Below are positions 1 through 64,000 of a stretch of 64,000 nt of DNA, piece after piece. Made by a program: the position numbers and the translations under genes. The stretch covers positions 4,201-68,200 of the forward strand of contig LFSC01000009.1 in the NCBI GenBank assembly GCA_001512505.1, written 5' to 3'. The DNA comes from Clostridiaceae bacterium DTU079. GTDB taxonomy: Bacteria > Bacillota > Clostridia > Acetivibrionales > Acetivibrionaceae. Position 1 is the first letter of the stretch. Each line of letters opens with the position of its first letter. Below the pieces are notes generated by a model. It saw only the letters and a list, made by a program, of their open reading frames with translations, had not been told where the DNA came from and did no database searches.

Positions 1-1672
1 TTAAAGGAAGCCTTATTATAAACTTGCTGCCCTTGCCCGCTTCTGTCTCAACCTCAACCACACCGCCCAACTGCTCAATTTTAGTTTTCACCACATCAAG
101 GCCGACACCCCTGCCGGATATGTTTGAAATCTTATCCGATGTGCTGAAAGACGGTTTAAAAAGGAAATCTATAATATCCTTCTGAGTTAGAGTATTAACC
201 ATTTCCTTCTTCACGAGTCCTCTTTCAATAGCTTTTTTCTTGACTTTTTCCAAATCTATGCCTTGACCATCGTCATCCACTTCTATAACAACGTTATTTC
301 CATCCTGATATGCTTTTAAGTTTATCTGACCGACTGCAGGTTTTCCTGCCTGTGCCCTCTTTTCCTTGGATTCTATTCCGTGATCGGCGGAATTTCTTAA
401 AAGGTGGATTAAGGGATCTCCTATCTCGTCAATAACCGTTCTGTCCAGTTCAGTCTCTTCACCGGACATATTCAATTGAATCTCTTTTCCCAGTTCCCTT
501 GAAACATCTCTAATCATTCTCGGAAATCTATTAAATACCATCTCCACAGGTACCATTCTAACCTTCATAACGGCATCATGAAGACTTGTGGTAATACGCT
601 CCAGGTACTCAATTGATTCACCGTAAGCTTGAGAACCGTCTTTAATATCCAGCCCTTCCAAACGGGTCTTAATAATAATCAGCTCACTCACAAGATTCAT
701 CAAAACATCCAGCCTGTCTATATCGACCCGGACGGTTTTTCCTGTCTTCGTCTTATGCCCTTGTGAACTTTGTACTTTATTGTCCTGTTCTTTTTTCTCA
801 GGTTCATGCTGAGAACTGTCTGTATCCTCGGATTTTATATCTTCTTCGGAAGACATATCTGAAGGTTGAGGACAGTTTTTAATATCCATAGCCTCGAGAG
901 GCACTACTATTACTTTGTCAACCTCAGCTATTCCATTGATACTCTTATCAAAAACTTCAGGTGATTCCTTTGAAACACATACTACAGTAAATTCAAAATC
1001 AAACTTTTCGTCCTCAATGTCCTCCACTTTCGGTACCGATTTGATTATTTCAGAATATCTTTCAAGAGTCTGAAAGATTATAAAGGACCGAGCCGATTTT
1101 AAAACGCAGCTTTTATTTAATACCACCGTTATTTTATAAGCATTCATGCCCATCCCTATAGCTTTATTGACAACATTCTGCTCATATTGATTGAGGGTAA
1201 AATTAGCAGTAGGATACATTGCCTGTTCCGTTTTTTCTTCATTTTTAACTACAGGTTGCTTAGCGGGTTGTGCAGTTGCAGATGTCTTTTTTTCAATACT
1301 GTCATTTAGCTCCGTAATTATATCATTAAAATCGTTATTACCTTCTTCACCGCTGTTTACAATGTTTTCCGTATAACTTTCAAGAGCGTCAAGACATTTG
1401 AAAAGCAAATCGACAAGTCTTGATGACACGCTTATTTGATCGTTTCTAAGTGCCTGCAAGACATTTTCCATATCATGGGTAAGTTTAGCCATTCTACCAA
1501 ATCCCATAGTACCGGCCATGCCTTTTAACGTATGAGCCACCCTGAAAATCTCGTTAAGAACCGATTTATCTTGCGGATTTTGCTCCAATTGAAGCAAAGA
1601 CTGGTTTAGTCCCTGCAAGTGCTCTTTTGTTTCATCGATAAATATCTCGAGGTATTGACTCATATCCATCAT
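1..1672 (-). CDS. cheA: Chemotaxis histidine kinase CheA, 3' end cut by the window edge (HPt to HATPase present; the CheW-like domain lies outside)
   Basis: Open minus-strand frame from ATG at 1672/1669 (ATGA overlap with the cheB stop) to position 1. My translation starts MMDMSQYLEIFIDETKEHLQGLNQSLLQLEQNPQDKSVLNEIFRVAHTLKGMAGTMGF (HPt H-box) and ends ...SGRGVGLDVVKTKIEQLGGVVEVETEAGKGSKFIIRLPL (HATPase G2 region). It is absent from the ORF track because there is no stop codon in the window. Confidence 0.93.
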   Translation of the reverse strand, partial: MMDMSQYLEIFIDETKEHLQGLNQSLLQLEQNPQDKSVLNEIFRVAHTLKGMAGTMGFGRMAKLTHDMENVLQALRNDQISVSSRLVDLLFKCLDALESYTENIVNSGEEGNNDFNDIITELNDSIEKKTSATAQPAKQPVVKNEEKTEQAMYPTANFTLNQYEQNVVNKAIGMGMNAYKITVVLNKSCVLKSARSFIIFQTLERYSEIIKSVPKVEDIEDEKFDFEFTVVCVSKESPEVFDKSINGIAEVDKVIVVPLEAMDIKNCPQPSDMSSEEDIKSEDTDSSQHEPEKKEQDNKVQSSQGHKTKTGKTVRVDIDRLDVLMNLVSELIIIKTRLEGLDIKDGSQAYGESIEYLERITTSLHDAVMKVRMVPVEMVFNRFPRMIRDVSRELGKEIQLNMSGEETELDRTVIDEIGDPLIHLLRNSADHGIESKEKRAQAGKPAVGQINLKAYQDGNNVVIEVDDDGQGIDLEKVKKKAIERGLVKKEMVNTLTQKDIIDFLFKPSFSTSDKISNISGRGVGLDVVKTKIEQLGGVVEVETEAGKGSKFIIRLPL

Positions 1673-2739
1673 CTATGCACCCCCACAGTTTTCATAATCT
1701 CCTTCGCAATTTGGTTTAACGGAACTACAACGTCTACCAGTCCTGTCGAAATTGCTACTCTGGGCATTCCGAATACCACACACGAGCTTTCGTCCTGAGC
1801 AATTATATGGGCATTGTTTTTGGTTTTCAGCTTCTCTATCCCCTTGGTTCCGTCTTTTCCCATGCCGGTCATTATTACTGCAACAATATTACCGATACCG
1901 CTTTCGGATACCGATTCCATCATTACATCAACAGATGGTCTGTGTCCTTCAACCGGTGGATCCTTTGTAAGTTTAATCCTATAAATGCTGTTACTGCTTT
2001 TTTTAATAGTCATATGGAAATCTCCCGGTGCAATATATACATGGCCGTTTTTTACAACCTCATTATCTTCAGCCTCTTTGACATTAACACCGCTCATGGA
2101 ATCCAGTCTTTCTGCAAGAGACTTTGTAAACCCGGGAGGCATGTGCTGTACAACCAAAAAAGCCGATTCTATATCCGGAGATATTAACGGAATAACCTCC
2201 TGCAAAGCCTTCGGGCCACCGGTAGATGTACCTATGGCTACTATACTTTTAATTTTGTCCCCACAGGTATTATTTCTTTTTTCCATGGGTGCCTTACATT
2301 TTTCACCTATCACGGGAAGCTTTAAATTCTTACAAATCTTAACCTTCCTAATTATTTCCTCCTTCAAATCTTCTCTTTTCATTTCGAATATATTTCCAGG
2401 CTTTGCAATAAAGTCCATTGCTCCCTCATCCAACGCCTGCATGGTAGCATAAGCACCTTCTTTTGTGTAACTGCTCAACATTATCACCGGAATTCGGCTG
2501 ATTGCTTGCAATCTTCTCAAGCATTCAAGACCATCCATAACAGGCATATTTAAATCCATGGTAATAACATCAGGATTAAGTTTCTCGGCTTTATCAAGTG
2601 CCTCAACCCCGTTTTTTGCAGTATCTATGACCTGAATTTCACCGTCGCTGTTTAAAATATCGGTAATTGCCTTCCTCATAAAGGCAGAATCATCAACAAC
2701 CAAAACCCTTATTTTGCTTTGCATGCTACCTATAGTCAT
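1669..2739 (-). CDS. cheB: Chemotaxis response regulator protein-glutamate methylesterase CheB
   Basis: 356-aa ORF. N-terminal receiver (RVLVVDDSAFMRK...DVITMDLNMPVMDG) and C-terminal methylesterase motifs (IGTSTGGP, MTGMGKDG). Position between pilZ and cheA fits the fla/che order. Confidence 0.95.
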   Translation of the reverse strand: MTIGSMQSKIRVLVVDDSAFMRKAITDILNSDGEIQVIDTAKNGVEALDKAEKLNPDVITMDLNMPVMDGLECLRRLQAISRIPVIMLSSYTKEGAYATMQALDEGAMDFIAKPGNIFEMKREDLKEEIIRKVKICKNLKLPVIGEKCKAPMEKRNNTCGDKIKSIVAIGTSTGGPKALQEVIPLISPDIESAFLVVQHMPPGFTKSLAERLDSMSGVNVKEAEDNEVVKNGHVYIAPGDFHMTIKKSSNSIYRIKLTKDPPVEGHRPSVDVMMESVSESGIGNIVAVIMTGMGKDGTKGIEKLKTKNNAHIIAQDESSCVVFGMPRVAISTGLVDVVVPLNQIAKEIMKTVGVHR

Positions 2740-2748
2740 AAACTATTA

Positions 2749-3432
2749 TCAACCCTTTTTTATAAGTCTTCTCTGTTCTTGAAATATAAAGCTTATTAAC
2801 CTTTCTCTGTCCTTTTCGTTAATCTTTTCAAAGGATACTCCAATCTCGTATTTGTATACGCCCATATCTTTATCATATATCGTAAACCTAACTACTTTTC
2901 CAATAAAATGTATCTTGTTTAAATCATTTAAGGATAATTCACATTCCAGAATACTGCCATAATCAACCTTTTCCTTAAGTCGTATACATACCCCTCCACC
3001 GCTTAAATCTCTTGTATAGGTCTTTGTTAATTTTCTGTCATTTTCACCGGGATTTCCCCGGTTCTGTGTATCCACCAATCTGTAAGTTACGGGAAGCGCA
3101 CATTCAAATCTGAAAAATTCCCTTCTCTGAATTTTCTTAATCTCCGACAACGCTTCCATCTTTAACAGACTGATTCGGTTTCTAATCCCTCTGTCAAGGA
3201 CCTTGGCAACAAAGCTATAAAGATTATCTTGCATAATAAATATGATCTCCATCTGAGTTCCTATGTTTACAGGGTATAACCTACCCCTGTATATAGGAAC
3301 TGCAATATAGAAAATTTTATCATCTTCCGCCCATTCAAACTCGCTTACCAAAAGGTTACCGGCCTGAATGTCCCTTAGGTTGCATTCTCTTACCTCCAGT
3401 TTTAACCCTACTTTTAAATCATTAATCCTCAT
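2749..3432 (-). CDS. PilZ-domain protein, YcgR/MotI-like candidate c-di-GMP flagellar brake
   Basis: 227-aa ORF carrying both PilZ signature motifs: RxxxR (QRREFFRFE) and DxSxxG (DLSGGGVCI). The N-terminal half resembles a YcgR-type PilZN barrel. Sits between flhG and cheB. Confidence 0.85.
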   Translation of the reverse strand: MRINDLKVGLKLEVRECNLRDIQAGNLLVSEFEWAEDDKIFYIAVPIYRGRLYPVNIGTQMEIIFIMQDNLYSFVAKVLDRGIRNRISLLKMEALSEIKKIQRREFFRFECALPVTYRLVDTQNRGNPGENDRKLTKTYTRDLSGGGVCIRLKEKVDYGSILECELSLNDLNKIHFIGKVVRFTIYDKDMGVYKYEIGVSFEKINEKDRERLISFIFQEQRRLIKKG

Positions 3433-3473
3433 AGCTACCTCCCAACTCGTCCTTCTCGACTTTACCTACATAC

Positions 3474-4382
3474 TTAACCGTTCATCAGGTTTACAAGTCT
3501 TTGTACAAAGCTTCTTATACCTTTTTCTTTGGAAACTGTGCCTTCTGTGCTGTCATCCAATAGTTTTCTTGACATTTCCATAATCTGCTTTGAAGCTTGA
3601 CTTTTAGGATAGCTTAAGATGAAAGGTTGCTGCATTTTTACTGCCTTTATTACCTGTTCGTCATGAGGAATGAATCCTAATGGATGAAGATCAATAGTAA
3701 GAAATTTTCCGGTTACAAAAGACAGCTTATTTAATATATCACTTGCTTCATTGGCACTTTCCGCCCTGTTTACTACAACCCTTATGTTTTTGCTCCTGTC
3801 CCTGTGAGATACTACTTTTATCAATGCATATGCATCGGTGATTGAAGTCGGTTCCGGGGTGGTTACCAAAATCACCTCATTTGCTGCCATAACAAAACTC
3901 ATGACGCTTTCGGAAAGCCCGGCCCCAGTATCAATTAAAACAATATCGGCCAGCTTGTCCAGTAAGGAGATATTAGATATAAACCTTTCCAACTGTTCAT
4001 CATCAAGTTTTACTAAATCTTCAACCCCTGATCCTCCGGATATAAATTTGATGTTTTTCGGGCCATCGGTAAGTACCTCAAGTATGCTTCTGTTATTGTA
4101 TATAACATCAACTAAAGTTAGTTTTGGAATTATTCCCAACATGACATCGATGTTTGCCAGTCCAAAATCCGCATCCAGTATGGCAACCCGCTTTCCCATT
4201 TCACTTAAAGCTATGGCAAGGTTTACGGTAACATTAGTCTTTCCCACGCCACCTTTGCCGCTGGTAACGGTAATAACTTTCGCCGTTTTTTCACCGGTGC
4301 TCAAGATATTTTCCTGTCCGGCTGCATGCCTCTCTTTTAGATTATTAATAATTTGTCTGAGTTTTTCAGCTTGATCTATCAT
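3474..4382 (-). CDS. flhG: MinD-type ATPase FlhG (YlxH), regulator of flagellar number and placement
   Basis: 302-aa ORF with a deviant Walker A (TSGKGGVGKT) and a MinD/ParA fold pattern. The C-terminal amphipathic tail GIRSFVQRLVNLMNG is typical of a membrane-targeting helix. Overlaps flhF by 17 nt. Confidence 0.92.
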   Translation of the reverse strand: MIDQAEKLRQIINNLKERHAAGQENILSTGEKTAKVITVTSGKGGVGKTNVTVNLAIALSEMGKRVAILDADFGLANIDVMLGIIPKLTLVDVIYNNRSILEVLTDGPKNIKFISGGSGVEDLVKLDDEQLERFISNISLLDKLADIVLIDTGAGLSESVMSFVMAANEVILVTTPEPTSITDAYALIKVVSHRDRSKNIRVVVNRAESANEASDILNKLSFVTGKFLTIDLHPLGFIPHDEQVIKAVKMQQPFILSYPKSQASKQIMEMSRKLLDDSTEGTVSKEKGIRSFVQRLVNLMNG

Positions 4383-5592
4383 ACACCATTGCTCCTAACA
4401 AATTTTTTGCAATCTTATCGACATTGGCAATTTCGATGTCATCAGGCACACTCTGTCCCATAGTTACAAAAGACAGTTCTTTTTTGGTTCGGTATCTTGA
4501 GTTTAGAATAACTCCCGGTGAAGAGCTTTCATCAAGCTTTGTAAAGATCAATTTATAATCTTGCAAAAAACTATAGTTTTCAATTATTTCTCTGCAGTTT
4601 TTCATACCGGTAGTAGTACTTAGCACAAGAAATACTTCATCGGCACATGATGCTTCAACAAACGTCTTTAACTCCTCAAACTGTGGTTTGTTCTTATAGC
4701 TTCTTCCTGCAGTATCGATAAATACTATATCCTTATCCTTGTAACCTTCCAGTGCCTCGCTTATCTCATCCGCAGAATACACTACCTTTAGCGGCATACC
4801 CAGTATTTCGGCATAGGTCTTTAATTGCTCTACCGCCGCTATACGGTAAGTATCGGCAGTTATAAGGCCTACGTTCTTTTTATGGTCAAGAGCATAGTGG
4901 GCAGCAATCTTTGCCAAGGTTGTTGTTTTCCCCACCCCGGTAGGACCTACCAGTACTATGACCGTTGGCTTACCGTCTTCCCGAAGCTTTATGGTGGAAG
5001 GCTTACCCAGTAGTTCTGAAATCAGACTGTACAGTATCGATGTGGTGTCGTTAACCCCTGCATTTTCCTTCTTTTTTTCATGCACCCTTTCAATAAGGAA
5101 TTGGACAATGTCCGTTTCCACCTCATTTTTTACAAGATTGTTATAAAACAGCTGTAGAATTCCCGATAATGACTTTTCCTCTTCTTTACTTTGGGCAGTC
5201 TCTGTTTTTTCGGCAGGCTGTTGGATTTGATTATAGATCTTATTGAGTACTGCCTCCATACCGTTTATTTTATTCTCTAAAAGGACTATTTTTTCCTCCT
5301 TTTCGTCCAATTTACTTTTATAAATTGATTCCTTTCCAAAACCGTTAATTGTTTTTAACTCATTTTTCTTTTCAAAACCGATTTCATTTTTTGCTGCAAC
5401 CTTTTTATTTGTGGGTCCGTAATACTCATCGACCGCAGCCAAAATTTCTACCAAAGGTTTTGAAAACATCTTCAGGAAACCTTTTTGCCTGACCTTTCTG
5501 GTATTCAATATCAGTGCATCGTTTCCCAGATCCATTCTTACTTTTAATATGGCTTCCTGTGCATCCTTTCCGATATACCTTCTAATCTTCAT
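4366..5592 (-). CDS. flhF: SRP-like GTPase FlhF
   Basis: 408-aa ORF with an NG-domain G1 motif (LVGPTGVGKTTTLAKIA), DTAGR and TKLDE motifs. The stop abuts the flhA stop/start junction. Confidence 0.93.
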   Translation of the reverse strand: MKIRRYIGKDAQEAILKVRMDLGNDALILNTRKVRQKGFLKMFSKPLVEILAAVDEYYGPTNKKVAAKNEIGFEKKNELKTINGFGKESIYKSKLDEKEEKIVLLENKINGMEAVLNKIYNQIQQPAEKTETAQSKEEEKSLSGILQLFYNNLVKNEVETDIVQFLIERVHEKKKENAGVNDTTSILYSLISELLGKPSTIKLREDGKPTVIVLVGPTGVGKTTTLAKIAAHYALDHKKNVGLITADTYRIAAVEQLKTYAEILGMPLKVVYSADEISEALEGYKDKDIVFIDTAGRSYKNKPQFEELKTFVEASCADEVFLVLSTTTGMKNCREIIENYSFLQDYKLIFTKLDESSSPGVILNSRYRTKKELSFVTMGQSVPDDIEIANVDKIAKNLLGAMVYDRSS

Positions 5593-7623
5593 TTATACGC
5601 TCACCGTCCCCACAGCTTGAACCTCTATTCCAGGATCAAGTTCATTATATGATAGAACAACCAATCCGGGTATCGACTGCTCTGTCAATCTTCTAAAATA
5701 CAGTCTTACAACCGGTGACGACAGAACAATAGGCTGCTGACCCAGTTGTATCAATTTTTGTACCTGCTTTGACAGGTTGCCTATAATGGTGTTGATTACT
5801 CCCGGTTCCAAAGTTAGATAAGAACCCTGCTCGGTCCTTTGCACCGAATCCATAATTACCTGTTCCAGCTTTGGATCCAGGGTTATAACATTGGATTTTT
5901 TATCCTTGATAAACTTCTTTGAAATTGCCCTTCCTAAAGCCTGCCTTACATATTCGGTCAGAAGATCTGTATCATGAGTTGAAGGTGCATAGTCTGCAAG
6001 GGTTTCCAATATGGTTACCATATCCCTCACGGATACTCCTTCTTTTAAAAGATTGGCTATCACCTTTTGTATTTCTCCTATGGTCATCATTTTGGGAACC
6101 AATTCTTCCACTATGGCCGGATAATTCTCCTTCACCTTGTCGATAATTGTCTGTACTTCCTGTCTTCCAGTCAATTCATGGGCATGGGATTTTATAACTT
6201 CAGTCAAATGGGTTGCGATAATGGAAGGACAATCAACCACAGTATATCCCAGCATTTCAGCCCTGTCTCTTTGTGCCTCGGAAATCCACACAGCAGGCAA
6301 TCCGAAGGCCGGTTCTGTGGTCTTTATTCCGTCTATCTCCTCTTCCACAACTCCAGGGCTCATGGCCAAATAGTGATCAAGCATTAATTCTCCACCGCCC
6401 ACTTCAACTCCTTTAATTTTTATTATGTATTCGTTAGGATTTAACTGGATATTGTCTCTAAGCCTGATTATCGGCACTATCATTCCCAATTCCAAGGCAA
6501 GCTGCCTTCTTATCATAACAACCCTGTCCAAAAGGTCTCCCCCTTGGTTAACATCGGCAAGAGGTATAATACCGTAACCGAATTCCAATTCAATGGGATC
6601 AACCTGAAGAAGATTTACAACATTTTCAGGCTTTCTAATCTCCTTGACCTCATTTTCCTCAATCTGAATTCCTTCCTGTTTCTCATTTTCAACGTTTTTC
6701 CTTATGAGAATTACTCCCATAACAATAAATACTGCTGCAAGAGCAAGGAAAGGTAGTGTTGCTAAGGGTATTGACAGTAATATACAAAACCCGGCTGCTA
6801 TAAAGAACACATTGGGGTTGTAAAGTATCTGTTTTTTCAAGTCAACACTTAAACCGTCATCGGAAGTGGATTTCGTAACAATAAGACCTGTAGCCACCGA
6901 AATTATGAGCGCAGGTATCTGGCTTACAAGCCCGTCTCCTATGGTGAGTATTGTATAGTTTTGAAAGGCAAAGCCTATCTCCTCGTTTCTCATTACTACA
7001 CCGATAATCACCCCTCCGATAATGTTTATAATGGTGATAATAAGTCCTGCAATGGCATCTCCTTTTACAAATTTGGTAGCACCGTCCATTGCCCCGTAGA
7101 AATCGGACTCCCTTTGAATCTTTCTTCTTCTCTCCTTGGCTTCTATTTCATTTATCAATCCGGCATTCAAATCCGCATCGATAGCCATTTGCTTACCCGG
7201 CATGGCATCGAGAGTAAACCTTGCCGCAACCTCCGACACTCTTTCAGTACCTTTTGTTATTACCAGAAACTGAACTATGGTAATGATCAAAAATATTACG
7301 GTTCCCACTACCAGGTTTCCCTGGGCAACAAAGTTTCCAAATCCTTCTATAACCTGTCCCGCTTCTCCTTCTGCCAGTATCAATGTTGTAGATTTTATAT
7401 TTAATGCAAGCCTGTACAATGTGGTAAACAGCAAAACTGACGGAAATACTGAAAGCTGAAGGGGTTCTTTGGAATAAACCACATTTAAAAGGATAACAAT
7501 TGCTAACGCAATATTTAATGCAAGAAGGACATCAAGAATTCCACCGGGGATGGGTAGTATTATTACTAGTACAATGGCAACAACCATAACTGCTATTGAA
7601 ATTTCCCCAAATTTAACTCTCAT
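5593..7623 (-). CDS. flhA: Flagellar type III export gate protein FlhA
   Basis: 676-aa ORF with N-terminal TM segments, the conserved FHIPEP region (RFTLDAMPGKQMAIDADLNAG) and a large cytoplasmic C-domain. Confidence 0.97.
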   Translation of the reverse strand: MRVKFGEISIAVMVVAIVLVIILPIPGGILDVLLALNIALAIVILLNVVYSKEPLQLSVFPSVLLFTTLYRLALNIKSTTLILAEGEAGQVIEGFGNFVAQGNLVVGTVIFLIITIVQFLVITKGTERVSEVAARFTLDAMPGKQMAIDADLNAGLINEIEAKERRRKIQRESDFYGAMDGATKFVKGDAIAGLIITIINIIGGVIIGVVMRNEEIGFAFQNYTILTIGDGLVSQIPALIISVATGLIVTKSTSDDGLSVDLKKQILYNPNVFFIAAGFCILLSIPLATLPFLALAAVFIVMGVILIRKNVENEKQEGIQIEENEVKEIRKPENVVNLLQVDPIELEFGYGIIPLADVNQGGDLLDRVVMIRRQLALELGMIVPIIRLRDNIQLNPNEYIIKIKGVEVGGGELMLDHYLAMSPGVVEEEIDGIKTTEPAFGLPAVWISEAQRDRAEMLGYTVVDCPSIIATHLTEVIKSHAHELTGRQEVQTIIDKVKENYPAIVEELVPKMMTIGEIQKVIANLLKEGVSVRDMVTILETLADYAPSTHDTDLLTEYVRQALGRAISKKFIKDKKSNVITLDPKLEQVIMDSVQRTEQGSYLTLEPGVINTIIGNLSKQVQKLIQLGQQPIVLSSPVVRLYFRRLTEQSIPGLVVLSYNELDPGIEVQAVGTVSV

Positions 7624-7694
7624 GTCATTTCACTCCTTCAGATCATATTAAGTGAATTATCGGCGTTCGGTCTAATCCTATAAGACGTATGTTT

Positions 7695-8891
7695 TCATCT
7701 TTTTCTTTTAAGATTGTATACATAAGCAAGAACCTCAGCTACTGCCTGATAAAGCTCCGGAGGTATTTTCCCGCCTATTTCCACAGTCTCATACAGCGTT
7801 CTGGCAAGGGGTTTGTTTTCAACAATTTCCACATTGCTCTCCTTGGCTATCTCCTTTATTCTCAGTGCGATATAATCCTGCCCTTTTGCCAGGACAATAG
7901 GCGCATCCGCAACTTTCGAATCATATTTTACTGCAACCGCAAAATGCGTTGGGTTTGTTATAACGACATCAGCCTTGGGTATATCCTGGAGCATCCTCCT
8001 CATGGATATCTGCCTCTGCTTTTGCTTTATCCTTGATTTTATTTGCGGATTACCTTCCGTCTCCTTGTATTCTTCCTTAACCTCCTGCTTTGTCATTCTA
8101 AGGCTCTTTTCATATTCCCACCACTGGTAGCCATAGTCCATCACCCCTATAACAAGCATTGCCATACCCATTCTTATTCCTACGTTTGTTGACGTAACAC
8201 CTATATAAGATGCTATACTGATTACATCCATATCCATTATGCTGAGTATGTCATTTGACTTTCCTTTGATGTACGAGTACCCGACATAACCCACCACAGC
8301 AACTTTTAATATTGATTTTAGAAGCTCCACCAGAGATCTTGCGGAAAAAATTCTTTTAAATCCATTTAACGGATTGATTCTGTTTAGTTTAATACCCAGC
8401 GTCTTAGTTGAAAATAAAAATCCTACCTGGGCATAACCCGATATCAATCCCATTAATAACGCTATAGCAAACAAAGGACCCACTATTTTTAACAGTGTCA
8501 ATAAAGACTCATCAAATACTTTCATTACACCGTTTATGGTAAACAGGCTGTCTTCTTCAAAATAAACCGTAAAAACCTTCTTGAAGCAGCCTAGAATTTC
8601 CTCATACATGAATCCGCCAAAAGCCCTTAGCCCGATAAACATGCAAAGAAGAACTATAGCAGCGGTCAATTCCCGACTTTGAAGTACCTGCCCCTCTTCT
8701 CTGGCTTTGGACTTCTTTCGCGGAGTGGCCTTTTCGGTTTTTTCGCCACTGTCTGCAAAAAGCTGCAAGTTAACTTTCAGCTTCTTTTCCCCTGCATAAA
8801 GGCCTATTTTATGCCTATCTGCAGCAGTATGGTTTATGTTATCCGAAATTGTAATTATTTTTTTATGATTAACGATACCTTTTAATTTCAT
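7695..8891 (-). CDS. flhB: Flagellar export switch protein FlhB, with an apparent 36-aa N-terminal extension
   Basis: 398-aa ORF. The canonical FlhB N-terminus (KLKVNLQLFADSGEKTEKATPRKKSKAREEGQV) begins at about residue 37. NPTH autocleavage site present (VVITNPTHFAVAV). The ATG at 8891 overlaps the fliR stop (ATGA). Confidence 0.93.
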   Translation of the reverse strand: MKLKGIVNHKKIITISDNINHTAADRHKIGLYAGEKKLKVNLQLFADSGEKTEKATPRKKSKAREEGQVLQSRELTAAIVLLCMFIGLRAFGGFMYEEILGCFKKVFTVYFEEDSLFTINGVMKVFDESLLTLLKIVGPLFAIALLMGLISGYAQVGFLFSTKTLGIKLNRINPLNGFKRIFSARSLVELLKSILKVAVVGYVGYSYIKGKSNDILSIMDMDVISIASYIGVTSTNVGIRMGMAMLVIGVMDYGYQWWEYEKSLRMTKQEVKEEYKETEGNPQIKSRIKQKQRQISMRRMLQDIPKADVVITNPTHFAVAVKYDSKVADAPIVLAKGQDYIALRIKEIAKESNVEIVENKPLARTLYETVEIGGKIPPELYQAVAEVLAYVYNLKRKR

Positions 8892-9673
8892 TTTGGTGCC
8901 ATATCCTTAAGAAAAGTATACATTTCGCCATCCATACCCCTTATAAGGCTTTCCACGATGGATATAAATATCGGTATTGTCAATACCATTACAGCCAATC
9001 CAAGAATTATCTTAAGCGGCATTCCCACCATAAAGACATTGAGCTGTGGCACTGTCTTTGAAAGAATTCCAAGGGCAACATCCGTTATCATTATTGCTGC
9101 AAGAATCGGTGCACTAATTTTAAAGGCTGTAAAAAATATGTTTCCAAATACCCTTAAAATGTCATTTGTAATTTCCTTTCCAAATACTCCTGTGCCCAAA
9201 GGAATATAGTCGTAGCTCTTAAACAATGCTCTTATCAAAATATGGTGACCTCTGCACATCAGGAAAATAAGCATACATAATATAAAGTAAAAAGTTGACG
9301 TAATAGGTACCTGAATATTGCTCATCGGGTCTATAATGTTAACAACGCCGAATCCAATCTGCATATCGATTAAATGCCCCGCAAGGTATATAGCCGTAAA
9401 AATCAAATAGGATACATAACCCAGTGTAATACCGACTACGAATTCTTTAAGTACAAGTATAAAATACTCGTATATATTGCTGAATGCAAGCTCCTGAACC
9501 TTTATGGTGTTTATCAGAATCAGTGCCAGCATAAACGAAAATCCGATTTTTAAATACGACGGAATATTTCTTCCTCCAAAAATGGGTGCTATTACAAACA
9601 GGCCTGTCATTCTAACGAATATTAACAAGAATATTTCTATACCGTTTTGCAAAATTCCTTCTGGAATACTCAA
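8888..9673 (-). CDS. fliR: Flagellar export apparatus protein FliR
   Basis: 261-aa polytopic membrane ORF. N-terminus (FLLIFVRMTGLFVIAPIFG) is typical of FliR. Lies between fliQ and flhB. Confidence 0.93.
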   Translation of the reverse strand: MSIPEGILQNGIEIFLLIFVRMTGLFVIAPIFGGRNIPSYLKIGFSFMLALILINTIKVQELAFSNIYEYFILVLKEFVVGITLGYVSYLIFTAIYLAGHLIDMQIGFGVVNIIDPMSNIQVPITSTFYFILCMLIFLMCRGHHILIRALFKSYDYIPLGTGVFGKEITNDILRVFGNIFFTAFKISAPILAAIMITDVALGILSKTVPQLNVFMVGMPLKIILGLAVMVLTIPIFISIVESLIRGMDGEMYTFLKDMAPK

Positions 9674-9701
9674 TTTGTTGTCCTCCGATAATTTACTTTT
9701 G

Positions 9702-9971
9702 CTACCTTATAAACTGATTTATGTTTAGGTATATATCCCGGGTAAAATCAATTAATACTTTTAGCATCCACGATCCAAAGATTACTATGCCTCCGAGAAT
9801 AGCCAGTATTTTGGGTATAAAGGTTAGGGTCTGCTCCTGTATTTGGGTGGTTGCCTGAAAAATACTGACTGCCAAACCGACGATAAGACTAAGCCCCAGC
9901 ATTGGTGCTGCCACATATATAACCGTCAGAATAGCCCTCTGTGCCAATTGTATTACCACTCCCTGTTCCAT
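9702..9971 (-). CDS. fliQ: Flagellar export apparatus protein FliQ
   Basis: 89-aa ORF with two TM helices and the conserved SIFQATTQIQEQTLTFIPK segment. Confidence 0.95.
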   Translation of the reverse strand: MEQGVVIQLAQRAILTVIYVAAPMLGLSLIVGLAVSIFQATTQIQEQTLTFIPKILAILGGIVIFGSWMLKVLIDFTRDIYLNINQFIR

Positions 9972-10008
9972 ACCGTTCTACCTCCGAACTAGAATTTTTG
10001 AAACCAAG

Positions 10009-10809
10009 CTATAAGACAAAACTGTTAACCAGTGACTGAGTTATTAGGTTCCATCCCCCAACCATAATAAACAGTAAAATCTTAAACGGCAAAGATATCA
10101 TGACCGGCGGAAGCATCATCATACCCATGGACATAAGCGTACTTGAAACCACCATATCAATTACCAGAAACGGTATATAAATAAGAAAACCGATTTTGAA
10201 TGCAATTGTCAATTCGCTAATTAAAAAGGCCGGAATAACTATTGTTAAAGGAAGATTTGGAATTTCTTCCTCCTTGATGGGAGTCTTCATTCCGGACAGC
10301 GATACAAAAAGTCCCAAGTCATCCTTTGATGTCTGCCGGATCATAAACATCTTAATTGTCGCAGATGCCCTGTCAATTGCAACATCTTGGGTAATCTCCT
10401 GATTGGAATAAGGCTTTAATGCAGTGTCATTGATTTCCGTTAAAACAGGGTTCATTATGAACAGCGTTAAAAACAAAGCTAGCCCAATCAAGACTTGATT
10501 CGGCGGCATTTGTTGGGTCCCCATGGCATTTCTCAAAAAGGAGAGGACAATAATTATTCTGGTAAAGCTCGTCATCATTATAAGTATTGACGGAGCCAAA
10601 GTCAACACAGTTAAGAGCAGCAAAATCTTAACACTGTTGGAAACATCCTGAGGATTATCTGAAGACTCCACAGAAAATCCCAGCTTGGGTAACGATATAG
10701 TTTCCGGTTCAGCGTATACATATGATGCCAACAGAATAAACACTGTTATTATCATTGTAGCTAAAATAAGATATCTAAGCCCTCTTTTCATTGGTGTATT
10801 CCTCTCCAT
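10009..10809 (-). CDS. fliP: Flagellar export apparatus protein FliP
   Basis: 266-aa ORF with a signal-like N-terminus and the conserved MGTQQMPPNQVLIGLALFLTLFIM block. The start may instead be the internal Met (MKRGL, 10791). Overlaps fliO. Confidence 0.95.
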   Translation of the reverse strand: MERNTPMKRGLRYLILATMIITVFILLASYVYAEPETISLPKLGFSVESSDNPQDVSNSVKILLLLTVLTLAPSILIMMTSFTRIIIVLSFLRNAMGTQQMPPNQVLIGLALFLTLFIMNPVLTEINDTALKPYSNQEITQDVAIDRASATIKMFMIRQTSKDDLGLFVSLSGMKTPIKEEEIPNLPLTIVIPAFLISELTIAFKIGFLIYIPFLVIDMVVSSTLMSMGMMMLPPVMISLPFKILLFIMVGGWNLITQSLVNSFVL

Positions 10810-11278
10810 CTTCTGTCTTGTGCAAATTTATCCCTGTCGAAATATCCTTAAGCCTTTTGAGATTTTTGTTAAAAACCCGTTCATTTAAACTTTCTCTGTT
10901 CTCTTTATTCAATACTGCAGTAAAACCTTTATTTTCTTGCTTATGTTTAAAACCCTGAAAATACTTATCAAAGACATTCTTAAAATTAAAACTGTTGTTA
11001 CTGGCTTTCTCTTCATTATCGGAATATTCTTCTAACTCGACCTTTGTTAAAAAGCAGGTATTTTTCCCTGAGGTTGAAATTAAAACAAAATCCGGTCCAA
11101 CCTTCACAAGATGCAGCTTAGAGTCAAACCCTAAATTGACTGTTTCAATAATGTTTATGTATCTCCCTTTCATCATTTTATTGGTTCCGGTTCCGATAAA
11201 TTTTGTTGTAACATATGCCAGGAATAAAATCGAACCGAAAACAATCAGAAACAAAACAGCACTTATCAGGCTCTCCAT
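10775..11278 (-). CDS. fliO: FliO/FliZ-type flagellar biosynthesis protein
   Basis: 167-aa ORF with a single N-terminal TM helix and a FliO-like core (RYINIIETVNLGFDSKLHLVKVGPDFVLIS). Lies between cheY and fliP, as in Bacillus. The C-terminal tail is long and poorly conserved. Confidence 0.8.
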   Translation of the reverse strand: MESLISAVLFLIVFGSILFLAYVTTKFIGTGTNKMMKGRYINIIETVNLGFDSKLHLVKVGPDFVLISTSGKNTCFLTKVELEEYSDNEEKASNNSFNFKNVFDKYFQGFKHKQENKGFTAVLNKENRESLNERVFNKNLKRLKDISTGINLHKTEDGEEYTNEKRA

Positions 11279-11330
11279 TATATACTCCCTCTTCCGTTAT
11301 CAATAACTTTATCTGAAGCTTTTACCGGGA

Positions 11331-11693
11331 TTATCCCAGAACTTTCTTCACTGCCTCAACAACTCTTTCAGCTTGAAAGGGTTTTACAATAAAATCCCTC
11401 GCACCTGCTTGAATAGACTCTATTACCATAGCCTGCTGGCCCATTGCCGAGCACATGATTATTTTTGATTCCGAGTTGATTTTTTTGATCTGCCTAACAG
11501 CTTCTATACCGTCTACTTCAGGCATGGTGATGTCCATAATCACCAGGTCCGGAGAAAGATCCTTATACTTTTCAACTGCCCGGGCCCCATTCTCTGCTTC
11601 ACCTGCCACCTCATACCCATTCTTGGTAAGAATATCCTTTATCATCATTCTCATAAAAGCTGCATCATCAACTATAAGAATCCTTTTTCCCAT
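11331..11693 (-). CDS. cheY: Chemotaxis response regulator CheY
   Basis: 120-aa single receiver domain (ILIVDDAAFMR ... VIMDITMPEVDG ... KPF). Confidence 0.95.
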   Translation of the reverse strand: MGKRILIVDDAAFMRMMIKDILTKNGYEVAGEAENGARAVEKYKDLSPDLVIMDITMPEVDGIEAVRQIKKINSESKIIMCSAMGQQAMVIESIQAGARDFIVKPFQAERVVEAVKKVLG

Positions 11694-11777
11694 CGTTTAC
11701 CCTCTCCTTAAATATTTGTCTATTCCATTAAAAACCAGTAAATATATGTCTTTATGGGTTTTAAAATATCCTAAGCA

Positions 11778-12944
11778 CTAAAGTCTTTTTGACGGATCAA
11801 TTATATCCGTGACCCTAACTCCGAAGCTTTCATCTATTACCACAACTTCACCTTTGGCAATTACCTTACCGTTTACCAAAATATCCACAGGATCACCGGC
11901 AAGCTTGTCCAGCTCTATTATAGATCCGGGTCCAAATTCCAATATATCCTTTATGAGCTTGTTGGTTCTCCCCAGCTCAACTGTTACCTGCAAAGGAACG
12001 TCCATGATAAGACCGATATTCTTCTTTTCTATTGAAATCATACCGTCATCAAAGGCTTCAAACTGAGCCGGTTGTACATTTATCGGCGCTTTTGGCCTAT
12101 TATGCTCCTGCGGTGCAGAATGAGCATAATATTGCCCCTGTGGCTGATAAGCTTGCTGTTGAGGACTTGGTGGAACCTCAGCCTGGTAATTGGGAACCGG
12201 TGCCTGGTGCTGCACCTGTGAAGACTCATCATCAAATGAAAATGAATCATTGATATTAGGATTCGGTTCAGTATTCAATATATTGCCCACAAGTTCCTTT
12301 GCAAAATTAACAGGTATTATCTGCATAATCTCGCTGTCGATTAATTCACCGACTTGCATTTTAAAGGCTATTTGAACTACTTTGCTTTCAACATCAAAGG
12401 AATTCTCAGGACTTATACTGTCAATTGTCAGAGAAAATGCCTTTGGAGGGGAAATATCAATCCTTTTATCGAACATGGAAGACATTGAAGTTGCTGCCGA
12501 ACCTATCATCTGGTTCATGGCTTCGCTAATTGCGCTCAAATGCAGCTCCGTCAAATCTCCGTCTTTATTGCTGCCGTCCCCGCCCATCATTAAATCTGCA
12601 ATTACTTTAACGTCAGACTCCTTTAGCAATAGAAGGTTTAAACCGTTTAAGCCGTCAGTATATTCTACCTTGACTGCTACATATAATGCTTGATATTTAT
12701 CCAGCAATTCCTTCCACGTGCATACCATAACCCTGGGAGTAGTAATGGTTACTTTTTGTCCTAAGAGAGAATTCAATGTGGTTGCAGAAGTACCGATACT
12801 TATGTTTCCTATTTCACCCAATGCATCGATTTCCTGCGAATTAAGTTCGGAACCGTCTTGCATTATTTCATCTTCGTTTATACTGTCACCGTTCAATAAA
12901 GCATCTATTTCTTCTTGAGACAACATATCTCCCATTTTACTCAT
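11778..12944 (-). CDS. fliY: Flagellar C-ring protein FliY (CheC-like phosphatase domain fused to a FliN/SpoA domain)
   Basis: 388-aa ORF with an N-terminal EIDALLNG peptide, a CheC-like middle region, a P/Q/Y-rich linker (QAPVPNYQAEVPPSPQQQAYQPQGQYY) and a C-terminal SpoA domain (VDILVNGKVIAKGEVVVIDESFGVRVTDI). Confidence 0.93.
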   Translation of the reverse strand: MSKMGDMLSQEEIDALLNGDSINEDEIMQDGSELNSQEIDALGEIGNISIGTSATTLNSLLGQKVTITTPRVMVCTWKELLDKYQALYVAVKVEYTDGLNGLNLLLLKESDVKVIADLMMGGDGSNKDGDLTELHLSAISEAMNQMIGSAATSMSSMFDKRIDISPPKAFSLTIDSISPENSFDVESKVVQIAFKMQVGELIDSEIMQIIPVNFAKELVGNILNTEPNPNINDSFSFDDESSQVQHQAPVPNYQAEVPPSPQQQAYQPQGQYYAHSAPQEHNRPKAPINVQPAQFEAFDDGMISIEKKNIGLIMDVPLQVTVELGRTNKLIKDILEFGPGSIIELDKLAGDPVDILVNGKVIAKGEVVVIDESFGVRVTDIIDPSKRL

Positions 12945-13923
12945 CCTCCCTTCTTATTACATCCGTTATTTTGACTGCAACTTTATTCTTCTTTACTCCC
13001 GGAGAACAATAAAATTTCAATATATCTCCCACCAGAACATCCAATTTTCCATTAACATTTGTGTTCAACGGTATTACATCACCACACTGCATCTCAATTA
13101 AATCGGCCACTTGAATTGTCGTTCTGCCAAGTATCACACTAATAGGTATTTTGGTATTTTGAATTTTTTGCTCAATTGTCTTTTTGTCTTCCGGTTTCGG
13201 TTCTTTTTCGTTATTTGCAAACCAATATTTTGTGCTTAACTTTGACAGTATAGGCTCTACAGCCATATAGGGAATACAGATATTAACCATTCCCTCAACT
13301 TCACCTATCCTCGTACCTAAGGTTATCAAGGCTATCATTTCATTTGCCGATACTATTTGTGCAAACTGCGCATTTGTCTCGATTTTCTCAAGTCTTGGCT
13401 TCACTTCAACCACATTTTCCCATGGCTCTCTCATGAGATTCAAGAGCTGAGATATTATTCTTTCAATTATCGCAAGTTCTACCTCGGTAAATTCTCTTAT
13501 CTTATCCATAGGAAGCCCTTTTCCGCCAAGTATTCTGTCAATTAATGCAAAGGCAACGGAAGGAGCCACTTCAAGAATAATTGATCCGGAAAGGGGAGCA
13601 AAATCGACGACTGCGAGTACAGCAGGATTGGACAATGAATTGCTGAACTCATAATATGCTATCGGCTCCACCGAAATAACATCCACCTGAACCAGAGCTC
13701 TTAAATACCCTGAAAGAAAATTTGTAACAAGCCTGGCATAATTGTCGTAAATAACATTGAGGGTCCTTAAATGATCCTTTCCGAATTTGCTCGGCCTTCT
13801 GAAGTCATGAATTTTTATCTTCTTCTCTTCGGTTTTGGTATTCATTTGTTGGACATCCAATTCACCAGTATTAAGGGCTTTAAGTAGTTCGTCTATTTCA
13901 TTTTGAGACAGAATATCCCCCAT
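12937..13923 (-). CDS. fliM: Flagellar motor switch protein FliM
   Basis: 328-aa ORF with the N-terminal CheY-P binding peptide (LSQNEIDELL) and the FliM core. Overlaps fliY by 8 nt. Confidence 0.95.
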   Translation of the reverse strand: MGDILSQNEIDELLKALNTGELDVQQMNTKTEEKKIKIHDFRRPSKFGKDHLRTLNVIYDNYARLVTNFLSGYLRALVQVDVISVEPIAYYEFSNSLSNPAVLAVVDFAPLSGSIILEVAPSVAFALIDRILGGKGLPMDKIREFTEVELAIIERIISQLLNLMREPWENVVEVKPRLEKIETNAQFAQIVSANEMIALITLGTRIGEVEGMVNICIPYMAVEPILSKLSTKYWFANNEKEPKPEDKKTIEQKIQNTKIPISVILGRTTIQVADLIEMQCGDVIPLNTNVNGKLDVLVGDILKFYCSPGVKKNKVAVKITDVIRREDE

Positions 13924-13935
13924 TTATTGCGCCTC

Positions 13936-14436
13936 CTACTGGTAGAACCAATTGTCAAAAACAATGGTAAAAATAATATCGTCCTTTGCCTTTTCATTTG
14001 ACAGCAAATATTCATTCATCCTCTTAGTAAGCTCTTCTCTTGCCTTTTCCTTGGAATCTTCCTTCATTACATCCTTAAGGGTTAATGATTGAAAATATGT
14101 ACCGACAATTTCCTGAAGCTTACTTTTATTTGCTTCAATCTTTACGGTTGTATCCTCAATATCTCTAACTTTTTTGAAATAAGATATTTCCGCACTGATA
14201 ACTATAATAGGACTCTTTGCGGTATCCTCATTTTTAAGGTTAAACGGTGTCTTTTCATTAAACAGCTGCAACTTTACCAGTTCATCATCACTGGGCAATG
14301 TTACTATTTTCGGAGTATCCGAAGCAGAATTTACAGACCCGCCCTGTAAAAATAGTATTATTATAAGTATTGCAAGGGATAAGGACAAAAACGCCACTAT
14401 ACCGATAAGAATAAAATAACCGCTTTTTCCTTCCAA
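13936..14436 (-). CDS. fliL: Flagellar basal-body-associated protein FliL
   Basis: 166-aa ORF with a single TM helix followed by a FliL-like periplasmic domain. Lies between flbD and fliM. Confidence 0.85.
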   Translation of the reverse strand: MEGKSGYFILIGIVAFLSLSLAILIIILFLQGGSVNSASDTPKIVTLPSDDELVKLQLFNEKTPFNLKNEDTAKSPIIVISAEISYFKKVRDIEDTTVKIEANKSKLQEIVGTYFQSLTLKDVMKEDSKEKAREELTKRMNEYLLSNEKAKDDIIFTIVFDNWFYQ

Positions 14437-14529
14437 AATGTATGCCCCCTTTATCCTTTAAGTAGATAACATAAAATGGCTAAGCTGATAAAACTGAATA
14501 TGTGAAAATAGTAAGAGCATAAAGTCCAA

Positions 14530-14730
14530 TTACTGGTTAATTCTGTTTAAAAGAGAGATTGATCTTTTATAATGTAAAACTTTTTTGACTATCTCATCAA
14601 TATTTTCGACAACAACAAATTTTTTGCCGTTTGTTGTTGAAATAACAGTGTCAGGTGTTTGTTCAACGACTTCAATTAATTCACAATTTAAAACAAATTC
14701 CGTTCCATTTAATCTAGTTAATTTAATCAT
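14530..14730 (-). CDS. flbD: Flagellar protein FlbD (SwrD-like)
   Basis: 66-aa ORF. MIKLTRLNGTEFVLNCELIEVVEQTPDTVISTTNGKKFVV matches the FlbD family pattern. Lies directly downstream of flgE. Confidence 0.9.
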   Translation of the reverse strand: MIKLTRLNGTEFVLNCELIEVVEQTPDTVISTTNGKKFVVVENIDEIVKKVLHYKRSISLLNRINQ

Positions 14731-14857
14731 AATATTTTTACCTCAAAAACTCAATAGAAAAATTAGATTTTTGTGAAAAAATTATGGTTTTGTGTACTTA
14801 TTTTACGATTAGAGTGAACTGCTAATTGTTTTTCAGCAAAAACTTCTATTATTTCCG

Positions 14858-14893
14858 CGACTGTCAGACGGGTAAAGCCCCATCTGACAATCG
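14858..14893 (-). promoter_or_regulatory. GC-rich 15-bp stem-loop just 3' of flgE, with no U-tract (candidate mRNA stability/processing element or partial attenuator)
   Basis: Arms CGACTGTCAGACGGG (14858-14872) and CCCATCTGACAATCG (14879-14893). The two non-Watson-Crick positions are C-A on the plus strand but G-U on the minus-strand transcript, so the fold favours the transcribed strand. Confidence 0.55.
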
Positions 14894-14908
14894 AGTTATT
14901 AAATTATA

Positions 14909-16243
14909 CTACCTCTTCAAATTAACAAGCTCCTGAAGCATTTCGTCAGAGGTTGTAATTATTCTGCTGTTTGCCTGGAAGCCTCTCTGGGTCACAATCA
15001 TGTCCGTAAATTCTTTTGAAAGGTCAACATTCGACATTTCAAGAGTTCCGGGATTCAGCATTCCTGTACCTTCCGTCCCTGCCTTCACACCCCGTGTAAA
15101 CTCTCCGGAGTTGCTGGTGGCTATATACATGTTTTCTCCCACCTTTTGAAGCCCGGCCGGATTATCAAAACCTGCTAAGGCTATAAGTCCCAAGGGCTGT
15201 TGCAGACCGTTGCTGTATACCCCATATATCATTCCGTCAGATCCTATATTAAAGGTAGTAAGTTCTCCCGGTGGATAACCGTCCACATTGGTAGGCTTTA
15301 CGGAACTATCTGCCGCATACATGGTAAGATTTGAAAAATCAAGCGTTACCTTGATATCCTCAGTTCCGACACCTGCCGGAGGAGTAATTACTATACTCGG
15401 TGTCAATGCCGGTCCCGATACCACTTGTCCTTTGGTATTAAACTCAATACTTCCGGATGCAGTCGTTAAGCTTAATCCCGACGCAGCTGCCACCTGCCAC
15501 TCCCAAGTGGTTGTTCCTCCGGACCCGCCCGCAGCACCGGTTTTTCTAAAGTTTACACTTAATTTGTATTTATTCCCCAGTGAGTCGTACACTGTAAGAG
15601 GTACTGAAAATTGAAAGTCGCTTGTCGAAGATGCACCTGATCCGGCTGTATATATGGGAGTTGAAGCATCCAGATTACCCGCTAATACAGCACTGGTAGT
15701 CGCTCTGGCTGCCAGCATCCTTTTATTTTTATTAACGGCGTCCGAGAAAAGGTTTATCGGCTCAATAGAACTCTCAGTATCAAATTTAAATGTTCCGTCT
15801 TCCAGCCTTGTGTAGGTCTGCCAGCCATAAACGTTCATACCGCTTCCGGTTACGAGGTTTCCTAACCGGTCTATTCCAAAGTTTCCGGCTCTTGTGAACA
15901 TGTATGTACTCGAGCTTCCACCCTTTACTATAAAGAAGCCCTCGCCTTCAATGGCCAAATCCGTAGGATTGTCGGTTCTTTGAAGGCTACCGCGGGTGGT
16001 AATTGTATCGATGGTCCCCACATCTATACCCAGTCCCACCTGCATTGGATTTGTTCCACCGCGGCCTGTTGCTGAATCGGGAGCGCCGGCACCTTGCAGT
16101 GTCTGGCTAAAAACCTCCTGAAAGGTCACCCTTCCCGATTTAAAGCCTACTGTATTAACGTTTGCTATGTTGTTTCCTATAACGTCCATTCTTGTCTGGT
16201 GAGCCCGAAGTCCGGAAACCCCGGAAAACATAGATCTCATCAT
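14909..16243 (-). CDS. flgE: Flagellar hook protein FlgE
   Basis: 444-aa ORF with the N-terminal rod/hook consensus (MMRSMFSGVSGLRAHQTRMDVIGNNIANVNTVGFK) and the C-terminal LEMSNVDLSKEFTDMIVTQRGFQANSR motif. Confidence 0.97.
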   Translation of the reverse strand: MMRSMFSGVSGLRAHQTRMDVIGNNIANVNTVGFKSGRVTFQEVFSQTLQGAGAPDSATGRGGTNPMQVGLGIDVGTIDTITTRGSLQRTDNPTDLAIEGEGFFIVKGGSSSTYMFTRAGNFGIDRLGNLVTGSGMNVYGWQTYTRLEDGTFKFDTESSIEPINLFSDAVNKNKRMLAARATTSAVLAGNLDASTPIYTAGSGASSTSDFQFSVPLTVYDSLGNKYKLSVNFRKTGAAGGSGGTTTWEWQVAAASGLSLTTASGSIEFNTKGQVVSGPALTPSIVITPPAGVGTEDIKVTLDFSNLTMYAADSSVKPTNVDGYPPGELTTFNIGSDGMIYGVYSNGLQQPLGLIALAGFDNPAGLQKVGENMYIATSNSGEFTRGVKAGTEGTGMLNPGTLEMSNVDLSKEFTDMIVTQRGFQANSRIITTSDEMLQELVNLKR

Positions 16244-16307
16244 AACGAAATGACCTCCTTCAGTTACGCTATAATAAATGACTTCGTCTTTTCTATTCCT
16301 TCTGTCA

Positions 16308-16344
16308 GTCCGGAATAGGTAGCCTCCCGAAAGGGTCCGGCTAC
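16308..16344 (-). promoter_or_regulatory. GC-rich stem-loop in the 152-nt spacer 5' of flgE
   Basis: GTAGCC (16319-16324) pairs with GGCTAC (16339-16344), enclosing CCC-GAAA-GGG. An alternative outer pairing is CCGGA (16310-16314) with TCCGG (16336-16340). Confidence 0.45.
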
Positions 16345-16395
16345 ATTAATATTTGCGATTTTACTACATACTTAGCTATAAACCTTGTATCAAAG

Positions 16396-16785
16396 TTATG
16401 TAAATACAGCGCCGTCAATGTTTGTAAAAACGTTATCTTTAAGCTCATTGCTGTTAACCGCAGTGATTACCGTCTTACTCCTTACATTTACTACAAATGC
16501 CATGTCGTCCACAAGCACCAGGGACTCTCTAACTCCTTTTTCCTCCGCCTTTTGTACAGCCCTTGAAATTCTTTCCTTCTGTGCTTCCGAAAGATTTATA
16601 TTTCTCATTTGCAGTCTCATCTGGGCATGCTTTGAAAACTTAATCTCACTGCCTTCATTTACTTTGCTCTTTAATATTTCATCAAAGGTGCCCTTTGCAG
16701 CATTTTCAGGCTTGTTGAGTATTGGAGTGTCCTGCCTGTTAACAACCTTTCCGACATTTGCATAGAAATTATTGTTTACAATCAT
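16396..16785 (-). CDS. Flagellar operon protein of unknown function (TIGR02530-like)
   Basis: 129-aa ORF between flgD and flgE. The KFSKHAQMRLQMRNINLSEAQKERISRAV pattern matches the small conserved Firmicute flagellar operon protein as I recall it. 4-nt overlap with flgD. Confidence 0.7.
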   Translation of the reverse strand: MIVNNNFYANVGKVVNRQDTPILNKPENAAKGTFDEILKSKVNEGSEIKFSKHAQMRLQMRNINLSEAQKERISRAVQKAEEKGVRESLVLVDDMAFVVNVRSKTVITAVNSNELKDNVFTNIDGAVFT

Positions 16786-17639
16786 TCTTCCACCTCACGT
16801 ACCTGTTGTTCCTTAATGTTGTAGATGCTATCTACAGGAACATATACTTCGTCTAAAACCCCCGTAATTTTTCCGTCAGGTGCTATTGTGAAGTCTCTCA
16901 AGATTCCGTTTACAGGAACCCTGGTTCCGTTTCCGAACTCATCGGTTATTATTAAAGAAATCTGATGATCCAAGCTGTCGGTCAGGTACGTTTCCCAAAA
17001 TTCAGGATCTGTTGAAGGTAGACCGGTGGCAACTGCAGAGATGTTTACTTTGACACCATCCATTATAGCGTAATTTTCATACCTGCCTTTTTCAATTTCC
17101 TTAACAACTCCGCTAACCCCAACAATTTCGCCGGTTTGTGGATCATATACGCAGCCTTTGACTTCATAACCGATGATTCCTGTGTATTGGGATATATTTG
17201 TATCATTAAATATACCCGAATCCTCTGAAACGCTTACAACCTTTTCAACCGGAACATCTTTACCTCCGACAACCAAATAAGTTCTGCTGCCTTCCATCTT
17301 AACACTTTCAACGGTGCCCGCAACGGCCTCCGTCTCAAAAGTGCTTTCATTGAGCATGGTGGCAGTTATATACTTACCTATCATGCCAAAGGCTTTTGTC
17401 GCTGAAAAACTGGTGTTAAGATTCTGCATCTGTTCCAAGGCGCTAAACTGAGCCATTTGAGCTATAAATTCCTTATCTTCCACAGGATTCAAGGGATCCT
17501 GATATCGAAGCTGTGTCACAAGAAGATTCAAAAACTCATCCTTGCCCAGTTCTCCAACCTTTCTCTGGCCGGCCTTGTTCTCCGTACTTTTGATGATTTC
17601 CTCAATGGTTTTTTCGCGGCTTACACCATCGACAGCCAT
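16782..17639 (-). CDS. flgD: Flagellar hook assembly/capping protein FlgD
   Basis: 285-aa ORF with the conserved DEFLNLLVTQLRYQDPLNP motif and a C-terminal FlgD Ig-like region. Confidence 0.93.
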   Translation of the reverse strand: MAVDGVSREKTIEEIIKSTENKAGQRKVGELGKDEFLNLLVTQLRYQDPLNPVEDKEFIAQMAQFSALEQMQNLNTSFSATKAFGMIGKYITATMLNESTFETEAVAGTVESVKMEGSRTYLVVGGKDVPVEKVVSVSEDSGIFNDTNISQYTGIIGYEVKGCVYDPQTGEIVGVSGVVKEIEKGRYENYAIMDGVKVNISAVATGLPSTDPEFWETYLTDSLDHQISLIITDEFGNGTRVPVNGILRDFTIAPDGKITGVLDEVYVPVDSIYNIKEQQVREVEE

Positions 17640-17654
17640 TAAAACTCCTCCTTG

Positions 17655-19193
17655 CTATGCTGTTAGATTAATGCTGCTGGTCCCATCAATATAAGAATTA
17701 ATTCCTGTATGCAGTTGCTCCAAGCTTTCAACACCGACCATGCCTATAGCAGGAAGTTCATCCTTTAACCCTTTCTTAGCAAAATTGCCTTTCTTCATAT
17801 TGTCTTCGTATCCGCTGCGTTCTCTGTTGTCACCTACGGAAACGCTGAATTCCTGAACCAAAAAGCCCTGCTTTTCCAAAGATTCCTTAAGCATATTCAT
17901 GTTTGATTCCAAGGCAGCCTTAACCTGTTCATTTTCAGCAATGAATTTGGCAACCACAATACCTCTTTCTGTAGCGATCTTTAATGCCAATTTGCCCAGA
18001 TGATCCGGCTTTAAATCGATAACCATTTCACTCTTTTCACCACTTAGAAGCACCTTTGCCTTTTCAACTACCTGTGTAAAAATTTCCTGTTTTGAAACAG
18101 GAGCCTTGCTCTCTACCGTCTGAGAAAAACCTGTGTCTTGAACTTCCTTTTGACTTACATCATAAGATAAAGTTACAGACTTATCTCCGACAATGTCCTC
18201 CGATTCAGATACAAAGACTTTATTGTCTCTTAATTCCCCGGTCTCAATACCTTTTTTTCGGTCTTTCAGTTCAGTCTTCTCGAGCTCATCGGAAGAATTC
18301 CCGGATTCATCCTCCACCAATAAACCTTCTTCTTTCTCAGTAACTTGAAGTGAAGCAGCTTCTTCCGGATTAATGCTGTTTTTAACGGCATCCTGTACTT
18401 TAGCGGAAATATGACTAATCAATTTGTCCGGATGTTGAAGGGAAATGTCTTTTAGTTGATTCAATGCCCGGCCGATTCTATCGGCAATTTCTCCTTTTTC
18501 TTCGACTACCTCAACATCGATTCCTTTCAATTCAATCCATTCTTCTTTTGCCGTATTTTTTTCGGTATTTCCAGCAGCATTGAGAAATACCCTGCTGTCA
18601 CCGATGGAATGCTGAACCTCATCCTGAATCATAGAGAGAATTTGGGACAGGGTTTTTTGCTGATCGCTGCTAAGTCCGATGAAATCGGAGATTTTTTGTG
18701 CCACTTCTTCAACATATGCATTGTCAGTCAGCTCACGGGAATTGATGTTCAGTGCTGCCAAAAGGCTGCTTAGCTCATTTTCGGTTATTCCCAGAACCTT
18801 TGCCAAAGCCTCTTTCAATACCTCTTCTTCCATACCGCCATCTTCATTTTGAGCTTTAACTTCTTTACCGCTAAATCCTGTTCCGTTATCTTTACTACTA
18901 TTTATAGCCTTGTTATTGCTTGGACGACATTGCCGGGAAGCTGCTGCCTCATTATAGCTTTTTATTTGACTTTGAGGTTCTTTTCCGTTTGTCGATTTTT
19001 CAACATTTGCCACGTTGTATGTCCTTTTGGCATTTTGTCCCGTATAAGTCCTGTCTACAGCAGAACTTAGCATGTCCTTAAAATCCGAAGAAAAGCGCTC
19101 ACCGGTGTTTCTCTTCGCAGGGGTATTTCCAGGCTGTACCGCCAGATTTGAAATAAGCGGCAAAATAGCGTTGCTATTGATCATTTTTTTCAC
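17655..19193 (-). CDS. fliK: Flagellar hook-length control protein FliK
   Basis: 512-aa ORF with a low-complexity acidic N-terminal and middle region. C-terminal Flg_hook domain (VIDLKPDHLGKLALKIATERGIVVAKFIAENEQVKAALESN). Confidence 0.85.
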   Translation of the reverse strand: MKKMINSNAILPLISNLAVQPGNTPAKRNTGERFSSDFKDMLSSAVDRTYTGQNAKRTYNVANVEKSTNGKEPQSQIKSYNEAAASRQCRPSNNKAINSSKDNGTGFSGKEVKAQNEDGGMEEEVLKEALAKVLGITENELSSLLAALNINSRELTDNAYVEEVAQKISDFIGLSSDQQKTLSQILSMIQDEVQHSIGDSRVFLNAAGNTEKNTAKEEWIELKGIDVEVVEEKGEIADRIGRALNQLKDISLQHPDKLISHISAKVQDAVKNSINPEEAASLQVTEKEEGLLVEDESGNSSDELEKTELKDRKKGIETGELRDNKVFVSESEDIVGDKSVTLSYDVSQKEVQDTGFSQTVESKAPVSKQEIFTQVVEKAKVLLSGEKSEMVIDLKPDHLGKLALKIATERGIVVAKFIAENEQVKAALESNMNMLKESLEKQGFLVQEFSVSVGDNRERSGYEDNMKKGNFAKKGLKDELPAIGMVGVESLEQLHTGINSYIDGTSSINLTA

Positions 19194-20031
19194 CTCCTTT
19201 CAATCCAAATTCCTTTGAAAGCCTCTCAGTAACCTGAGCTGCAAACTTTTCATCCATTTCAGATATAATCTGAGCCACTGCATCCTTTTTCATGTTCTTT
19301 AGCACATTAACCACTAAATCCATTTGCGAACTGCCCAGTTGTTCAAAAATTTTAGCAGCAGCATCCGCATCCATCTTCTCATATATCTGTGCAAACTGCT
19401 TTGCCTGTTCATCAGCTTTCTGCTCTTCAAGTATCTTAGCATACAAGCTATTAGCAGTGTTTTTATCCATCTTTTCGAAATACTCTTTAAACCCTTCCTT
19501 ATCTTCTCTTGCCATTAATTCTTCCATTTTTCTTATTTCTGCTTTCAGTTTGTTACTTTCTGCTTCCAATCTGGCCCTTTCTTCTTCCATATCCTTTTTT
19601 AGCTTTTCGTTTTCGGCCGTTAACTCCTCTGTACTTACCTGAACTTTTTTAAGCTCATCCAATTCCTTTTTTGCTTTCTCCAGTTCCGATGATAGCTCAG
19701 CATTTTTTCTTCTGAACTCCTTATACTTAGCTATCAGCTCCTTCTGGCTCAGGTTTTCAGGAGCAAGGGGATCGTAATCTTCCGGAGCTGGAGGTAAAGC
19801 ATGCTTGAGCACAGGTATTCCCTTTATCTGATTCCTGTATTTATCTGCAAATCCGCTGGCATTGCTTCGAATAATAATCCAAAAAACACCTAAAATAACA
19901 CAGGCTACAACAACCAGTGATATTACCAGAATAAGTACTCCGAGCAAAATGCCATTCTTTTTTTTCACTTTCTGATCTGTTAAACTTGCCGCCAGAACGG
20001 GGCTTATTTTGCTTTCGTTTTCTTTTGCCAT
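19174..20031 (-). CDS. YlxF-like flagellar operon protein: membrane-anchored coiled coil with an MgtE-N/PDP-like C-terminal domain
   Basis: 285-aa ORF with one TM helix (GILLGVLILVISLVVVACVILGVFWIII), a long K/E coiled coil, and the C-terminal segment AAKIFEQLGSSQMDLVVNVLKNMKKDAVAQIISEM. Occupies the position of ylxF between fliJ and fliK. Confidence 0.65.
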   Translation of the reverse strand: MAKENESKISPVLAASLTDQKVKKKNGILLGVLILVISLVVVACVILGVFWIIIRSNASGFADKYRNQIKGIPVLKHALPPAPEDYDPLAPENLSQKELIAKYKEFRRKNAELSSELEKAKKELDELKKVQVSTEELTAENEKLKKDMEEERARLEAESNKLKAEIRKMEELMAREDKEGFKEYFEKMDKNTANSLYAKILEEQKADEQAKQFAQIYEKMDADAAAKIFEQLGSSQMDLVVNVLKNMKKDAVAQIISEMDEKFAAQVTERLSKEFGLKGGEKNDQ

Positions 20032-20066
20032 ATTTTATCTCCCGAATAAACTATTGTAATTTATAT

Positions 20067-20540
20067 TCACACATGTCCCATATTAAAGCTTATAATTTCA
20101 TCATTATGCTTCTGTTCTTCCTTTAACTGATCTTTCAAGTATTCCTCATACTTTTTTTCCCTAAGTTTATCGAGCATTTTTTTCTCTTGCATGGCTTTAA
20201 TCAATTTTTCCCTATATTTATCGACATTGTTCTTTGCCTGTATTACATTGTCTTGCTGAAGTTTTACTCTGTCATTCAAATGGGATATATAATTCCCGTA
20301 TTCCCGAAGCTTTGAGATGGAAATACCCTTTTCATACATTTGATTTATATTGAAAATATATACTTCTCTTTCCTCGATAAGTCCGTTAAGTATTCTTTTT
20401 TGTCTCTCCATTTCCTGAATCGCTCTGCCCAATTCATTCTTCAGGCTTTGCTCAAGCTGTGTCTTTAAATTCAGCAGGGACTGCAATCTGAAAACAAATT
20501 TACCCACAGTCATCACCTGTCCTATTCCCATCGCATACAA
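20067..20540 (-). CDS. fliJ: Flagellar export chaperone FliJ
   Basis: 157-aa coiled-coil ORF after fliI. The FRLQSLLNLK start motif is typical of FliJ. The true start is probably the internal Met at 20513 (MTVGKFVF). Confidence 0.8.
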   Translation of the reverse strand: MYAMGIGQVMTVGKFVFRLQSLLNLKTQLEQSLKNELGRAIQEMERQKRILNGLIEEREVYIFNINQMYEKGISISKLREYGNYISHLNDRVKLQQDNVIQAKNNVDKYREKLIKAMQEKKMLDKLREKKYEEYLKDQLKEEQKHNDEIISFNMGHV

Positions 20541-20593
20541 AGTGTGTTTTTAAAACAGTAATTCCATGTATTCAGAATTTCTAATAAACCATA

Positions 20594-21907
20594 TCAAGCC
20601 AAAATGCTTTTCAGTATTCCAAATGTCTCATCAAAGCTATATTTTTCAGAAACCCCCTGCTCGATGAATGACTGTATTTTATCGATAACACTGATGGCAT
20701 AATCTATCTTCTCACTGCTTCCCTTTACATAGGCACCGATGTTTATCAGGTCCTCCGCTTCCCGGTATATCGCCATGGCCTTCTTAACCTCATTGGCAAT
20801 GCTCAAGTGCTCATTAGTTACCACATCGGGCATAACCCTGCTCACGCTGGCCAAAACATCTATTGCAGGATACTGGCTTTTGTTAGCCAACGCCCTGGAA
20901 AGAACAATATGCCCATCCAGAATTCCTCTCGCGGTATCGGTTACCGGTTCGGTAAGGTCATCACCGTCAACCAACACTGTGTATAGTCCTGTTATTGAAC
21001 CTGATCCGGAATTGCCCGATCTTTCCAATAGCTTTGGCAATACGGCAAATACCGACGGTGTATATCCCCTTGAAACCGGAGGCTCTCCAATTGCCAGTCC
21101 CACTTCTCTCTGAGCCATGGCAAATCTTGTTAGTGAGTCCATCAATAGAAGCACATCTTTTCCCTGATCTCTGAAGTACTCTGCTATGGAAGTAGCCAGC
21201 AACGCACCCTTTAACCTTACAAGTGCCGGTTGGTCGGAGGTCGCAACCACAACAACAGATCTTTTGAGTCCCTCTTCCTTAAGATCCTTCTCAATAAACT
21301 CCCTGACTTCCCTTCCTCTTTCTCCGATAAGAGCTATTACGTTTATATCCGCCTTTGTGTTTCTGGCTATCATACCTATCAGTGTACTCTTTCCCACACC
21401 GCTCCCTGCGAAAATCCCTATTCTCTGACCCTTTCCTACGGTCAGCAGTCCATCTATACATTTAACGCCTAACGCTAACGGTTCCTTGATCCGGTTTCTA
21501 TCCAGAGGCTTCGGCGGATCATTTTCAACAGGATATGTACACTCGTGGTCTATTCCTCCCTTGCCGTCTATCGGATTTCCCATGCCGTCAATCACCCTGC
21601 CCATAAGCCCGCTGCCGACACCAATTGACAGATAATCACCCGATGCAACAACTTTGCTCCCCGGTCCGATTCCGCTCATATCACCCAATGGCATCAAAAG
21701 TACCCTGTTGTCCCTAAAACCCACCACCTCTGCAGGAATAGTCTTATTCTCTCTTAAAGCACTTATTTTACATATTTCCCCAATATTGACCTCAGGTCCG
21801 TTGGACTCAATTGTCAGACCTACTACCTTTGTTACCTTTCCTATATACTCAATTAAATTTGTTTTCTCCAAAACCTCATGATATTTTTGAAAGTTTACAG
21901 CAGTCAT
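20594..21907 (-). CDS. fliI: Flagellum-specific ATPase FliI
   Basis: 437-aa ORF with Walker A (GIFAGSGVGKSTL) and Walker B (VLLLMDSLTR), homologous to the F1-ATPase beta subunit. Confidence 0.97.
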   Translation of the reverse strand: MTAVNFQKYHEVLEKTNLIEYIGKVTKVVGLTIESNGPEVNIGEICKISALRENKTIPAEVVGFRDNRVLLMPLGDMSGIGPGSKVVASGDYLSIGVGSGLMGRVIDGMGNPIDGKGGIDHECTYPVENDPPKPLDRNRIKEPLALGVKCIDGLLTVGKGQRIGIFAGSGVGKSTLIGMIARNTKADINVIALIGERGREVREFIEKDLKEEGLKRSVVVVATSDQPALVRLKGALLATSIAEYFRDQGKDVLLLMDSLTRFAMAQREVGLAIGEPPVSRGYTPSVFAVLPKLLERSGNSGSGSITGLYTVLVDGDDLTEPVTDTARGILDGHIVLSRALANKSQYPAIDVLASVSRVMPDVVTNEHLSIANEVKKAMAIYREAEDLINIGAYVKGSSEKIDYAISVIDKIQSFIEQGVSEKYSFDETFGILKSILA

Positions 21908-21939
21908 AAAGCCTCCACACCCCGTTATTGAGGTTTGAA

Positions 21940-22707
21940 CTATTTATTCACAACTCTTTCAAAGGCTTCTTCAATTTTTTTCATTTTTGTGTTCACTCCC
22001 GAATCCACACTTCCAAATGTAGTTTCCAGTATCAAGTCCCCAGGCTTCAAAGACTTATCTTCAATAATATCAAGTCCGTTTATTCCTTCAGTCATTGAAA
22101 GAATTTTATCCATGTTTTCCTCTATAAAGCCGTAATCTTTTGAAGAAACCTTTAAAGCCAAACCTTCGCGGTTTGAACATTTTTCAAAAGCCTGTCTCAC
22201 CAGATTCAGCAAATAGTCTTGGTTTATATTTATTTCATCATCGATAACTTTTTTGCTGACACCTATAATTACGTCAACAGCATCCTTTTCTATGCCCTCA
22301 AGTACTTCCCTGTATTCCTTCAAAGCATTTTCCTTAACCGTCTCCGCTTCCCGGATAAGATCTTCATATTGCTTTTTTGCTTCCTCATAACCCTTTTCAT
22401 AGCCCTTTTCGTAGCCCTTTTGTCGTGATTCTTCCTCAATCAAAGACTTTAACTCTTCGGCTTTCTTTCTTGCATTCTCAATTATTCTGTCCGCTTCGAG
22501 CTCAGCCTCTTTTATTATGGATTCGGCTTCAAGTCTGGTTTTTTCCAATACTTCCTGTGCATCTTCAACCTTATTTTTTACAGCTTCAAAATCAGGTCCG
22601 ATATGCACTGCATTGGCTCTCTTGATATTCTGATAGTTCAGAGGTACTCTTATTTGAACCGGAATTCCAATATTAATTTGATTGCTCTTAAATATCCTGT
22701 TATACAA
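21940..22707 (-). CDS. fliH: Flagellar assembly protein FliH
   Basis: 255-aa ORF with a charged coiled-coil middle and a FliH C-domain. Lies between fliG and fliI; overlaps fliG by 8 nt. Confidence 0.85.
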   Translation of the reverse strand: MYNRIFKSNQINIGIPVQIRVPLNYQNIKRANAVHIGPDFEAVKNKVEDAQEVLEKTRLEAESIIKEAELEADRIIENARKKAEELKSLIEEESRQKGYEKGYEKGYEEAKKQYEDLIREAETVKENALKEYREVLEGIEKDAVDVIIGVSKKVIDDEININQDYLLNLVRQAFEKCSNREGLALKVSSKDYGFIEENMDKILSMTEGINGLDIIEDKSLKPGDLILETTFGSVDSGVNTKMKKIEEAFERVVNK

Positions 22708-23722
22708 TTATTTCATCTCCTCCGCCTCTGGAGATTACTATCTCTCCTGTTTCTTCAAGCTTTCTGATGATATTGACAATCTTTTGCTGTGCCTCGTCAA
22801 CATCTTTAACCCTTACAGGACCCATAAATTCCATATCTTCCTTCATCATCTCAACAAGACGCTTGGACATGTTGGAGAATATCTTGTTCTTAACTTCTTC
22901 CGTAGTACCTTTAAGGGCAATTGCAAGCTGATTGTTGTCAACCTCTCGCAGAAATCTTTGAACAAAGCGGTTATCCATGGTAAGAATATCTTCAAATACA
23001 AACATTCTTTTCTTAATTTCTTCTGCAAGATCGGTGTCTTCAATTTCAAGGGTTTCCATGATATACTTTTCAGTTCCCCTGTCAACACTATTTAAGATAT
23101 CCACTATTGCCTGAACACCGCCGGCAGTTGTAAAGTCTCCGGTAACGAGAGAAGAAAGCTTTTTCTCAAGAACCCTCTCAACCTCCTTGATTACCTCAGG
23201 AGATGTCCTGTCCATTGTCGCTATTCTTCGTGCAACATCAGCCTGTTTCTCCTGCGGAAGTGAAGATAAAACCACTGAAGATTGCTGAGGCTTCAAGTAT
23301 GCCAAAATTAATGCTATTGTCTGAGGATGCTCGTTCTGTATAAAATTTAATAATTGCGAAGGATCAGCCTTTCTCACAAAGTCAAAAGGCTTCACCTGAA
23401 GAGAAACAGTGAGCTTATTCAGTACATCCAATGCTTTCTGTGTTCCTAAAGCTTTCTCCAGTATTTCCTTGGCATAATTTATACCGCCTTCTGCAATATA
23501 ATCCCGTGCAAGGCATAACTGGTAGAATTCCTCCAATACCTTCTCCTTTTCATCCGGTGTCACTGCCCTTATATTGGCAATTTCAAGGGTAAGCTGCTCT
23601 ATTTCTTCCTCTTTAAGATGCTTAAAGATTTCCGCAGACTTCTCAGGTCCAAGGGCAATCAACAGCATTGCCGCCTTTTCTCTTCCGGATAATTCTGTTT
23701 TGGCAGATGCGCTTCGAGCCAC
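22700..23722 (-). CDS. fliG: Flagellar motor switch protein FliG
   Basis: 340-aa ORF with the armadillo-like FliG pattern (GREKAAMLLIALGPEKSAEIFKHL ... MFVFEDI ... C-terminal torque helix region). Confidence 0.96.
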   Translation of the reverse strand: MARSASAKTELSGREKAAMLLIALGPEKSAEIFKHLKEEEIEQLTLEIANIRAVTPDEKEKVLEEFYQLCLARDYIAEGGINYAKEILEKALGTQKALDVLNKLTVSLQVKPFDFVRKADPSQLLNFIQNEHPQTIALILAYLKPQQSSVVLSSLPQEKQADVARRIATMDRTSPEVIKEVERVLEKKLSSLVTGDFTTAGGVQAIVDILNSVDRGTEKYIMETLEIEDTDLAEEIKKRMFVFEDILTMDNRFVQRFLREVDNNQLAIALKGTTEEVKNKIFSNMSKRLVEMMKEDMEFMGPVRVKDVDEAQQKIVNIIRKLEETGEIVISRGGGDEIIV

Positions 23723-23740
23723 ATTAATACCCCCTAAGCT

Positions 23741-25306
23741 TTAATCCCAGTCCTCTGACAACCAGTTTCTAAGAAGCTGTGCAACAGACTCGGGTTTCTC
23801 TTTCACGAACCTCTCAATTTGCTTCTTGATTTCCGATCGTTCTTCAAAACTAATAGCCGGAACATCATCCTTCATTTCATCCCCGTCAATACTTGCTCCA
23901 TTGGCTGTAGCAAGCTGTGGTGCCAATTCCGGCTCCTGATCCTTCTTCTTCCTCGGTATAAGAGCAAGCATAAGTCCTATAGTTAGAAGTAACATCAATA
24001 TAAAGAATCCATAGTCATCAAGAAATGCTTTAATGTTTTCCCAGGCTGATGTAACATCCTTTTCCGTTGGAGCTAGTTTTTGCTTATCAACGGATATCCT
24101 GGAAACAGGTATACCCGTTGCAGTGCTAAGGCTTTGTTTAAACTGATCGATAAACTCCTGAGTCAGTCTACTGTCATCAGGAACTCTGTCCCCATACCAC
24201 AGTGCAACGGTCATCGACGATTCTTCAAAATTTATTGTCCCGATGGCTTTCTCCTGTGCAGTCAAAGTCTCGGTAAAAATTCTGTTAATTATTTCTGAAT
24301 TTTTATTGTAAGAAGAATTATTTCCCCCATCTAAAGGATATCCCGGAATCTGCCCTGTTCCCGGGTTTGTATCCATTCCCGGAGCTTGTGCGGAAGAGCC
24401 GTTCTCCAACTGCTCCTTGTTCCTTTCCTCACTTACTATAGCTTCATCCAATCCGGTGGGCTTTTCAATCTCTTTTCTGTTTGTTGTTACTTTGTCCAGG
24501 TCCAGAACAGGATTTACGGCTACACTTATAAAGTCATAACTGTCCGAACGCCCTGAATAAAGCTTTTTTATATTTTTCTCCATCTCCTCTTTTACGCTAA
24601 GCAAAAGCTTGTAATGGCTTGTGGGAATACTCATTCCGTCATTCAAGTCCCGATTTAGTATATTAAAGTTGTTGTCCACCACCGTAACGTTTTTCGGGTC
24701 CAACCCTTCTATGGATGATGCCACTACTCTTACAATACCTTCAACCTGCTCCGGAGTTATTTCTCCCTTTGGGTTTATTCTAACGGATGCCTTTGCCTCT
24801 TTTTTGTCTTCAATAAAAAACATGGAATCGTCCGGAATTGTAAGCTCCACATCGGCATCCTTAATATTGTCAAACATTTTCAATTTGGCAATAAGACTGT
24901 TTTTCTTGAAATTTTGCCAAAGCTGCTTTTTGTCGCTTTCCGTCGAACTAACATTAATTAAGCTCCAGGCGTCTTCAAAAGTCATTCCGCTCTCGGTCAA
25001 ACCCGCCGAGGCCAGTGCAAACTCTGCTTTATTCTTATCTCTGGAATCTACAAGGATCTGTCCCCTGTCACCCGGTTTATATTTAATGTTCTTTTCTTTC
25101 AATGCCTCTTCTATTTCAGCAAGGTCTTTGGAATCATAAACAGTCATAAGCGGTACGTATGTGGTTCTAGTAAGTAAAATTATACCTATTGTAATCGCAG
25201 CCAATAATATTCCGGATGTTATGTAAATTCTAATTCTCTGGGATTTGTCAAGATTTTTCCAGAAATCCGTAAACTGCTCCTTTATTCTTGATAACGCCTC
25301 AGGCAT
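23741..25306 (-). CDS. fliF: Flagellar MS-ring protein FliF
   Basis: 521-aa ORF with two TM helices flanking a large periplasmic region, and a C-terminal FliG-binding tail (ESVAQLLRNWLSED). Confidence 0.95.
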   Translation of the reverse strand: MPEALSRIKEQFTDFWKNLDKSQRIRIYITSGILLAAITIGIILLTRTTYVPLMTVYDSKDLAEIEEALKEKNIKYKPGDRGQILVDSRDKNKAEFALASAGLTESGMTFEDAWSLINVSSTESDKKQLWQNFKKNSLIAKLKMFDNIKDADVELTIPDDSMFFIEDKKEAKASVRINPKGEITPEQVEGIVRVVASSIEGLDPKNVTVVDNNFNILNRDLNDGMSIPTSHYKLLLSVKEEMEKNIKKLYSGRSDSYDFISVAVNPVLDLDKVTTNRKEIEKPTGLDEAIVSEERNKEQLENGSSAQAPGMDTNPGTGQIPGYPLDGGNNSSYNKNSEIINRIFTETLTAQEKAIGTINFEESSMTVALWYGDRVPDDSRLTQEFIDQFKQSLSTATGIPVSRISVDKQKLAPTEKDVTSAWENIKAFLDDYGFFILMLLLTIGLMLALIPRKKKDQEPELAPQLATANGASIDGDEMKDDVPAISFEERSEIKKQIERFVKEKPESVAQLLRNWLSEDWD

Positions 25307-25450
25307 GAATTCACCACCTTTAATATCAGTTATTCATCTTTCGTAGTATAAACTGCGGTCTAAAAGTACAGATCTAATGCAAATTCTCATCAAAATTCTC
25401 TGCTGGGTCATTCAAACTTTATCCCGGCGATACTACTACACAGGTGGATT

Positions 25451-25762
25451 TTAAATTTGAATTCTCATTATTTCACTATATGCATCCAAAATCTTGTTTC
25501 TGATTTGCATAGTAAACTGAAGGGCTATATCTGCTTTTTGTGCAGCAATCATCACCTGATGAATATTATCGGTTCTGCCTGCCGCAAACTCCTCGGCAAT
25601 ATAAGTAGCTTGCCTTTCAAGCTCACTAACATTTTTTAAGGCATTATTCAAGAATTCACCAAAAGTCCCTACTATGTTATCGTTCTTATTATTTCCGGAA
25701 AAATCTAATTGAGGAATTGCTAAGGATTTTAAATCAATAGAATTTATTGTATTGACAGACAT
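25451..25762 (-). CDS. fliE: Flagellar hook-basal body protein FliE
   Basis: 103-aa ORF with the C-terminal FliE consensus (HQVMIAAQKADIALQFTMQIRNKILDAYSEIMRIQI). Confidence 0.93.
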   Translation of the reverse strand: MSVNTINSIDLKSLAIPQLDFSGNNKNDNIVGTFGEFLNNALKNVSELERQATYIAEEFAAGRTDNIHQVMIAAQKADIALQFTMQIRNKILDAYSEIMRIQI

Positions 25763-25883
25763 AATACCCTCCTTGAATTAAATCACGGAAATTTCCTTGC
25801 TATGAGCTTGCTGAAAATAATATCTTCTTCATAAATTATAAAAAAACAAGATAATATAAACCCTATACCTTACGGCATAAAGA

Positions 25884-26327
25884 TTATCTTCCAATTTCCA
25901 ACGCTTTCATCGCCATATCCTTTGAAGTATTTATTGATGTGACATTCGCCTCATATGCCCTTGTGGCAGAAATCATATTAACCATTTCGGTAATAATATC
26001 AATATTTGGCTTTAAAACATAACCTTCTTCATCGGCATCGGGATGTCCCGGATCATATTCTCTTCTAAAAGGTGATTGATCCTCCACAATAGCAGTCACA
26101 CGTACTCCGCTGCCTGCCGACCTGTCTGAAATGCTTTTTGATAAATAATCGGAAAAGGGAACGGAACCAGACTTTTCTTCAAACAAAACGGTTTTTCTCC
26201 TGTAGGGCTGGCCGTTTTCAGTTCTTGTGGTGTTTACGTTTGCAATATTCTGTGATATCGTATCCATCCTTAACCTTTGTGCCGTAAGGCCGGATGCGCT
26301 TATATCAAGAGAACTGAAATATCCCAT
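25884..26327 (-). CDS. flgC: Flagellar proximal rod protein FlgC
   Basis: 147-aa ORF with the rod N-terminal motif (SGLTAQRLRMDTISQNIANVNTT) and a conserved C-terminus. Confidence 0.96.
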   Translation of the reverse strand: MGYFSSLDISASGLTAQRLRMDTISQNIANVNTTRTENGQPYRRKTVLFEEKSGSVPFSDYLSKSISDRSAGSGVRVTAIVEDQSPFRREYDPGHPDADEEGYVLKPNIDIITEMVNMISATRAYEANVTSINTSKDMAMKALEIGR

Positions 26328-26333
26328 TTAGAT

Positions 26334-26741
26334 TCATCTCCCTTCGTTAATCACTGACTTGATTTTACTGAATTCGTTGCTGATTTTTTGGGCCATGACA
26401 TTATATCTAATAGTGTTTTTTGCCATTTCAGCCATTTCTACTTCAATATCGACATTGTTTCCGTCAAGTCTCATGCTTTGTGAATTTGCATCCACACCAA
26501 CTTTTATGTCAACATCTTCAACATCTTTTTTACCTACAGGTATATGCTTGGGATGTGATCTAATTCCCTTGATGCGACCGGACGTGGCATCATTGAGGTA
26601 TTCTTCAAATGCCACAGACTTTCTTTTGTAACCTGGGGTGTCGACATTTGCAATGTTCTGCGATATTGCTTCATTCCGTAACAATGCTGCATCCATCGAT
26701 TTCTCATAAATTCCTGTTGAGCTTAGGATCCTGTCCAACAT
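26334..26741 (-). CDS. flgB: Flagellar proximal rod protein FlgB
   Basis: The ORF track gives 26334..26792. I prefer the ATG at 26741 (MLDRILSS...) because GGAGGG lies 7 nt upstream. Contains the NEAISQNIANVDTPGYKRK rod motif. Confidence 0.93.
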   Translation of the reverse strand: MLDRILSSTGIYEKSMDAALLRNEAISQNIANVDTPGYKRKSVAFEEYLNDATSGRIKGIRSHPKHIPVGKKDVEDVDIKVGVDANSQSMRLDGNNVDIEVEMAEMAKNTIRYNVMAQKISNEFSKIKSVINEGR

Positions 26742-27062
26742 TGGATAATCCCTCCAATTTGACTTTGTTCTATTGCCGATAAATCGCATCATAATTTATT
26801 TCGACAAAGCAATATTTTTTCCTGCATTAATCTACAAAGAGCCAATGGTAATATTAACCCTGTACCTTCATGCAAGGAAATTCTACCTAATACACTATAT
26901 CGCTCCCCATATACAAATATCTCTTTGAATATTACAAATAAGAATACATTTTAATGAAATCTAAATTTATTACTAAACTCAGTTTCAAAAAATGTATGAT
27001 ATTAAATAGAACTGCATAAATCTAAGTTAGACAAAATTTTTAATTATATTTTGATATTTTCG

Positions 27063-27091
27063 ATATTATCATAAAAATAGAAAAAAAACAA
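27063..27091 (-). promoter_or_regulatory. Candidate sigma-A promoter for the fla/che operon
   Basis: Minus strand reads TTGTTT (27091-27086), a 17-nt spacer, then the extended -10 TGaTAATAT (27071-27063). It sits in a 350-nt very AT-rich spacer and would give a ~315-nt leader. Other weaker candidates exist. Confidence 0.3.
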
Positions 27092-27139
27092 GTATTTTTT
27101 TAAAAATTTACAATTACTTAAAAAAATAAATATATTTTT

Positions 27140-28453
27140 TTATTTATCTATTTCATTCAAGATACTTTTTACATCTTCTAAAGCCTTCATTGCCAATTCA
27201 TAATTCTTTTTTCTTTTATCCCTGGTCTTAATCTCGATTTTTTCCATAAGTCCAAAGTTTACATTCATAGGTTGAAAATCCTTTACACTGCTGTTGGAAA
27301 TATAATGGCTCAAAGCTCCGATGGCAGTGCTTTTGGGAAAAATGACGTCCTTTTTGCCCAACATGCTCATACAAGCATTTATTCCTGCCACCAAACCGGA
27401 AGAGGCAGATTCAACATATCCTTCCACACCGGTTATTTGGCCCGCGAAATATATATTGGGAGACTTTTTAAGCCTGTAAGTAGCATCCAAAAGCATAGGG
27501 GAATTTAAAAAAGTGTTTCTGTGCATAACCCCATACCTTACAAACTCAGCATTTTCCAATCCGGGTATCAGACTGAACACCCTTTTTTGCTCGGGCCATT
27601 TAAGCCTGGTCTGAAAACCCACCATGTTATATAGCGTTCCTTCACTGTTATCCTGCCTCAACTGAACTATTGCATAGGCTTCCTTTCCCGTATTGGGATC
27701 AATAATGCCCACAGGCTTTAACGGACCGAACCTTAATGTGTCGATTCCCCTTTTGGCCATAGTTTCCACAGGCATGCATCCCTCAAATACAATTTCCCTG
27801 TCAAAATCCTTTACTTCAGCCATTTCCGCATTAACCAGCTCATTCCAGAAGATTTCATATTCTTCTCTGTTCATAGGGCAATTGATATAGTCATCGGTCC
27901 CTCTGTTATAACGGGCTGCCTTAAAAGCCCGGTTCATATTTATTGACTCAAAAGTGACAATAGGAGCTGCTGCATCAAAAAAATGAAGATATTGTTCTCC
28001 AATGAAATCCCCAATATGCTTCGACAATGCATCGGAAGTCAGGGGACCCGTTGCAATAACAGTAATTCCCTCTTTCGGTATACTTGTTACCTCTTCATTT
28101 ATCACTTCAATATTTTCATTATCTCTGATACGCTCAGTCACCCTTTGGGAAAAACGTGTCCTGTCTACTGCAAGAGCTCCTCCCGCAGGCACTTTCGTGG
28201 CATCTGCACATTCCATTATTATCGAGCCTAAAAGCCTCATTTCTTCCTTTAATAATCCCACAGCATTTTCAAGCTGTGCAGAGCGTAAGGAGTTGCTGCA
28301 TACAAGCTCTGCAAAGGTATCCATATGATGTGCCGGGGAGTAGGCTTTCGGCTTCATCTCATAAAGCTTTACCTTTATTCCTCTTGAGGCTATTTGCCAA
28401 GCTGCTTCGCATCCTGCCAGACCGGCACCGATAACGTTTATATAATCAATCAT
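27140..28453 (-). CDS. trmFO: Methylenetetrahydrofolate-tRNA-(uracil54-C5)-methyltransferase TrmFO (Gid)
   Basis: FAD dinucleotide fold ([21 protein letters not shown]) and TrmFO-wide similarity. I place the start at Met14 (28453, with GGAGAGGAAA upstream) rather than 28492. Confidence 0.94.
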
Positions 28454-30548
28454 CTGTTTCCTCTCCGGTTTTATTATAGTCACAGTTTTCATTGCTGCAT
28501 TTAAGTTGTGCCTTTTTTCCGGAATACTTCTTAAGCAAGAAGTTTCCGCATTTAGGACAATTCTCTTTTGCAGGCATTTCCCAAGTCATAAAATCGCATT
28601 TGGGATCACCCTGGTTGTTTTCACATCCAAGATATTTTCTACCCTTCTTTGTTTTCTTTATATATACCTTTCCGCCGCATTTCGGACATTTAACTCCTGC
28701 ATCCTCGAGAATCGGCTTTGCGTTTCTGCATTCGGGGAATCCCGGACAAGCCAGGAACTTACCGTTCCTTCCCATCTTTATTACCATGTTCCGTCCGCAT
28801 TTCTCACAAATCTCATCGGTTACCTCATCGGGAATTTCAATATTGCCTATTTGAGATTCTGCCTCCTGAAGTACGCCTACGAACTGGGAATAAAAGTCTT
28901 TCATGACATCAACCCACTTCTTACCGCCTTCTTCAATCTCATCAAGCTTTTTTTCCAATTGGGCAGTAAACTCAACATCAACTATTTCCTGAAAATAATT
29001 CTTCATTATATCCGTTACTATTCTTCCCAATTCGGTTGGAACCAGAGCCTTTCCGTCTTTTACTATATAGCCCCGGGCTAAAATAGTGGTAATAGTCGGT
29101 GCATAAGTACTTGGTCTTCCTATTCCTTTTTCTTCAAGAGCCTTTACAAGGCTGGCCTCGGTATACCTTGGTGGAGGCTGGGTAAAATGCTGCTTGGGTT
29201 CAATATCTTTCTGCTTTAATTCCTCATTCTCCACAAGCTCCGGTATCTCCATATCCGCTTCCTCGGTATCTTCATCCTTTCCTTCCTGATATAAAAGAGT
29301 ATATCCCGGAAACTTTATACTGGAGCCACTTGCCTTAAAAATATATTTATCTGCTTCAATATCAGCACTAATGGTATCGTAAACAGCCGCTGCCATCTGG
29401 CTTGCTACAAAACGCTCCCATATCAGCTTGTACAGCTTATACTGTTCTTTCGACAATGAATCCTTTATCGATTCGGGATCCATATCAACAGACGTGGGTC
29501 TTATACATTCATGGGCATCCTGGGAATTGGATTTGCCTTTATAAACGGGTTTTTCTTTTGGCAGATATTCTTCACCGAATTTCATCTTAATATATTCCGC
29601 GGCATTCTGTTGTGCCTCTTCAGAAACCCTTGTGGAATCCGTACGTATATAGGTAACAAGACCTACCGCTCCAACGCCTTTTATATCCACACCTTCGTAA
29701 AGCTGCTGAGCTACAATCATGGTCTTTTTTGTAGTGAACCCCAGCTTTCTCGAGGCCTCCTGTTGCATTGTGCTGGTAGTAAAGGGTGCATTGGGTGTCT
29801 TTCTTTTCTCACCCTTTTTAACTTTACTCACTTTAAATGTACTGTCTTTTATATCACCAAGTATATTATTGACTTCATCCTCATTTTTCAATTCAATCTT
29901 CTTGTTACCCACACCATAAAATTTAGCATTAAAAGGAGCCTTTACTCCTTTCTTGAGGAGCTTCGCCGTTATGGTCCAATATTCATCCGGTACGAATTTT
30001 TCTATTTCTTCCTCTCTGTCGCATATAAGTCTTGTAGCCACCGATTGAACCCTACCGGCACTCAGACCTTTCTTAACTTTTTTCCAGAGAATTGGGCTTA
30101 TTTTGTATCCCACAATTCTGTCCAATACTCTTCTGGCCTGCTGGGCATCCACTAGGTCCATATCAATTTCTCTCGGTGACTTTATAGCGTTTTTAACAGC
30201 ATTTTTGGTAATCTCATTAAATGTTATCCGGCACTTTTCTTTTTCATCTATATTTAAGAGATTGGCCAAATGCCATGAAATAGCTTCACCCTCACGGTCA
30301 GGGTCGGTAGCAAGATAAACCGTCTTTGCATTTTTAGCTTCCTTTTTTAACTTTGATATTATGTCGCCTTTTCCTCTTATTGTAATGTACTTGGGTGCAA
30401 AATCATTTTCTATATCAACTCCCATCTGGCTTTTGGGCAGATCCCTCACGTGACCGACAGAAGCAACTATCTTGTAGCCCTTTCCTAAAAATTTCCCGAT
30501 TGTGTTTGCTTTAGCGGGAGACTCAACAATAACCAATTTTTCAGCCAT
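28446..30548 (-). CDS. topA: DNA topoisomerase I
   Basis: 700-aa ORF with a TOPRIM N-terminus ([18 protein letters not shown]) and the active-site Tyr region (TYIRTDSTR). C-terminal CxxC zinc-ribbon repeats. Confidence 0.97.
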
Positions 30549-30624
30549 CTTAATCCTCCAGTTTAGTTCTCAGTTTTTAATAATATATTATAATATTATA
30601 TATTGGCATATTACAATTAAATAT

Positions 30625-31737
30625 TTAAAACTTTAATTTAAATATCTTTCCAGGGAGCTGTTCCACAATCCCTTTAAGCTCAAGCATAATAAGTATCGAG
30701 CTTATCATAGCGACACTTATTCCTGTCTTTCGTGAAATAACATCTATATGCAACGGTTCAAGCTTTAAACACTCTACCACTTTCTTCTCATCATCGTCAA
30801 GGTCTTTTAGCAGCTTATCACCTTCAAACCTTTGAGAAAAAAAGTCTTTTATTTTGTCTTCGCTGAAGCTGATGTTTATCTCTTCCAATATATCGTCAAT
30901 TCCTGTCACTATTTTTGCACCTTCCTTAATAAGCTTATTCGTTCCGGTACTGTTATAGTTGCTAACATTTCCCGGAAGGGCAAATACCTCTCTTCCCTGT
31001 TCAAGGGCAAAATTAGCCGTAATTAAAGAGCCGCTGCGTTCACCTGCCTCAATTACAATTACCCCAAGGGAAATACCGCTTATTATCCTGTTACGTGCAG
31101 GAAAATTGCCCGGCGCGGGAGTTGTGCCCGGCAAGTATTCCGATATACATGCACCGTTTAAGACTATGTTCTCCATGAGTTTTTTGTTTTCAGAAGGGTA
31201 TGCAATATCAAGTCCACAGCCTAAAACCGCAATGGTCCTTCCCCCTACATCCAGTGCACCCTTATGGGCATAGGAATCGATTCCCCTTGCCATGCCGCTT
31301 ACCACAGTGATGCCGTATTTTGCCAGTTCACCGGATATAGCTTGTGCCATTCTTATCCCATAGGACGATGCTCTTCGGGAACCCACTACAGCCAGGTATT
31401 TTTCATCCTTTCCGATGTTACCCTTCATGTATATCACAATGGGCGGATCGTATATATTTTTCAGGTATAAAGGATACATGCTGTCTTCAATTGTCACTAC
31501 TTTAATGTTGTGTTTTGTAATGCTTTCCAATAGATTATCAGTATTTTCCTTTATTTTCTCATCGGTTAAGTTTGACACGTCTGTCCTACTTAAAAAAGGA
31601 AGAACACCCAGTTCATCCCTTTTGGCATTCCATACATTATATATATCCTTAAAATGCTCCAGAAGCTTTCTAGACTTAACTGCACCAACTCCCGGAACAG
31701 AACTCAGCCACACCCAATATCTTATTTTGCTTTCCAT
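30625..31737 (-). CDS. dprA: DNA processing/protecting protein DprA (Smf)
   Basis: 370-aa ORF with the DprA Rossmann core (AVVGSRRASSYG ... VVSGMARGIDSYAHKGAL ... LPGN) and a C-terminal winged-helix-like domain. Confidence 0.94.
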   Translation of the reverse strand: MESKIRYWVWLSSVPGVGAVKSRKLLEHFKDIYNVWNAKRDELGVLPFLSRTDVSNLTDEKIKENTDNLLESITKHNIKVVTIEDSMYPLYLKNIYDPPIVIYMKGNIGKDEKYLAVVGSRRASSYGIRMAQAISGELAKYGITVVSGMARGIDSYAHKGALDVGGRTIAVLGCGLDIAYPSENKKLMENIVLNGACISEYLPGTTPAPGNFPARNRIISGISLGVIVIEAGERSGSLITANFALEQGREVFALPGNVSNYNSTGTNKLIKEGAKIVTGIDDILEEINISFSEDKIKDFFSQRFEGDKLLKDLDDDEKKVVECLKLEPLHIDVISRKTGISVAMISSILIMLELKGIVEQLPGKIFKLKF

Positions 31738-31826
31738 CCGTATACCCCTTTATCGGTATTTGGTAAAAACTAACCCATTATTTTCATGAATTAATTTATC
31801 ATGTATTGTTCATTGAATCAAGTACA

Positions 31827-32603
31827 TTATATGTCTTCAATAACTTTAGAGTCCAATACAAGCTCAACCGGACAATGATCGGAGCCCAATACATTATCAT
31901 GTATGGATGCCGATATTAGACGGTCCTTGAGTTTTTGCGAAACACAGAAATAATCGATTCTCCATCCCGCATTTCTAGAACGGGCATTAAACATGTATGA
32001 CCACCATGTATATGCATCCTTTTTGTCGGGATAGAAAAATCTAAAGCTGTCAATAAAGCCTGCTTCAAGAAGTCGGGTAAACTTTTCCCTTTCTTCATCG
32101 GTAAAACCTGCATTTCTTCTGTTTGATGCCGGGTTCTTAAGATCAATCTCTTTATGGGCAACATTCATGTCACCACATACAACAACAGGCTTTTTCTTAT
32201 CCAGTTCAACCAGGTAATTTCTGAAATCGTCCTCCCATTTCATCCTGTAATCCAGCCTTTCCAGACCCCTTTGGGCATTGGGAGTATACACATTCACAAG
32301 AAAACTGTTTTTATATTCAAGGGTTATAACTCTTCCCTCGTTGTCGTGTTCTTCAATACCTATTCCGTTTACAACCGAAAGGGGCTTTATCTTTGTAAAC
32401 ACCGCAGTGCCGGAATACCCCTTCTTTTTGGCATAATTCCAATATTGATGATATCCTTGAAGTTCAAGCTCAAGCTGTCCTTCCTGAAGCTTCGACTCCT
32501 GTATACAAAATATATCGGCATTTGTATTTTTAAAATAATCCAAAAAACCCTTTTCTATACATGCCCTAATGCCATTTACATTCCATGAAATAAGCTTTGT
32601 CAT
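31827..32603 (-). CDS. xth: Exodeoxyribonuclease III (AP endonuclease)
   Basis: 258-aa ORF: LISWNVNGIRA, FCIQESK, GDMNVAHKEIDL, SDHCPV. These are classic EEP/ExoIII motifs. Confidence 0.96.
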   Translation of the reverse strand: MTKLISWNVNGIRACIEKGFLDYFKNTNADIFCIQESKLQEGQLELELQGYHQYWNYAKKKGYSGTAVFTKIKPLSVVNGIGIEEHDNEGRVITLEYKNSFLVNVYTPNAQRGLERLDYRMKWEDDFRNYLVELDKKKPVVVCGDMNVAHKEIDLKNPASNRRNAGFTDEEREKFTRLLEAGFIDSFRFFYPDKKDAYTWWSYMFNARSRNAGWRIDYFCVSQKLKDRLISASIHDNVLGSDHCPVELVLDSKVIEDI

Positions 32604-32621
32604 TTTTTTCTCCCCTTTGAC

Positions 32622-34169
32622 TCATTTTTTTCTGTCGAGATTTCTGTACTGTATTGCTTCCAACAGATGATGAGCCTTTATATTCTCACTTTCCTCCATA
32701 TCAGCAATAGTACGTGCCACCTTTAAAATTCTGTTATGGGCTCTGGCACTCAACCCCAGTTTGTCAAAAGCATTTTTCAATATCTCTTTGCAATGGTCGT
32801 CCAGCTTACAGTATTTTTTTATCATTGACGGCGAAAGCTCTGCATTGGAGAATATATTAAGTCCCTTGTATCTTTCCTGCTGAATTCTTCTTGTTTTGTT
32901 TACCCTTTCCCTGATAACTTTTGAGCTTTCTCCTTCTTCCTGACTTTCAAGATCCTTGTATTGCACCGGAGCAACCTCTATATGAATATCTATTCTGTCC
33001 AAGAGAGGTCCGGACAACCGGCCCAAATACTGCTGAATCTGCTTGGGCGTACATGTGCATTCCTTTGATTCATCAAGGTAATTGCCGCATTTGCAAGGAT
33101 TAGCGGCACATATCAATGTCGTCCTGGCAGGGTATGTCAAAGTCGCATTAACCCTCGAAATGGTTACTACTCCGTCTTCCAAAGGCTGTCTTAACACCTC
33201 AAGGGCTTCCCTGCTGAACTCCGGAAGCTCGTCCAAAAACAATACGCCATAATGTGCAAGACTAATCTCACCGGGCTTTGGTATTTTTCCTCCTCCGATA
33301 AGTCCGGTGTTTGAGATAGAGTGGTGAGGTGATCTAAACGGCCTCTGAGTAATAAGAGAAGTATTTTCAGGTAAATTCCCTGCAATACTGTGGATTTTGG
33401 TCACTTCAAGGGCCTCTTCAAAGGTCAGAGCAGGAAGAATAGTCGGAAGTCTTCTGGCGAGCATAGTTTTTCCGCTTCCCGGCGAACCGATCATCAGGCA
33501 GTTATGCCCACCGCTGGCGGCTACTTCAAGAGCCCTTTTAACATTTTCCTGCCCCTTAACATCAGCAAAATCCACATCATAATCCAGGGATTTGTTGAAA
33601 AAAGAGTCAATATCAACTTCATGTCTTTCAATTTCGGATTCCCCGTTTAAGTGATTTACAACATCTATGATATTTGCAGCCGGATATATATTTATCCCCT
33701 TTACCACCGCTGCCTCATCAGCATTCTCCACCGCTAAAACAATGTTTTCGATACCGTCTTCCCTTGCACTTATAACCATGGGAAGTACGCCTTTTACAGG
33801 TTTTATCCCACCATCCAAGGATAATTCACCTAAAAATGCATAGTTTTCAAAATTGTTGCCGTTTATCTGCCCGGTTGCCGTTAATATTCCCAAAGCTATC
33901 GGCAAATCAAAGGCAGATCCTTCCTTCCTTTTATCGGCAGGAGCAAGATTTACCGTAATCCTCTTTATCGGAAAATCCAACCCTGCATTTTTAATAGCTG
34001 CCCTAACCCGCTCCTTGGATTCCTTAACCGCCGTATCTCCAAGCCCAACCATATCAAAAGCAGGCAGCCCGCTGCTTATATCTGTCTCCACCGTTACAGT
34101 ATAGCCGTCTATACCAATTAGGCCAATACTCTTTACCTTTGACAGCACATTTGCCACAACCTTCCTCAA
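32622..34169 (-). CDS. YifB/ComM family Mg-chelatase-like AAA+ ATPase
   Basis: 515-aa ORF with an N-terminal Lon-protease-like domain (LGDTAVKESKERV) and an AAA+ module (MIGSPGSGKTMLARRL, VLFLDELPEF). The start is uncertain; an in-frame GTG at 34148 is possible. Confidence 0.94.
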   Translation of the reverse strand: MRKVVANVLSKVKSIGLIGIDGYTVTVETDISSGLPAFDMVGLGDTAVKESKERVRAAIKNAGLDFPIKRITVNLAPADKRKEGSAFDLPIALGILTATGQINGNNFENYAFLGELSLDGGIKPVKGVLPMVISAREDGIENIVLAVENADEAAVVKGINIYPAANIIDVVNHLNGESEIERHEVDIDSFFNKSLDYDVDFADVKGQENVKRALEVAASGGHNCLMIGSPGSGKTMLARRLPTILPALTFEEALEVTKIHSIAGNLPENTSLITQRPFRSPHHSISNTGLIGGGKIPKPGEISLAHYGVLFLDELPEFSREALEVLRQPLEDGVVTISRVNATLTYPARTTLICAANPCKCGNYLDESKECTCTPKQIQQYLGRLSGPLLDRIDIHIEVAPVQYKDLESQEEGESSKVIRERVNKTRRIQQERYKGLNIFSNAELSPSMIKKYCKLDDHCKEILKNAFDKLGLSARAHNRILKVARTIADMEESENIKAHHLLEAIQYRNLDRKK

Positions 34170-34495
34170 TATGTACAGAATAATAATAAATTATTTGTGT
34201 ATTGTCAAATATTTTATCGATAACATATTTCTACATTAATGCACTATATCCTCCATATGTTATATTTACTTTGCGTAAATTGTTAAGAGAGGAAGCATTG
34301 AACAAAAGTAATTAAATATTCGGTAAAGCTCAGGCTTATTCTTTTTCTTTTCATCGCCAAAATAAACTGTAACATTTTAGGTCTTTATAACTATGATATA
34401 TTATAGTAATCTCTTTGTGTCGTTAAAATGAGGGTACATGAAATAAATGCATATAAATATATCCCTTTTATCAATATTGCCGGGAGGAATGTCAA

Positions 34496-34915
34496 ATGCT
34501 TTTTTTAAGAAGGAAGCATATTAAGAAAAACAAAATAAAGACGGAAGAACCTGTGTCAAAATCCGATTTCACAATGGAGCCTCCAGCTGATTACGGACCT
34601 TTGCAAAGGAATAATGTTAGCTTTTCTTTCCACATATCAAACTACATAGGTGAAACCGTAACTCTGTTTGTCGAGTCGGGAGGTATGACAGGAACAGGTT
34701 TTACCGGTATACTTTTATACGCAAACGAAGTATACGTAAAACTGCTAACCTCTATCGCGCCCGCTCCTTTTTGCCCCTTGGGAAATCCGTGCATCTTTAA
34801 TTTCTCATACTTTATTAGAAATCCCAATCCCTATGTTAATTCTATGAGAGATATGGGGGCAGTGGTCATTATACCGGTAAATAAAATCGTATCCTTTGTC
34901 CATAACATTATTTAA
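34496..34915 (+). CDS. Hypothetical small protein, paralogue A (basic N-terminal extension plus conserved NYIGETVT...CxLGNxC...VSFVHN core)
   Basis: 139-aa ORF with GGGAGGAA 7 nt upstream of the ATG. About 55% identical over the core to the convergent ORF at 34988..35428. I do not recognise the family with certainty. Confidence 0.7.
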   Translation: MLFLRRKHIKKNKIKTEEPVSKSDFTMEPPADYGPLQRNNVSFSFHISNYIGETVTLFVESGGMTGTGFTGILLYANEVYVKLLTSIAPAPFCPLGNPCIFNFSYFIRNPNPYVNSMRDMGAVVIIPVNKIVSFVHNII

Positions 34916-34928
34916 ACCGAAAGGTATT

Positions 34929-34956
34929 AAAAAAAACGGGAATATTCCCGGTTTTT
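34929..34956. terminator. Bidirectional intrinsic terminator shared by the convergent paralogues
   Basis: A8-CGGGAATATTCCCG-GT5: a perfect GC-capped palindrome with an A-run on one side and a T-run on the other. Confidence 0.8.
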
Positions 34957-34987
34957 AATCAATATATAATAATGGCACTAACTTCCA

Positions 34988-35428
34988 TCATACTGCATTA
35001 TGGACAAAGGCTACTATACTGTCTATAGGTATATCCGTTACTGAACCCAGCGTATATACCGGATAACCGTTCCATCCTCCGGCTGTCATTGAACCGCCTT
35101 CACCAAACGGGAGTCCTTGACCGTATCCAGTATCATAGCCTGCTGAGTATCCGTCATCAACACCGTATCCCCATCCCGCAGGCTTGTTTCCTTTTCCATA
35201 TTCATGACCGGCTTTAAATCCGTTACATGCATTGCCCAAAGCACATCCCGGTGCAGGGCCGATCCTTGTTATCAATCTGACAAAGCAATCATTAACAGAA
35301 AGAATAACACCTGTAAAACCGGAGCCCGATTGTCCGCCACTTTTTGTAAAAATTGTAACAGTTTCGCCTATATAGTTTGAAAGCAATGCTGGAAAGCTTC
35401 CTCCTGTAAAAGCACCAATGTTTGACAT
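34988..35428 (-). CDS. Hypothetical small protein, paralogue B (same core with a ~55-aa Gly/Tyr-rich insertion)
   Basis: The ORF track gives 34988..35434. I prefer the ATG at 35428 (AAAGGAGAG about 9 nt upstream). The core NYIGETVTIFTKSGGQSGSGFTGVILSVNDCFVRLITRIGPAPGCALGNAC ... IPIDSIVAFVHNAV parallels paralogue A. The insert is GWGYGVDDGYSAGYDTGYGQG... Confidence 0.7.
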   Translation of the reverse strand: MSNIGAFTGGSFPALLSNYIGETVTIFTKSGGQSGSGFTGVILSVNDCFVRLITRIGPAPGCALGNACNGFKAGHEYGKGNKPAGWGYGVDDGYSAGYDTGYGQGLPFGEGGSMTAGGWNGYPVYTLGSVTDIPIDSIVAFVHNAV

Positions 35429-35468
35429 TACCACTCTCTCCTTTCAATGCTGATAACTTTTTCTTATA

Positions 35469-35496
35469 TATCTTATGTCAACAGCAACTCGATTGT
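35469..35496 (-). promoter_or_regulatory. Candidate sigma-K-type (late mother-cell) promoter for paralogue B
   Basis: Minus strand reads AC (35496-35495), a 17-nt spacer, then CATAAGATA (35477-35469). This fits the B. subtilis sigma-K pattern AC-N16/17-CATAnnnTA and lies about 40 nt upstream of the ATG. Confidence 0.35.
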
Positions 35497-35540
35497 TACA
35501 GATTGCTCATTATTTATGTTAGGAAAAGAGTGGTAGAGCC

Positions 35541-37412
35541 TTAATGTTCAAGAAACTTTTTTATTTTGTTGAGGCTATCGGTAAGCTTCTGATTTTGAGT
35601 AAGGATGGCATTAATATATACATTCTTTATATCCTCGTATTTTGTCAGTACCTTGTTAGCCCTGTCAACTTCCGACTTTATAAGGAAAAAGTCAATCTCT
35701 ATCAGATTTTTAAGCAGAGAAGGATAAATGGGAGATTCAATTACCTTATTGGTCAAATCGCTTATAGAATCGACAACCTTGACAAATCTCGAACTGTTTT
35801 TTGACGGATGATATATATCTTTGCGAAGGCCGTCCACCAGTCCCAATTGACGATTGGAAATCCGTTCTAGCTTCTCAATCTCTTTATTTACATATGTTTT
35901 GTACTCATTGATTTTTGATAAAATACTTTCTGTAAAAATATTCTCACTATACAGTTTTCCTATTCGATCGGAAATACCGCAAGAATGAAGGTTGCATCTT
36001 TTTAAAGCATCCTCAAGGGTTTTATTGTCAGCATGGGAAATATTAATGCCCCCTTCAGTGGCATTTATTATTTCAGTCTGGCCGCCAATCCTTTCAAAAT
36101 ATCCTTCAAACCAGTTTCTCATGGCAAGAAAAGCCTTGGTGGTATATACATCTCTCCCGTAAATATCTTTTACAAGTAAATATTCATTGCTTTTCGGGTC
36201 GTCTGAATCTCCGACAACTGTTCCCGGAGCTTCACCGGCATACATGCTTCCGGAAGTAAAAGCCAAGTCTTGTCCCATCATAATAATAGGATTGCAGCCC
36301 ATTTTGAACAAAATATCAAAGCATGTATTGGCAACCGACGGCCCGCTTAAAAAATAGCCGGATTTAATATTTGAATATTCAAAAAACCTGGCGGTGTAAA
36401 CATCAACGGTATAGTTCATGACAAATTTAGGTCCGCCATAGCTGCTGACCGAAAGGGTGGAAACCTGATTTGAATAAATAAAATAGATATCCTTGTTCTT
36501 AACATTGGCATGTATCTTGCCTTCATTTTCTCCCGCATCAATACCCACCATAAAATGAGGAACAATACCAAAGTCCTCCAGAATTCTGACTGCGGTACCG
36601 GCCGCCATTATAACACATTTGTCCTCAAGCCCTTTTAAGAGATGAACGTTCTTTTGAAGTGACGGTCCTGCTGATACCAGGATACCGGGAACATCTTTAA
36701 ACTTGCCGATAAGACCGTCTGCATTGGAAGAGCCTATCATCTGATTCAGATTTTTTATATTGTTATGAACCCACAGCTCTCCAAAATGCCTCCTGGTTGC
36801 AATGTCCACCGTAAAACTCTCAGCATGCCTGATAAACCTGCTTCTAAGCTCGTCCCATGTATCGGGAAACAACTCTGCGTACACTTCGAAGGGTTCTACC
36901 TGGATACCTCCCTCTTCGGTATTCCAGAACAAAGAGTTTATTCTTCCAAGAATAATGTCCACTCTCTCGTCAACCAAAATTTCAGCTTTCTTAATTACCG
37001 TTTCAAGATTTCTTATGCAGACAATTTGATAAAACAAATTCATATTGGGCTCTACAATAACCACTTTTTTGTTCGGAAAGCTTGTAAGAAGAACTTCCAA
37101 ATGAAAGGCCATGCCCATACCAAAGACAATATCCGCCCTGTTTGAAGCGTCAATATATTTATCAATCCATGCATATGCCTCACTAATGGGATCCTCATGA
37201 TCACACAAAACATAATTCTTCTGTCCGCACCTAACCATAATATTTATCACTAGATCATCCTGACGTGCAAGAAATATCTTTTCCACCGAAGTGTCCAAGG
37301 GTTTGTATTCCCCTTTTATATGCCGATCAAGCTTATAATAGACCTCAGGTTGGTGTTTTTTTAGAAGCGCCAAATTCTTTTCCAAAACTTCATTCATGGA
37401 TATATCACTCAT
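35541..37412 (-). CDS. Maf-type (motility-associated factor, DUF115/MptE-like) putative nonulosonic-acid glycosyltransferase
   Basis: 623-aa ORF. The central block GILVSAGPSLQKNVHLLKGLEDKCVIMAAGTAVRILEDFGIVPHFMVGIDAGE is typical of DUF115/MAF_flag10 proteins. Size and three-part layout match Maf flagellin glycosyltransferases. Starts 22 nt after the nrdR stop with only a weak SD. Confidence 0.8.
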   Translation of the reverse strand: MSDISMNEVLEKNLALLKKHQPEVYYKLDRHIKGEYKPLDTSVEKIFLARQDDLVINIMVRCGQKNYVLCDHEDPISEAYAWIDKYIDASNRADIVFGMGMAFHLEVLLTSFPNKKVVIVEPNMNLFYQIVCIRNLETVIKKAEILVDERVDIILGRINSLFWNTEEGGIQVEPFEVYAELFPDTWDELRSRFIRHAESFTVDIATRRHFGELWVHNNIKNLNQMIGSSNADGLIGKFKDVPGILVSAGPSLQKNVHLLKGLEDKCVIMAAGTAVRILEDFGIVPHFMVGIDAGENEGKIHANVKNKDIYFIYSNQVSTLSVSSYGGPKFVMNYTVDVYTARFFEYSNIKSGYFLSGPSVANTCFDILFKMGCNPIIMMGQDLAFTSGSMYAGEAPGTVVGDSDDPKSNEYLLVKDIYGRDVYTTKAFLAMRNWFEGYFERIGGQTEIINATEGGINISHADNKTLEDALKRCNLHSCGISDRIGKLYSENIFTESILSKINEYKTYVNKEIEKLERISNRQLGLVDGLRKDIYHPSKNSSRFVKVVDSISDLTNKVIESPIYPSLLKNLIEIDFFLIKSEVDRANKVLTKYEDIKNVYINAILTQNQKLTDSLNKIKKFLEH

Positions 37413-37434
37413 TTCCGAATAATATGTTAATTAA

Positions 37435-37890
37435 CTACTTTTCCTCAAGAAGTTTATGGAGCTCATCCATAAATGTATTAATATCTTTAAACTGCCTGTA
37501 TACCGATGCAAAACGGACATAAGCCACTTCGTCAAGATTTTTCAGCTTAGACATGACCAATTCGCCTATGGCCTTTGTTGTCACTTCCCTCTGCAATGAA
37601 TTGCAAATATGGCTTTCAACCTCTTCGACAAGCTTCTCGAGATCATCGATGGAAACAGGCCTTTTTTCACATGCGCGCAAAAGCCCGTTAAGAAGCTTTT
37701 CCCTGTTAAAGGGCTGTCTTGACTTATCCTTTTTTATAACCATTAGGGGTAAACTCTCAACCTTCTCATAGGTAGTAAACCTTTTCAAGCATTTTAAGCA
37801 TTCTCTCCGCCTTCTGATTGCAGAACCCTCATCGGTCGGTCTCGAATCGATAACTCTATCCTCCATAAAACCGCAATACGGACACTTCAT
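37435..37890 (-). CDS. nrdR: Transcriptional repressor NrdR
   Basis: 151-aa ORF with a zinc ribbon (MKCPYCG ... [12 protein letters not shown]) and an ATP-cone. Confidence 0.97.
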
Positions 37891-38128
37891 GACATCCCTC
37901 CTATGCTAAAAACTATATGGCTTATTCCATTTGTATCTAATTATAACACATATAATAATCAAGTAGCCAATTGAAAGTTCGGTTTATTTTGCGGACCCAT
38001 TATATATAATACACTATATACCGTCATAAATAAACCACATCATTTTTCAAATGTGCATAATTAATACGAAGAAAAATACGGAAGAAAATTATGTCATAAA
38101 GTCCGAAGCCCGTAAATACGGCACACCT

Positions 38129-38389
38129 CTAATCGAAATGTTTTCTTATAAACCTGTCATCCAGATCCACCAGGATAATATCTTCTCCGATCTTTTTTAT
38201 CCTATCCCAGGGTATAACATATTCGTCATCTTTACCGACAAATCCGAACCAGCTTCTGCCTCCGGGTATCACAATAGCTTCAATTTTTCCCGATTCAAGG
38301 TTTATTTCAACATCGCAGACAAATCCGAGTCTTCTTCCATCTTTTATATTGATTACTTCCTTTTCCCTAAAATCCGATGTTCTGTTCAT
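38129..38389 (-). CDS. ylmC: YlmC/YmxH family sporulation protein (PRC-barrel)
   Basis: 86-aa ORF: FREKEVINIKDGRRLGFVCDVEINLESGKIEAIVIPG matches the YlmC/YmxH pattern. Conserved position downstream of sigG. Confidence 0.9.
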   Translation of the reverse strand: MNRTSDFREKEVINIKDGRRLGFVCDVEINLESGKIEAIVIPGGRSWFGFVGKDDEYVIPWDRIKKIGEDIILVDLDDRFIRKHFD

Positions 38390-38498
38390 ACCCCACTCCC
38401 CCTAAATACTGTCAAAGTTCTTCATCCTTAATATATGTAAGTAATTAAAATGATATGTTTATACTGATTTCACTCTCGAAACAAGTAATAAACAAATA

Positions 38499-38545
38499 TG
38501 AAGAAAAATATAGAAGAAACCACGCTTCCTCTATATTTTTCTTCA
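38499..38545 (-). terminator. 20-bp AT-rich hairpin downstream of sigG (copy C of the GAAGAAAAATAT hairpin family), probable terminator
   Basis: Arms TGAAGAAAAATATAGAAGAA (38499-38518) and TTCCTCTATATTTTTCTTCA (38526-38545) with 1 mismatch and a 7-nt loop. On the minus strand it is followed by ATATTTGTTTATT. Lies 38 nt after the sigG stop. Confidence 0.6.
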
Positions 38546-38582
38546 ATAGACAGCAACACCCGTCAGAATTATACACTATAAG

Positions 38583-39356
38583 TTATATATATTTTCTCAT
38601 ATGCATCAGAGCAGTCTTTTCCAGTCTTGAAACCTGAGCCTGGGAGATTCCGATTTCTTCAGCAACCTCCATTTGAGTTCTGCCGTCAAAGAAGCGAAGG
38701 TTTAGAATAAGTTTCTCCCTGTCGTTTAACTTTCTCATGGCTTCATTAAGTGCAATGCCCTCCAACCAGTTTTCATCGGTATTCTTATCGTCTTTAACCT
38801 GATCCATAACATAAATTGCATCTCCCCCATCATGATACACGGACTCAAACAGCGATATGGGGTCTTGGATTGCATCGAGGGCAAAAACCACATCTTCCTT
38901 TGGAATACCGAGTTCTTTAGCTATCTCTTCCACCGTAGGTTCCTTTGAGTTCATATTTGTCAGCTTTTCCTTTGCCTGAAGGGCCTTGTACGCAATATCC
39001 CTCAGGGATCGGCTTACACGAATGGAGTTGTTGTCACGAAGATATCTCCTAATTTCCCCTATAATCATAGGAACAGCATATGTTGAAAATTTAACGTTTT
39101 GGGACAAATCAAAGTTGTCAATTGCCTTAATAAGGCCAATACAACCCACCTGAAAAAGGTCATCAACGTATTCTCCCCTGTTGTTAAATCTTTGAATAAC
39201 ACTCAATACAAGCCTCAAATTTCCCTTTATGAATTCCTCTCTTGCCGAGGTATCTCCATTATGCATTCTTTCAAAGAGAGCCTTTTTTTGTTCATTAGTA
39301 AGTACTGGCAATTTCGATGTGTTTACACCACATATTTCAACTTTATTGATTAGCAT
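38583..39356 (-). CDS. sigG: Sporulation sigma factor SigG
   Basis: 257-aa ORF nearly collinear with B. subtilis SigG as I recall it (NKVEICGVNTSKLPVL ... GNLRLVLSVIQRFNNRGEYVDDLFQVGCIGL ... VKFSTYAVPMIIGEIRRYLRDNN). Confidence 0.96.
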   Translation of the reverse strand: MLINKVEICGVNTSKLPVLTNEQKKALFERMHNGDTSAREEFIKGNLRLVLSVIQRFNNRGEYVDDLFQVGCIGLIKAIDNFDLSQNVKFSTYAVPMIIGEIRRYLRDNNSIRVSRSLRDIAYKALQAKEKLTNMNSKEPTVEEIAKELGIPKEDVVFALDAIQDPISLFESVYHDGGDAIYVMDQVKDDKNTDENWLEGIALNEAMRKLNDREKLILNLRFFDGRTQMEVAEEIGISQAQVSRLEKTALMHMRKYI

Positions 39357-39390
39357 AAAAAACCTCCCGGCAATAAATTTAAGTCAGTAT

Positions 39391-39419
39391 CATTATTGCC
39401 ATGGAGGTTATTTTTATAC
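39391..39419 (-). promoter_or_regulatory. Candidate forespore (sigma-F/G type) promoter of sigG
   Basis: Minus strand reads GTATA (39419-39415), a 14-nt spacer, then GGCAATAATG (39400-39391). This resembles the sigma-F pattern GTATA-N15-GGnrAnAnTw. Lies about 35 nt upstream of the sigG start. Confidence 0.3.
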
Positions 39420-39511
39420 TGCATATAACACCATAAAATTTTGCATAAAAGCCTTGACAAACCCTGCACCAGTTGAAAATACTTGAACTGGTATTTTGTA
39501 GCAATATAAAA

Positions 39512-40246
39512 TCATGTCATTTTGCTTATTTCCTTTCTTAACCTGCTTATAATCTTTTTTTCAAGTCTTGATATATATGATTGGGAAATACCGAGCATGT
39601 CGGCAACTTCCTTCTGTGTTTTCTCAATCCCGCCGTTTGTAAGCCCAAAGCGAAGCTCCATTATTTTCTTCTCACGCACCGAGAGCTTTTTCATAGCTGT
39701 GCTAAGAAGCTCTCTATCCACTTCATCCTCAATACTTCTTTGAATAAGGTCATTTTCTGTCCCAAGAATATCTGAAAGAAGCAATTCATTACCGTCCCAA
39801 TCGACGTTTAGAGGCTCATCTATTGAAATCTCCGTCTTCATACGGTTATTTCTTCTTAGATACATCAATATTTCATTTTCAATGCATCTTGATGCATATG
39901 TAGCAAGCTTAATGTTTTTACTTGGGTTAAACGTATTTATGGCCTTAATTAACCCAATTGTACCTATGGAAATGAGATCCTCGACCCCCACTCCCGTATT
40001 TTCAAATTTTCTTGCGATATATACTACTAACCTTAAATTTCTTTCTATCAAAATTGACTTTACCCCATAATCTCTCTTCTCCAACTTATTTAGTAGATAG
40101 TTCTCTTCATCGTTACTCAGCGGCGGCGGCAAGGCTTCACTTCCTCCGATATAGTAAACGGGAGATTTATCGTAAAGTCCAAGCTTTCCCAACACATTAA
40201 TATACTTAATCATCAAAAAAAGTTTAAGCTTCTTAAAAACAAACAT
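39512..40246 (-). CDS. sigE: Sporulation sigma factor SigE (pro-sigma-E)
   Basis: 244-aa ORF with a pro-sequence ([20 protein letters not shown]) followed by [18 protein letters not shown], as in B. subtilis pro-sigma-E. Confidence 0.96.
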
Positions 40247-40324
40247 AACCTCGCTCCCTTCAACTAAAAATGATATATAATTTTACTAAAATTTTGACCC
40301 TGCTTAAAAAGTAAAATTACCCTT

Positions 40325-41218
40325 CTAAACCAATTCAGGACTTAAAAGCGCATTATAATTATTGTTTTTGGATAATGCCCTGTTGTAAATTCCTATGATC
40401 ACGTCTGTAACCCCCTTCTTTTCAGTATTTTCACCCACCTCAATATAATCGGGCTTAAATCCGATTAACATCCCGTTTTCTTTGCCCAAGGATTTAAACG
40501 GAATAAGTCTGAATCTCGACAACCAACTGGAGCCTGACACTATTTGAGTTACGCTGTTGAGGTCGTCTTCAATTGATTTATCAAAAATGCTCTGTATTTC
40601 CCTGGGCAATATATGTTTAATGGCATTAAACTCTACAACCACAACCGGTGAGTTGGTTAAAGGATCGTAAAGGGAGTTACCGGTATCAATCAGAGCCGAC
40701 AGATCGGTTATTTCATTTTCAAAAGCCACTTTCAAAGGTATTAAAAGCTTTTCCTTGGAAAGCCTTTGCTGAACTATATCCCAGAAAACCCTTATTATAA
40801 TGCCCGCTGTTAAAATTGCAAAAAGCAGAGAGGTCCATTTGGAATTCCACACATACACAATTCCGTTTTTTACAAATCCCCCTGTTTGATTAAAATAAAA
40901 AAACGCAAAGGCAGCACCGGCAAATATAAAAGTTGAGACATAAAATGTCACCAGAGTTCTGATAAAAGGTATCAATTTTCCGGGAGAAAAAGCAATAGCC
41001 ACAATCAAGAATGACAAAGCTATTTTCGCAGTAGTACTATAGTAAACCTTGATATTTGGAAACAACAGCAGGATTACTACATACAGAGCACCTATCAGAG
41101 ACGCTAAAAGCAACTTTAAATGAGATGTCTTATTCTTTGAAAATTTAGCTGTCAGCAACAATATAAGATAGTTAATAACTACATTTTCCAGAACTAAAAC
41201 ATCAACATATATTTTCAT
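40325..41218 (-). CDS. spoIIGA: Sigma-E processing peptidase SpoIIGA
   Basis: The ORF track gives 40325..41266. I prefer the ATG at 41218 (MKIYVDVLVLEN) with GGAGGCGGC upstream. Five TM helices and the aspartic protease motif LIDTGNSLYDPLT. Confidence 0.93.
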   Translation of the reverse strand: MKIYVDVLVLENVVINYLILLLTAKFSKNKTSHLKLLLASLIGALYVVILLLFPNIKVYYSTTAKIALSFLIVAIAFSPGKLIPFIRTLVTFYVSTFIFAGAAFAFFYFNQTGGFVKNGIVYVWNSKWTSLLFAILTAGIIIRVFWDIVQQRLSKEKLLIPLKVAFENEITDLSALIDTGNSLYDPLTNSPVVVVEFNAIKHILPREIQSIFDKSIEDDLNSVTQIVSGSSWLSRFRLIPFKSLGKENGMLIGFKPDYIEVGENTEKKGVTDVIIGIYNRALSKNNNYNALLSPELV

Positions 41219-41310
41219 TCTGCCGCCTCCTAAAAAACCGCAAATTAATGAATGCTCCCACCACAAGAAAATATCCTAAATAACATATATGCAAAAGCAT
41301 GTTTGATTAT

Positions 41311-41335
41311 TATTGATTTAACTAAGTTAAATCAA
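41311..41335. promoter_or_regulatory. Perfect 25-bp palindrome in the predicted spoIIG leader
   Basis: ATTGATTTAAC-TAA-GTTAAATCAAT: 11-bp arms with a 3-nt centre. Located between the candidate -10 (41357-41352) and the spoIIGA start. Confidence 0.5.
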
Positions 41336-41351
41336 TATTTATTTATTTTTG

Positions 41352-41384
41352 ATTATACAAATAAATAAATATTTATTTTGTCAA
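41352..41384 (-). promoter_or_regulatory. Candidate spoIIG promoter: consensus -35 and -10 hexamers separated by an over-long 21-nt spacer
   Basis: Minus strand reads TTGACA (41384-41379), a 21-nt spacer, then TATAAT (41357-41352). The 0A-box-like heptamers TGTCAAA (41379-41385, plus strand) and TGACAAA (41412-41418) overlap or lie upstream. B. subtilis spoIIG has the same design (22-bp spacer, Spo0A-P dependent). Confidence 0.55.
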
Positions 41385-41445
41385 ACCTCAGTGTAGAAAA
41401 AAAAAATCGTGTGACAAAATCAATGGAGTTTTTTAGGGGAGGGGG

Positions 41446-41614
41446 AAGTTGAGAAAAATATTCCAGAAACTTGAGTTTCGCAGTCTAGAGCCTGTAAATA
41501 CTCTTCGGGGTCGAGCAAAACTCGCTTTGCTCAGACAATGCTCTCCCTTTCCTCGTCGTATTAACAGGCTCTACGCCTGGCTTCACAACGTTTCTTCCAT
41601 ATTTTTCTTAACTT
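41446..41614. repeat. About 170-nt imperfect palindrome / rod-like structured element (copy A of the hairpin family); MITE-like element or structured ncRNA, strand unresolved
   Basis: Outer arms 41446-41470 and 41590-41614 pair at 22/25 positions. Inner perfect 10-bp helix TAGAGCCTGT (41486-41495) / ACAGGCTCTA (41564-41573). The apex has ACTC-TTCG-GGGT (41500-41511) and GAGCAAA-N6-TTTGCTC (41513-41532). The interior is more GC-rich than the flanks. Confidence 0.6.
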
Positions 41615-41669
41615 GTCACCAGTTCAGGTAGGTATATAAAGATTAATATACTTCTTAGATAATAAAAAA

Positions 41670-41699
41670 AGTGTAAGGGTATACAACAATATTACACTC
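41670..41699 (-). terminator. Probable ftsZ terminator
   Basis: AGTGTAA (41670-41676) pairs with TTACACT (41693-41699). On the minus strand the stem is followed by T7. Lies 45 nt downstream of the ftsZ stop. The loop is rather large (16 nt). Confidence 0.5.
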
Positions 41700-41743
41700 T
41701 CACACTTTTCTCACCTTTATTAATTTATTTTATAATTCAATAA

Positions 41744-42838
41744 TTATTTAAATCTGTTTCTCCTTAAGAAGGTTGGTATTTCCAACTCATCCGATGATGA
41801 CTGTACGGAAGGAGCTGTTTTTTCCGGAGCTGATACAGTAGGCTTTTCGCTAACAGCAGGCTTGTCAATTTTCTTCACAATAGGAGATTTGTCAAAACCT
41901 GTAGCAATTACAGTGATCAAAATCTCATCCTTGAGATTTTCATCAATAACCGCTCCAAAGATAATATTAGCATCGGGATCAGCGGATTTCTGTACCAGTT
42001 CCGCTGCCGTGTTGACCTCAAACAGTCCAAGATCTGCACCGCCGGTAATGTTGAGAAGAACTCCTCTTGCTCCGTCTATGGAAGTCTCCAAAAGCGGGCT
42101 CTGAATTGCCTGTTTTGCAGCCTCTTCTGCCCTGTTCTCGCCGGATGCACGTCCGATACCCATGTGGGCCAGACCGGTATCCAACATAATTGTCTTGACG
42201 TCGGCAAAGTCTAGGTTTACAAGACCAGGCACAGCAATCAGATCCGATATTCCCTGTACACCCTGCCTTAGCACATTATCAGCGATCTTAAAGGCATCAA
42301 CAATGGAAGTCTTCTTTTCTGCCACCTGAAGCAGTCTATCATTAGGTATTGTAACCAGAGTATCAACAGTGCTTTTCAATGCCTCTATTCCTCTCTCGGC
42401 ATGCTGCATCCTTTTTCTTCCTTCAAACATAAAGGGTTTTGTCACAACACCTACAGTTAAAATTCCCATTTCCTTTGCAATTTGCGCAACCACCGGAGCA
42501 GCTCCCGTTCCTGTTCCTCCGCCCATACCGGCAGTTACAAAAACCATATCTGCACCCTTAATTGCCTGGGCTATCTCATCCTTGCTCTCGTTAGCCGCCT
42601 TCTCACCGATTTCAGGGTTGGCTCCTGCTCCAAGTCCCTTTGTCAGCTTATCCCCAATTTGGATTTTAGTATTTGCTTTTGATAAAAACAAAGCCTGTTT
42701 ATCTGTATTTATCGCTATAAATTCCACACCACGCAAACCTGCAGTTATCATTCTATTAACAGCATTATTTCCTCCGCCACCAACACCTATAACTCTTATC
42801 TGGGCAAACTGTTCCATATCGATATCAAACTCCAGCAC
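41744..42838 (-). CDS. ftsZ: Cell division GTPase FtsZ
   Basis: The ORF track gives 41744..42874 (TTG start). I prefer the GTG at 42838 ([31 protein letters not shown], matching the Bacillus FtsZ N-terminus) with GGGGGA 6 nt upstream. Tubulin signature [10 protein letters not shown] present. Confidence 0.96.
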
Positions 42839-43124
42839 TTTAAATCCCCCTTTTTTTTCATTGGTAACAACCAACCGTTAATTACATCACTTCTATACTG
42901 ATTTTCAAGATATTGTCCAAAATTAAATACATGTTAACAATCATTCTCTCAATAATTAATAATATATTAATATTAAAGATTTCGCAAGAACGTATTTCGG
43001 GTATTTAATCCGCTACTTGAAATCTAAAATATACATCGGTAAGATTGAAAAAACAATTACATATAATTTATATAATTATACTCAATTAAAATAAATATGC
43101 GTTTCGAAAAAAAGAATTAAAATG

Positions 43125-44354
43125 TCAAAATAAACCGTTGAAGAGACTGGCTATTTTCTTTAGAATTCCAAACTCCTTTTTTTGCCTGTTTGGTTTTGAG
43201 CTTTTTGTGTCTTTTCTTCCTGACTTCATCCGTTCTGCAACATACCTTAAAATAGCAATTGAAGTCAGATACTCGGGGTTTGCAATGCCCAGAGACTTAT
43301 AGGCTACCAACCTGACAGGTAAATTAAAAACTTCCTTTGCCAACTCTACACTGCCATCCATATATGAAATACCGGCTCCGGCAAGAACAATCTCTCCGCT
43401 GAAATCCTTAAATTCGCCGGTTTCTTCAAGTTTTTCCTTGCAAAGCAAAAATATTTCCTGAATTCTAGCTTCTATTATCTCAACCACCTGTGAAACTTTA
43501 ATTGTTTTTCTGGTATTTCCGTCAAGTTCATTAACAGTTATTTCATGATCATTGCTAATAAGCGAAGTAAGAGCCAAGCTATATTCTCTCTTAAGTTTTT
43601 CCGCATCACTTGACGATATTCGAAGACCTATGGAAATATCATTTGTAATATGATCCCCTCCCACAGGTATGGAATCATACAATACTATGCTCTTGTTTTT
43701 GAATACCGATACATTTGTAACTCCACCGCCAATATCGATAAGAACTGCTCCCATCTCTTTTTCATCAAAAGTCAAAGCAGTTTCTCCCAGCGCAAGAGCT
43801 TCAGCAATAAAACCGTCAATAGTAACATTGGCCTTTTCCAAACTTTTTACAATATTGTTAAATGTTGTTATTTTCCCGACAACAACATCCGATTCCACTT
43901 CAAGCTTTACTCCTGCCATACCAAGAGGATCAATAATTCCGTCACATCCATCCACTATATACTGTCTTGGGACTATATCAATAATCCGGAGGTCTTCAGG
44001 AAGTTTAACGTCTTCAACCTTTTTAAGAACCCTTTCAATATCCCCCGATGTTATTTCATGATCCTGCCTTAAAACATCTACAGAACTTTTAAAATAGAAT
44101 AAGTCGACATGTAATCCCATAACATTTACATAAGCAGATTCTATGCTTATATTTGTCAGAGCCTTCAGTTTTTGAACGCAGCTTCTCACTGCATCCGAAA
44201 CGGAGTCAATATCGACAATTACCCCTTTTTTCACTCCGCTGCAAGGCTCAATAGCCTTCCCCAATATTTCCACATTGCCCAATTCGCTCAATCTTGCAAC
44301 AAAAGCACAAACCTTGGATGTTCCTATATCAATACAACTAATTATATCCTCCAC
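43125..44354 (-). CDS. ftsA: Cell division protein FtsA
   Basis: 409-aa actin-like ATPase (IDIGTSKVCAFVA ... LIDIGGGVTNVSVF) with a C-terminal amphipathic helix (ILKKIASLFNGLF). Confidence 0.95.
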   Translation of the reverse strand: MEDIISCIDIGTSKVCAFVARLSELGNVEILGKAIEPCSGVKKGVIVDIDSVSDAVRSCVQKLKALTNISIESAYVNVMGLHVDLFYFKSSVDVLRQDHEITSGDIERVLKKVEDVKLPEDLRIIDIVPRQYIVDGCDGIIDPLGMAGVKLEVESDVVVGKITTFNNIVKSLEKANVTIDGFIAEALALGETALTFDEKEMGAVLIDIGGGVTNVSVFKNKSIVLYDSIPVGGDHITNDISIGLRISSSDAEKLKREYSLALTSLISNDHEITVNELDGNTRKTIKVSQVVEIIEARIQEIFLLCKEKLEETGEFKDFSGEIVLAGAGISYMDGSVELAKEVFNLPVRLVAYKSLGIANPEYLTSIAILRYVAERMKSGRKDTKSSKPNRQKKEFGILKKIASLFNGLF

Positions 44355-44410
44355 TTACGTAAACCTCCCATGAGCATAGCACCCACTCAACTAAGTACAC
44401 CAAAACAAAG

Positions 44411-44776
44411 CTAAACTTCTTTATTACCTAATATATTATCTTTTTTTGAAAATTTATTCAATAGGCATCTGCGAATAATTGCAAAATTTAAAAACAGCCT
44501 GTTTCCGAAAGCAAATATAGCTGCAAAATATATCTGAATACCCAATTTATCACCAATATAAGTAAGTACAGCTGCCAATAATGCATTTCCGAAAAACCCC
44601 GTTAAAAAAACACTCAAATTAAATCTTTTTTCTAAGGTTGAAACCACTCCTCCAAAGACAGAATCCAATGCAGCAAGTATAGCCACTGCCACATAACTTG
44701 AGTATTGGTCGGGTATGTTGTATGGAATAAAAATTCCGATTACAATACCGATAATTAAACCCAATATTGGAATCAT
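44411..44776 (-). CDS. sbp: Small basic protein Sbp (DUF1290)
   Basis: 121-aa membrane ORF (MIPILGLIIGIVIGIFIPYNIP ... ALDSVFGG) in the position of sbp, between divIB/ftsQ and ftsA. Confidence 0.85.
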   Translation of the reverse strand: MIPILGLIIGIVIGIFIPYNIPDQYSSYVAVAILAALDSVFGGVVSTLEKRFNLSVFLTGFFGNALLAAVLTYIGDKLGIQIYFAAIFAFGNRLFLNFAIIRRCLLNKFSKKDNILGNKEV

Positions 44777-44795
44777 ATTTATTTTTCCTCCCTTT

Positions 44796-45653
44796 CTAAT
44801 CCGGTATAAAGCTGGGATATTCGCCGGATTTAAAATTCAAAAATCCTCTGTCATCTTCTTTAAGCTTGAGATAAAAAATCTCTCTTAAAAAATCAATTTT
44901 ATATTCAGTGATTTCTTTATAGTTTCCAAAATTAACAACTATTCTTGAATCAAGACAGACAGCGATGTTATCCAAATCAGTAACATCAATATAGGTTATG
45001 ATATCCTTGATGCTGAACTCCTTTCCCCTATCTCCTGCGTTGGTATCCGATAAAGAAACCGTCTTCATAACCTTGTTGAAAGCTTCAATAAACTCATAGC
45101 TTTCCGCTTTCAAAGCCTGTCCCAATGAATAACCGTCGCATACCAATCCTCTGATAACGGGGAGCCTGATACCGTCTATATCATTAGTTGTGTCTATAAC
45201 ATGACCGTTATCGTCTATGACAAGATGCGTACCAAGATACGGAACCAATGCCACCGGTTCCCTTTCGGTTACGGTAATCTTGACAACGCCGGGTATTCCG
45301 ATTTTTACAACAGCACTTTTTAAATAGGGACATCTCTCCAATAACAGTTGCTCGGAATCAATGGACCTAAACATAATAATACCCTTTAAATTCAAGCTGT
45401 TGGACTTAAACCAGTTGGTTCCGGCAATCAAACCGGAAGCATTAATCACTTCATTGCTATTATAATGCTTATTGCCATAAACTTCAATCCTATTGATATA
45501 AAATAAAGGAGAAAGCGCCAAACAAACCAAGACTACCCCAATAAATAAGGTAATCAACAAAAATCTGATAAAACGAAAAATCTTAAACTTTTTTCTTTTG
45601 TGTTTTTTCTTCGGCTGAAACTCAGCACTGGTTGTAATCTCTTGCACTTTCAA
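44796..45653 (-). CDS. ftsQ: Cell division protein FtsQ/DivIB
   Basis: 285-aa ORF with a basic cytoplasmic N-terminus, one TM helix, a POTRA domain (INRIEVYGNKHYNSNEVINASGL) and an FtsQ beta domain. Confidence 0.88.
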   Translation of the reverse strand: MKVQEITTSAEFQPKKKHKRKKFKIFRFIRFLLITLFIGVVLVCLALSPLFYINRIEVYGNKHYNSNEVINASGLIAGTNWFKSNSLNLKGIIMFRSIDSEQLLLERCPYLKSAVVKIGIPGVVKITVTEREPVALVPYLGTHLVIDDNGHVIDTTNDIDGIRLPVIRGLVCDGYSLGQALKAESYEFIEAFNKVMKTVSLSDTNAGDRGKEFSIKDIITYIDVTDLDNIAVCLDSRIVVNFGNYKEITEYKIDFLREIFYLKLKEDDRGFLNFKSGEYPSFIPD

Positions 45654-45667
45654 CAGACCCTACTCCT

Positions 45668-46618
45668 TTATTCTTCTCTTCTTATTACAGCCCCAACCAA
45701 GGATAATTTCTTTTCAATGTCTTCGTATCCCCGGTCAATATGCTTTGTTCCGCTTATAACAGTTGTGCCTTCGGCTGCCAATGCCGCAATTATCAACGCA
45801 GCTCCGCCTCTCAAATCCCTCGCCACTACCTGAGCACCCGTTAGCATCTTTACACCTTTAATTAACGCCAGCCTTCCTTCCAGCTTTATATCGGCGCCCA
45901 TTCTTAAAAGTTCCTCAACATGCTTGAATCTGTTTTCAAATATTGTCTCAACTATTATGCTTGTTCCCCGGGCAACCGAAAGCAGTGAAACAAACTGAGA
46001 CTGCATATCGGTAGGAAATCCCGGATATGGCAAGGTTCTGATTATATCTACAGCACGGGGTCTGGTAGGACCGGAAACATGTATGTTGTTTTTCTTTATA
46101 TTAACACGGCAGCCGGCCTCTCTAAGGTAAGATATTACGGACATAAGATGCTCTGCCGTAACATTTCTGAGGTTTAAATCTCCTCCGGTGATGCCTGCGG
46201 CCACCATATATGTACCTGCTACAATTCTGTCGGGAATAACGGTATGTTCAACATTGTTAAGCTTCTTATTTTTTCCCCTTATCCTAATAGTACTGGTTCC
46301 GGCTCCCGAAACATCAACTCCCATTTGAACAAGGAATTTTTGAAGGTCTACAATCTCCGGCTCCTTTGCCGCATGACGTATCACGGTATCTCCTTCTGCA
46401 AAAACAGCCGTCAGCATTATATTCTCCGTAGCTCCGACACTGGGAAAATCCAGTTGAATTTCACAACCCCGGATTTTATCCACCTCGCAGTATAAAAAAC
46501 CGTGATGTGCATCATGCACCTTGACTCCCATTTTCCTTAGAGCTTTGATATGAAGATCTATCGGTCTCGGACCTATTTCGCACCCACCCGGATAACTAAT
46601 TTTATTGTACCATCTATT
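45668..46618 (-). pseudogene. murA: 5'-truncated UDP-N-acetylglucosamine 1-carboxyvinyltransferase (murA) lacking about 110-115 N-terminal codons
   Basis: The open frame runs from the stop at 46619-46621 to 45668. MurA similarity begins abruptly at (K)ISYPGGCEIGPRPIDLHIKALRKMGVKV (46603 downward), which is the catalytic Cys loop normally near residue 115. The first ATG (46531) is an internal Met with no proper SD. No N-terminal MurA coding is found upstream in any frame. Confidence 0.7.
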
Positions 46619-46691
46619 TTATCATTGTACCACTTCAAAAAAGAGGTATCAAATATTTTTAAAGGGAAATACTTCCCTATGAAAAAATTTG

Positions 46692-46720
46692 TTCATAACC
46701 GTATATCTTTATGCTATAAT
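46692..46720 (+). promoter_or_regulatory. Candidate sigma-A promoter of murT-gatD with an extended -10
   Basis: TTCATA (46692-46697), a 17-nt spacer ending in TGC, then TATAAT (46715-46720). Lies 42 nt upstream of the murT ATG. Confidence 0.45.
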
Positions 46721-46762
46721 TTTGAGATATAAAACAAATTTAATATAAAAGCAGGGATACAG

Positions 46763-48166
46763 ATGAATTTAAGACTTACTTTTACAATAATAATTACAAA
46801 GCTTCTCATTTTTATTCTGAGAATTTTTAAACATGGGGGCACCAGCCTTCCGGGCAAGGTAGCCCGCAAAATATATCCTGACATAATCAAGGTAATTTCA
46901 AAAGATTTTAAGATCATAATGGTTACAGGAACAAACGGCAAAACGACAACAACCCGTATAATCGGAAAAGTCCTTGAAAATAACGGTGTGACCTATGTCA
47001 CAAATAAATCCGGAGCCAACCTTGTAAGCGGTGTCATAACCACATTTATCGACTCCGTTGACATCACAGGAAAAAGCAAAGCGTCCACTGCTTTACTGGA
47101 GGTCGATGAAGCGGCTTTCAATGTTGTAACCGATTTTGTACAACCGGATATTCTGGTGGTTACAAACTTCTTCCGGGACCAGTTGGACCGGTATGGTGAG
47201 CTTTATTCAACCTTGAACAATGTCCGATCCGGTGTTGAAAAATCTCCCAATGCGAAGCTCGTTTTAAATGCCGATGATTCATTGTGTGTATCTCTTGCAC
47301 ACAATTTAGATAGGGATGTGATATATTACGGCTTTGCTCATGGCGCCACCGACAGCGGTGAATCAATTGAAAACTCGGATGCAGTATACTGCCTTTACTG
47401 CAAAAGCAGATATGAGTACTCATACCAAGTTTACGGCCATCTTGGAGCATTCTCCTGTCCTAATTGCGGATACAGCCGGCCTTTACCCCAGGTTGCTTGC
47501 CTTAAGGTTGTCGATCTGAACAGTTCATATTCGGACATTGAATTCACACTGGAATCTACTGACGATGCCAATGAAAGAGTGTCTCACAATGCCAGAATAA
47601 ACTTGCCCGGTCTTTACAACATATACAATGCTTTGGCTGCAGCTTCATTAGGCCATTTATTGGGTTTTCCGGCTGGCAGTATCATAAAGGCAATGGAAAG
47701 CTTCGAATGCGGTTTCGGCAGAATGGAAACCATTGAAACTAACGGCAAAACCATAAAAATTATTCTTGTAAAAAATCCAACAGGCTTTAACCAGGTTCTT
47801 ACCTATCTTCTAACAGAGACACAAGAAGCTCAAATTGCTTTTATTATAAATGACAAGCTTGCCGACGGTACTGATATTTCATGGCTCTGGGATGTGGATT
47901 TTGAAAAATTGGAAAAAATACAGGAAAACATATCAATGTTCTACACCTCGGGAATCCGGGCGGAGGACATGGCTGTAAGGCTTAAGTATGCAGGTATTTA
48001 TACCGATAAAATCGCTCTTATAAAGGACCATGAAGAACTTTTAAACAAAGCCCTTGAAAAAACACAGGAGGGAAGAACGCTTTATATATTGCCCACATAT
48101 ACGGCTATGCTGGAAATCAGAAAGCTGCTTAACAAAAAATTCGGATTAAAGGAGTTCTGGAAATAA
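46763..48166 (+). CDS. murT: Lipid II isoglutaminyl synthase subunit MurT (Mur-ligase-like with DUF1727)
   Basis: 467-aa ORF: GGTSLPGKVARKIYPD, P-loop VTGTNGKTTTT, Cys4 ribbon (CLYCKSRYEYSYQVYGHLGAFSCPNCG) and a C-terminal DUF1727-like region (ADGTDISWLWDVDFE). Confidence 0.92.
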   Translation: MNLRLTFTIIITKLLIFILRIFKHGGTSLPGKVARKIYPDIIKVISKDFKIIMVTGTNGKTTTTRIIGKVLENNGVTYVTNKSGANLVSGVITTFIDSVDITGKSKASTALLEVDEAAFNVVTDFVQPDILVVTNFFRDQLDRYGELYSTLNNVRSGVEKSPNAKLVLNADDSLCVSLAHNLDRDVIYYGFAHGATDSGESIENSDAVYCLYCKSRYEYSYQVYGHLGAFSCPNCGYSRPLPQVACLKVVDLNSSYSDIEFTLESTDDANERVSHNARINLPGLYNIYNALAAASLGHLLGFPAGSIIKAMESFECGFGRMETIETNGKTIKIILVKNPTGFNQVLTYLLTETQEAQIAFIINDKLADGTDISWLWDVDFEKLEKIQENISMFYTSGIRAEDMAVRLKYAGIYTDKIALIKDHEELLNKALEKTQEGRTLYILPTYTAMLEIRKLLNKKFGLKEFWK

Positions 48167-48167
48167 T

Positions 48168-48914
48168 ATGTATGAATTAAATATATGTCATCTTTATCCC
48201 GATCTTTTGAACCTGTATGGCGACCGGGGAAATATAATAGCATTGAAGAGACGATGTGAATGGCGAGGAATAAACGTCAACGTCTCGAACATTTCCATCG
48301 GTGACAATTTCGATGCGGAAAGCTATGACATTATTTTTTTAGGTGGTGGCCAGAATTATGAGCAGGAAATACTTCATGATGATGTTATAAATCAAAAGGG
48401 AAATGAAATCCGAAACGCCATAAACAATAACAAGGTATTTTTAGCCGTCTGCGGTGGATATCAGCTCCTCGGAAAATACTATAAAACTTGGGACGGTAAA
48501 GAGATACAATTTTTAGATGCCGTGGATTTTTGGACAATTGGCGATAAAAAAAGAATGATCGGAGATTTTGTCTTTGAATGCGATTTTCTTAAGGAAAACG
48601 GCTTTGACGGAAAAGTTGTGGGCTTTGAAAATCATTCCGGCAGAACCTATTTAGGTCCAAATGTAAAACCCTTGGGCAAAATCATAAAGGGATACGGCAA
48701 CAATGGAAAGGATGGCTTTGAGGGAGCATTATATAAAAACGTTTACTGCACTTACTCCCATGGAAGTCTTCTTCCGAAGAATCCTGCTTTTGCAGATCAC
48801 CTTATAGCACTGTCATTAAAGCAAAAGTATAAGGATTTCGTGTCTCTTTCTTATCTCAATGACGAATTTGAGGAACTGGCCAACCGAACAATGATTAAAA
48901 GAATCATTGGATGA
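48168..48914 (+). CDS. gatD: Lipid II isoglutaminyl synthase glutaminase subunit GatD (CobQ-type GATase)
   Basis: 248-aa ORF starting 1 nt after the murT stop. Motifs: HLYPDLLNLYGDRGN, nucleophile Cys in LAVCGGYQLLG, GFENHSGRT. Confidence 0.92.
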   Translation: MYELNICHLYPDLLNLYGDRGNIIALKRRCEWRGINVNVSNISIGDNFDAESYDIIFLGGGQNYEQEILHDDVINQKGNEIRNAINNNKVFLAVCGGYQLLGKYYKTWDGKEIQFLDAVDFWTIGDKKRMIGDFVFECDFLKENGFDGKVVGFENHSGRTYLGPNVKPLGKIIKGYGNNGKDGFEGALYKNVYCTYSHGSLLPKNPAFADHLIALSLKQKYKDFVSLSYLNDEFEELANRTMIKRIIG

Positions 48915-48925
48915 TCAAAGCTATA

Positions 48926-48987
48926 AGTGAAGAAAAATATTTCAGAAACTAAAGTTTTACAATGTTTCTTTCATATTTTTCTTCACT
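48926..48987 (+). terminator. Long hairpin after gatD (copy B of the GAAGAAAAATAT hairpin family), probable terminator
   Basis: Arms AGTGAAGAAAAATATTTCAGAAAC (48926-48949) and GTTTCTTTCATATTTTTCTTCACT (48964-48987): 15 bp, a 3x3 internal loop (TTC/TTC), then 6 bp. 14-nt loop, followed by TTTTATAAT. Confidence 0.65.
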
Positions 48988-49049
48988 TTTATAATGTACC
49001 AATTAACAATATAGAATTTTTAACAGCAGATACCTAATGAACATAAAAT

Positions 49050-49111
49050 AATATGCTCCCCCTATGAAAACAGTCGGACTAACTTTACTGTTATCATAAG
49101 AGGAGCATATT
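49050..49111 (-). terminator. Long hairpin downstream of the dockerin gene, probable terminator
   Basis: AATATGCTCC pairs with GGAGCATATT (outer) and TATGAAAACAGT with ACTGTTATCATA (inner, 1 mismatch). On the minus strand it is followed by ATTTTATG. Confidence 0.55.
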
Positions 49112-49160
49112 CTATGTATATAATTATTTTACGCTACATTTTTTACTTATTTAAAAATTC

Positions 49161-50195
49161 CTAAAAGTAAAAGCTCCATGGGTCACTGCGGTCTACTCTG
49201 GGGTCTGTATCCCATGTAAACTCATCATCCGACATGTGATTGTTTTTATAATACCATACACCCAAAGCAGCTGTCTCATCAGCATAACTTCTAATCCACG
49301 ACTCATCCGAACCGTCTATCCATCCTGTGTTATACCCCATCAAACCGTGTCGAAGCACATCCTTGCCACTATATTTTTCCTGAGCTAACCTGGCAAAGTG
49401 TAAAAAGTGTCTAATTCCCATATGTGTGGATACTCCGACGTCATAGAAATTATAATCATTAAAATCGTACTGTGTCATTTCCGGAACATTTTCCTCAGGC
49501 ATATAGTTAGGATTCGCATTCGCATATGCCGTTTCGGCAGTCTGCAAAGGTCCGAAAGCATGTGCCGCCCCGCTTCCTGTTTCAGTTCCGGCCCTAAATG
49601 TCGACTCACGGGTAGCCATACCGAAGAAAAACGCATATGCTGCTTCTTTGTTCTTAAAACCGCATACACTTTGTATTACATCCCAGTGATCGTCAACCTG
49701 TTTCTTGATAATTGCCTTTACCTCGCTGACTTTCAGTGCAGATGCCTTTGAAATAAGCTCAGACTTCGAAGTCCCCGCCGGGAAATAACCGTCATTATAA
49801 TTATTGGATTGGGTAGGTGTAGGTGTGGATGTATATTTCGGAATTTGCGTCGGTGTTGCTGAAGGATTCGGTGTATAATAAATTTGTTCTTTCGGAAAAG
49901 TTTTTATTTTACGGAGCAAATATCTTTTCATATAGTTAACATCAATGCTATTAATAGAGTTATCTCCGTCAAGGTCACCGACCCAAAGATCGTCATCGGC
50001 AGGAAAATCTCTGATAACTCGAAGAATATATCTTTTAAGAAGTGTAAGATCAATACTGTCAATAAAATTGTCCACATTGACGTCTCCGATTGCCGGTCGA
50101 GTCTCGGAATAAACATAATAGGACTTACCGAAGCATAAAAATGTCATGAAAATAATCAAAAATACGGAAAGAGAAAGCAATATTTTTTTTCCCAT
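49161..50195 (-). CDS. Secreted protein with an N-terminal type I dockerin, a Pro/Thr linker and a C-terminal lysozyme/SLT-like domain (tentative)
   Basis: 344-aa ORF with a signal peptide and two dockerin repeats (GDVNVDNFIDSIDLTLLKRYIL and GDLDGDNSINSIDVNYMKRYLL). Linker TPNPSATPTQIPKYTSTPTPTQ. The C-domain shows an E-S (MATREST), GPLQ, GYNTG motif series reminiscent of family-1 lytic transglycosylases/GH23. Confidence 0.75.
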   Translation of the reverse strand: MGKKILLSLSVFLIIFMTFLCFGKSYYVYSETRPAIGDVNVDNFIDSIDLTLLKRYILRVIRDFPADDDLWVGDLDGDNSINSIDVNYMKRYLLRKIKTFPKEQIYYTPNPSATPTQIPKYTSTPTPTQSNNYNDGYFPAGTSKSELISKASALKVSEVKAIIKKQVDDHWDVIQSVCGFKNKEAAYAFFFGMATRESTFRAGTETGSGAAHAFGPLQTAETAYANANPNYMPEENVPEMTQYDFNDYNFYDVGVSTHMGIRHFLHFARLAQEKYSGKDVLRHGLMGYNTGWIDGSDESWIRSYADETAALGVWYYKNNHMSDDEFTWDTDPRVDRSDPWSFYF

Positions 50196-50307
50196 AATAC
50201 ATCCCCCTCAATTTAAATGCAATAGATATTTTCAATATTCATCTATTGATTGTTAGTTACATTGTACCATAGGATTAAAGCTGTATTCAAGAATATAGCT
50301 TTAATCC

Positions 50308-51414
50308 TTAACACTCCTTTTCCCGAGCGTATTTAAGGACCCTATTCAAAGTATCTTCAAAACACCCTTGCAACGAAACAAAATCCATATTGGGTATGTA
50401 ATAGCTCTCCAATTGATCGTGAATCTTTTTTGCTTTTGAAATGGTTTTCACTACTGTATCCAGTAGAATCTCGAAATTAGCACTGTTATTATCAATTACC
50501 TCTTTATATTTCTCCAATTGAGAACCGTGTAAATATTCATCAAGATTAATTTCCGTTGAGTTGCTCACATTTACACTATGATACTTGTTTGAAGTTGTAA
50601 AGGACAGATTAATCCCGGGTACTATCAAATGCTCAATTTTATTGGGGTTTAATGCACAATAAAACGATTCCACATCAAATCCTCTTTCCAAAGCTGCTTC
50701 CTTCAGTTTTTGAAGTATTCTCTGGGTGCCTGTTCCCGGCATGCCTTTAAATACGTATGTTTTTTCTGTATCTATTAGTGTATGAAGGTAATTTACTAGA
50801 CCGTTTGGAGTAATTGCACTGGCAAAAAGCCGTCTGTCTTTCCCTTCACATGAAGCAATTTCTTTATCCCCGAAATGCTCCTTCATAAGCTTCTCCGACA
50901 CCTCATTGATCTTTGCCTTATCTACACAACAGCTTTCAACTATTTCTTCATTGTCCTGATATATGGAATATGCAGCCTTCAAATATCTATAAGCCCTTCT
51001 GAATGTCCTTCCCACCTCTTTATTGGCATTCAATATTTCTTCTTTGTTTTTTCTTATTTCTTCTTCTTCCCAAAAATCTCCCAGATTAATTATCTCATCA
51101 ACCGCTCCGGGATTTTTCGGATCCACAACATGGGGTGCGGTTCCATCCAACAAGGCTACATTAATTGCCGGTATAACCACACCGTCAAGGCTGTTGTTAT
51201 CGCTGGAACAGTGCATAAACTCTACATCGTATCCCATGTTAAGCATCTCACATCCTATTTTTCTCATAAATGTCGATTTTCCTACACCCGGTCCTCCCTT
51301 AATACAAAAGATCTTGGAAGCCCTTTCCTGGGGTAAAATGTGATCGTAATAACTGAAAAATCCCTGTGATGTATTCCCTCCGGGAAACATTTCTCTAATT
51401 TTACCTTTCGACAT
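50308..51414 (-). CDS. Conserved double P-loop NTPase of unknown function (PRK06851-like)
   Basis: The ORF track gives 50308..51423. I prefer the ATG at 51414 (MSKGKIREMF) 9 nt after GGAGG. Two Walker A motifs (GGPGVGKST and GMPGTGTQ). Confidence 0.75.
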   Translation of the reverse strand: MSKGKIREMFPGGNTSQGFFSYYDHILPQERASKIFCIKGGPGVGKSTFMRKIGCEMLNMGYDVEFMHCSSDNNSLDGVVIPAINVALLDGTAPHVVDPKNPGAVDEIINLGDFWEEEEIRKNKEEILNANKEVGRTFRRAYRYLKAAYSIYQDNEEIVESCCVDKAKINEVSEKLMKEHFGDKEIASCEGKDRRLFASAITPNGLVNYLHTLIDTEKTYVFKGMPGTGTQRILQKLKEAALERGFDVESFYCALNPNKIEHLIVPGINLSFTTSNKYHSVNVSNSTEINLDEYLHGSQLEKYKEVIDNNSANFEILLDTVVKTISKAKKIHDQLESYYIPNMDFVSLQGCFEDTLNRVLKYAREKEC

Positions 51415-51595
51415 AATTAACATCCTCCATTATAAAGCTAATTAGCTTACCGGTATTTTGTGAAACCTATTATTAAGATATGCGTTTTATGAGGTTGTGA
51501 GACTCCAACACATAAATTTCAAACAAAAGTTACGGGGCATCGAGCCCCCATCGCTTTTTGGTCATTTCACTTGGTGAAATCCCACCAATAAAAAA

Positions 51596-51624
51596 AGAGC
51601 CAGAGTTGTTTTTACCCTGACTCT
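51596..51624 (-). terminator. Intrinsic terminator of the CBM3/VWA gene
   Basis: AGAGCCAG (51596-51603) pairs with CTGACTCT (51617-51624). The single mismatch is G-U on the minus strand. On the minus strand the stem is followed by T7 (51590-51596). Confidence 0.7.
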
Positions 51625-51687
51625 TTTTCCCCGTATTATTATCCCGTTTAGGGTACATTCCCCCCAATTATTTTATGCACCAAACGG

Positions 51688-54600
51688 TTATGTAATATCA
51701 ACCTTCATTGTTACCTTCACCGTCATATTCTCCGGATATGCCTCGATATCCTTAGAAACGGTCTTATTATCCGCATCTATGTATTCAAGTTTAAACTTCA
51801 ATTTTGCATCCTTGCCTTCAAACAATATATCACCGGGTTTCAAGAACTGAACCTTAATAATAAAGCTGTCAATGCTAAAGTTATACTTCTCACCGTCAAA
51901 GGAAAGAGGAACGATACCTATATTACCGGAAACCTTGTCCCTGGTCATTCCGTCAACCACAACGGTTTGGATTTCCATCCACTCAGGAACTTCCAGAACC
52001 TTAACCCCAACCGGGAAAATTTCTTCATATACTGCATCATTAAGGGATACATCATATACCGTTTCTAAATTTATTTGCTCAAATATATTGTAAAGATCAA
52101 TTTTGTTCTTTCCACTGTAAAAATGCTTTCCTGTATTTGTTACTTCCTCTGCACCACTGGCTACCGCAATAGTCTCCAATACTGCATCAATATCATTAGG
52201 CGAAAAGTCAATGAAAAACGGTCTGATTTTGCTTCCACTAATGATGCTTCCAATATCCTTAGCATAATCCAAAGATTTGTATAATACCTCATCGGACTTT
52301 ATATGCTGGGCATTTCCATCATCTGTTTTGGGCTTCAAAGTTACATTACTGGTACTTGTCCACTTGTTAGGTACGGAACCTGCAAGTACAACAATATACT
52401 TTTCCGCCTTTTTCCCTGGAGATTTGTTCAATATGTGATATGCTCTTCTCATGCCGTCGCCCAAATTACTATCCCCCGAAGTTCCGGGTGCAATATCGTT
52501 TATCTTTTTCTTCAGATCATTTACTTCTTTTTCGGAAGACATATTAAATAGCTTGAAATCATTTTTGTTTGCTGAGTCCGAGTACTGAATAACAGCGATT
52601 TTGGTTTTTGTACCTGCATATAAATCAACTAAAGCCTTTGCCACATCCTTGACAGATTTCAAGTAAGTATCGCTCTCGATATATTTCTTTTCGATAGAGT
52701 CAAATTGTCCTTGCATATGATTAACTGTAAGTCTGGCAGCACTAAAGTTTAGGTTGCTTCCGGCAATAGTTCCATTTATTGTATTGTTATTCCCATTAAA
52801 ATATATATTACCGGAATAGGGAACAGACGGATTTCCCGGAGCATAAGCTATTCCGTTAATTGTAGAGTTACTGGTCTGAAACTCAATGTTTCCGTTAATG
52901 GAATATACATATAATCTGTCATTAGGTCCGGTGGGATATATGTCTCTTCCCTGTATGGTAATATTACCGTCTGCAATAAGAAATCCCTCGTTAACGTTAT
53001 TTGTATTATTCAACGATATAAAGAGATTTGACATAAAATACATGGATGAATTTATTACAAGGGTGCCACCGCCTGTAATCTCAAATCGTTGGTAAAACCA
53101 GTTATATTCTATAAAAATATCGGTTTGTCCAGGCATAGGACGGCGGTTTATAGGAAAAAGAAAGTCCACGGGTTTGTAAACTTGCATATTCGCAGCTGCT
53201 TCATTAATCAACTGCGAGTGAAAATAAGGCATCTCAACCGGCATTGTAATGTTAATTAGTTCCTTTACCTCAAAGTACGGGCTTATGATCTCAAATGTAC
53301 AAGCGGTAGAAATACCGTCAATCTTTACACTGAAAGCTGTGGATCTAAATAAATTATTGGCATGAGTATTTCCGTTAACTACAGCACCCTGTCCTTGAAG
53401 TATTAAGTCATGGTTTGAGTATATTCCAAAATCCAGAGGCGTCCAAACATCCTCCTGGTAAGTATTTAATATCCCAGAGTTGTCAATTACCAGTACTATT
53501 TCATTTTCCTTGTTTATTTTACCGTCTACAATAAGTTCTCCCTCATGGTATATTGTTATGTCGGTAGAGGCTCCAAGCTCCGCTTCCTTTATCGAATTTC
53601 TTGAAAGCTTTATACCTTTATTCACACCATCATTAGTGGGTGACGGGGACGGAGGCGGTAATGTAATCTTTTCAATTATGACATTATCTATATATATATC
53701 ATGACTATTATTGGGTGATTCCCCAAACTTACCCATGCTGAAAACAAGCGTAGCTATTTGATCATAAGAACTTTTCATGGTAAATTCATAGGTATAAGTT
53801 TTCATATTGGTATCAATGCTCTGTGTCTTGGAAAAATATTCTGTATAGGTTGTTTGGTTTCTGATTGCAACCCTTATATCCCTTTTAACACTTGCCTTCG
53901 CATCAAAAGAAACCCTATATGTAGTAGCACTCTTCAATTCCAATCCATCCTGCATTAATTGAATAGACCAGTAATCCGATCCGACATTTTTTATATTCGT
54001 TACCGACCACATATCTCCATAACCGTCATTTACAACCGCGTTGCTGGCATCAGCACCGGATATACTTGTAGATTTAAATACCCAATTTTTTGATCCGTCT
54101 GTAAAATTACCGTTTTTGACAATTTGATTTGCAGGCATCGGAACATTCGGTCTTGGAGCTTGAACCGGCGTAGGAACATAAGTCGGTAAAGGAGCCTCGG
54201 TCGGAGTTGATACAGGAGTAGACGTTGAAGCAAAGGTAGGAGTCGGAACTACCGGTATGGTTGGCTCAACACTCGCCGAAGGAACAGAAGATAAAATCAC
54301 AGGTTCCGTTCCAAAAACTTTAACACCGTCTAAATACGCAGTCACCTTATCCCACTGTGCATAGTCAGTGTTTGTGCTGCAAAAAGAATAATCGTTTTTC
54401 TGGTTGAATTTCGGGTTATAATTGGGGTGATATACCCTTACTTTTATCTCCGAAAAGTTATTTGGAGCAAGGGTTCCCGCTGCTTTATTATATCCCAGCT
54501 CAATATACTTGTTTGCATCCGGTGAGTTTACCTGGATTATGGACCATGTTATAGAACTATTAATATTAGAATAGTTGTTATGTGCATAATCAACAGAGAC

Positions 54601-54867
54601 AGTAATAGGCGATACGCCGTCATCATTGAAATAGTACCTGAACTTGATGCTCGAAAGATCAACCCCAGAAGAGCCTAAATTCCTGACCCTAAAGTTGATA
54701 TACATCGCATCTATATTCTCTCCTGTGTTGCCATTGAAAAATTCAACTCTGATATTCTGTCCATCCGCATATACATTCATACCAACGCTTGCTGCCGATA
54801 TAATGCTTAGAAATATACATATATTGAGTAGTAGTATGCCGATTCGTTGGAGCATTCTCTTCGTCAT
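51688..54867 (-). CDS. Secreted multidomain protein: signal peptide, CBM3, Pro/Thr linker, CBM4_9/22-like module, then a VWA-like domain interrupted by a beta-helix-like insertion, and a C-terminal beta-rich domain
   Basis: 1059-aa ORF. CBM3 pattern (IRVEFFNGNTGENIDAMYINFRVRNLGSSGVDLSSIKFRYYF ... NDYSF ... KVTAYLDGVKVFGTEP). Second module KNGNFTDGSKNW ... IYIDNVIIEKI. VWA pieces IVLVIDNSGI and, about 290 aa later, KIAVIQYSDSA ... GDSNLGDGMRRAY ... KYIVVLAGSVPN. Repetitive GN(I/T)xxxG stretches lie between them. Confidence 0.8.
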   Translation of the reverse strand: MTKRMLQRIGILLLNICIFLSIISAASVGMNVYADGQNIRVEFFNGNTGENIDAMYINFRVRNLGSSGVDLSSIKFRYYFNDDGVSPITVSVDYAHNNYSNINSSITWSIIQVNSPDANKYIELGYNKAAGTLAPNNFSEIKVRVYHPNYNPKFNQKNDYSFCSTNTDYAQWDKVTAYLDGVKVFGTEPVILSSVPSASVEPTIPVVPTPTFASTSTPVSTPTEAPLPTYVPTPVQAPRPNVPMPANQIVKNGNFTDGSKNWVFKSTSISGADASNAVVNDGYGDMWSVTNIKNVGSDYWSIQLMQDGLELKSATTYRVSFDAKASVKRDIRVAIRNQTTYTEYFSKTQSIDTNMKTYTYEFTMKSSYDQIATLVFSMGKFGESPNNSHDIYIDNVIIEKITLPPPSPSPTNDGVNKGIKLSRNSIKEAELGASTDITIYHEGELIVDGKINKENEIVLVIDNSGILNTYQEDVWTPLDFGIYSNHDLILQGQGAVVNGNTHANNLFRSTAFSVKIDGISTACTFEIISPYFEVKELINITMPVEMPYFHSQLINEAAANMQVYKPVDFLFPINRRPMPGQTDIFIEYNWFYQRFEITGGGTLVINSSMYFMSNLFISLNNTNNVNEGFLIADGNITIQGRDIYPTGPNDRLYVYSINGNIEFQTSNSTINGIAYAPGNPSVPYSGNIYFNGNNNTINGTIAGSNLNFSAARLTVNHMQGQFDSIEKKYIESDTYLKSVKDVAKALVDLYAGTKTKIAVIQYSDSANKNDFKLFNMSSEKEVNDLKKKINDIAPGTSGDSNLGDGMRRAYHILNKSPGKKAEKYIVVLAGSVPNKWTSTSNVTLKPKTDDGNAQHIKSDEVLYKSLDYAKDIGSIISGSKIRPFFIDFSPNDIDAVLETIAVASGAEEVTNTGKHFYSGKNKIDLYNIFEQINLETVYDVSLNDAVYEEIFPVGVKVLEVPEWMEIQTVVVDGMTRDKVSGNIGIVPLSFDGEKYNFSIDSFIIKVQFLKPGDILFEGKDAKLKFKLEYIDADNKTVSKDIEAYPENMTVKVTMKVDIT

Positions 54868-54974
54868 AGTATTCTACCTCCTTTAATATGGTGCATGGTT
54901 GAAGTTTAAATAAAGTATGGTTAAAATGCGCTGCAAATCGTGTATGGTTTAGTAAAAAGCGTTTGATGTTTGCG

Positions 54975-55000
54975 TAGGTTTGGTTATTAGGTTTGGCTAT
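54975..55000. repeat. Tandem 13-mer repeat upstream of the CBM3/VWA gene
   Basis: TAGGTTTGGTTAT (54975-54987) is immediately followed by TAGGTTTGGCTAT (54988-55000). Lies about 110-130 nt upstream of the ATG at 54867. In addition, (G)TATGGTT recurs at 54916 and 54943. Confidence 0.6.
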
Positions 55001-55085
55001 TATTAAGTTGTAATTAATAAATAGAAATGTTTAAGCAATGATTCAACAAGGTACAAGATATGCGCTGAATGAAAGTAAATCCGTA

Positions 55086-55110
55086 CCCACCGCTTATAAA
55101 AAAGCGGTGG
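55086..55110 (-). terminator. GC-rich hairpin after the Cu-amine-oxidase-N-domain gene
   Basis: CCCACCGCTT (55086-55095) pairs with AAGCGGTGGG (55101-55110), with a 5-nt loop. Begins 17 nt after the stop codon. The downstream U-tract is weak (UACGGAUUUACUUUC). Confidence 0.5.
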
Positions 55111-55126
55111 GACGTATATTGCCGAA

Positions 55127-55894
55127 TTATAAGTCAAACTGAGAAATTTTTATTTGCTTTCTTTGGTCACCGATGGTTTTTACAATAATAAATTTAGGTT
55201 CAAAAGAGGAGTCTACATAAATTTCAGCCTCAAAGAAGTACATTTCTCCTTCTTTTTTTGTCACCTTTGCCATACCGCTGTAAAACTTTCTTGAACTGTC
55301 GTACGCTTCTAATGTGAGAGTTTTAGTTGCCGTATTGGTTTTGCCGAAAATTCTCAACAATTTTCCTTCCGCTTCTGTTACAATACTGTCAATTGTAAAT
55401 TCTACTTCTCTATAATAAGCCATTTCACCAAGCTCGTGCTTATCATCAATATAACTGATATAAACCGTCCTTGTGTTTCCATCCCATGATACTTCCGCAC
55501 CAGCGTTCTCACTTACAAACCTTAGAGGCACAAAGGTTCTTCCGTTCACTATTTCAGAAGCTGCGTCAAGATCTATACGGTATCCGTTAACAAAAGCATA
55601 TTCCTTTCCGATTTCAATAAAAATCTCTGTTGTATCATTGGTTGCCAATACGGTACGATTTACTCCATCCCAGCTTACTTCCACCCCTAGAGCCTCAAAT
55701 ATTCCCCTAAAAGGTACCATTGTTCTTCCGTTTTTTATGTAAGGGTTAACATCAAACTCCAGCTTCGTACCATTTAAAAAGATTTTTATATCATCCTGAG
55801 CTGCAAAAGTAAAGCTGGCGGTCAAAGCAAATGTGACTAATATACAAAATACCGTAACATACGCATAAAAACCGGACATTCTTTTCATAAGCAT
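55127..55894 (-). CDS. Secreted/membrane-anchored protein with two copper-amine-oxidase N-terminal (stalk-like) repeats and an unknown C-terminal domain
   Basis: 255-aa ORF with an N-terminal hydrophobic segment. Repeats: LNGTKLEFDVNPYIKNGRTMVPFRGIFEALGVEVSWDGVNRTV and VNGYRIDLDAASEIVNGRTFVPLRFVSENAGAEVSWDGNTRTV. Confidence 0.8.
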   Translation of the reverse strand: MLMKRMSGFYAYVTVFCILVTFALTASFTFAAQDDIKIFLNGTKLEFDVNPYIKNGRTMVPFRGIFEALGVEVSWDGVNRTVLATNDTTEIFIEIGKEYAFVNGYRIDLDAASEIVNGRTFVPLRFVSENAGAEVSWDGNTRTVYISYIDDKHELGEMAYYREVEFTIDSIVTEAEGKLLRIFGKTNTATKTLTLEAYDSSRKFYSGMAKVTKKEGEMYFFEAEIYVDSSFEPKFIIVKTIGDQRKQIKISQFDL

Positions 55895-56006
55895 TCTCCT
55901 CTACCTTTTCGTAATAGTTGTAAAAAATAGGAACAAAAAATACTAAGATAGTTCGCCTTAGCAAAGAAAGTAACGTTTAGAATTTATTTCGATTATGTAG
56001 CTATCG

Positions 56007-56043
56007 ATGTAAGTATTGCATCAAATTAATGTAAGTATTGCAT
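56007..56043. repeat. Two perfect 15-bp direct repeats with a 22-bp period, upstream of the 255-aa gene
   Basis: ATGTAAGTATTGCAT occurs at 56007-56021 and again at 56029-56043. Lies about 113-150 nt upstream of the ATG at 55894. Candidate transcription-factor binding sites. Confidence 0.55.
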
Positions 56044-56206
56044 TAATAAGTACTACTTATTCCATAATACTATTATATAACAAATTCAATGTTTAGGTCA
56101 ACTTTATAAAAAATTTTGTAATATTCTTGACATATTTATACTTTCGAAGAGTTATATAATATAATATAATACTCATTATCCTAACTATGTAAATTTTCTT
56201 TACAAC

Positions 56207-56749
56207 TTATTTTGATTTTGCTGTTATCCTCTTAAATTCCCGTGAATACATAAAAAAAGCAAAAAGAGTAGAGACAACCGCAATTATAACAAGAATATTA
56301 ACCAAAGCATCAGTATATTTATTTACAAACCCTCCCGAGTTTATTGCTATGGTCAATATTATTGCAATAAAGAAAACAACGGTAGCAAGTTTTCCATACC
56401 AATTGGCCTGTACGACCAGTTTTACTTTCTTATACAAAAGAATACTCCCCGCAACCATAAATGACTCTTTTGCAATGACTATTATCAAAACCGGTACCGG
56501 TATAATGTTTTGTATTGTAAGAATTGACAATGCTGTCAACTGCATTAGCTTGTCTGCCAAAGGATCAGCCAGTTTTCCCCATGATGTTATCATATTGAAC
56601 TTTCTGGCTATTACCCCGTCCAAAACATCAGTAATTCCGGCTAGTAAAAACAATAAAATCGCTACGGAATACTGCTTGTCCAAAAGGTAATACCCAAAAA
56701 AAGGAATAAGCATGAGCCTTAAAGCTGTTAGCATATTAGGAATATTCAC
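56207..56749 (-). CDS. pgsA: CDP-diacylglycerol-glycerol-3-phosphate 3-phosphatidyltransferase
   Basis: 180-aa ORF with the CDP-alcohol phosphatidyltransferase motif DVLDGVIARKFNMITSWGKLADPLADK and multiple TM helices. Confidence 0.92.
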   Translation of the reverse strand: MNIPNMLTALRLMLIPFFGYYLLDKQYSVAILLFLLAGITDVLDGVIARKFNMITSWGKLADPLADKLMQLTALSILTIQNIIPVPVLIIVIAKESFMVAGSILLYKKVKLVVQANWYGKLATVVFFIAIILTIAINSGGFVNKYTDALVNILVIIAVVSTLFAFFMYSREFKRITAKSK

Positions 56750-56786
56750 TCAGCCACCACCTGTTAACAGTATTTAACCCTTCATA

Positions 56787-57212
56787 TTATTGAACAGCCT
56801 TTGAAATCAATTCATAAATGTCCGGTGCATGCTTTTTAATGTTTAAAGGCTTAAGCTCCTTGTCTGTCCATACATGCATCGTCTCACCCAACGTTATTAT
56901 TGCATCCTCACCAAATCTAAAAACCTCATAAAAAAATGTAATTCTTGAATATGTTATTGCCTTGATCCCGGTTTTTACAATTATCCTGTCCTCATACTTT
57001 GCAGAACCTTTATATTTGCAATTAAGCTCAATCAAAGGAAGTAAAAAGCCTCTTTTTTCTATTTGAGAATAGGACATCCCCATTTTTTTAATAAAATCCG
57101 TTCTTGCTGCCTCAAACCAGATGGGATAATTGGAATGATGAACAATTCCCATCTGATCCGTTTCAGCATACCTTACTATAATTTCCGTCTCAGATGTAAA
57201 CACTGTTTTCAC
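56787..57212 (-). CDS. YbgC/4HBT-family acyl-CoA thioesterase
   Basis: 141-aa hotdog-fold ORF (VRYAETDQMGIVHHSNYPIWFEAARTDF). Confidence 0.88.
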   Translation of the reverse strand: MKTVFTSETEIIVRYAETDQMGIVHHSNYPIWFEAARTDFIKKMGMSYSQIEKRGFLLPLIELNCKYKGSAKYEDRIIVKTGIKAITYSRITFFYEVFRFGEDAIITLGETMHVWTDKELKPLNIKKHAPDIYELISKAVQ

Positions 57213-57307
57213 CTTAATTATTTATTTAATTATTTATTTGATTATAATAATGCAAGCATACAATATTAAAATTTAATTGTTTACCGGTTCAAAGACCAAC
57301 AACCATT

Positions 57308-58282
57308 TTATAACGATAGCATTTTACTTAGCTCAATCAATTCTTCCGGCAAAGTTTTCTGCATTTTCAACGCTTCTTCGATATCCAGATCCACTACCTG
57401 GTTATCTTTAAATGCTATAATCCTGTTGCTATTGCCATCTCTTAGAGTCTCAACAGCTTTAGCTCCCATCATACTGGCCATTACCCTGTCATGAACAGTA
57501 GGACTTCCTCCGCGCTGTATATGTCCCAGTATCGTCGCTCTGGCCTCAATACCTGTTTTATCGGTGATCTCCTTTGCTATTTCAATTGCTTTGCCTTCAA
57601 CACCTTCGGCAACTATGACCAAATAGTGCTTTTTACCTCTGTTTCTTCCTTCAATTATAGGCTTGATTACATCCACATCTATATCCAAAGTCCTTTCGGG
57701 CAACACTACTGCCTCAGCTCCCCCCGATATACTTACATTTACTGCAATATATCCTGCGTGTCTTCCCATAACCTCCAATACGCTGCATCTCTCATGGGAA
57801 TAAGCTGTATCACGTATTTTATCTATTGCATCCTGAACAGTATTCATGGCAGTATCATAACCAATAGTGTAATCCGTGCAGGCAATATCATTATCAATCG
57901 TTCCGGGAATCCCGATAACATTCATTCCCAACCTGCATAAATCCAAAGCTCCCCTGAAAGAACCGTCTCCACCTATTACAACTATTGCATCAATACCGAA
58001 AACCTTCGCCATAGACATCGCCTTATGTAAGCCTTCCTCCGTCTTAAACAACGGTGACCGGGTTGTCTGCAAAATAGTACCTCCTCTATGGATTATATCT
58101 CCGACAGTCCTTGCAGTCATTTCCTGAATATCTCCATGGATAAGGCCTTCAAAACCCTTTCTTATTCCCAATACCTTAAATCCGTAATGAATTCCGGCTC
58201 TAACCACCGCTCTTATGGCTGCATTCATTCCCGGTGCATCTCCGCCGCTGGTCAAAACCGCTATTGTTTTAACATTACCCAT
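57308..58282 (-). CDS. pfkA: ATP-dependent 6-phosphofructokinase
   Basis: 324-aa ORF: IAVLTSGGDAPGMNAAIRAVVR, VIGGDGSF, GIPGTIDNDI, MGRHAG, GHIQRGG. Confidence 0.97.
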   Translation of the reverse strand: MGNVKTIAVLTSGGDAPGMNAAIRAVVRAGIHYGFKVLGIRKGFEGLIHGDIQEMTARTVGDIIHRGGTILQTTRSPLFKTEEGLHKAMSMAKVFGIDAIVVIGGDGSFRGALDLCRLGMNVIGIPGTIDNDIACTDYTIGYDTAMNTVQDAIDKIRDTAYSHERCSVLEVMGRHAGYIAVNVSISGGAEAVVLPERTLDIDVDVIKPIIEGRNRGKKHYLVIVAEGVEGKAIEIAKEITDKTGIEARATILGHIQRGGSPTVHDRVMASMMGAKAVETLRDGNSNRIIAFKDNQVVDLDIEEALKMQKTLPEELIELSKMLSL

Positions 58283-58325
58283 AATTGTCCTCCTTTGTAA
58301 GTATAAACCCGCATATAATATTAAA

Positions 58326-58348
58326 CCCGTGTTTTATTTAAACACGGG
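58326..58348 (-). terminator. Hairpin between the small ORFs and pfkA (terminator or attenuator)
   Basis: On the minus strand CCCGUGUUU-AAAUA-AAACACGGG is followed by UUUAAUAUU. Lies 44 nt upstream of the pfkA start. Confidence 0.5.
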
Positions 58349-58486
58349 ATATTGAACCTTCCACCGCTAAAGTGACAAGATTCCTGCTTCCCAGATTCTA
58401 CAATTTCTATCTCCACAGGTTTAATATTCGATAGTTCATGCAATTTATCTTATTTATCAAAGAATATATTTGACTAATCGATTAAC

Positions 58487-58684
58487 TTAATATCCCTTTT
58501 CAATAATCACGCTATGTGCCTCTTCAACTTCAGCTTCCGGAACAAGAACCTCATAATAATTATCATTATTTTCATGATTTTTGCTTATAGGTCTTAATTT
58601 TACCAGAATGCCTTCATTCGTCAAAAATTCCTGCATTTGCGTGGCGATCTCTTTGCTCTGAGCCATATATACCACTGTCCACAT
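58487..58684 (-). CDS. Hypothetical small protein (possibly a DUF2007-like beta-alpha-beta fold)
   Basis: The ORF track gives 58487..58693. The ATG at 58684 (MWTVVYMAQSKEIATQMQEFLTNEGILVKL...) lies 10 nt after GGGG. Starts about 20 nt after the mtrB stop. The function call is only pattern-level. Confidence 0.5.
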   Translation of the reverse strand: MWTVVYMAQSKEIATQMQEFLTNEGILVKLRPISKNHENNDNYYEVLVPEAEVEEAHSVIIEKGY

Positions 58685-58706
58685 ATATATCACGCCCCTT
58701 TATCAG

Positions 58707-58940
58707 TTATTCACCGGAATAAACTTCTCCATGCCGACATATTATTCTGGCTTTTCCTCTAATTTTTATAGCAGAAGTATTATCGGTAAACTGGGCTATT
58801 AAGACTTCACCCTTATCCAGTTTTTCAGTATGATGAAATTTCGTGTCTTTACCCCTGGTAAGACCAATAATATTTACCCCATTTTCTTCGGCTTTTACCA
58901 CTACAAAATCTCCATATATCTTCTCTGCGTCCCAATCCAA
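58707..58940 (-). CDS. mtrB: trp RNA-binding attenuation protein (TRAP) orthologue
   Basis: 77-aa ORF with a TTG start preceded by GAGGTGG at 6 nt. [54 protein letters not shown] is nearly collinear with B. subtilis TRAP ([54 protein letters not shown], from memory). Confidence 0.88.
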
Positions 58941-59008
58941 TTAAAACCACCTCGACATAACTATATATTAATTTTAAATAAAAATCAATATGAAATTTGG
59001 GCAATAAC

Positions 59009-62000
59009 TTATGAAACCCTTACATTTTCGTCCCCCAACACTGATTTTAATTCGTCTAAAACAATATCATTAAGGCTTACCCAATATTCTCTTTCCAGTA
59101 CTTTAACTTTATTTTGCTGCTCATCATACAAGCACACGGGAGTATTACCACCAAAAAATTTCAATATACAAAAAGCCGATTCCATCAATTCATTATTCAC
59201 ATCATCATTCACTCTCAAATAAAGCTTGCGCAAAACTGTCTTCTTCAAAGGACTTACCTCTTCGCATATTATTTTTGGCTGTTCCTCTTCTTTTATACTT
59301 ATCCTGCCCTTAATCAAAACAATATTCTCAATTTCCACAAGCTTTGAGTACTTTTCCAGTACAGTGGGGAAAACAATTATTTCCATCGTCCCGTATAAAT
59401 CCTCTAAAGTCAGAAAAGCCATCAAATTATTATTCTTTGTAGTTTTTGTCTTTTTTGAAGTAATTATTCCGCCGACGGTAACAATCATACCGTCATATAA
59501 ATCCTTCTGTTCATTGTTGACAATGCCTTCCTCCACTTCCTCCTGGCCGGTATTCAAATCGGAACTGAATATATTTACCCGCTGTGCAATTTCTTTTTCA
59601 AATTCCCTCAAAGGATGCCCGGATATATACAATCCCAACATCTCCTTCTCCATGGACAAAATTACCTTGTTGGGATATTCCTTTATATCCGGATATATGT
59701 CGCTATCATCGTCTAAAAGCCTGTCTTTAGCCTGTTCTTTTTCACTGTTCCTATCGGAGGGCAAATCAAACAAGGAAAGCTGTCCCTCCATGTTCTTCTT
59801 TCTTATCTGGGATATACCGTCCATCATCTTTTCATAAACAGCAATAAGCTTCGACCTGAATATACCCATGGAGTCAAAGGCTCCGCTTTTAATAAGACTT
59901 TCGACGCACCTTTTGTTGACATCCTTTCCGTCAACTCTTTCAAGGAAGTCCCTCAAGCCCTTATAGCTTCCTCTGCTGTTTCTTTCAAGTATAATCGATT
60001 TAACCGCATTTTCTCCCACATTTTTTATCGCAGCCATACCAAACCTTATTTTACCGTTAACGACCGTAAACTTAACATCACTTTCGTTAATATCCGGGGG
60101 CAATACTTCTATTCCAAGATTTCTGCATTCGTGTATATACTGGGATATTTTGTCGCTATTTCCCAAAAAACTGTTTAACAATGCTGCCATAAACTCAACG
60201 GGATAATAACACTTAAGCCATGCGGTCTGATAAGCTACAACCGCATAAGCCGCTGCATGAGACTTGTTAAAAGCATAGCTTGCAAAATCCATCATCTCAT
60301 CGAATATCTTGTTTGCCGTTTCCTCATCTACGCCGTTTCTAACAGCCCCCATTACTATAATATTTCCCTCTTCGTCATCTATTCCATGAATGAAATTTTT
60401 TCTTTCCTGCTCCATTACACTGATTTTTTTCTTTGCCATAGCACGCCTTACAAGATCCGCTCTTCCCATGGAATAACCAGCAAGCTCACGAACAACCTGC
60501 ATAACCTGCTCCTGATAAACCATACATCCATAAGTCACATTCAATATGCCTTCCAAAAGGGGATGATCATATTTAATTAACTCAGGATTGCGTTTATATT
60601 TGATATATCTTGGTATCTGATCCATGGGTCCCGGGCGGTATAACGAAATACCGGCTATAATATCTTCAAAAGATGAAGGCTGAAGCTCCTTCATAAATTG
60701 AGTCATTCCGGCACTTTCCAATTGAAATACTCCTGAGGTTTTACCTTCCCCGATAAGCTTAAACACTTTGGGATCATCCATTTTGAGCTCATTAATCCCA
60801 ATTTCCCTGCCGTGATTCTTTTTTATAAGGTTAACAGCATCCCTGATTACCGTCAGGGTTCTCAAGCCCAAAAAATCCATTTTTAAAAGCCCCAATTCCT
60901 CCAAAAGCCCCATGGTAAACTGGGTTGTAACGCTGCCTTCACTCTTTTGCAAAGGAACATATTCCGTAAGGGGATCTTTGGATATTACCACGCCGGCCGC
61001 ATGGGTGGAAGCATGTCTTGGCATTCCTTCAAGCAATCTGGCCGTATTTATCAATTCCCTGACCTTTTCGTCTTCTTCGTATTGCTGCTTCAACTCGGGA
61101 TTAAGCTCTAAAGCCTTGTCTATACTCATCCCGGGCTGAAAGGGAATCATTTTTGCAATAACATCCACATCACCATAGGGCATGTCAAGAGCCCTTCCCA
61201 CATCTCTGATTACAGCTCTTGCCGCCATGGTTCCAAAGGTAATTATCTGGGCAACCCTGTCCTTTCCGTATTTCTCCACCACATAATCAATTACCTCCTG
61301 CCTTCTTTCAAAGCAGAAGTCTATGTCAATATCGGGCATACTTATCCTTTCGGGATTGAGAAATCTTTCAAAAAGCAGACTGTACTTTATGGGATCGATA
61401 TTTGTAATCTCAAGACAATAAGCCACAAGGCTCCCTGCTGCAGAACCTCTTCCGGGGCCAACCATTATTCCGTTTTCTTTGGCGTACCTTATAAAATCTC
61501 CCACAATAAGGAAGTAATCCACATATCCCATTTGTTTTATAATGGAAAGCTCATACTCAAGCCTGTTTTTCTTGTCTTCATCTCTTTCCTCTTCCGGGTA
61601 TCTTCTTTCAAATCCCTGATAACAAAGGGATCTTAAGTATTCATAAGGTTCCCTGCCTTCCGGCACACTAAACTGAGGAAGATGCAACTTATTGAATTCC
61701 AATTCGACATTACACCTTTGTGCAACACTGACTGTATTAGAGATCGCTTCAGGAATGTTTTTAAACAATTCCTCCATCTCTTCGGGAGATTTGATATAGA
61801 AATCGTCGGAAGAAAACATCATTCGGTCTTCGTCATTTATGCTTTTTCCGGTCTGAATGCAAAGGAGAATTTCATGAGCCCTGGCATCCTCCCGGCGTAA
61901 ATAATGGGCATCATTGGTTGCAATCAGCGGTATGCCGGTTTCTCTGCTCAGCTTTATAAGCTGTTGGTTGACAATATTCTGCTCTTCTATGCCGTTCATC

Positions 62001-62527
62001 TGAAGCTCAAGGTAAAAATTGTCCTGTCCGAAAATGCTGTTCAGTTTTAAAGCAAGCTCCTCTGCCTTTTTGTAATTGTTATTCAAAATTGCCTTGGGTA
62101 TATCCCCGGAAAGGCAGGCACTTAATGCAATTAGCCCTTCGCTGTATTTTTCCAGCACCTCCATGTCAACCCTCGGCTTATAATAGAATCCTTCGGTAAA
62201 CCCTATGGATACAATTTTCATTAAGTTTTTGTATCCCACATTGTTTTTGGCCAATAAAACCATATGACCGGGATCCGAATCCCGACCGTCCTTTTTGTCG
62301 AACCTAGATCCTGCCGTAGTATATATTTCACAACCAATTATAGGTTTAATTCCGTTATTTACTGCTTCCTTGTAGAAATCAACCACTCCATACATAACAC
62401 CATGGTCAGTTATGGCTATACTGTCCATCCCCAGCTCTTTTGTGCGCTTTATCAAATCCTTTATCCTGTTTGCACCGTCCAGCAGGCTGTATTCTGTATG
62501 AACGTGAAGGTGTACAAACCTTTGCAC
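59009..62527 (-). CDS. dnaE: DNA polymerase III alpha subunit DnaE
   Basis: 1172-aa ORF with an N-terminal PHP domain (FVHLHVHTEYSLLDGA), the Pol III core (PDIDIDF ... GLLKMDFLGLRTL) and a C-terminal OB fold. Confidence 0.97.
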   Translation of the reverse strand: MQRFVHLHVHTEYSLLDGANRIKDLIKRTKELGMDSIAITDHGVMYGVVDFYKEAVNNGIKPIIGCEIYTTAGSRFDKKDGRDSDPGHMVLLAKNNVGYKNLMKIVSIGFTEGFYYKPRVDMEVLEKYSEGLIALSACLSGDIPKAILNNNYKKAEELALKLNSIFGQDNFYLELQMNGIEEQNIVNQQLIKLSRETGIPLIATNDAHYLRREDARAHEILLCIQTGKSINDEDRMMFSSDDFYIKSPEEMEELFKNIPEAISNTVSVAQRCNVELEFNKLHLPQFSVPEGREPYEYLRSLCYQGFERRYPEEERDEDKKNRLEYELSIIKQMGYVDYFLIVGDFIRYAKENGIMVGPGRGSAAGSLVAYCLEITNIDPIKYSLLFERFLNPERISMPDIDIDFCFERRQEVIDYVVEKYGKDRVAQIITFGTMAARAVIRDVGRALDMPYGDVDVIAKMIPFQPGMSIDKALELNPELKQQYEEDEKVRELINTARLLEGMPRHASTHAAGVVISKDPLTEYVPLQKSEGSVTTQFTMGLLEELGLLKMDFLGLRTLTVIRDAVNLIKKNHGREIGINELKMDDPKVFKLIGEGKTSGVFQLESAGMTQFMKELQPSSFEDIIAGISLYRPGPMDQIPRYIKYKRNPELIKYDHPLLEGILNVTYGCMVYQEQVMQVVRELAGYSMGRADLVRRAMAKKKISVMEQERKNFIHGIDDEEGNIIVMGAVRNGVDEETANKIFDEMMDFASYAFNKSHAAAYAVVAYQTAWLKCYYPVEFMAALLNSFLGNSDKISQYIHECRNLGIEVLPPDINESDVKFTVVNGKIRFGMAAIKNVGENAVKSIILERNSRGSYKGLRDFLERVDGKDVNKRCVESLIKSGAFDSMGIFRSKLIAVYEKMMDGISQIRKKNMEGQLSLFDLPSDRNSEKEQAKDRLLDDDSDIYPDIKEYPNKVILSMEKEMLGLYISGHPLREFEKEIAQRVNIFSSDLNTGQEEVEEGIVNNEQKDLYDGMIVTVGGIITSKKTKTTKNNNLMAFLTLEDLYGTMEIIVFPTVLEKYSKLVEIENIVLIKGRISIKEEEQPKIICEEVSPLKKTVLRKLYLRVNDDVNNELMESAFCILKFFGGNTPVCLYDEQQNKVKVLEREYWVSLNDIVLDELKSVLGDENVRVS

Positions 62528-62633
62528 TCATATCACCCTTTGTAACTTGTCTAATAATTGCTTCTATTATAGCATAACAAAAAAGCGAAGTACATTGCAC
62601 TCCATTTGGGGTTTTTGTTAATGTAAAGAAAAA

Positions 62634-62657
62634 TATGCACTCCCATCATGGAGTGCA
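62634..62657 (-). terminator. Intrinsic terminator of the phosphohexomutase gene
   Basis: On the minus strand AUGCACUCC-AUGAUG-GGAGUGCAU is followed by AUUUUUCUUU. Begins 33 nt after the stop at 62690. Confidence 0.75.
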
Positions 62658-62689
62658 TACTTAATGTATAGAAAATACTATTTTTTCAC

Positions 62690-64000
62690 TTAATCAAAAA
62701 GCAATTTTTCAATTACGGAAAGTACATTTTCCTGCAAGAGCTTAAGTTTTTCCTTAGCTTTATCCATAGTACTTTCTTTTACACCGTAATATATCTTTAT
62801 TTTCGGCTCAGTGCCTGAAGGCCTTATAGCAAACCAGCATCCTTCATCCAACTCATAATACAAAACATCGGATTCAGGCAACGTCAGTTTTTCCTTTTGT
62901 CCGGAAGAAACCACGTATCTTTCGCCTAATAAATAATCCCTTACCGCACTTACCTCATATGTTCCGAATTTTACTGTTTTATTTACCCTCAGACTTTCCA
63001 TAGCTGAAGTTATTTTTTCTAAACCTTCTTTTCCCTTAAGGGTAAAGGAGGTAATTCCTTCGAGGGAATAGCCATACTTTTCAAACAATTCGAGTAATCC
63101 TTCATACAATGTCATACCTCTGGATTTATAATATGCTGCCATCTCCGCAATAAGCATGGAAGCAACAACAGCATCCTTATCTCTCGCAAAGGTACCGGCA
63201 AGGTATCCGTAGCTTTCTTCAAAGCCGAACAGATACTTCATATTTCCAAACTCATCCAATTGCTTTATTTTTTCTCCGATAAACTTAAATCCGGTCAGAA
63301 CCTCAATGAGCTCAACATTATAATCTTTGGCAATTTCCTTGGCAAGCTCGGTGGTAACTATGGTTTTTACTACAAAACCGTTTTCGGGTAGTTCTCCCCT
63401 CTTTTTCTTCTGAGACAATATGTACTCAAGCAAGAGGCACCCTGTCTGATTACCGGTCAAAACTACATATTCTCCGTCTTTGTTTCTGACTACAACCCCC
63501 ACCCTGTCACTGTCCGGGTCAGTTCCTATAATAAGATCCACATCCTCTTTCTTTGCCAGTTCAATAGCAAGTTTAAAGGCATCCTTCTCCTCCGGATTCG
63601 GATATGCTACTGTTGAAAACTCAGGATCCGGGAGCTCCTGTTCCTTTACAACAATTACATTTTCAAATCCGGTTTCTTTAAGTATTCTCCTAACCGGTTT
63701 ATTTCCGGCGCCATGCAAAGGTGTATACACAATCTTAAAGCTGCGTCCGATTTCCTTTGAAAGCTCCGGATTAACGGTGAGAGTTTTAAGCTTTTCTATG
63801 TATTCATCATCAACCTCTTTGCCGATAATCTGAAGCAATCCCTTCTCGATTGCTTCATCCTTCTCCATAATCTTAACCTTTGTTATGTCTTCAATTCTGC
63901 CTATATAGGACAAAACTTCGTTTGACGCTTCAATGGGAAGCTGTCCCCCGTCTTCTCCATACACCTTGTAACCGTTATATTCTTTTGGGTTATGGCTTGC
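62690..64000 (-). CDS. Phosphoglucomutase/phosphomannomutase family protein (PgcA-like), 5' end outside the window
   Basis: The frame stays open to the window edge. My translation of 64000-63960 reads ASHNPKEYNGYKVYGEDGG, containing the phosphoserine-loop motif (T)ASHNP. The remainder (GTDPDSDR, GFEESYG) matches alpha-D-phosphohexomutases. Confidence 0.92.
   Translation of the reverse strand, partial: ASHNPKEYNGYKVYGEDGGQLPIEASNEVLSYIGRIEDITKVKIMEKDEAIEKGLLQIIGKEVDDEYIEKLKTLTVNPELSKEIGRSFKIVYTPLHGAGNKPVRRILKETGFENVIVVKEQELPDPEFSTVAYPNPEEKDAFKLAIELAKKEDVDLIIGTDPDSDRVGVVVRNKDGEYVVLTGNQTGCLLLEYILSQKKKRGELPENGFVVKTIVTTELAKEIAKDYNVELIEVLTGFKFIGEKIKQLDEFGNMKYLFGFEESYGYLAGTFARDKDAVVASMLIAEMAAYYKSRGMTLYEGLLELFEKYGYSLEGITSFTLKGKEGLEKITSAMESLRVNKTVKFGTYEVSAVRDYLLGERYVVSSGQKEKLTLPESDVLYYELDEGCWFAIRPSGTEPKIKIYYGVKESTMDKAKEKLKLLQENVLSVIEKLLFD

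Follow-up and report, generated by a model that had tools for sequence, protein, structure and literature searches.

The window, a stretch of 64,000 nucleotides, encodes two small convergent genes, here called A and B, whose products represent an undescribed family with a predicted Sm-like fold. From their promoters, their modelled structure and the expression of their orthologues, we lean towards the view that both are late mother-cell, self-assembling proteins of the spore coat or exosporium. Little is known about the coat and exosporium proteins of Clostridia, and they show poor conservation from one species to another; both points hold back the understanding of resistance, adhesion and germination of the spores of gut, industrial and pathogenic anaerobes.

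Architecture and coding status of the gene pair

Both reading frames proposed in the earlier note, which was made from the sequence alone, are present in the ORF list (Table 1), and its reading of the two products as paralogues was confirmed: BLASTP aligned A and B with E=3e-24 and 35% identity overall, and with 59% identity over a 58-residue N-terminal core. The alignment also agrees with the features it had described, namely a CxLGNxC pair and a C-terminal IPxxxIVxFVHN block common to A and B, a loop that is short in A and about 59 residues long and Gly/Tyr-rich in B, and a basic N-terminal extension in A only. The bidirectional terminator that the genes had been said to share was recovered by a terminator scan, which found its palindrome on both strands.

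The dN/dS values versus orthologues (0.33 for gene A and 0.15–0.21 for gene B) show that both are genuine coding genes under purifying selection. The position of the GGGAGG site and the conservation of the long N-terminal extension of A in orthologues indicate that this extension is truly translated. For gene B, a GTG at 35434 offers an alternative start that would yield 148 aa (34988–35434, minus strand). Judged from the sequence, the ATG at 35428 is the more likely start, because a AAGGAGAGA site lies upstream of it and the 146-aa database protein P0001 matches the resulting product. Inspection of the sequences revealed no signal peptide in A or B, and a third paralogue was not found in the 64-kb window.

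Table 1. Positions of the gene pair, its parts and its neighbouring features (window positions, except where residues are given)
Feature	Position	Strand	Remarks
Gene A, A-type ('FV') member	34496–34915	+	ORF, 139 aa
Ribosome-binding site of gene A	34482–34487	+	GGGAGG, direct reading; 8 nt upstream of gene A
Candidate promoter-like element, conserved in A-type genes	34369–34400	+	GTAACA, 17 nt, (C)TATGATAT
Protein A, tail	residues 1–36		hydrophobic-basic tail and linker
Protein A, first core part	residues 37–99		predicted helix and strands 1–3, CxLGNxC pair
Protein A, loop	residues 100–120		short, non-Gly/Tyr
Protein A, second core part	residues 121–139		predicted strands 4–5
Terminator common to A and B	34937–34950	both	bidirectional, intrinsic; palindrome CGGGAATATTCCCG, A-run before, T-run after
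Gene B, B-type ('FT') member	34988–35428	−	ORF, 146 aa from ATG at 35428
Ribosome-binding site of gene B	35435–35443	−	AAGGAGAGA, direct reading of sequence
Gene B, first core part	35225–35401	−	predicted helix and strands 1–3, CxLGNxC
Gene B, loop	35048–35224	−	Gly/Tyr-rich, ending in conserved TAGGWNGYPVYTLGS stretch
Gene B, second core part	34991–35047	−	predicted strands 4–5 (IPIDSIVAFVHNAV)
Putative sigma-K-type promoter of gene B	35469–35499	−	GTAACA (−35 'AC'), 17-nt spacer, CATAAGATA (−10)
Maf-type protein gene	35541–37412	−	MptE-like E=5.7e-47, Maf_flag10_N E=5.9e-9

Extent and diversity of the family

Pfam and NCBIfam scans gave no match and all database names read 'hypothetical protein', in agreement with the earlier statement that the family was unrecognised. 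At least 788 homologues of B were found, with 60–79% identity across genera, and the family comprises 358 clusters at 50% identity. A search of GTDB species genomes gave 353 matches to it; among the best 80 of these 353 every named host belonged to Clostridia with spore-forming members, namely Acetivibrio, Ruminiclostridium, Defluviitalea, Epulonipiscium, Alkalibaculum sporogenes and some Clostridium, and on present evidence from these 80 the family is restricted to Clostridia. A tblastn search of 72,556 plasmids and 50,697 phage records gave no match, and the family shows no association with mobile elements in these records. Searches of the literature by locus tag returned a mention of the family in one transcriptome table only, and yielded no relevant spore proteome or sigK study of C. 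thermocellum and no spore proteome naming a family member.

Two types of member can be distinguished. B-type proteins have a short N-terminus and a loop consisting of 30% Gly and 11% Tyr, while A-type proteins have a hydrophobic-basic N-terminal tail that is rich in Arg and Lys. Orthologues of gene A in Acetivibrio are 51–67% identical to it, and a word-indexed homologue search for A returned nine matches, all from Acetivibrio. An exhaustive profile search placed A-type members more widely than in Acetivibrio, and the A-type is a broad subfamily of its own. Genes of the two types adjoin, in differing orientations, in Acetivibrio, Pseudoclostridium thermosuccinogenes and several MAGs. Paralogues are clustered, two to four per locus, at 24 of 79 loci, and genomes carry three to seven or more of them, with hypervariable low-complexity loops. 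Neither the breadth of the A-type subfamily nor the multi-copy nature of the family appears in the earlier note. Some of the clusters are interleaved with a small Tyr/Gly/Asn-rich ORF.

The family is characterised by the conserved motifs ETVTIF, SGGxSGxGFTG, CxLGNxC and FVHN. In the alignment, C62, C68 and H143 are nearly invariant, and the SGGxSGxGFTG hairpin is invariant.

Predicted fold and its relatives

AlphaFold2 models were built from 62 sequences for A and from 25 sequences for B. Model A has a mean pLDDT of 77, exceeding 90 in the core, and contains one helix (H37–48) followed by five strands (E54–59, E67–76, E80–86, E122–127 and E131–136). Model B has the same order of elements and a pLDDT of 53 overall, about 82 in the core and below 50 in the loop; the poor overall value is due to the Gly/Tyr-rich loop. 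In both models the core has the form of an Sm-like barrel, with one helix and five strongly bent antiparallel strands, and the variable insert lies between strands 3 and 4. Eukaryotic Sm proteins likewise carry an insert of variable length at what the models suggest is the same place.

A Foldseek search of the PDB with model A gave MnxE as the top match (9bxa_E, E=3.4e-3, TM 0.62) and GerQ as the second (8zra_A, E=3e-2, TMt 0.59, rmsd 10.3 Å over 112 columns), followed by Hfq, Gemin6/7 and Sm proteins; these matches are weak. The matches of model B, likewise all weak, included Sm/Lsm/Hfq folds, and 8zra_A ranked 17th among them. At the sequence level, 12 of 28 members weakly matched PF17384 (DUF150_C, the Sm-like C-terminal domain of RimP; best E=2.1e-5), and the window proteins scored 14 bits each against a cut-off of 26.3 bits. 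The suggestion of a small Lsm/SH3-like barrel thus stands at the level of fold, supported by the AlphaFold2 core, the Foldseek matches and the weak RimP match. The accompanying suggestion of DUF2642 does not: PF10842 was matched by neither A nor B at E≤1 and by none of the 28 members at E≤10, and we reject membership of that family, to which the likeness is the general one of a small beta-barrel protein from spore-forming Firmicutes.

With a fold of this kind, A and B might be mother-cell RNA-binding proteins of the Sm/Hfq type that serve RNA regulation or storage late in sporulation and have no structural role in the spore. Sm-like folds more often bind RNA, the Foldseek matches include Hfq, Sm and Gemin proteins, and the Arg/Lys-rich A-type tail is compatible with nucleic-acid binding. 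We nevertheless regard this reading as improbable. All sequence matches of the family to Sm/Lsm/Hfq models lie below the Pfam gathering thresholds; among the 28 members, the LSM and Hfq models were reached by none and SM-ATX by a single one (E=0.15). The conserved residues are family-specific, and the four family motifs presumably differ from the Sm1/Sm2 motifs of the RNA pocket. Gly/Tyr loops of about 50 residues, the Cys pair, the clusters and the interleaved Tyr-rich ORFs look coat-like, and the expression and genomic context described below point to spores rather than to RNA metabolism.

The two best structural matches are themselves spore proteins. GerQ, a coat protein of Bacillus spores, is small and synthesised by the mother cell; as in the models of A and B, its Sm-like helix and five strands are combined with a low-complexity region. 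It assembles into nine-subunit rings through continuous inter-subunit beta-sheets (PMC11405398) and also forms filaments through such sheets, and by analogy A and B may assemble in the same way. The low-complexity region of GerQ is N-terminal and Gln-rich, whereas that of the family is Gly/Tyr-rich and predicted to lie internally, between strands 3 and 4. Neither the CxLGNxC pair nor the SGGxSGxGFTG hairpin is present in GerQ, which by database names occurs mainly in Bacilli, in contrast to the clostridial hosts among the best 80 of the 353 genome matches of the family, which is moreover multi-copy and divided into two subfamilies. Membership of the GerQ family is rejected, as PF09671 was matched by none of the 28 members at E≤10 and hhalign was not significant, either for a 62-sequence family profile against a 30-sequence GerQ alignment (probability 0.25%, E=0.24) or against the GerQ core. 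The modelled resemblance to GerQ is one of fold class and nothing more.

MnxE and MnxF are accessory subunits of Mnx, the exosporium Mn oxidase of Bacillus sp. PL-12 (PDB 9bxa); the two take alternate positions in a hexamer, and a disulfide is present in MnxE (PMC5622069). As small, related, co-encoded subunits of an E3F3 ring on the spore surface, with a disulfide, they recall the A/B pair and its Cys pair. Unlike the family, the Mnx proteins have no long Gly/Tyr loop and no basic tail. The family has no sequence similarity to MnxE or MnxF (a search of all PDB sequences at E≤10 with the family profile returned no Mnx chain and only 6jfw, a chance match with E=0.24), and it is unlinked to a multicopper oxidase gene across 80 loci; in the window, the sequence up to about 9 kb from the pair contains no such gene.

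These precedents raise the alternative that A and B form an Sm-like ring, possibly a hetero-ring, that acts as an adaptor or scaffold recruiting or activating a spore-surface enzyme, and whose conserved Cys pair and C-terminal His might bind metal. Both MnxE and GerQ are adaptor proteins: the MnxE3F3 ring, whose paralogue-like subunits bind copper, holds the multicopper oxidase MnxG, and GerQ recruits the cortex lytic enzyme CwlJ, which its rings are proposed to bind. The near-invariance of C62, C68 and H143, together with the hairpin, hints at a specific site beyond mere packing, and a sigma-K promoter and late expression would be equally compatible with an adaptor. However, no oxidase or lytic enzyme gene is a conserved neighbour in 80 loci, the comparisons above show no similarity in sequence to GerQ or Mnx proteins, and several paralogues per genome with hypervariable low-complexity loops are commoner in matrix proteins. 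We therefore consider an adaptor function unlikely.

Promoters and expression of orthologues

In C. difficile and B. subtilis the sigma-K signature consists of a −35 AC and a −10 CATATAAT (PMC3789822). The putative promoter of gene B, about 40 nt upstream of the start codon, strictly fits AC-N16-17-CATAnnnTA (ACAATCGAGTTGCTGTTGACATAAGATA at 35469–35496, minus strand) and, as read from the sequence, conforms to the sigma-K type. Family genes share the upstream consensus GTAACA...GTTAACATAAnnT(A/G)TA. Within 150 nt upstream, AC-N16-18-CATAnnnT was found for 81 of 115 family genes versus 14 of 550 control ORFs, and after removal of redundancy for 55 of 81 versus 2.9 expected from shuffles; these hits are matches to a consensus derived from C. 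difficile and B. subtilis. A pattern search of the window placed the candidate element of gene A about 95 nt upstream of its start codon, and the same element, in the form GTAAC(A/C)-N15-17-CTATGATAT, lies upstream of A-type genes at seven other loci. The −35 of the A-type element is identical to that of the B-type promoters. Its −10 in gene A (TATGATAT) does not conform to CATAnnnT and has a likeness to the −10 of sigma-A promoters as well, which makes the assignment of a sigma factor to gene A uncertain.

Cthe_0453 and Cthe_0454 of C. thermocellum are the orthologues of B and A, respectively. In published RNA-seq data, Cthe_0453 rose by log2 3.3–5.6 between 12 h and 37 h and shared the profile of cotJB, the cotJC-type catalase gene, cotS, dpaA, yabG and yunB. 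Cthe_0454 rose by log2 1.35 and 2.84 in arrays (p=1e-7 and 4e-12). These values describe bulk late-stationary cultures of C. thermocellum, compared at 12 h and 37 h, and not the organism of the window. Within C. thermocellum, the orthologues of A and B show late, sporulation-associated induction. The earlier idea of spore coat or other self-assembling surface proteins thus gains indirect support from the sigma-K-type promoters and from the co-induction of the orthologues with coat genes.

The expression data comprise only the two time points in bulk cultures, and the C. thermocellum strain is quoted as sporulating poorly (0–7%), which would also suit general proteins of stationary phase or stress that have no connection with spores, the likeness of the promoters being coincidental. 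To this we attach only a very slight chance. The promoter pattern is enriched about 19-fold over shuffles in non-redundant, diverse loci, with −35, −10 and spacing all kept, the induction matches that of bona fide sporulation genes one for one, and the named hosts among the best 80 of the 353 genome matches are all Clostridia of spore-forming genera.

Proposed role and significance

A role in the coat or exosporium is also suggested by the coat-like traits of the family, that is, its Gly/Tyr-rich loops, multi-copy clusters, interleaved Tyr-rich ORFs and conserved Cys pair, the absence of a signal peptide from A and B, and the adjacency of A-type and B-type genes. Coat and exosporium proteins such as CotC/CotU and CotY/Z of B. 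subtilis and the clostridial CsxA and CdeC are late mother-cell products with Tyr/Gly-rich segments and cysteines, encoded in paralogue clusters. By analogy, the family may share a self-assembling role with these Tyr/Gly- and Cys-rich proteins, a comparison that draws partly on PMC7333573. CotC/CotU, CotY/Z, CsxA and CdeC are not Sm-like and are unrelated to the family in sequence, and the family core, 60–79% identical across genera, is better conserved than most coat proteins.

In the model that we infer, A and B would be synthesised in the mother cell late in sporulation, B from its canonical sigma-K-type promoter and A from a relative of that promoter which shares its −35, and would end up on the forespore as parts of the coat or exosporium with a structural or scaffolding function. 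The conserved core may oligomerise into rings by pairing of edge strands, as in Sm proteins, the GerQ nonamers and the MnxE3F3 hexamer; since the profile comparison with GerQ was negative and the best Foldseek match was weak (E=3.4e-3), the ring analogy is one of fold class. Rings that mix A and B are conceivable because A-type and B-type genes recur as neighbours. From such rings the B-type loop between strands 3 and 4 and the Cys pair would project and could provide contacts or cross-links (dityrosine, disulfide), and the hydrophobic-basic tail of the A-type may anchor or target the assembly.

A more specific arrangement, which we offer as possible though doubtful, has A and B alternating in Sm-like hetero-rings whose stacking or tiling would produce a conserved outer layer of the clostridial spore, or else a filament or appendage, with the A tail as anchor and the B loops and cysteines as cross-links. 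If true, clostridial spore surfaces would have in these rings their first building block that is both widely conserved and structurally defined, and the Sm fold would have been recruited independently to the architecture of spores for a third time, GerQ and MnxEF being the other two cases. Should the ring model prove right, Sm-like rings would represent a recurrent architectural solution in endospores, and the proteins would offer a scaffold that assembles by itself, withstands heat and might find uses in biotechnology.

Hundreds of clusters, several copies per genome, an unusually conserved core, a confident fold prediction and a late-sporulation promoter signature make the family useful and a tractable candidate for a common clostridial spore-surface module. 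C. thermocellum and Ruminiclostridium are genetically accessible, which renders the prediction directly testable, and in genome annotation several hundred 'hypothetical proteins' would receive a putative functional label.

The Maf gene and other neighbours

The earlier note had described the gene next to B as an orphan Maf-type glycosyltransferase and hinted at a possible link with the pair. The Maf-type identity holds (Table 1); the orphan status does so only in part, as the window also contains the main flagellar operon, which starts at a distance of about 9 kb. A and B could accordingly be imagined as partners or substrates of Maf, either as glycosylated spore-surface proteins or as accessories of flagellin glycosylation. 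In the window, as in three other genomes of the Acetivibrio type, the Maf gene directly precedes B, and the cluster Cthe_2640–2654, of the type for nonulosonic acid sugars, is co-induced with coat genes and Cthe_0453, which implies that some late glycan synthesis occurs. We give this reading a slight chance. A Maf homologue is near family genes in only 3 of 80 related loci besides C. thermocellum, the contexts elsewhere being unrelated, and in C. thermocellum itself the olpC cohesin gene sits between Maf and B. The Maf gene Cthe_0451 is expressed evenly or slightly higher early (12.9, 12.6, 12.9 and 12.5), as is nrdR, which directly precedes it; by contrast, Cthe_0453 and Cthe_0454 climb 3–10-fold. 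The 22-nt gap between nrdR and Maf in the window suggests a vegetative operon of these two genes, and the full flagellar operon supplies Maf with its usual context. Given the rare co-occurrence and the flat expression of Cthe_0451, the proposed partnership is rejected.

ORF clustering over the 80 loci yielded no conserved functional neighbour of the family. It returned lineage-specific synteny alone (thiC, thymidine kinase and others), together with two unannotated small ORFs.

A family of small proteins in Clostridia

Genes A and B, which converge on a shared terminator, encode homologous proteins (BLASTP E=3e-24) with 59% identity across a 58-residue N-terminal core and another block of conservation at the C-terminus. 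The internal ATG listed for B is the most likely start, because a ribosome-binding site (AAGGAGAGA) lies upstream and the resulting protein is identical to the database protein P0001. The sequence details in the earlier note were all borne out, namely the CxLGNxC cysteine pair, the short loop in A, the Gly/Tyr-rich loop in B (roughly 59 residues) and the basic N-terminal extension present in A only. Values of dN/dS against orthologues were 0.15-0.33 for A and B, and the 64-kb window contains no additional copy of the family.

Features of the A/B locus and its surroundings (window numbering)
Feature	Position	Strand	Remarks
Gene A	34496-34915	+	ORF, 139 aa
Hydrophobic-basic N-terminal motif and linker of A	34496-34603	+	Conserved in A-type proteins
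Gene B	34988-35434	-	ORF, 148 aa; likely ATG at 35428, giving 146 aa
Shared terminator	34937-34950	both convergent genes	Perfect palindrome CGGGAATATTCCCG, flanked by A- and T-runs
Promoter-like element of A	34369-34400	+	B-type -35, different -10 CTATGATAT
Sigma-K-type promoter of B	35469-35496	-	ACAATCGAGTTGCTGTTGACATAAGATA, about 40 nt from start codon
Maf-type glycosyltransferase	35541-37412	-	623 aa
Main flagellar operon (flagellar and chemotaxis genes)	1669-26327	-	Large; 9 kb from Maf
Sporulation/division cluster region	38129-38389, 38583-41266, 41744-44354	-	

Neither A nor B matched Pfam or NCBIfam, and the close relatives of B, at least 788 with 60-79% identity across genera, are labelled 'hypothetical protein' in every case, which agrees with the suggestion of an unrecognised family. 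An exhaustive profile search yielded 358 clusters at 50% identity, and a scan of one genome per GTDB species gave 353 confirmed matches. The named hosts among the best 80 of these 353 are Clostridia without exception, a provisional range that includes Acetivibrio, Ruminiclostridium, Defluviitalea, Epulonipiscium, Alkalibaculum sporogenes, Clostridium thermopalmarium, C. bovifaecis and Oscillospiraceae MAGs; plasmid and phage records held no member. The family is multi-copy, with two to four adjacent members in 24 of 79 loci and three to five separate loci in each of several MAGs. The sole mention found in the literature was a 'hypothetical protein' row in one transcriptome table.

Two subfamilies were separated by the residue following the GETVT-I/L-F motif ('FT' in B-type, 'FV' in A-type). 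The N-terminus of B-type proteins is short, with a median of 23 residues ahead of the motif; in close relatives, their loop has 30% Gly and 11% Tyr, with a nearly invariant TAGGWNGYPVYTVGS stretch at its end. A-type proteins have shorter loops without this Gly/Tyr richness and an N-terminal extension (median 56 residues) opening with a hydrophobic-basic motif (MLFLRRKHIKKNK, MFFLRRRRRK, MFWKRRKN and similar). This motif, M-F/L-F/L-x-RR-x-R-K-K, precedes a linker of variable sequence and was present in 34 of the 49 A-like representatives; loci whose A-type proteins carry it are L001 (C. thermocellum), L005, L007, L008, L012, L024, L026, L027 and L043. The A-type is a broad subfamily, since 49 of the top 150 profile representatives are A-like (79 are B-like); an impression from a word-indexed search, that it was confined to Acetivibrio, was dropped on this count. 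The two types are convergent neighbours in four Acetivibrio genomes, divergent neighbours in several MAGs and ordered B-A-B in Pseudoclostridium thermosuccinogenes. Adjacency kept despite these changes in orientation argues for functional pairing.

Promoters and late expression

Most family genes are preceded by a conserved element, GTAACA-N12-GTTAACATAAnnT(A/G)TA, which fits AC-N16-18-CATAnnnT. Of 115 family genes, 81 have it no more than 150 nt upstream, versus 14 of 550 other ORFs (at least 150 aa) from the same loci; after similar upstream regions were dropped, 55 of 81 carried it, versus 2.9 expected from shuffles. In C. difficile and B. subtilis, the combination of a -35 'AC' and a CATA-type -10 sets sigma-K promoters apart from those of sigma-E (PMC3789822). 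A-type genes have the same -35 and a distinct conserved -10, CTATGATAT, followed in Acetivibrio by a 90-130 nt leader; which sigma factor reads this promoter is uncertain.

The locus is syntenic in C. thermocellum, in the order ftsZ, spoIIGA, sigE, sigG, a PRC-barrel gene, nrdR, Maf, olpC, B, A and comM. As OlpC is Cthe_0452, B corresponds to Cthe_0453 and A to Cthe_0454. Cthe_0453 was among 73 genes significant on both platforms in a time course, rising from 12 h to 37 h by log2 3.3 (Populus) and 5.6 (switchgrass), with the profile of cotJB, a cotJC-type catalase, two cotS genes, dpaA, yabG and yunB (PMC3880215). Cthe_0454 also rose (array log2 1.35 and 2.84; p=1e-7 and 4e-12; PMC3880215 supplementary tables).

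The co-induction with coat genes, the sigma-K-type promoter, the occurrence, among the named hosts, only in spore-forming genera of Clostridia and the absence of a signal peptide from A and B together indicate a sporulation-specific, late mother-cell family, as do the Tyr/Gly-rich low-complexity loops, the conserved cysteines and the paralogue clusters with interleaved Tyr-rich ORFs. Late, sporulation-specific expression is accordingly very probable, and we give hardly any weight to a generic stationary-phase protein.

Predicted fold

The AlphaFold2 model of A (62 sequences; mean pLDDT 77, core above 90) has a helix at 37-48 and strands at 54-59, 67-76, 80-86, 122-127 and 131-136, a predicted topology that is of the Sm/Lsm type. 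In the model of B, only the core (residues 10-55 and 128-146, pLDDT about 82) is confident, and the loop is disordered. The variable insert separates strand 3 from strand 4, a site of variation in eukaryotic Sm proteins as well. Foldseek found no strong match in the PDB; the best for model A, both weak, were MnxE, part of the Mn oxidase in the Bacillus exosporium (E=3.4e-3, TM 0.62), and the spore-coat filament subunit GerQ (E=3e-2, TM 0.59), followed by Hfq, Gemin6/7 and Sm proteins. The model topology and these weak matches support the small Lsm/SH3-like barrel suggested previously. An Hfq-like RNA-binding protein, which shares this fold resemblance, is nevertheless improbable.

The Sm-like C-terminal domain of RimP weakly matched 12 of 28 members. 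The Spore_GerQ and DUF2642 models matched none of the 28, so that the proposed likeness to DUF2642 was not upheld. Comparison of the family profile with a GerQ alignment by hhalign gave a probability of 0.25%, and Mnx chains were absent from the matches of a family-profile search of the PDB. Membership of GerQ, DUF2642 and MnxE/F was rejected on these sequence-level tests. The predicted fold falls in the class of GerQ and weakly resembles MnxE, but no sequence relation to GerQ or the Mnx proteins was detected; because the fold matches while the tests of the closest candidates fail, we regard it as Sm-like in fold and outside every described family.

Proposed role at the spore surface

We infer that the most likely role of the family is as coat or exosporium components; the promoters and coat-gene co-induction favour the earlier suggestion of a spore-coat or surface function, and location in one of these layers is itself probable. 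Core conservation this high is unusual in coat proteins. GerQ forms 9-mer rings and filaments (PMC11405398), and MnxE3F3 is a hexamer of alternating subunits (PMC5622069). By analogy, the family cores might form rings through edge-strand pairing, possibly mixed A/B. In such rings, lateral contacts or cross-links would come from the loop and Cys pair, and anchoring from the A-type tail. Ring or hetero-ring assembly is a tentative proposal, as are the cross-linking and the anchoring. The proteins could instead be enzyme adaptors like GerQ or MnxEF and not matrix proteins, which overlaps with the coat or exosporium role. The nearly invariant Cys/His and the invariant Gly-rich hairpin would suit an adaptor, but copy number is high and a linked enzyme gene was not found in 80 loci, making this unlikely. 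Although the family is undescribed in the literature, small self-assembling late mother-cell spore-surface proteins with an Sm-like core, the kind to which it would belong, are already known from GerQ and MnxEF. With its function and localisation inferred, the family offers clostridial spore biology a solid lead that can be tested.

The Maf gene and other neighbours

The earlier note raised a possible link between the pair and the adjacent Maf gene. Of 80 family loci, only 3 have a Maf homologue nearby; C. thermocellum has one too, with the cohesin gene olpC (Cthe_0452; L001 7050-7841) between Maf and B. In the window, Maf follows nrdR on the same strand after a 22-nt gap. The C. thermocellum Maf gene, Cthe_0451, stayed flat (12.9, 12.6, 12.9, 12.5) while Cthe_0453 and Cthe_0454 rose, and nrdR immediately upstream was flat too (PMC3880215 supplementary tables). 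Rare co-occurrence, the intervening gene, the position behind nrdR and the lack of co-regulation lead us to place Maf outside the A/B system, and a partner or substrate of Maf is a very improbable role for the pair. Nor is Maf an orphan at genome scale, as the main flagellar operon (cheB, flhA, fliP, flgE, fliK, fliI, fliG, fliF and rod genes) lies 9 kb away and makes a conventional flagellar role plausible. The late-induced genes Cthe_2640-2654, with a profile like that of the coat genes and Cthe_0453, form a nonulosonic-acid-type sugar cluster encoding a NeuC-like epimerase, a NeuD-family acetyltransferase, an aminotransferase, an aldolase and CapD (PMC3880215 Table 4). This hints that glycan synthesis is tied to sporulation in C. 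thermocellum, yet the Maf gene beside the pair was not induced.

At the position of olpC, the window has a gap of only 106 bp (35435-35540) holding the B promoter and nothing else. The pair lies near a core sporulation/division cluster (ftsA, ftsZ, spoIIGA, sigE, sigG, then a YlmC/YmxH-like PRC-barrel gene and nrdR); a 126-aa ORF antisense to the PRC-barrel gene (38051-38431, +) is probably spurious. Elsewhere, a 103-aa ORF of almost purely Tyr/Gly/Asn (…NYGNYGNYGPYDAYGNQFYGNNYG…) lies between family paralogues at L060 (4869-5192) and seven other Ruminiclostridium-type loci; Pfam has no match for it, and it resembles a further low-complexity protein of the coat type. A conserved 124-aa ORF, also without a Pfam match, directly precedes a family gene at L022 (5459-5866) and 16 other Acetivibrio- or Ruminiclostridium-type loci.

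Cellulosome-related genes in the window (49161-50195, 51688-54867 and 55127-55894, all -) encode a Cel124 enzyme that bears a type I dockerin, a protein with CBM3, CBM4_9 and VWA domains and another with a copper-amine-oxidase N1 domain, which fits a cellulolytic Acetivibrio. P0001 and P0121 each have a 100% identical counterpart in Acetivibrio MAGs, which makes the window organism an uncultured Acetivibrio. A second family-type promoter-like element, TAACAGCAGATACCTAATGAACATAAAATA (49021-49050, +), lies in the intergenic gap 48915-49160, as do additional matches at 49048-49074 (-) and 49087-49114 (+). This element faces the 3' end of the Cel124/dockerin gene, which is on the minus strand, with no plus-strand ORF of at least 37 aa downstream, and could be the promoter of a small or antisense RNA, or a chance match.

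Follow-up and report, generated by a model that had tools for sequence, protein, structure and literature searches.

A putative full-length copy of a palindromic dispersed repeat family between ftsZ and spoIIGA of an Acetivibrio-like clostridium

MITEs are defined as small elements (<~400 bp) that carry no transposase gene (PMC3184786). ERIC/IRU of the Enterobacteriaceae, an imperfect palindrome of ~127 bp belonging to the MITE class, is often located at the 3' ends of genes and co-transcribed, and its copies reveal TA-flanked termini and target duplications (PMC3184786). The Correia elements of Neisseria (CREE/NEMIS) are intergenic, display terminal inverted repeats of ~26 bp, form an RNA hairpin and occur in two size classes, namely full-length (~155 bp) and internally deleted (~105 bp) (PMC3184786). 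REP/BIME, described as a 20-40-nt G+C-rich palindrome, are often clustered and associated with RAYT, a Y1 transposase (PMC3184786), and in the Firmicutes, SPRITE and RUP of Streptococcus pneumoniae are known as intergenic repeats, SPRITE being similar to a Rho-independent terminator (PMC3184786). A literature search unveiled no description of the repeat family reported here in Acetivibrio, Herbivorax or C. thermocellum.

Here, we have analysed a window of 64,000 nucleotides, i.e., the whole stretch under study from contig LFSC01000009.1 of Clostridiaceae bacterium DTU079, to which all coordinates without a contig handle refer. Between ftsZ and spoIIGA, an earlier note on this DNA had described an imperfect palindrome of ~170 nt at 41446-41614 that no gene, terminator or promoter explained, and had considered a dispersed repeat, which it favoured, next to a structured RNA. 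According to our analysis, this segment is probably a full-length copy of a ~170-bp non-coding palindromic dispersed repeat that is MITE/ERIC-like and restricted to one lineage; in this reading, it is ordinary selfish or terminator-like DNA rather than a new regulatory RNA. The features at the locus are the following, with the strand given where one applies:

41446-41614, either strand: putative complete unit (~169 nt) of the repeat, palindromic and dispersed, which forms a rod-like hairpin from both strands, based on folds and homologous full-length copies
41446-41470: left outer arm AAGTTGAGAAAAATATTCCAGAAAC, terminal inverted repeat, 26% G+C, pairing with 41590-41614 at 22 of 25 positions
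41590-41614: right outer arm GTTTCTTCCATATTTTTCTTAACTT, terminal inverted repeat, based on pairing and the family alignment
41486-41495: left half TAGAGCCTGT of a 10-bp G+C-rich helix, perfectly paired, an orphan half-stem in the short form of the sister species
41564-41573: right half ACAGGCTCTA of the 10-bp helix, invariant in four of four full copies
41497-41562: apical domain, where conservation within the family is highest (~90% pairwise identity in the alignment of full copies)
41495-41579: 85 nt missing from the orthologous element in L005 and L004, based on the spacer and family alignments
~41661-41715, - strand: terminator-like hairpin of ftsZ with a U-run, outside the repeat (fold z = -6.4), with an equivalent hairpin in L005
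41352-41419, - strand: conserved spoIIG promoter, outside the repeat, kept in ~12 relatives with or without the repeat

The unit consists of A+T-rich terminal inverted repeats of 25 nt, a middle stem that varies and yet is always paired, the invariant 10-bp G+C-rich helix and the conserved apex. Its terminal sequence reads GTGAAGAAAAATAT..., and the outer arms form 21 Watson-Crick pairs and one G-T pair around a 3x3 internal loop reading TCC on both sides. The apical domain is composed of an AATAC/GTATT stem, a GGG..GAGCA/TGCTC..CCC stem and a variable tetraloop (UUCG, CGUG, CUCA or CUCG), with the hairpins ACTC-TTCG-GGGT (41500-41511) and GAGCAAA-N6-TTTGCTC (41513-41532) present in the window copy. 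The folding energy of a 201-nt segment was -66.9 kcal/mol (+ strand) and -64.7 kcal/mol (- strand), compared with about -46 +/- 4 kcal/mol for shuffled controls (z = -5.0 and -5.2), and none of 200 shuffles was as stable. The interior has a G+C content of 50%, the arms of 26% and the flanks of 25-28%; this contrast between interior and flanks, already remarked upon, held up, as did every other sequence detail given for the palindrome when checked against the sequence.

All genes around the element are encoded on the - strand, namely ftsA (43125-44354), ftsZ (41744-42874), spoIIGA (40325-41218), sigE (39512-40246) and sigG (38583-39356). Because of this orientation, the element lies downstream of ftsZ, whose stop is at 41744, and also downstream of the ftsZ terminator hairpin; the description in the earlier note has to be corrected in this respect. 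The promoter is made up of a TTTTGTCACA box (41410-41419), TTGACA (41379-41384), a 21-nt spacer and TATAAT (41352-41357). From the end of the element, it is 26 nt to the distal Spo0A-type box, on its upstream side, and ~60 nt to the -35 box of this conserved promoter. Judging by relatives of its SpoIIGA protein, the organism belongs to the uncultured Acetivibrio/Herbivorax-like clostridia (Acetivibrionales) from anaerobic digesters, and many biogas metagenome assemblies contain an identical SpoIIGA.

Some further features of this spacer were recorded. A G-run GGGGAGGGGG (on the gene strand: CCCCCTCCCC) at 41431-41445 lies flush against the element on its left side; L004 and L005 have a comparable run, GGTAGGGGAGA, and none was seen beside repeat copies at other loci. 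Directly downstream of the spoIIG -10 box, the window carries a 36-nt insertion (41319-41354) with an AATCAA direct repeat at its bounds, which was found in no relative examined, while L009, L011, L014 and L016 display different insertions at the same spot; it generates the palindrome ATTGATTTAAC-TAA-GTTAAATCAAT (hairpin 41305-41329) at about the transcription start. A leader box AAACATGCTTTTGCATATATGTTATTTAGGATA (41272-41304, - strand), including an ATGC-TTTT-GCAT palindrome, is located between the spoIIG promoter and the start of spoIIGA; it is kept in nearly all Acetivibrionales loci inspected and may serve as an operator or as part of a leader RNA. In L009 (1930-2230) and L011 (740-1030), the ftsZ-spoIIGA spacer contains a small ORF on the reverse strand, with AGGAGG as its ribosome-binding site, which accounts for spacers of more than 600 nt in these two.

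A metagenome scan with an exact 34-mer from the interior matched only the same locus in L047, a 98.7%-identical strain, and was judged too narrow to reveal a family. Copies were instead recovered via a protein-database search with translations of the element from both strands, followed by inspection of the source contigs of the mis-called ORFs. Together with an nhmmer family profile and homologous arms, this unveiled the following members:

L048:5025-5192: full-length copy in the cvpA/ilvD spacer (nhmmer)
L049:1257-1424: full-length copy at the 3' end of an anti-sigma gene (nhmmer)
L051:8062-8229, equal to L052: full-length copy between the convergent nucleotidyltransferase (NTase) and RNase J genes (nhmmer)
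L049:1431-1507 and L050:43-130: truncated copies
L051:13854-13885: solo arm
38066-38122, - strand: remnant of a long-form copy, namely its right half in degraded form (helix, right arm and part of the apex; nhmmer, model positions 116-173), directly after the stop of a PRC-barrel gene
48925-48988: short member with homologous arms and a 14-nt loop, followed by TTTT, between convergent genes, 11 nt past the stop of a GATase_3 gene (48168-48914, + strand)
38499-38545: short member with homologous arms, a 22-bp hairpin that begins 38 nt past the stop of sigG (38583, - strand)
L049:2032-2083: short form, a minimal hairpin

The whole unit of ~170 nt, and not its arms alone, thus recurs at unrelated intergenic loci: the family profile matched the full copies with E-values of 1e-57 to 1e-60, and the interiors of the full-length copies, situated on other metagenome contigs, are ~90% identical. 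Altogether, the family comprises four full-length loci, two truncated copies, one degraded half, one solo arm and at least six short forms, the latter with differing internal breakpoints (48925-48988, 38499-38545, L049:2032-2083, L005, L004 and L025). Eight of the nine copies of known context are located within ~130 nt downstream of a stop codon. The orientation of copies relative to neighbouring genes varies. The copy at 38066-38122 was detected only with the nhmmer profile, a search of the window with the interior having returned nothing except 41446-41614 itself. The dispersed family that the earlier note had preferred, including the two shorter hairpins with homologous arms that it had seen in the window, is therefore borne out by full-length, truncated and short relatives.

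Outside these contigs, no added copies were detected in a further 8 kb of the same genome past the left window end, nor did a sample of ~80 kb from the surroundings of RNase J in A. thermocellus, A. mesophilus and the related metagenome contigs L059 and L060 contain any family member. Viral contigs scanned with a conserved 20-mer and the arm motif gave no matches, and blastn against plasmid and phage collections did not match the repeat. The family appears to be confined to a narrow lineage of uncultured cellulose-degrading Acetivibrio/Herbivorax-like clostridia from biogas digesters. Arm matches in Pseudobacteroides (L036 and L038) proved to be A+T-rich chance matches with no palindrome, and the proteins P0003 and P0004 were dropped from the family as unrelated low-complexity matches.

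Across the four full copies, 96% of the stem cells are paired, and seven of the 54 stem pairs were changed on both sides. Shuffles gave a mean of 2.5 such pairs, with one of 500 reaching seven, and slid controls showed zero or one. These compensatory changes support an upkeep of the palindrome, though four sequences cannot tell DNA from RNA. As G-U cells number six on the + strand and four on the - strand, the support for the stem has no strand bias. Mean pairwise identity among the same copies amounts to ~0.80-0.81 in the outer arms, where compensatory changes also occur, 0.61-0.74 in the middle stem, 0.93-1.00 in the 10-bp helix and 0.90 in the apex. The middle stem co-varies, reading GCAAGTA/TACTTGC in L051 and GCAGTC/GACTGC in L049, and the tetraloop changes (UUCG, CGUG, CUCA, CUCG) above an unchanging stem. 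While the GAGCAAA/TTTGCTC hairpin decays in the other copies, the alternative GAGCA/TGCTC pairing is invariant. Conservation that is higher in the interior than at the termini is not typical of a MITE and is the main unexplained feature of the family; it hints at a sequence-specific role of the interior.

A scan for SpoIIGA with one genome per species yielded 43 loci. In three contigs of the same species, the spacer is identical save for one substitution and one 1-nt indel. The closest other species, L005 and L004, whose SpoIIGA is 92-93% identical, keep the arms in the same ftsZ-spoIIGA spacer and lack the 85 nt in between, the gene strand reading GAAGTCAGGC|TCTAGACTGCGGAAC across the junction. 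A GCCTG direct repeat (41490-41494 and 41575-41579) bounds these 85 nt in the window, for which reason we interpret the difference as a loss of internal sequence by the sister lineage. In L005 and L004, the short form retains GCAGTCTAGAGCCTG, the left half of the inner helix, without its partner, as an asymmetric central deletion of a palindrome leaves exactly such a remnant. A fourth species, L025 (Herbivorax sp. ANBcel31), was observed to carry a short hairpin in the same spacer (L025:2166-2236) with its loop in the opposite orientation, which may have arisen by a separate insertion or by inversion via the arms; an extra arm copy lies beside the L004 element (L004:206-341). The element is thus present at this locus in the window species, L004, L005 and L025. 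About 35 further relatives revealed no trace of it at the spoIIGA locus, their spacers measuring 177-668 nt with flanks that were not alignable, and ~12 relatives with fully read spacers display a TTTTGTCACA-type box, TTGACA, ~21 nt, TATAAT and a conserved ACATGCTTTTGCATATA leader box. Relatives that lack the element or its interior have kept the promoter, which therefore does not depend on the element.

The direct repeat around the 85 nt allows another reading of the long form, namely as a composite in which a mobile insert of ~85 nt with GCCTG as its target-site duplication entered the loop of an older terminator-like hairpin. An ‘empty’ loop ending in ...GAGCCTG, as found in three other species (L004, L005 and L025), would fit this as well. 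We nevertheless regard it as highly improbable: the arm-interior junctions are identical in four full copies at unrelated loci, the middle stem, which would span the border between insert and target, co-varies between L051 and L049, and the insert would need to bring along 10 nt perfectly complementary to the flank of its target. Moreover, L004 and L005 are closest to each other and share many derived changes, so that a single deletion in their common ancestor is enough. Shared junctions, co-varying middle stem, orphan half-stem and varied breakpoints all argue for the long form as the family unit, and from these alignments we conclude that the short hairpins presumably are deletion derivatives of it. 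Of almost negligible probability is a small basic protein encoded by a 60-aa ORF (41449-41631, + strand; TTG start after GGAGG). The frame is open in three copies and homologous ORFs were predicted by gene callers (P0001 and P0002), yet its variable columns by codon position (7:7:4) lack a third-position bias and thus do not evolve like coding sequence, its starts and ends vary among copies, it has no Pfam match, and it is antisense to every neighbouring gene at the window locus. Among 1.84 billion representatives, only three genuine related ORFs were found (P0001, P0002 and P0005), and the opposite strand of the repeat has likewise been called as an ORF (P0006). The ORFs of 36-81 aa in public protein collections, P0001 (L048:5001-5195), P0002 (L049:1230-1475), P0005 (L050:36-146) and P0006 (L051:8001-8265), are translations of the repeat from either strand and gene-calling artefacts.

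That the repeat is a multi-copy structured small RNA family or cis-acting RNA, in which rod and conserved apex would work, e.g., as a decoy for a binding protein or, within 3' UTRs, as an RNase III/processing and stability element, is distinctly unlikely. Its strong conserved fold with compensatory changes, the apex conserved at 90% with a tetraloop varying over a constant stem, and the location of copies just downstream of genes, where co-transcription would occur, are in accordance with such a role. Against it, cmscan at Rfam gathering thresholds gave no matches in the whole window, 6S (RF00013) and SRP models included; at E<=10, the region 41250-41760 revealed only sub-threshold hits to RNA-OUT (E 0.14) and SNORD101 (E 9), both outside the element, and the copies in L049 and L050 had no relevant match. 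No sigma-70 promoter or terminator consensus accounting for the element was found, both strands are equally supported, the orientation to adjacent genes is not constant, truncation or degradation has affected many copies, the sister species have lost the interior at the orthologous site, and the window copy sits behind the terminator of ftsZ itself. The 6S- or SRP-like RNA considered in the earlier note is thus not sustained. An identity of the long copy as an intrinsic (Rho-independent) terminator was rejected, as it has no U-tract after the stem, the stem base running into CCCCCTCCCC on the - strand and into GTCACC on the + strand; some short members are followed by T-runs, yet their stems are A+T-rich. 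A regulator specific to this locus, i.e., an insulator, extra terminator or upstream structure modulating Spo0A-dependent activation of spoIIG, appears very unlikely, even though the element ends so close to the distal Spo0A-type box and at least a hairpin is kept in the spacer of four species. The ~35 relatives do without it, and the ~12 inspected in detail share the same promoter architecture; the sister species lost the interior, a scan of 41150-41800 gave no terminator-like sites, and the unit is also present at unrelated loci. An effect on sporulation gene expression, which the earlier note had brought up, is accordingly improbable, the promoter and its Spo0A-type boxes being kept where the element or its interior is missing. 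Unlikely, finally, is a functional core in which the apex, conserved and G+C-rich, would have a sequence-specific role together with the invariant 10-bp helix, as RNA or as a recombinase site. If true, this core would be a recognition module for a hairpin-binding recombinase or transposase targeting gene 3' ends, or alternatively a new rod-shaped read-through RNA binding a cellular protein; the A+T-rich arms would merely be its closing stem, and the short terminator-like hairpins relics.

Returning to the dispersed repeat, which we favour, several properties agree with a MITE: a size of 169 nt with ORFs of at most 60 aa and no Pfam match, arms paired at 22 of 25 positions (z ~-5) and kept in all copies, and dispersed copies at unrelated, mostly intergenic sites. 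Like the earlier note, which found no target-site duplication at the window copy, we saw no flanking direct repeat of >=3 nt at any of nine copies, whose ends are set only by the extent of the palindrome. Old copies can lose target-site duplications. No clean empty site was recovered among ftsZ-spoIIGA relatives, at the RNase J locus, at the post-sigG site or among strains at 48925, where ten contigs of equal spacer length showed no presence/absence polymorphism. In L051, the convergent NTase and RNase J genes are separated by 383 nt (L051:7940-8322) that contain the repeat along with a conventional bidirectional terminator; in L053 (L053:4169-4174; RNase J 96% identical), the distance is only 6 nt, which corresponds to an indel of ~385 nt that is not element-sized alone. 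Given that neither a target-site duplication nor a parent transposase with matching ends was found, strict MITE membership is unproven; the label MITE-like stands insofar as it denotes a dispersed palindromic repeat. The better conserved apex (90% compared with 80% at the termini), the reverse of the usual MITE pattern, also speaks against this explanation. From the classical description of REP/BIME in PMC3184786, the repeat differs in its size of 47-169 nt and its A+T-rich arms.

We suggest that the arrival of a copy between the ftsZ terminator and the spoIIG promoter predates the split from the two closest sequenced relatives, which later would have lost the central 85 nt between the two GCCTG repeats. 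The family may spread, or may once have spread, as a non-autonomous element (MITE/ERIC/Correia-like) with an enzyme acting in trans. At the ftsZ-spoIIGA locus, the repeat most likely is a tolerated passenger, or at most would add a hairpin barrier behind the ftsZ terminator that separates the ftsZ and spoIIG transcription units. What the copies themselves reveal is a palindromic symmetry upheld by compensatory changes without strand preference, and a decay by truncation and asymmetric internal deletions into short hairpins that resemble A+T-rich terminators. This series from full unit to terminator-like hairpins is a small example of how repeats may become gene-end hairpins, and short relatives elsewhere may serve as such, e.g., after sigG, where the window species has a family member and the sister species a conventional terminator. 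At this position, L004 (L004:3170-3230) was seen to carry an unrelated G+C-rich terminator AAAAAAGAGTC...GGCTCTTTTTT in place of the hairpin at 38499-38545; downstream of sigG, synteny differs between the two species and the sequence is not alignable.

An odd, strongly structured element of 170 nt beside a key sporulation promoter can thus be explained as a passenger repeat, for which reason annotators should call it neither an sRNA nor a small protein gene; public protein sets already hold at least four spurious ORFs from the family (P0001, P0002, P0005 and P0006). It represents a previously undescribed palindromic repeat family of cellulolytic Acetivibrio-like bacteria from biogas reactors, and could be used to mark strains or lineages in metagenomes of digesters.

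In comparison with the known systems, the repeat shares with 6S and SRP RNA the rod shape, closing stem, internal loops and apical domain, but has no match to RF00013, SRP or any other Rfam model even at E<=10, is multi-copy and decaying, has no promoter or terminator, and is absent from most relatives. Its short forms at 48925-48988, 38499-38545 and L049:2032-2083 are SPRITE-like in following right after stop codons and in being followed by T-rich sequence; there is, however, no sequence similarity to SPRITE or RUP, the stems of the repeat are A+T-rich and 22-25 bp long, and its long form has a structured interior of 120 nt that SPRITE lacks. Like ERIC, the repeat is an intergenic palindrome of 100-200 bp that forms one long hairpin. 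Wilson & Sharp 2006 reportedly included shorter, internally deleted as well as longer variants in the ERIC family. Both are nevertheless unrelated in sequence and in host, the repeat belonging to a clostridial lineage, and no TA-flanked termini or target duplications of the ERIC type were seen in it. With the Correia elements, it has in common the terminal inverted repeats, the intergenic location and the hairpin, and likewise the coexistence of long and internally deleted short forms. Correia elements, for their part, duplicate a TA target and carry IHF sites and outward promoters, and the clostridial repeat differs from them in that its interior is more conserved than the termini.
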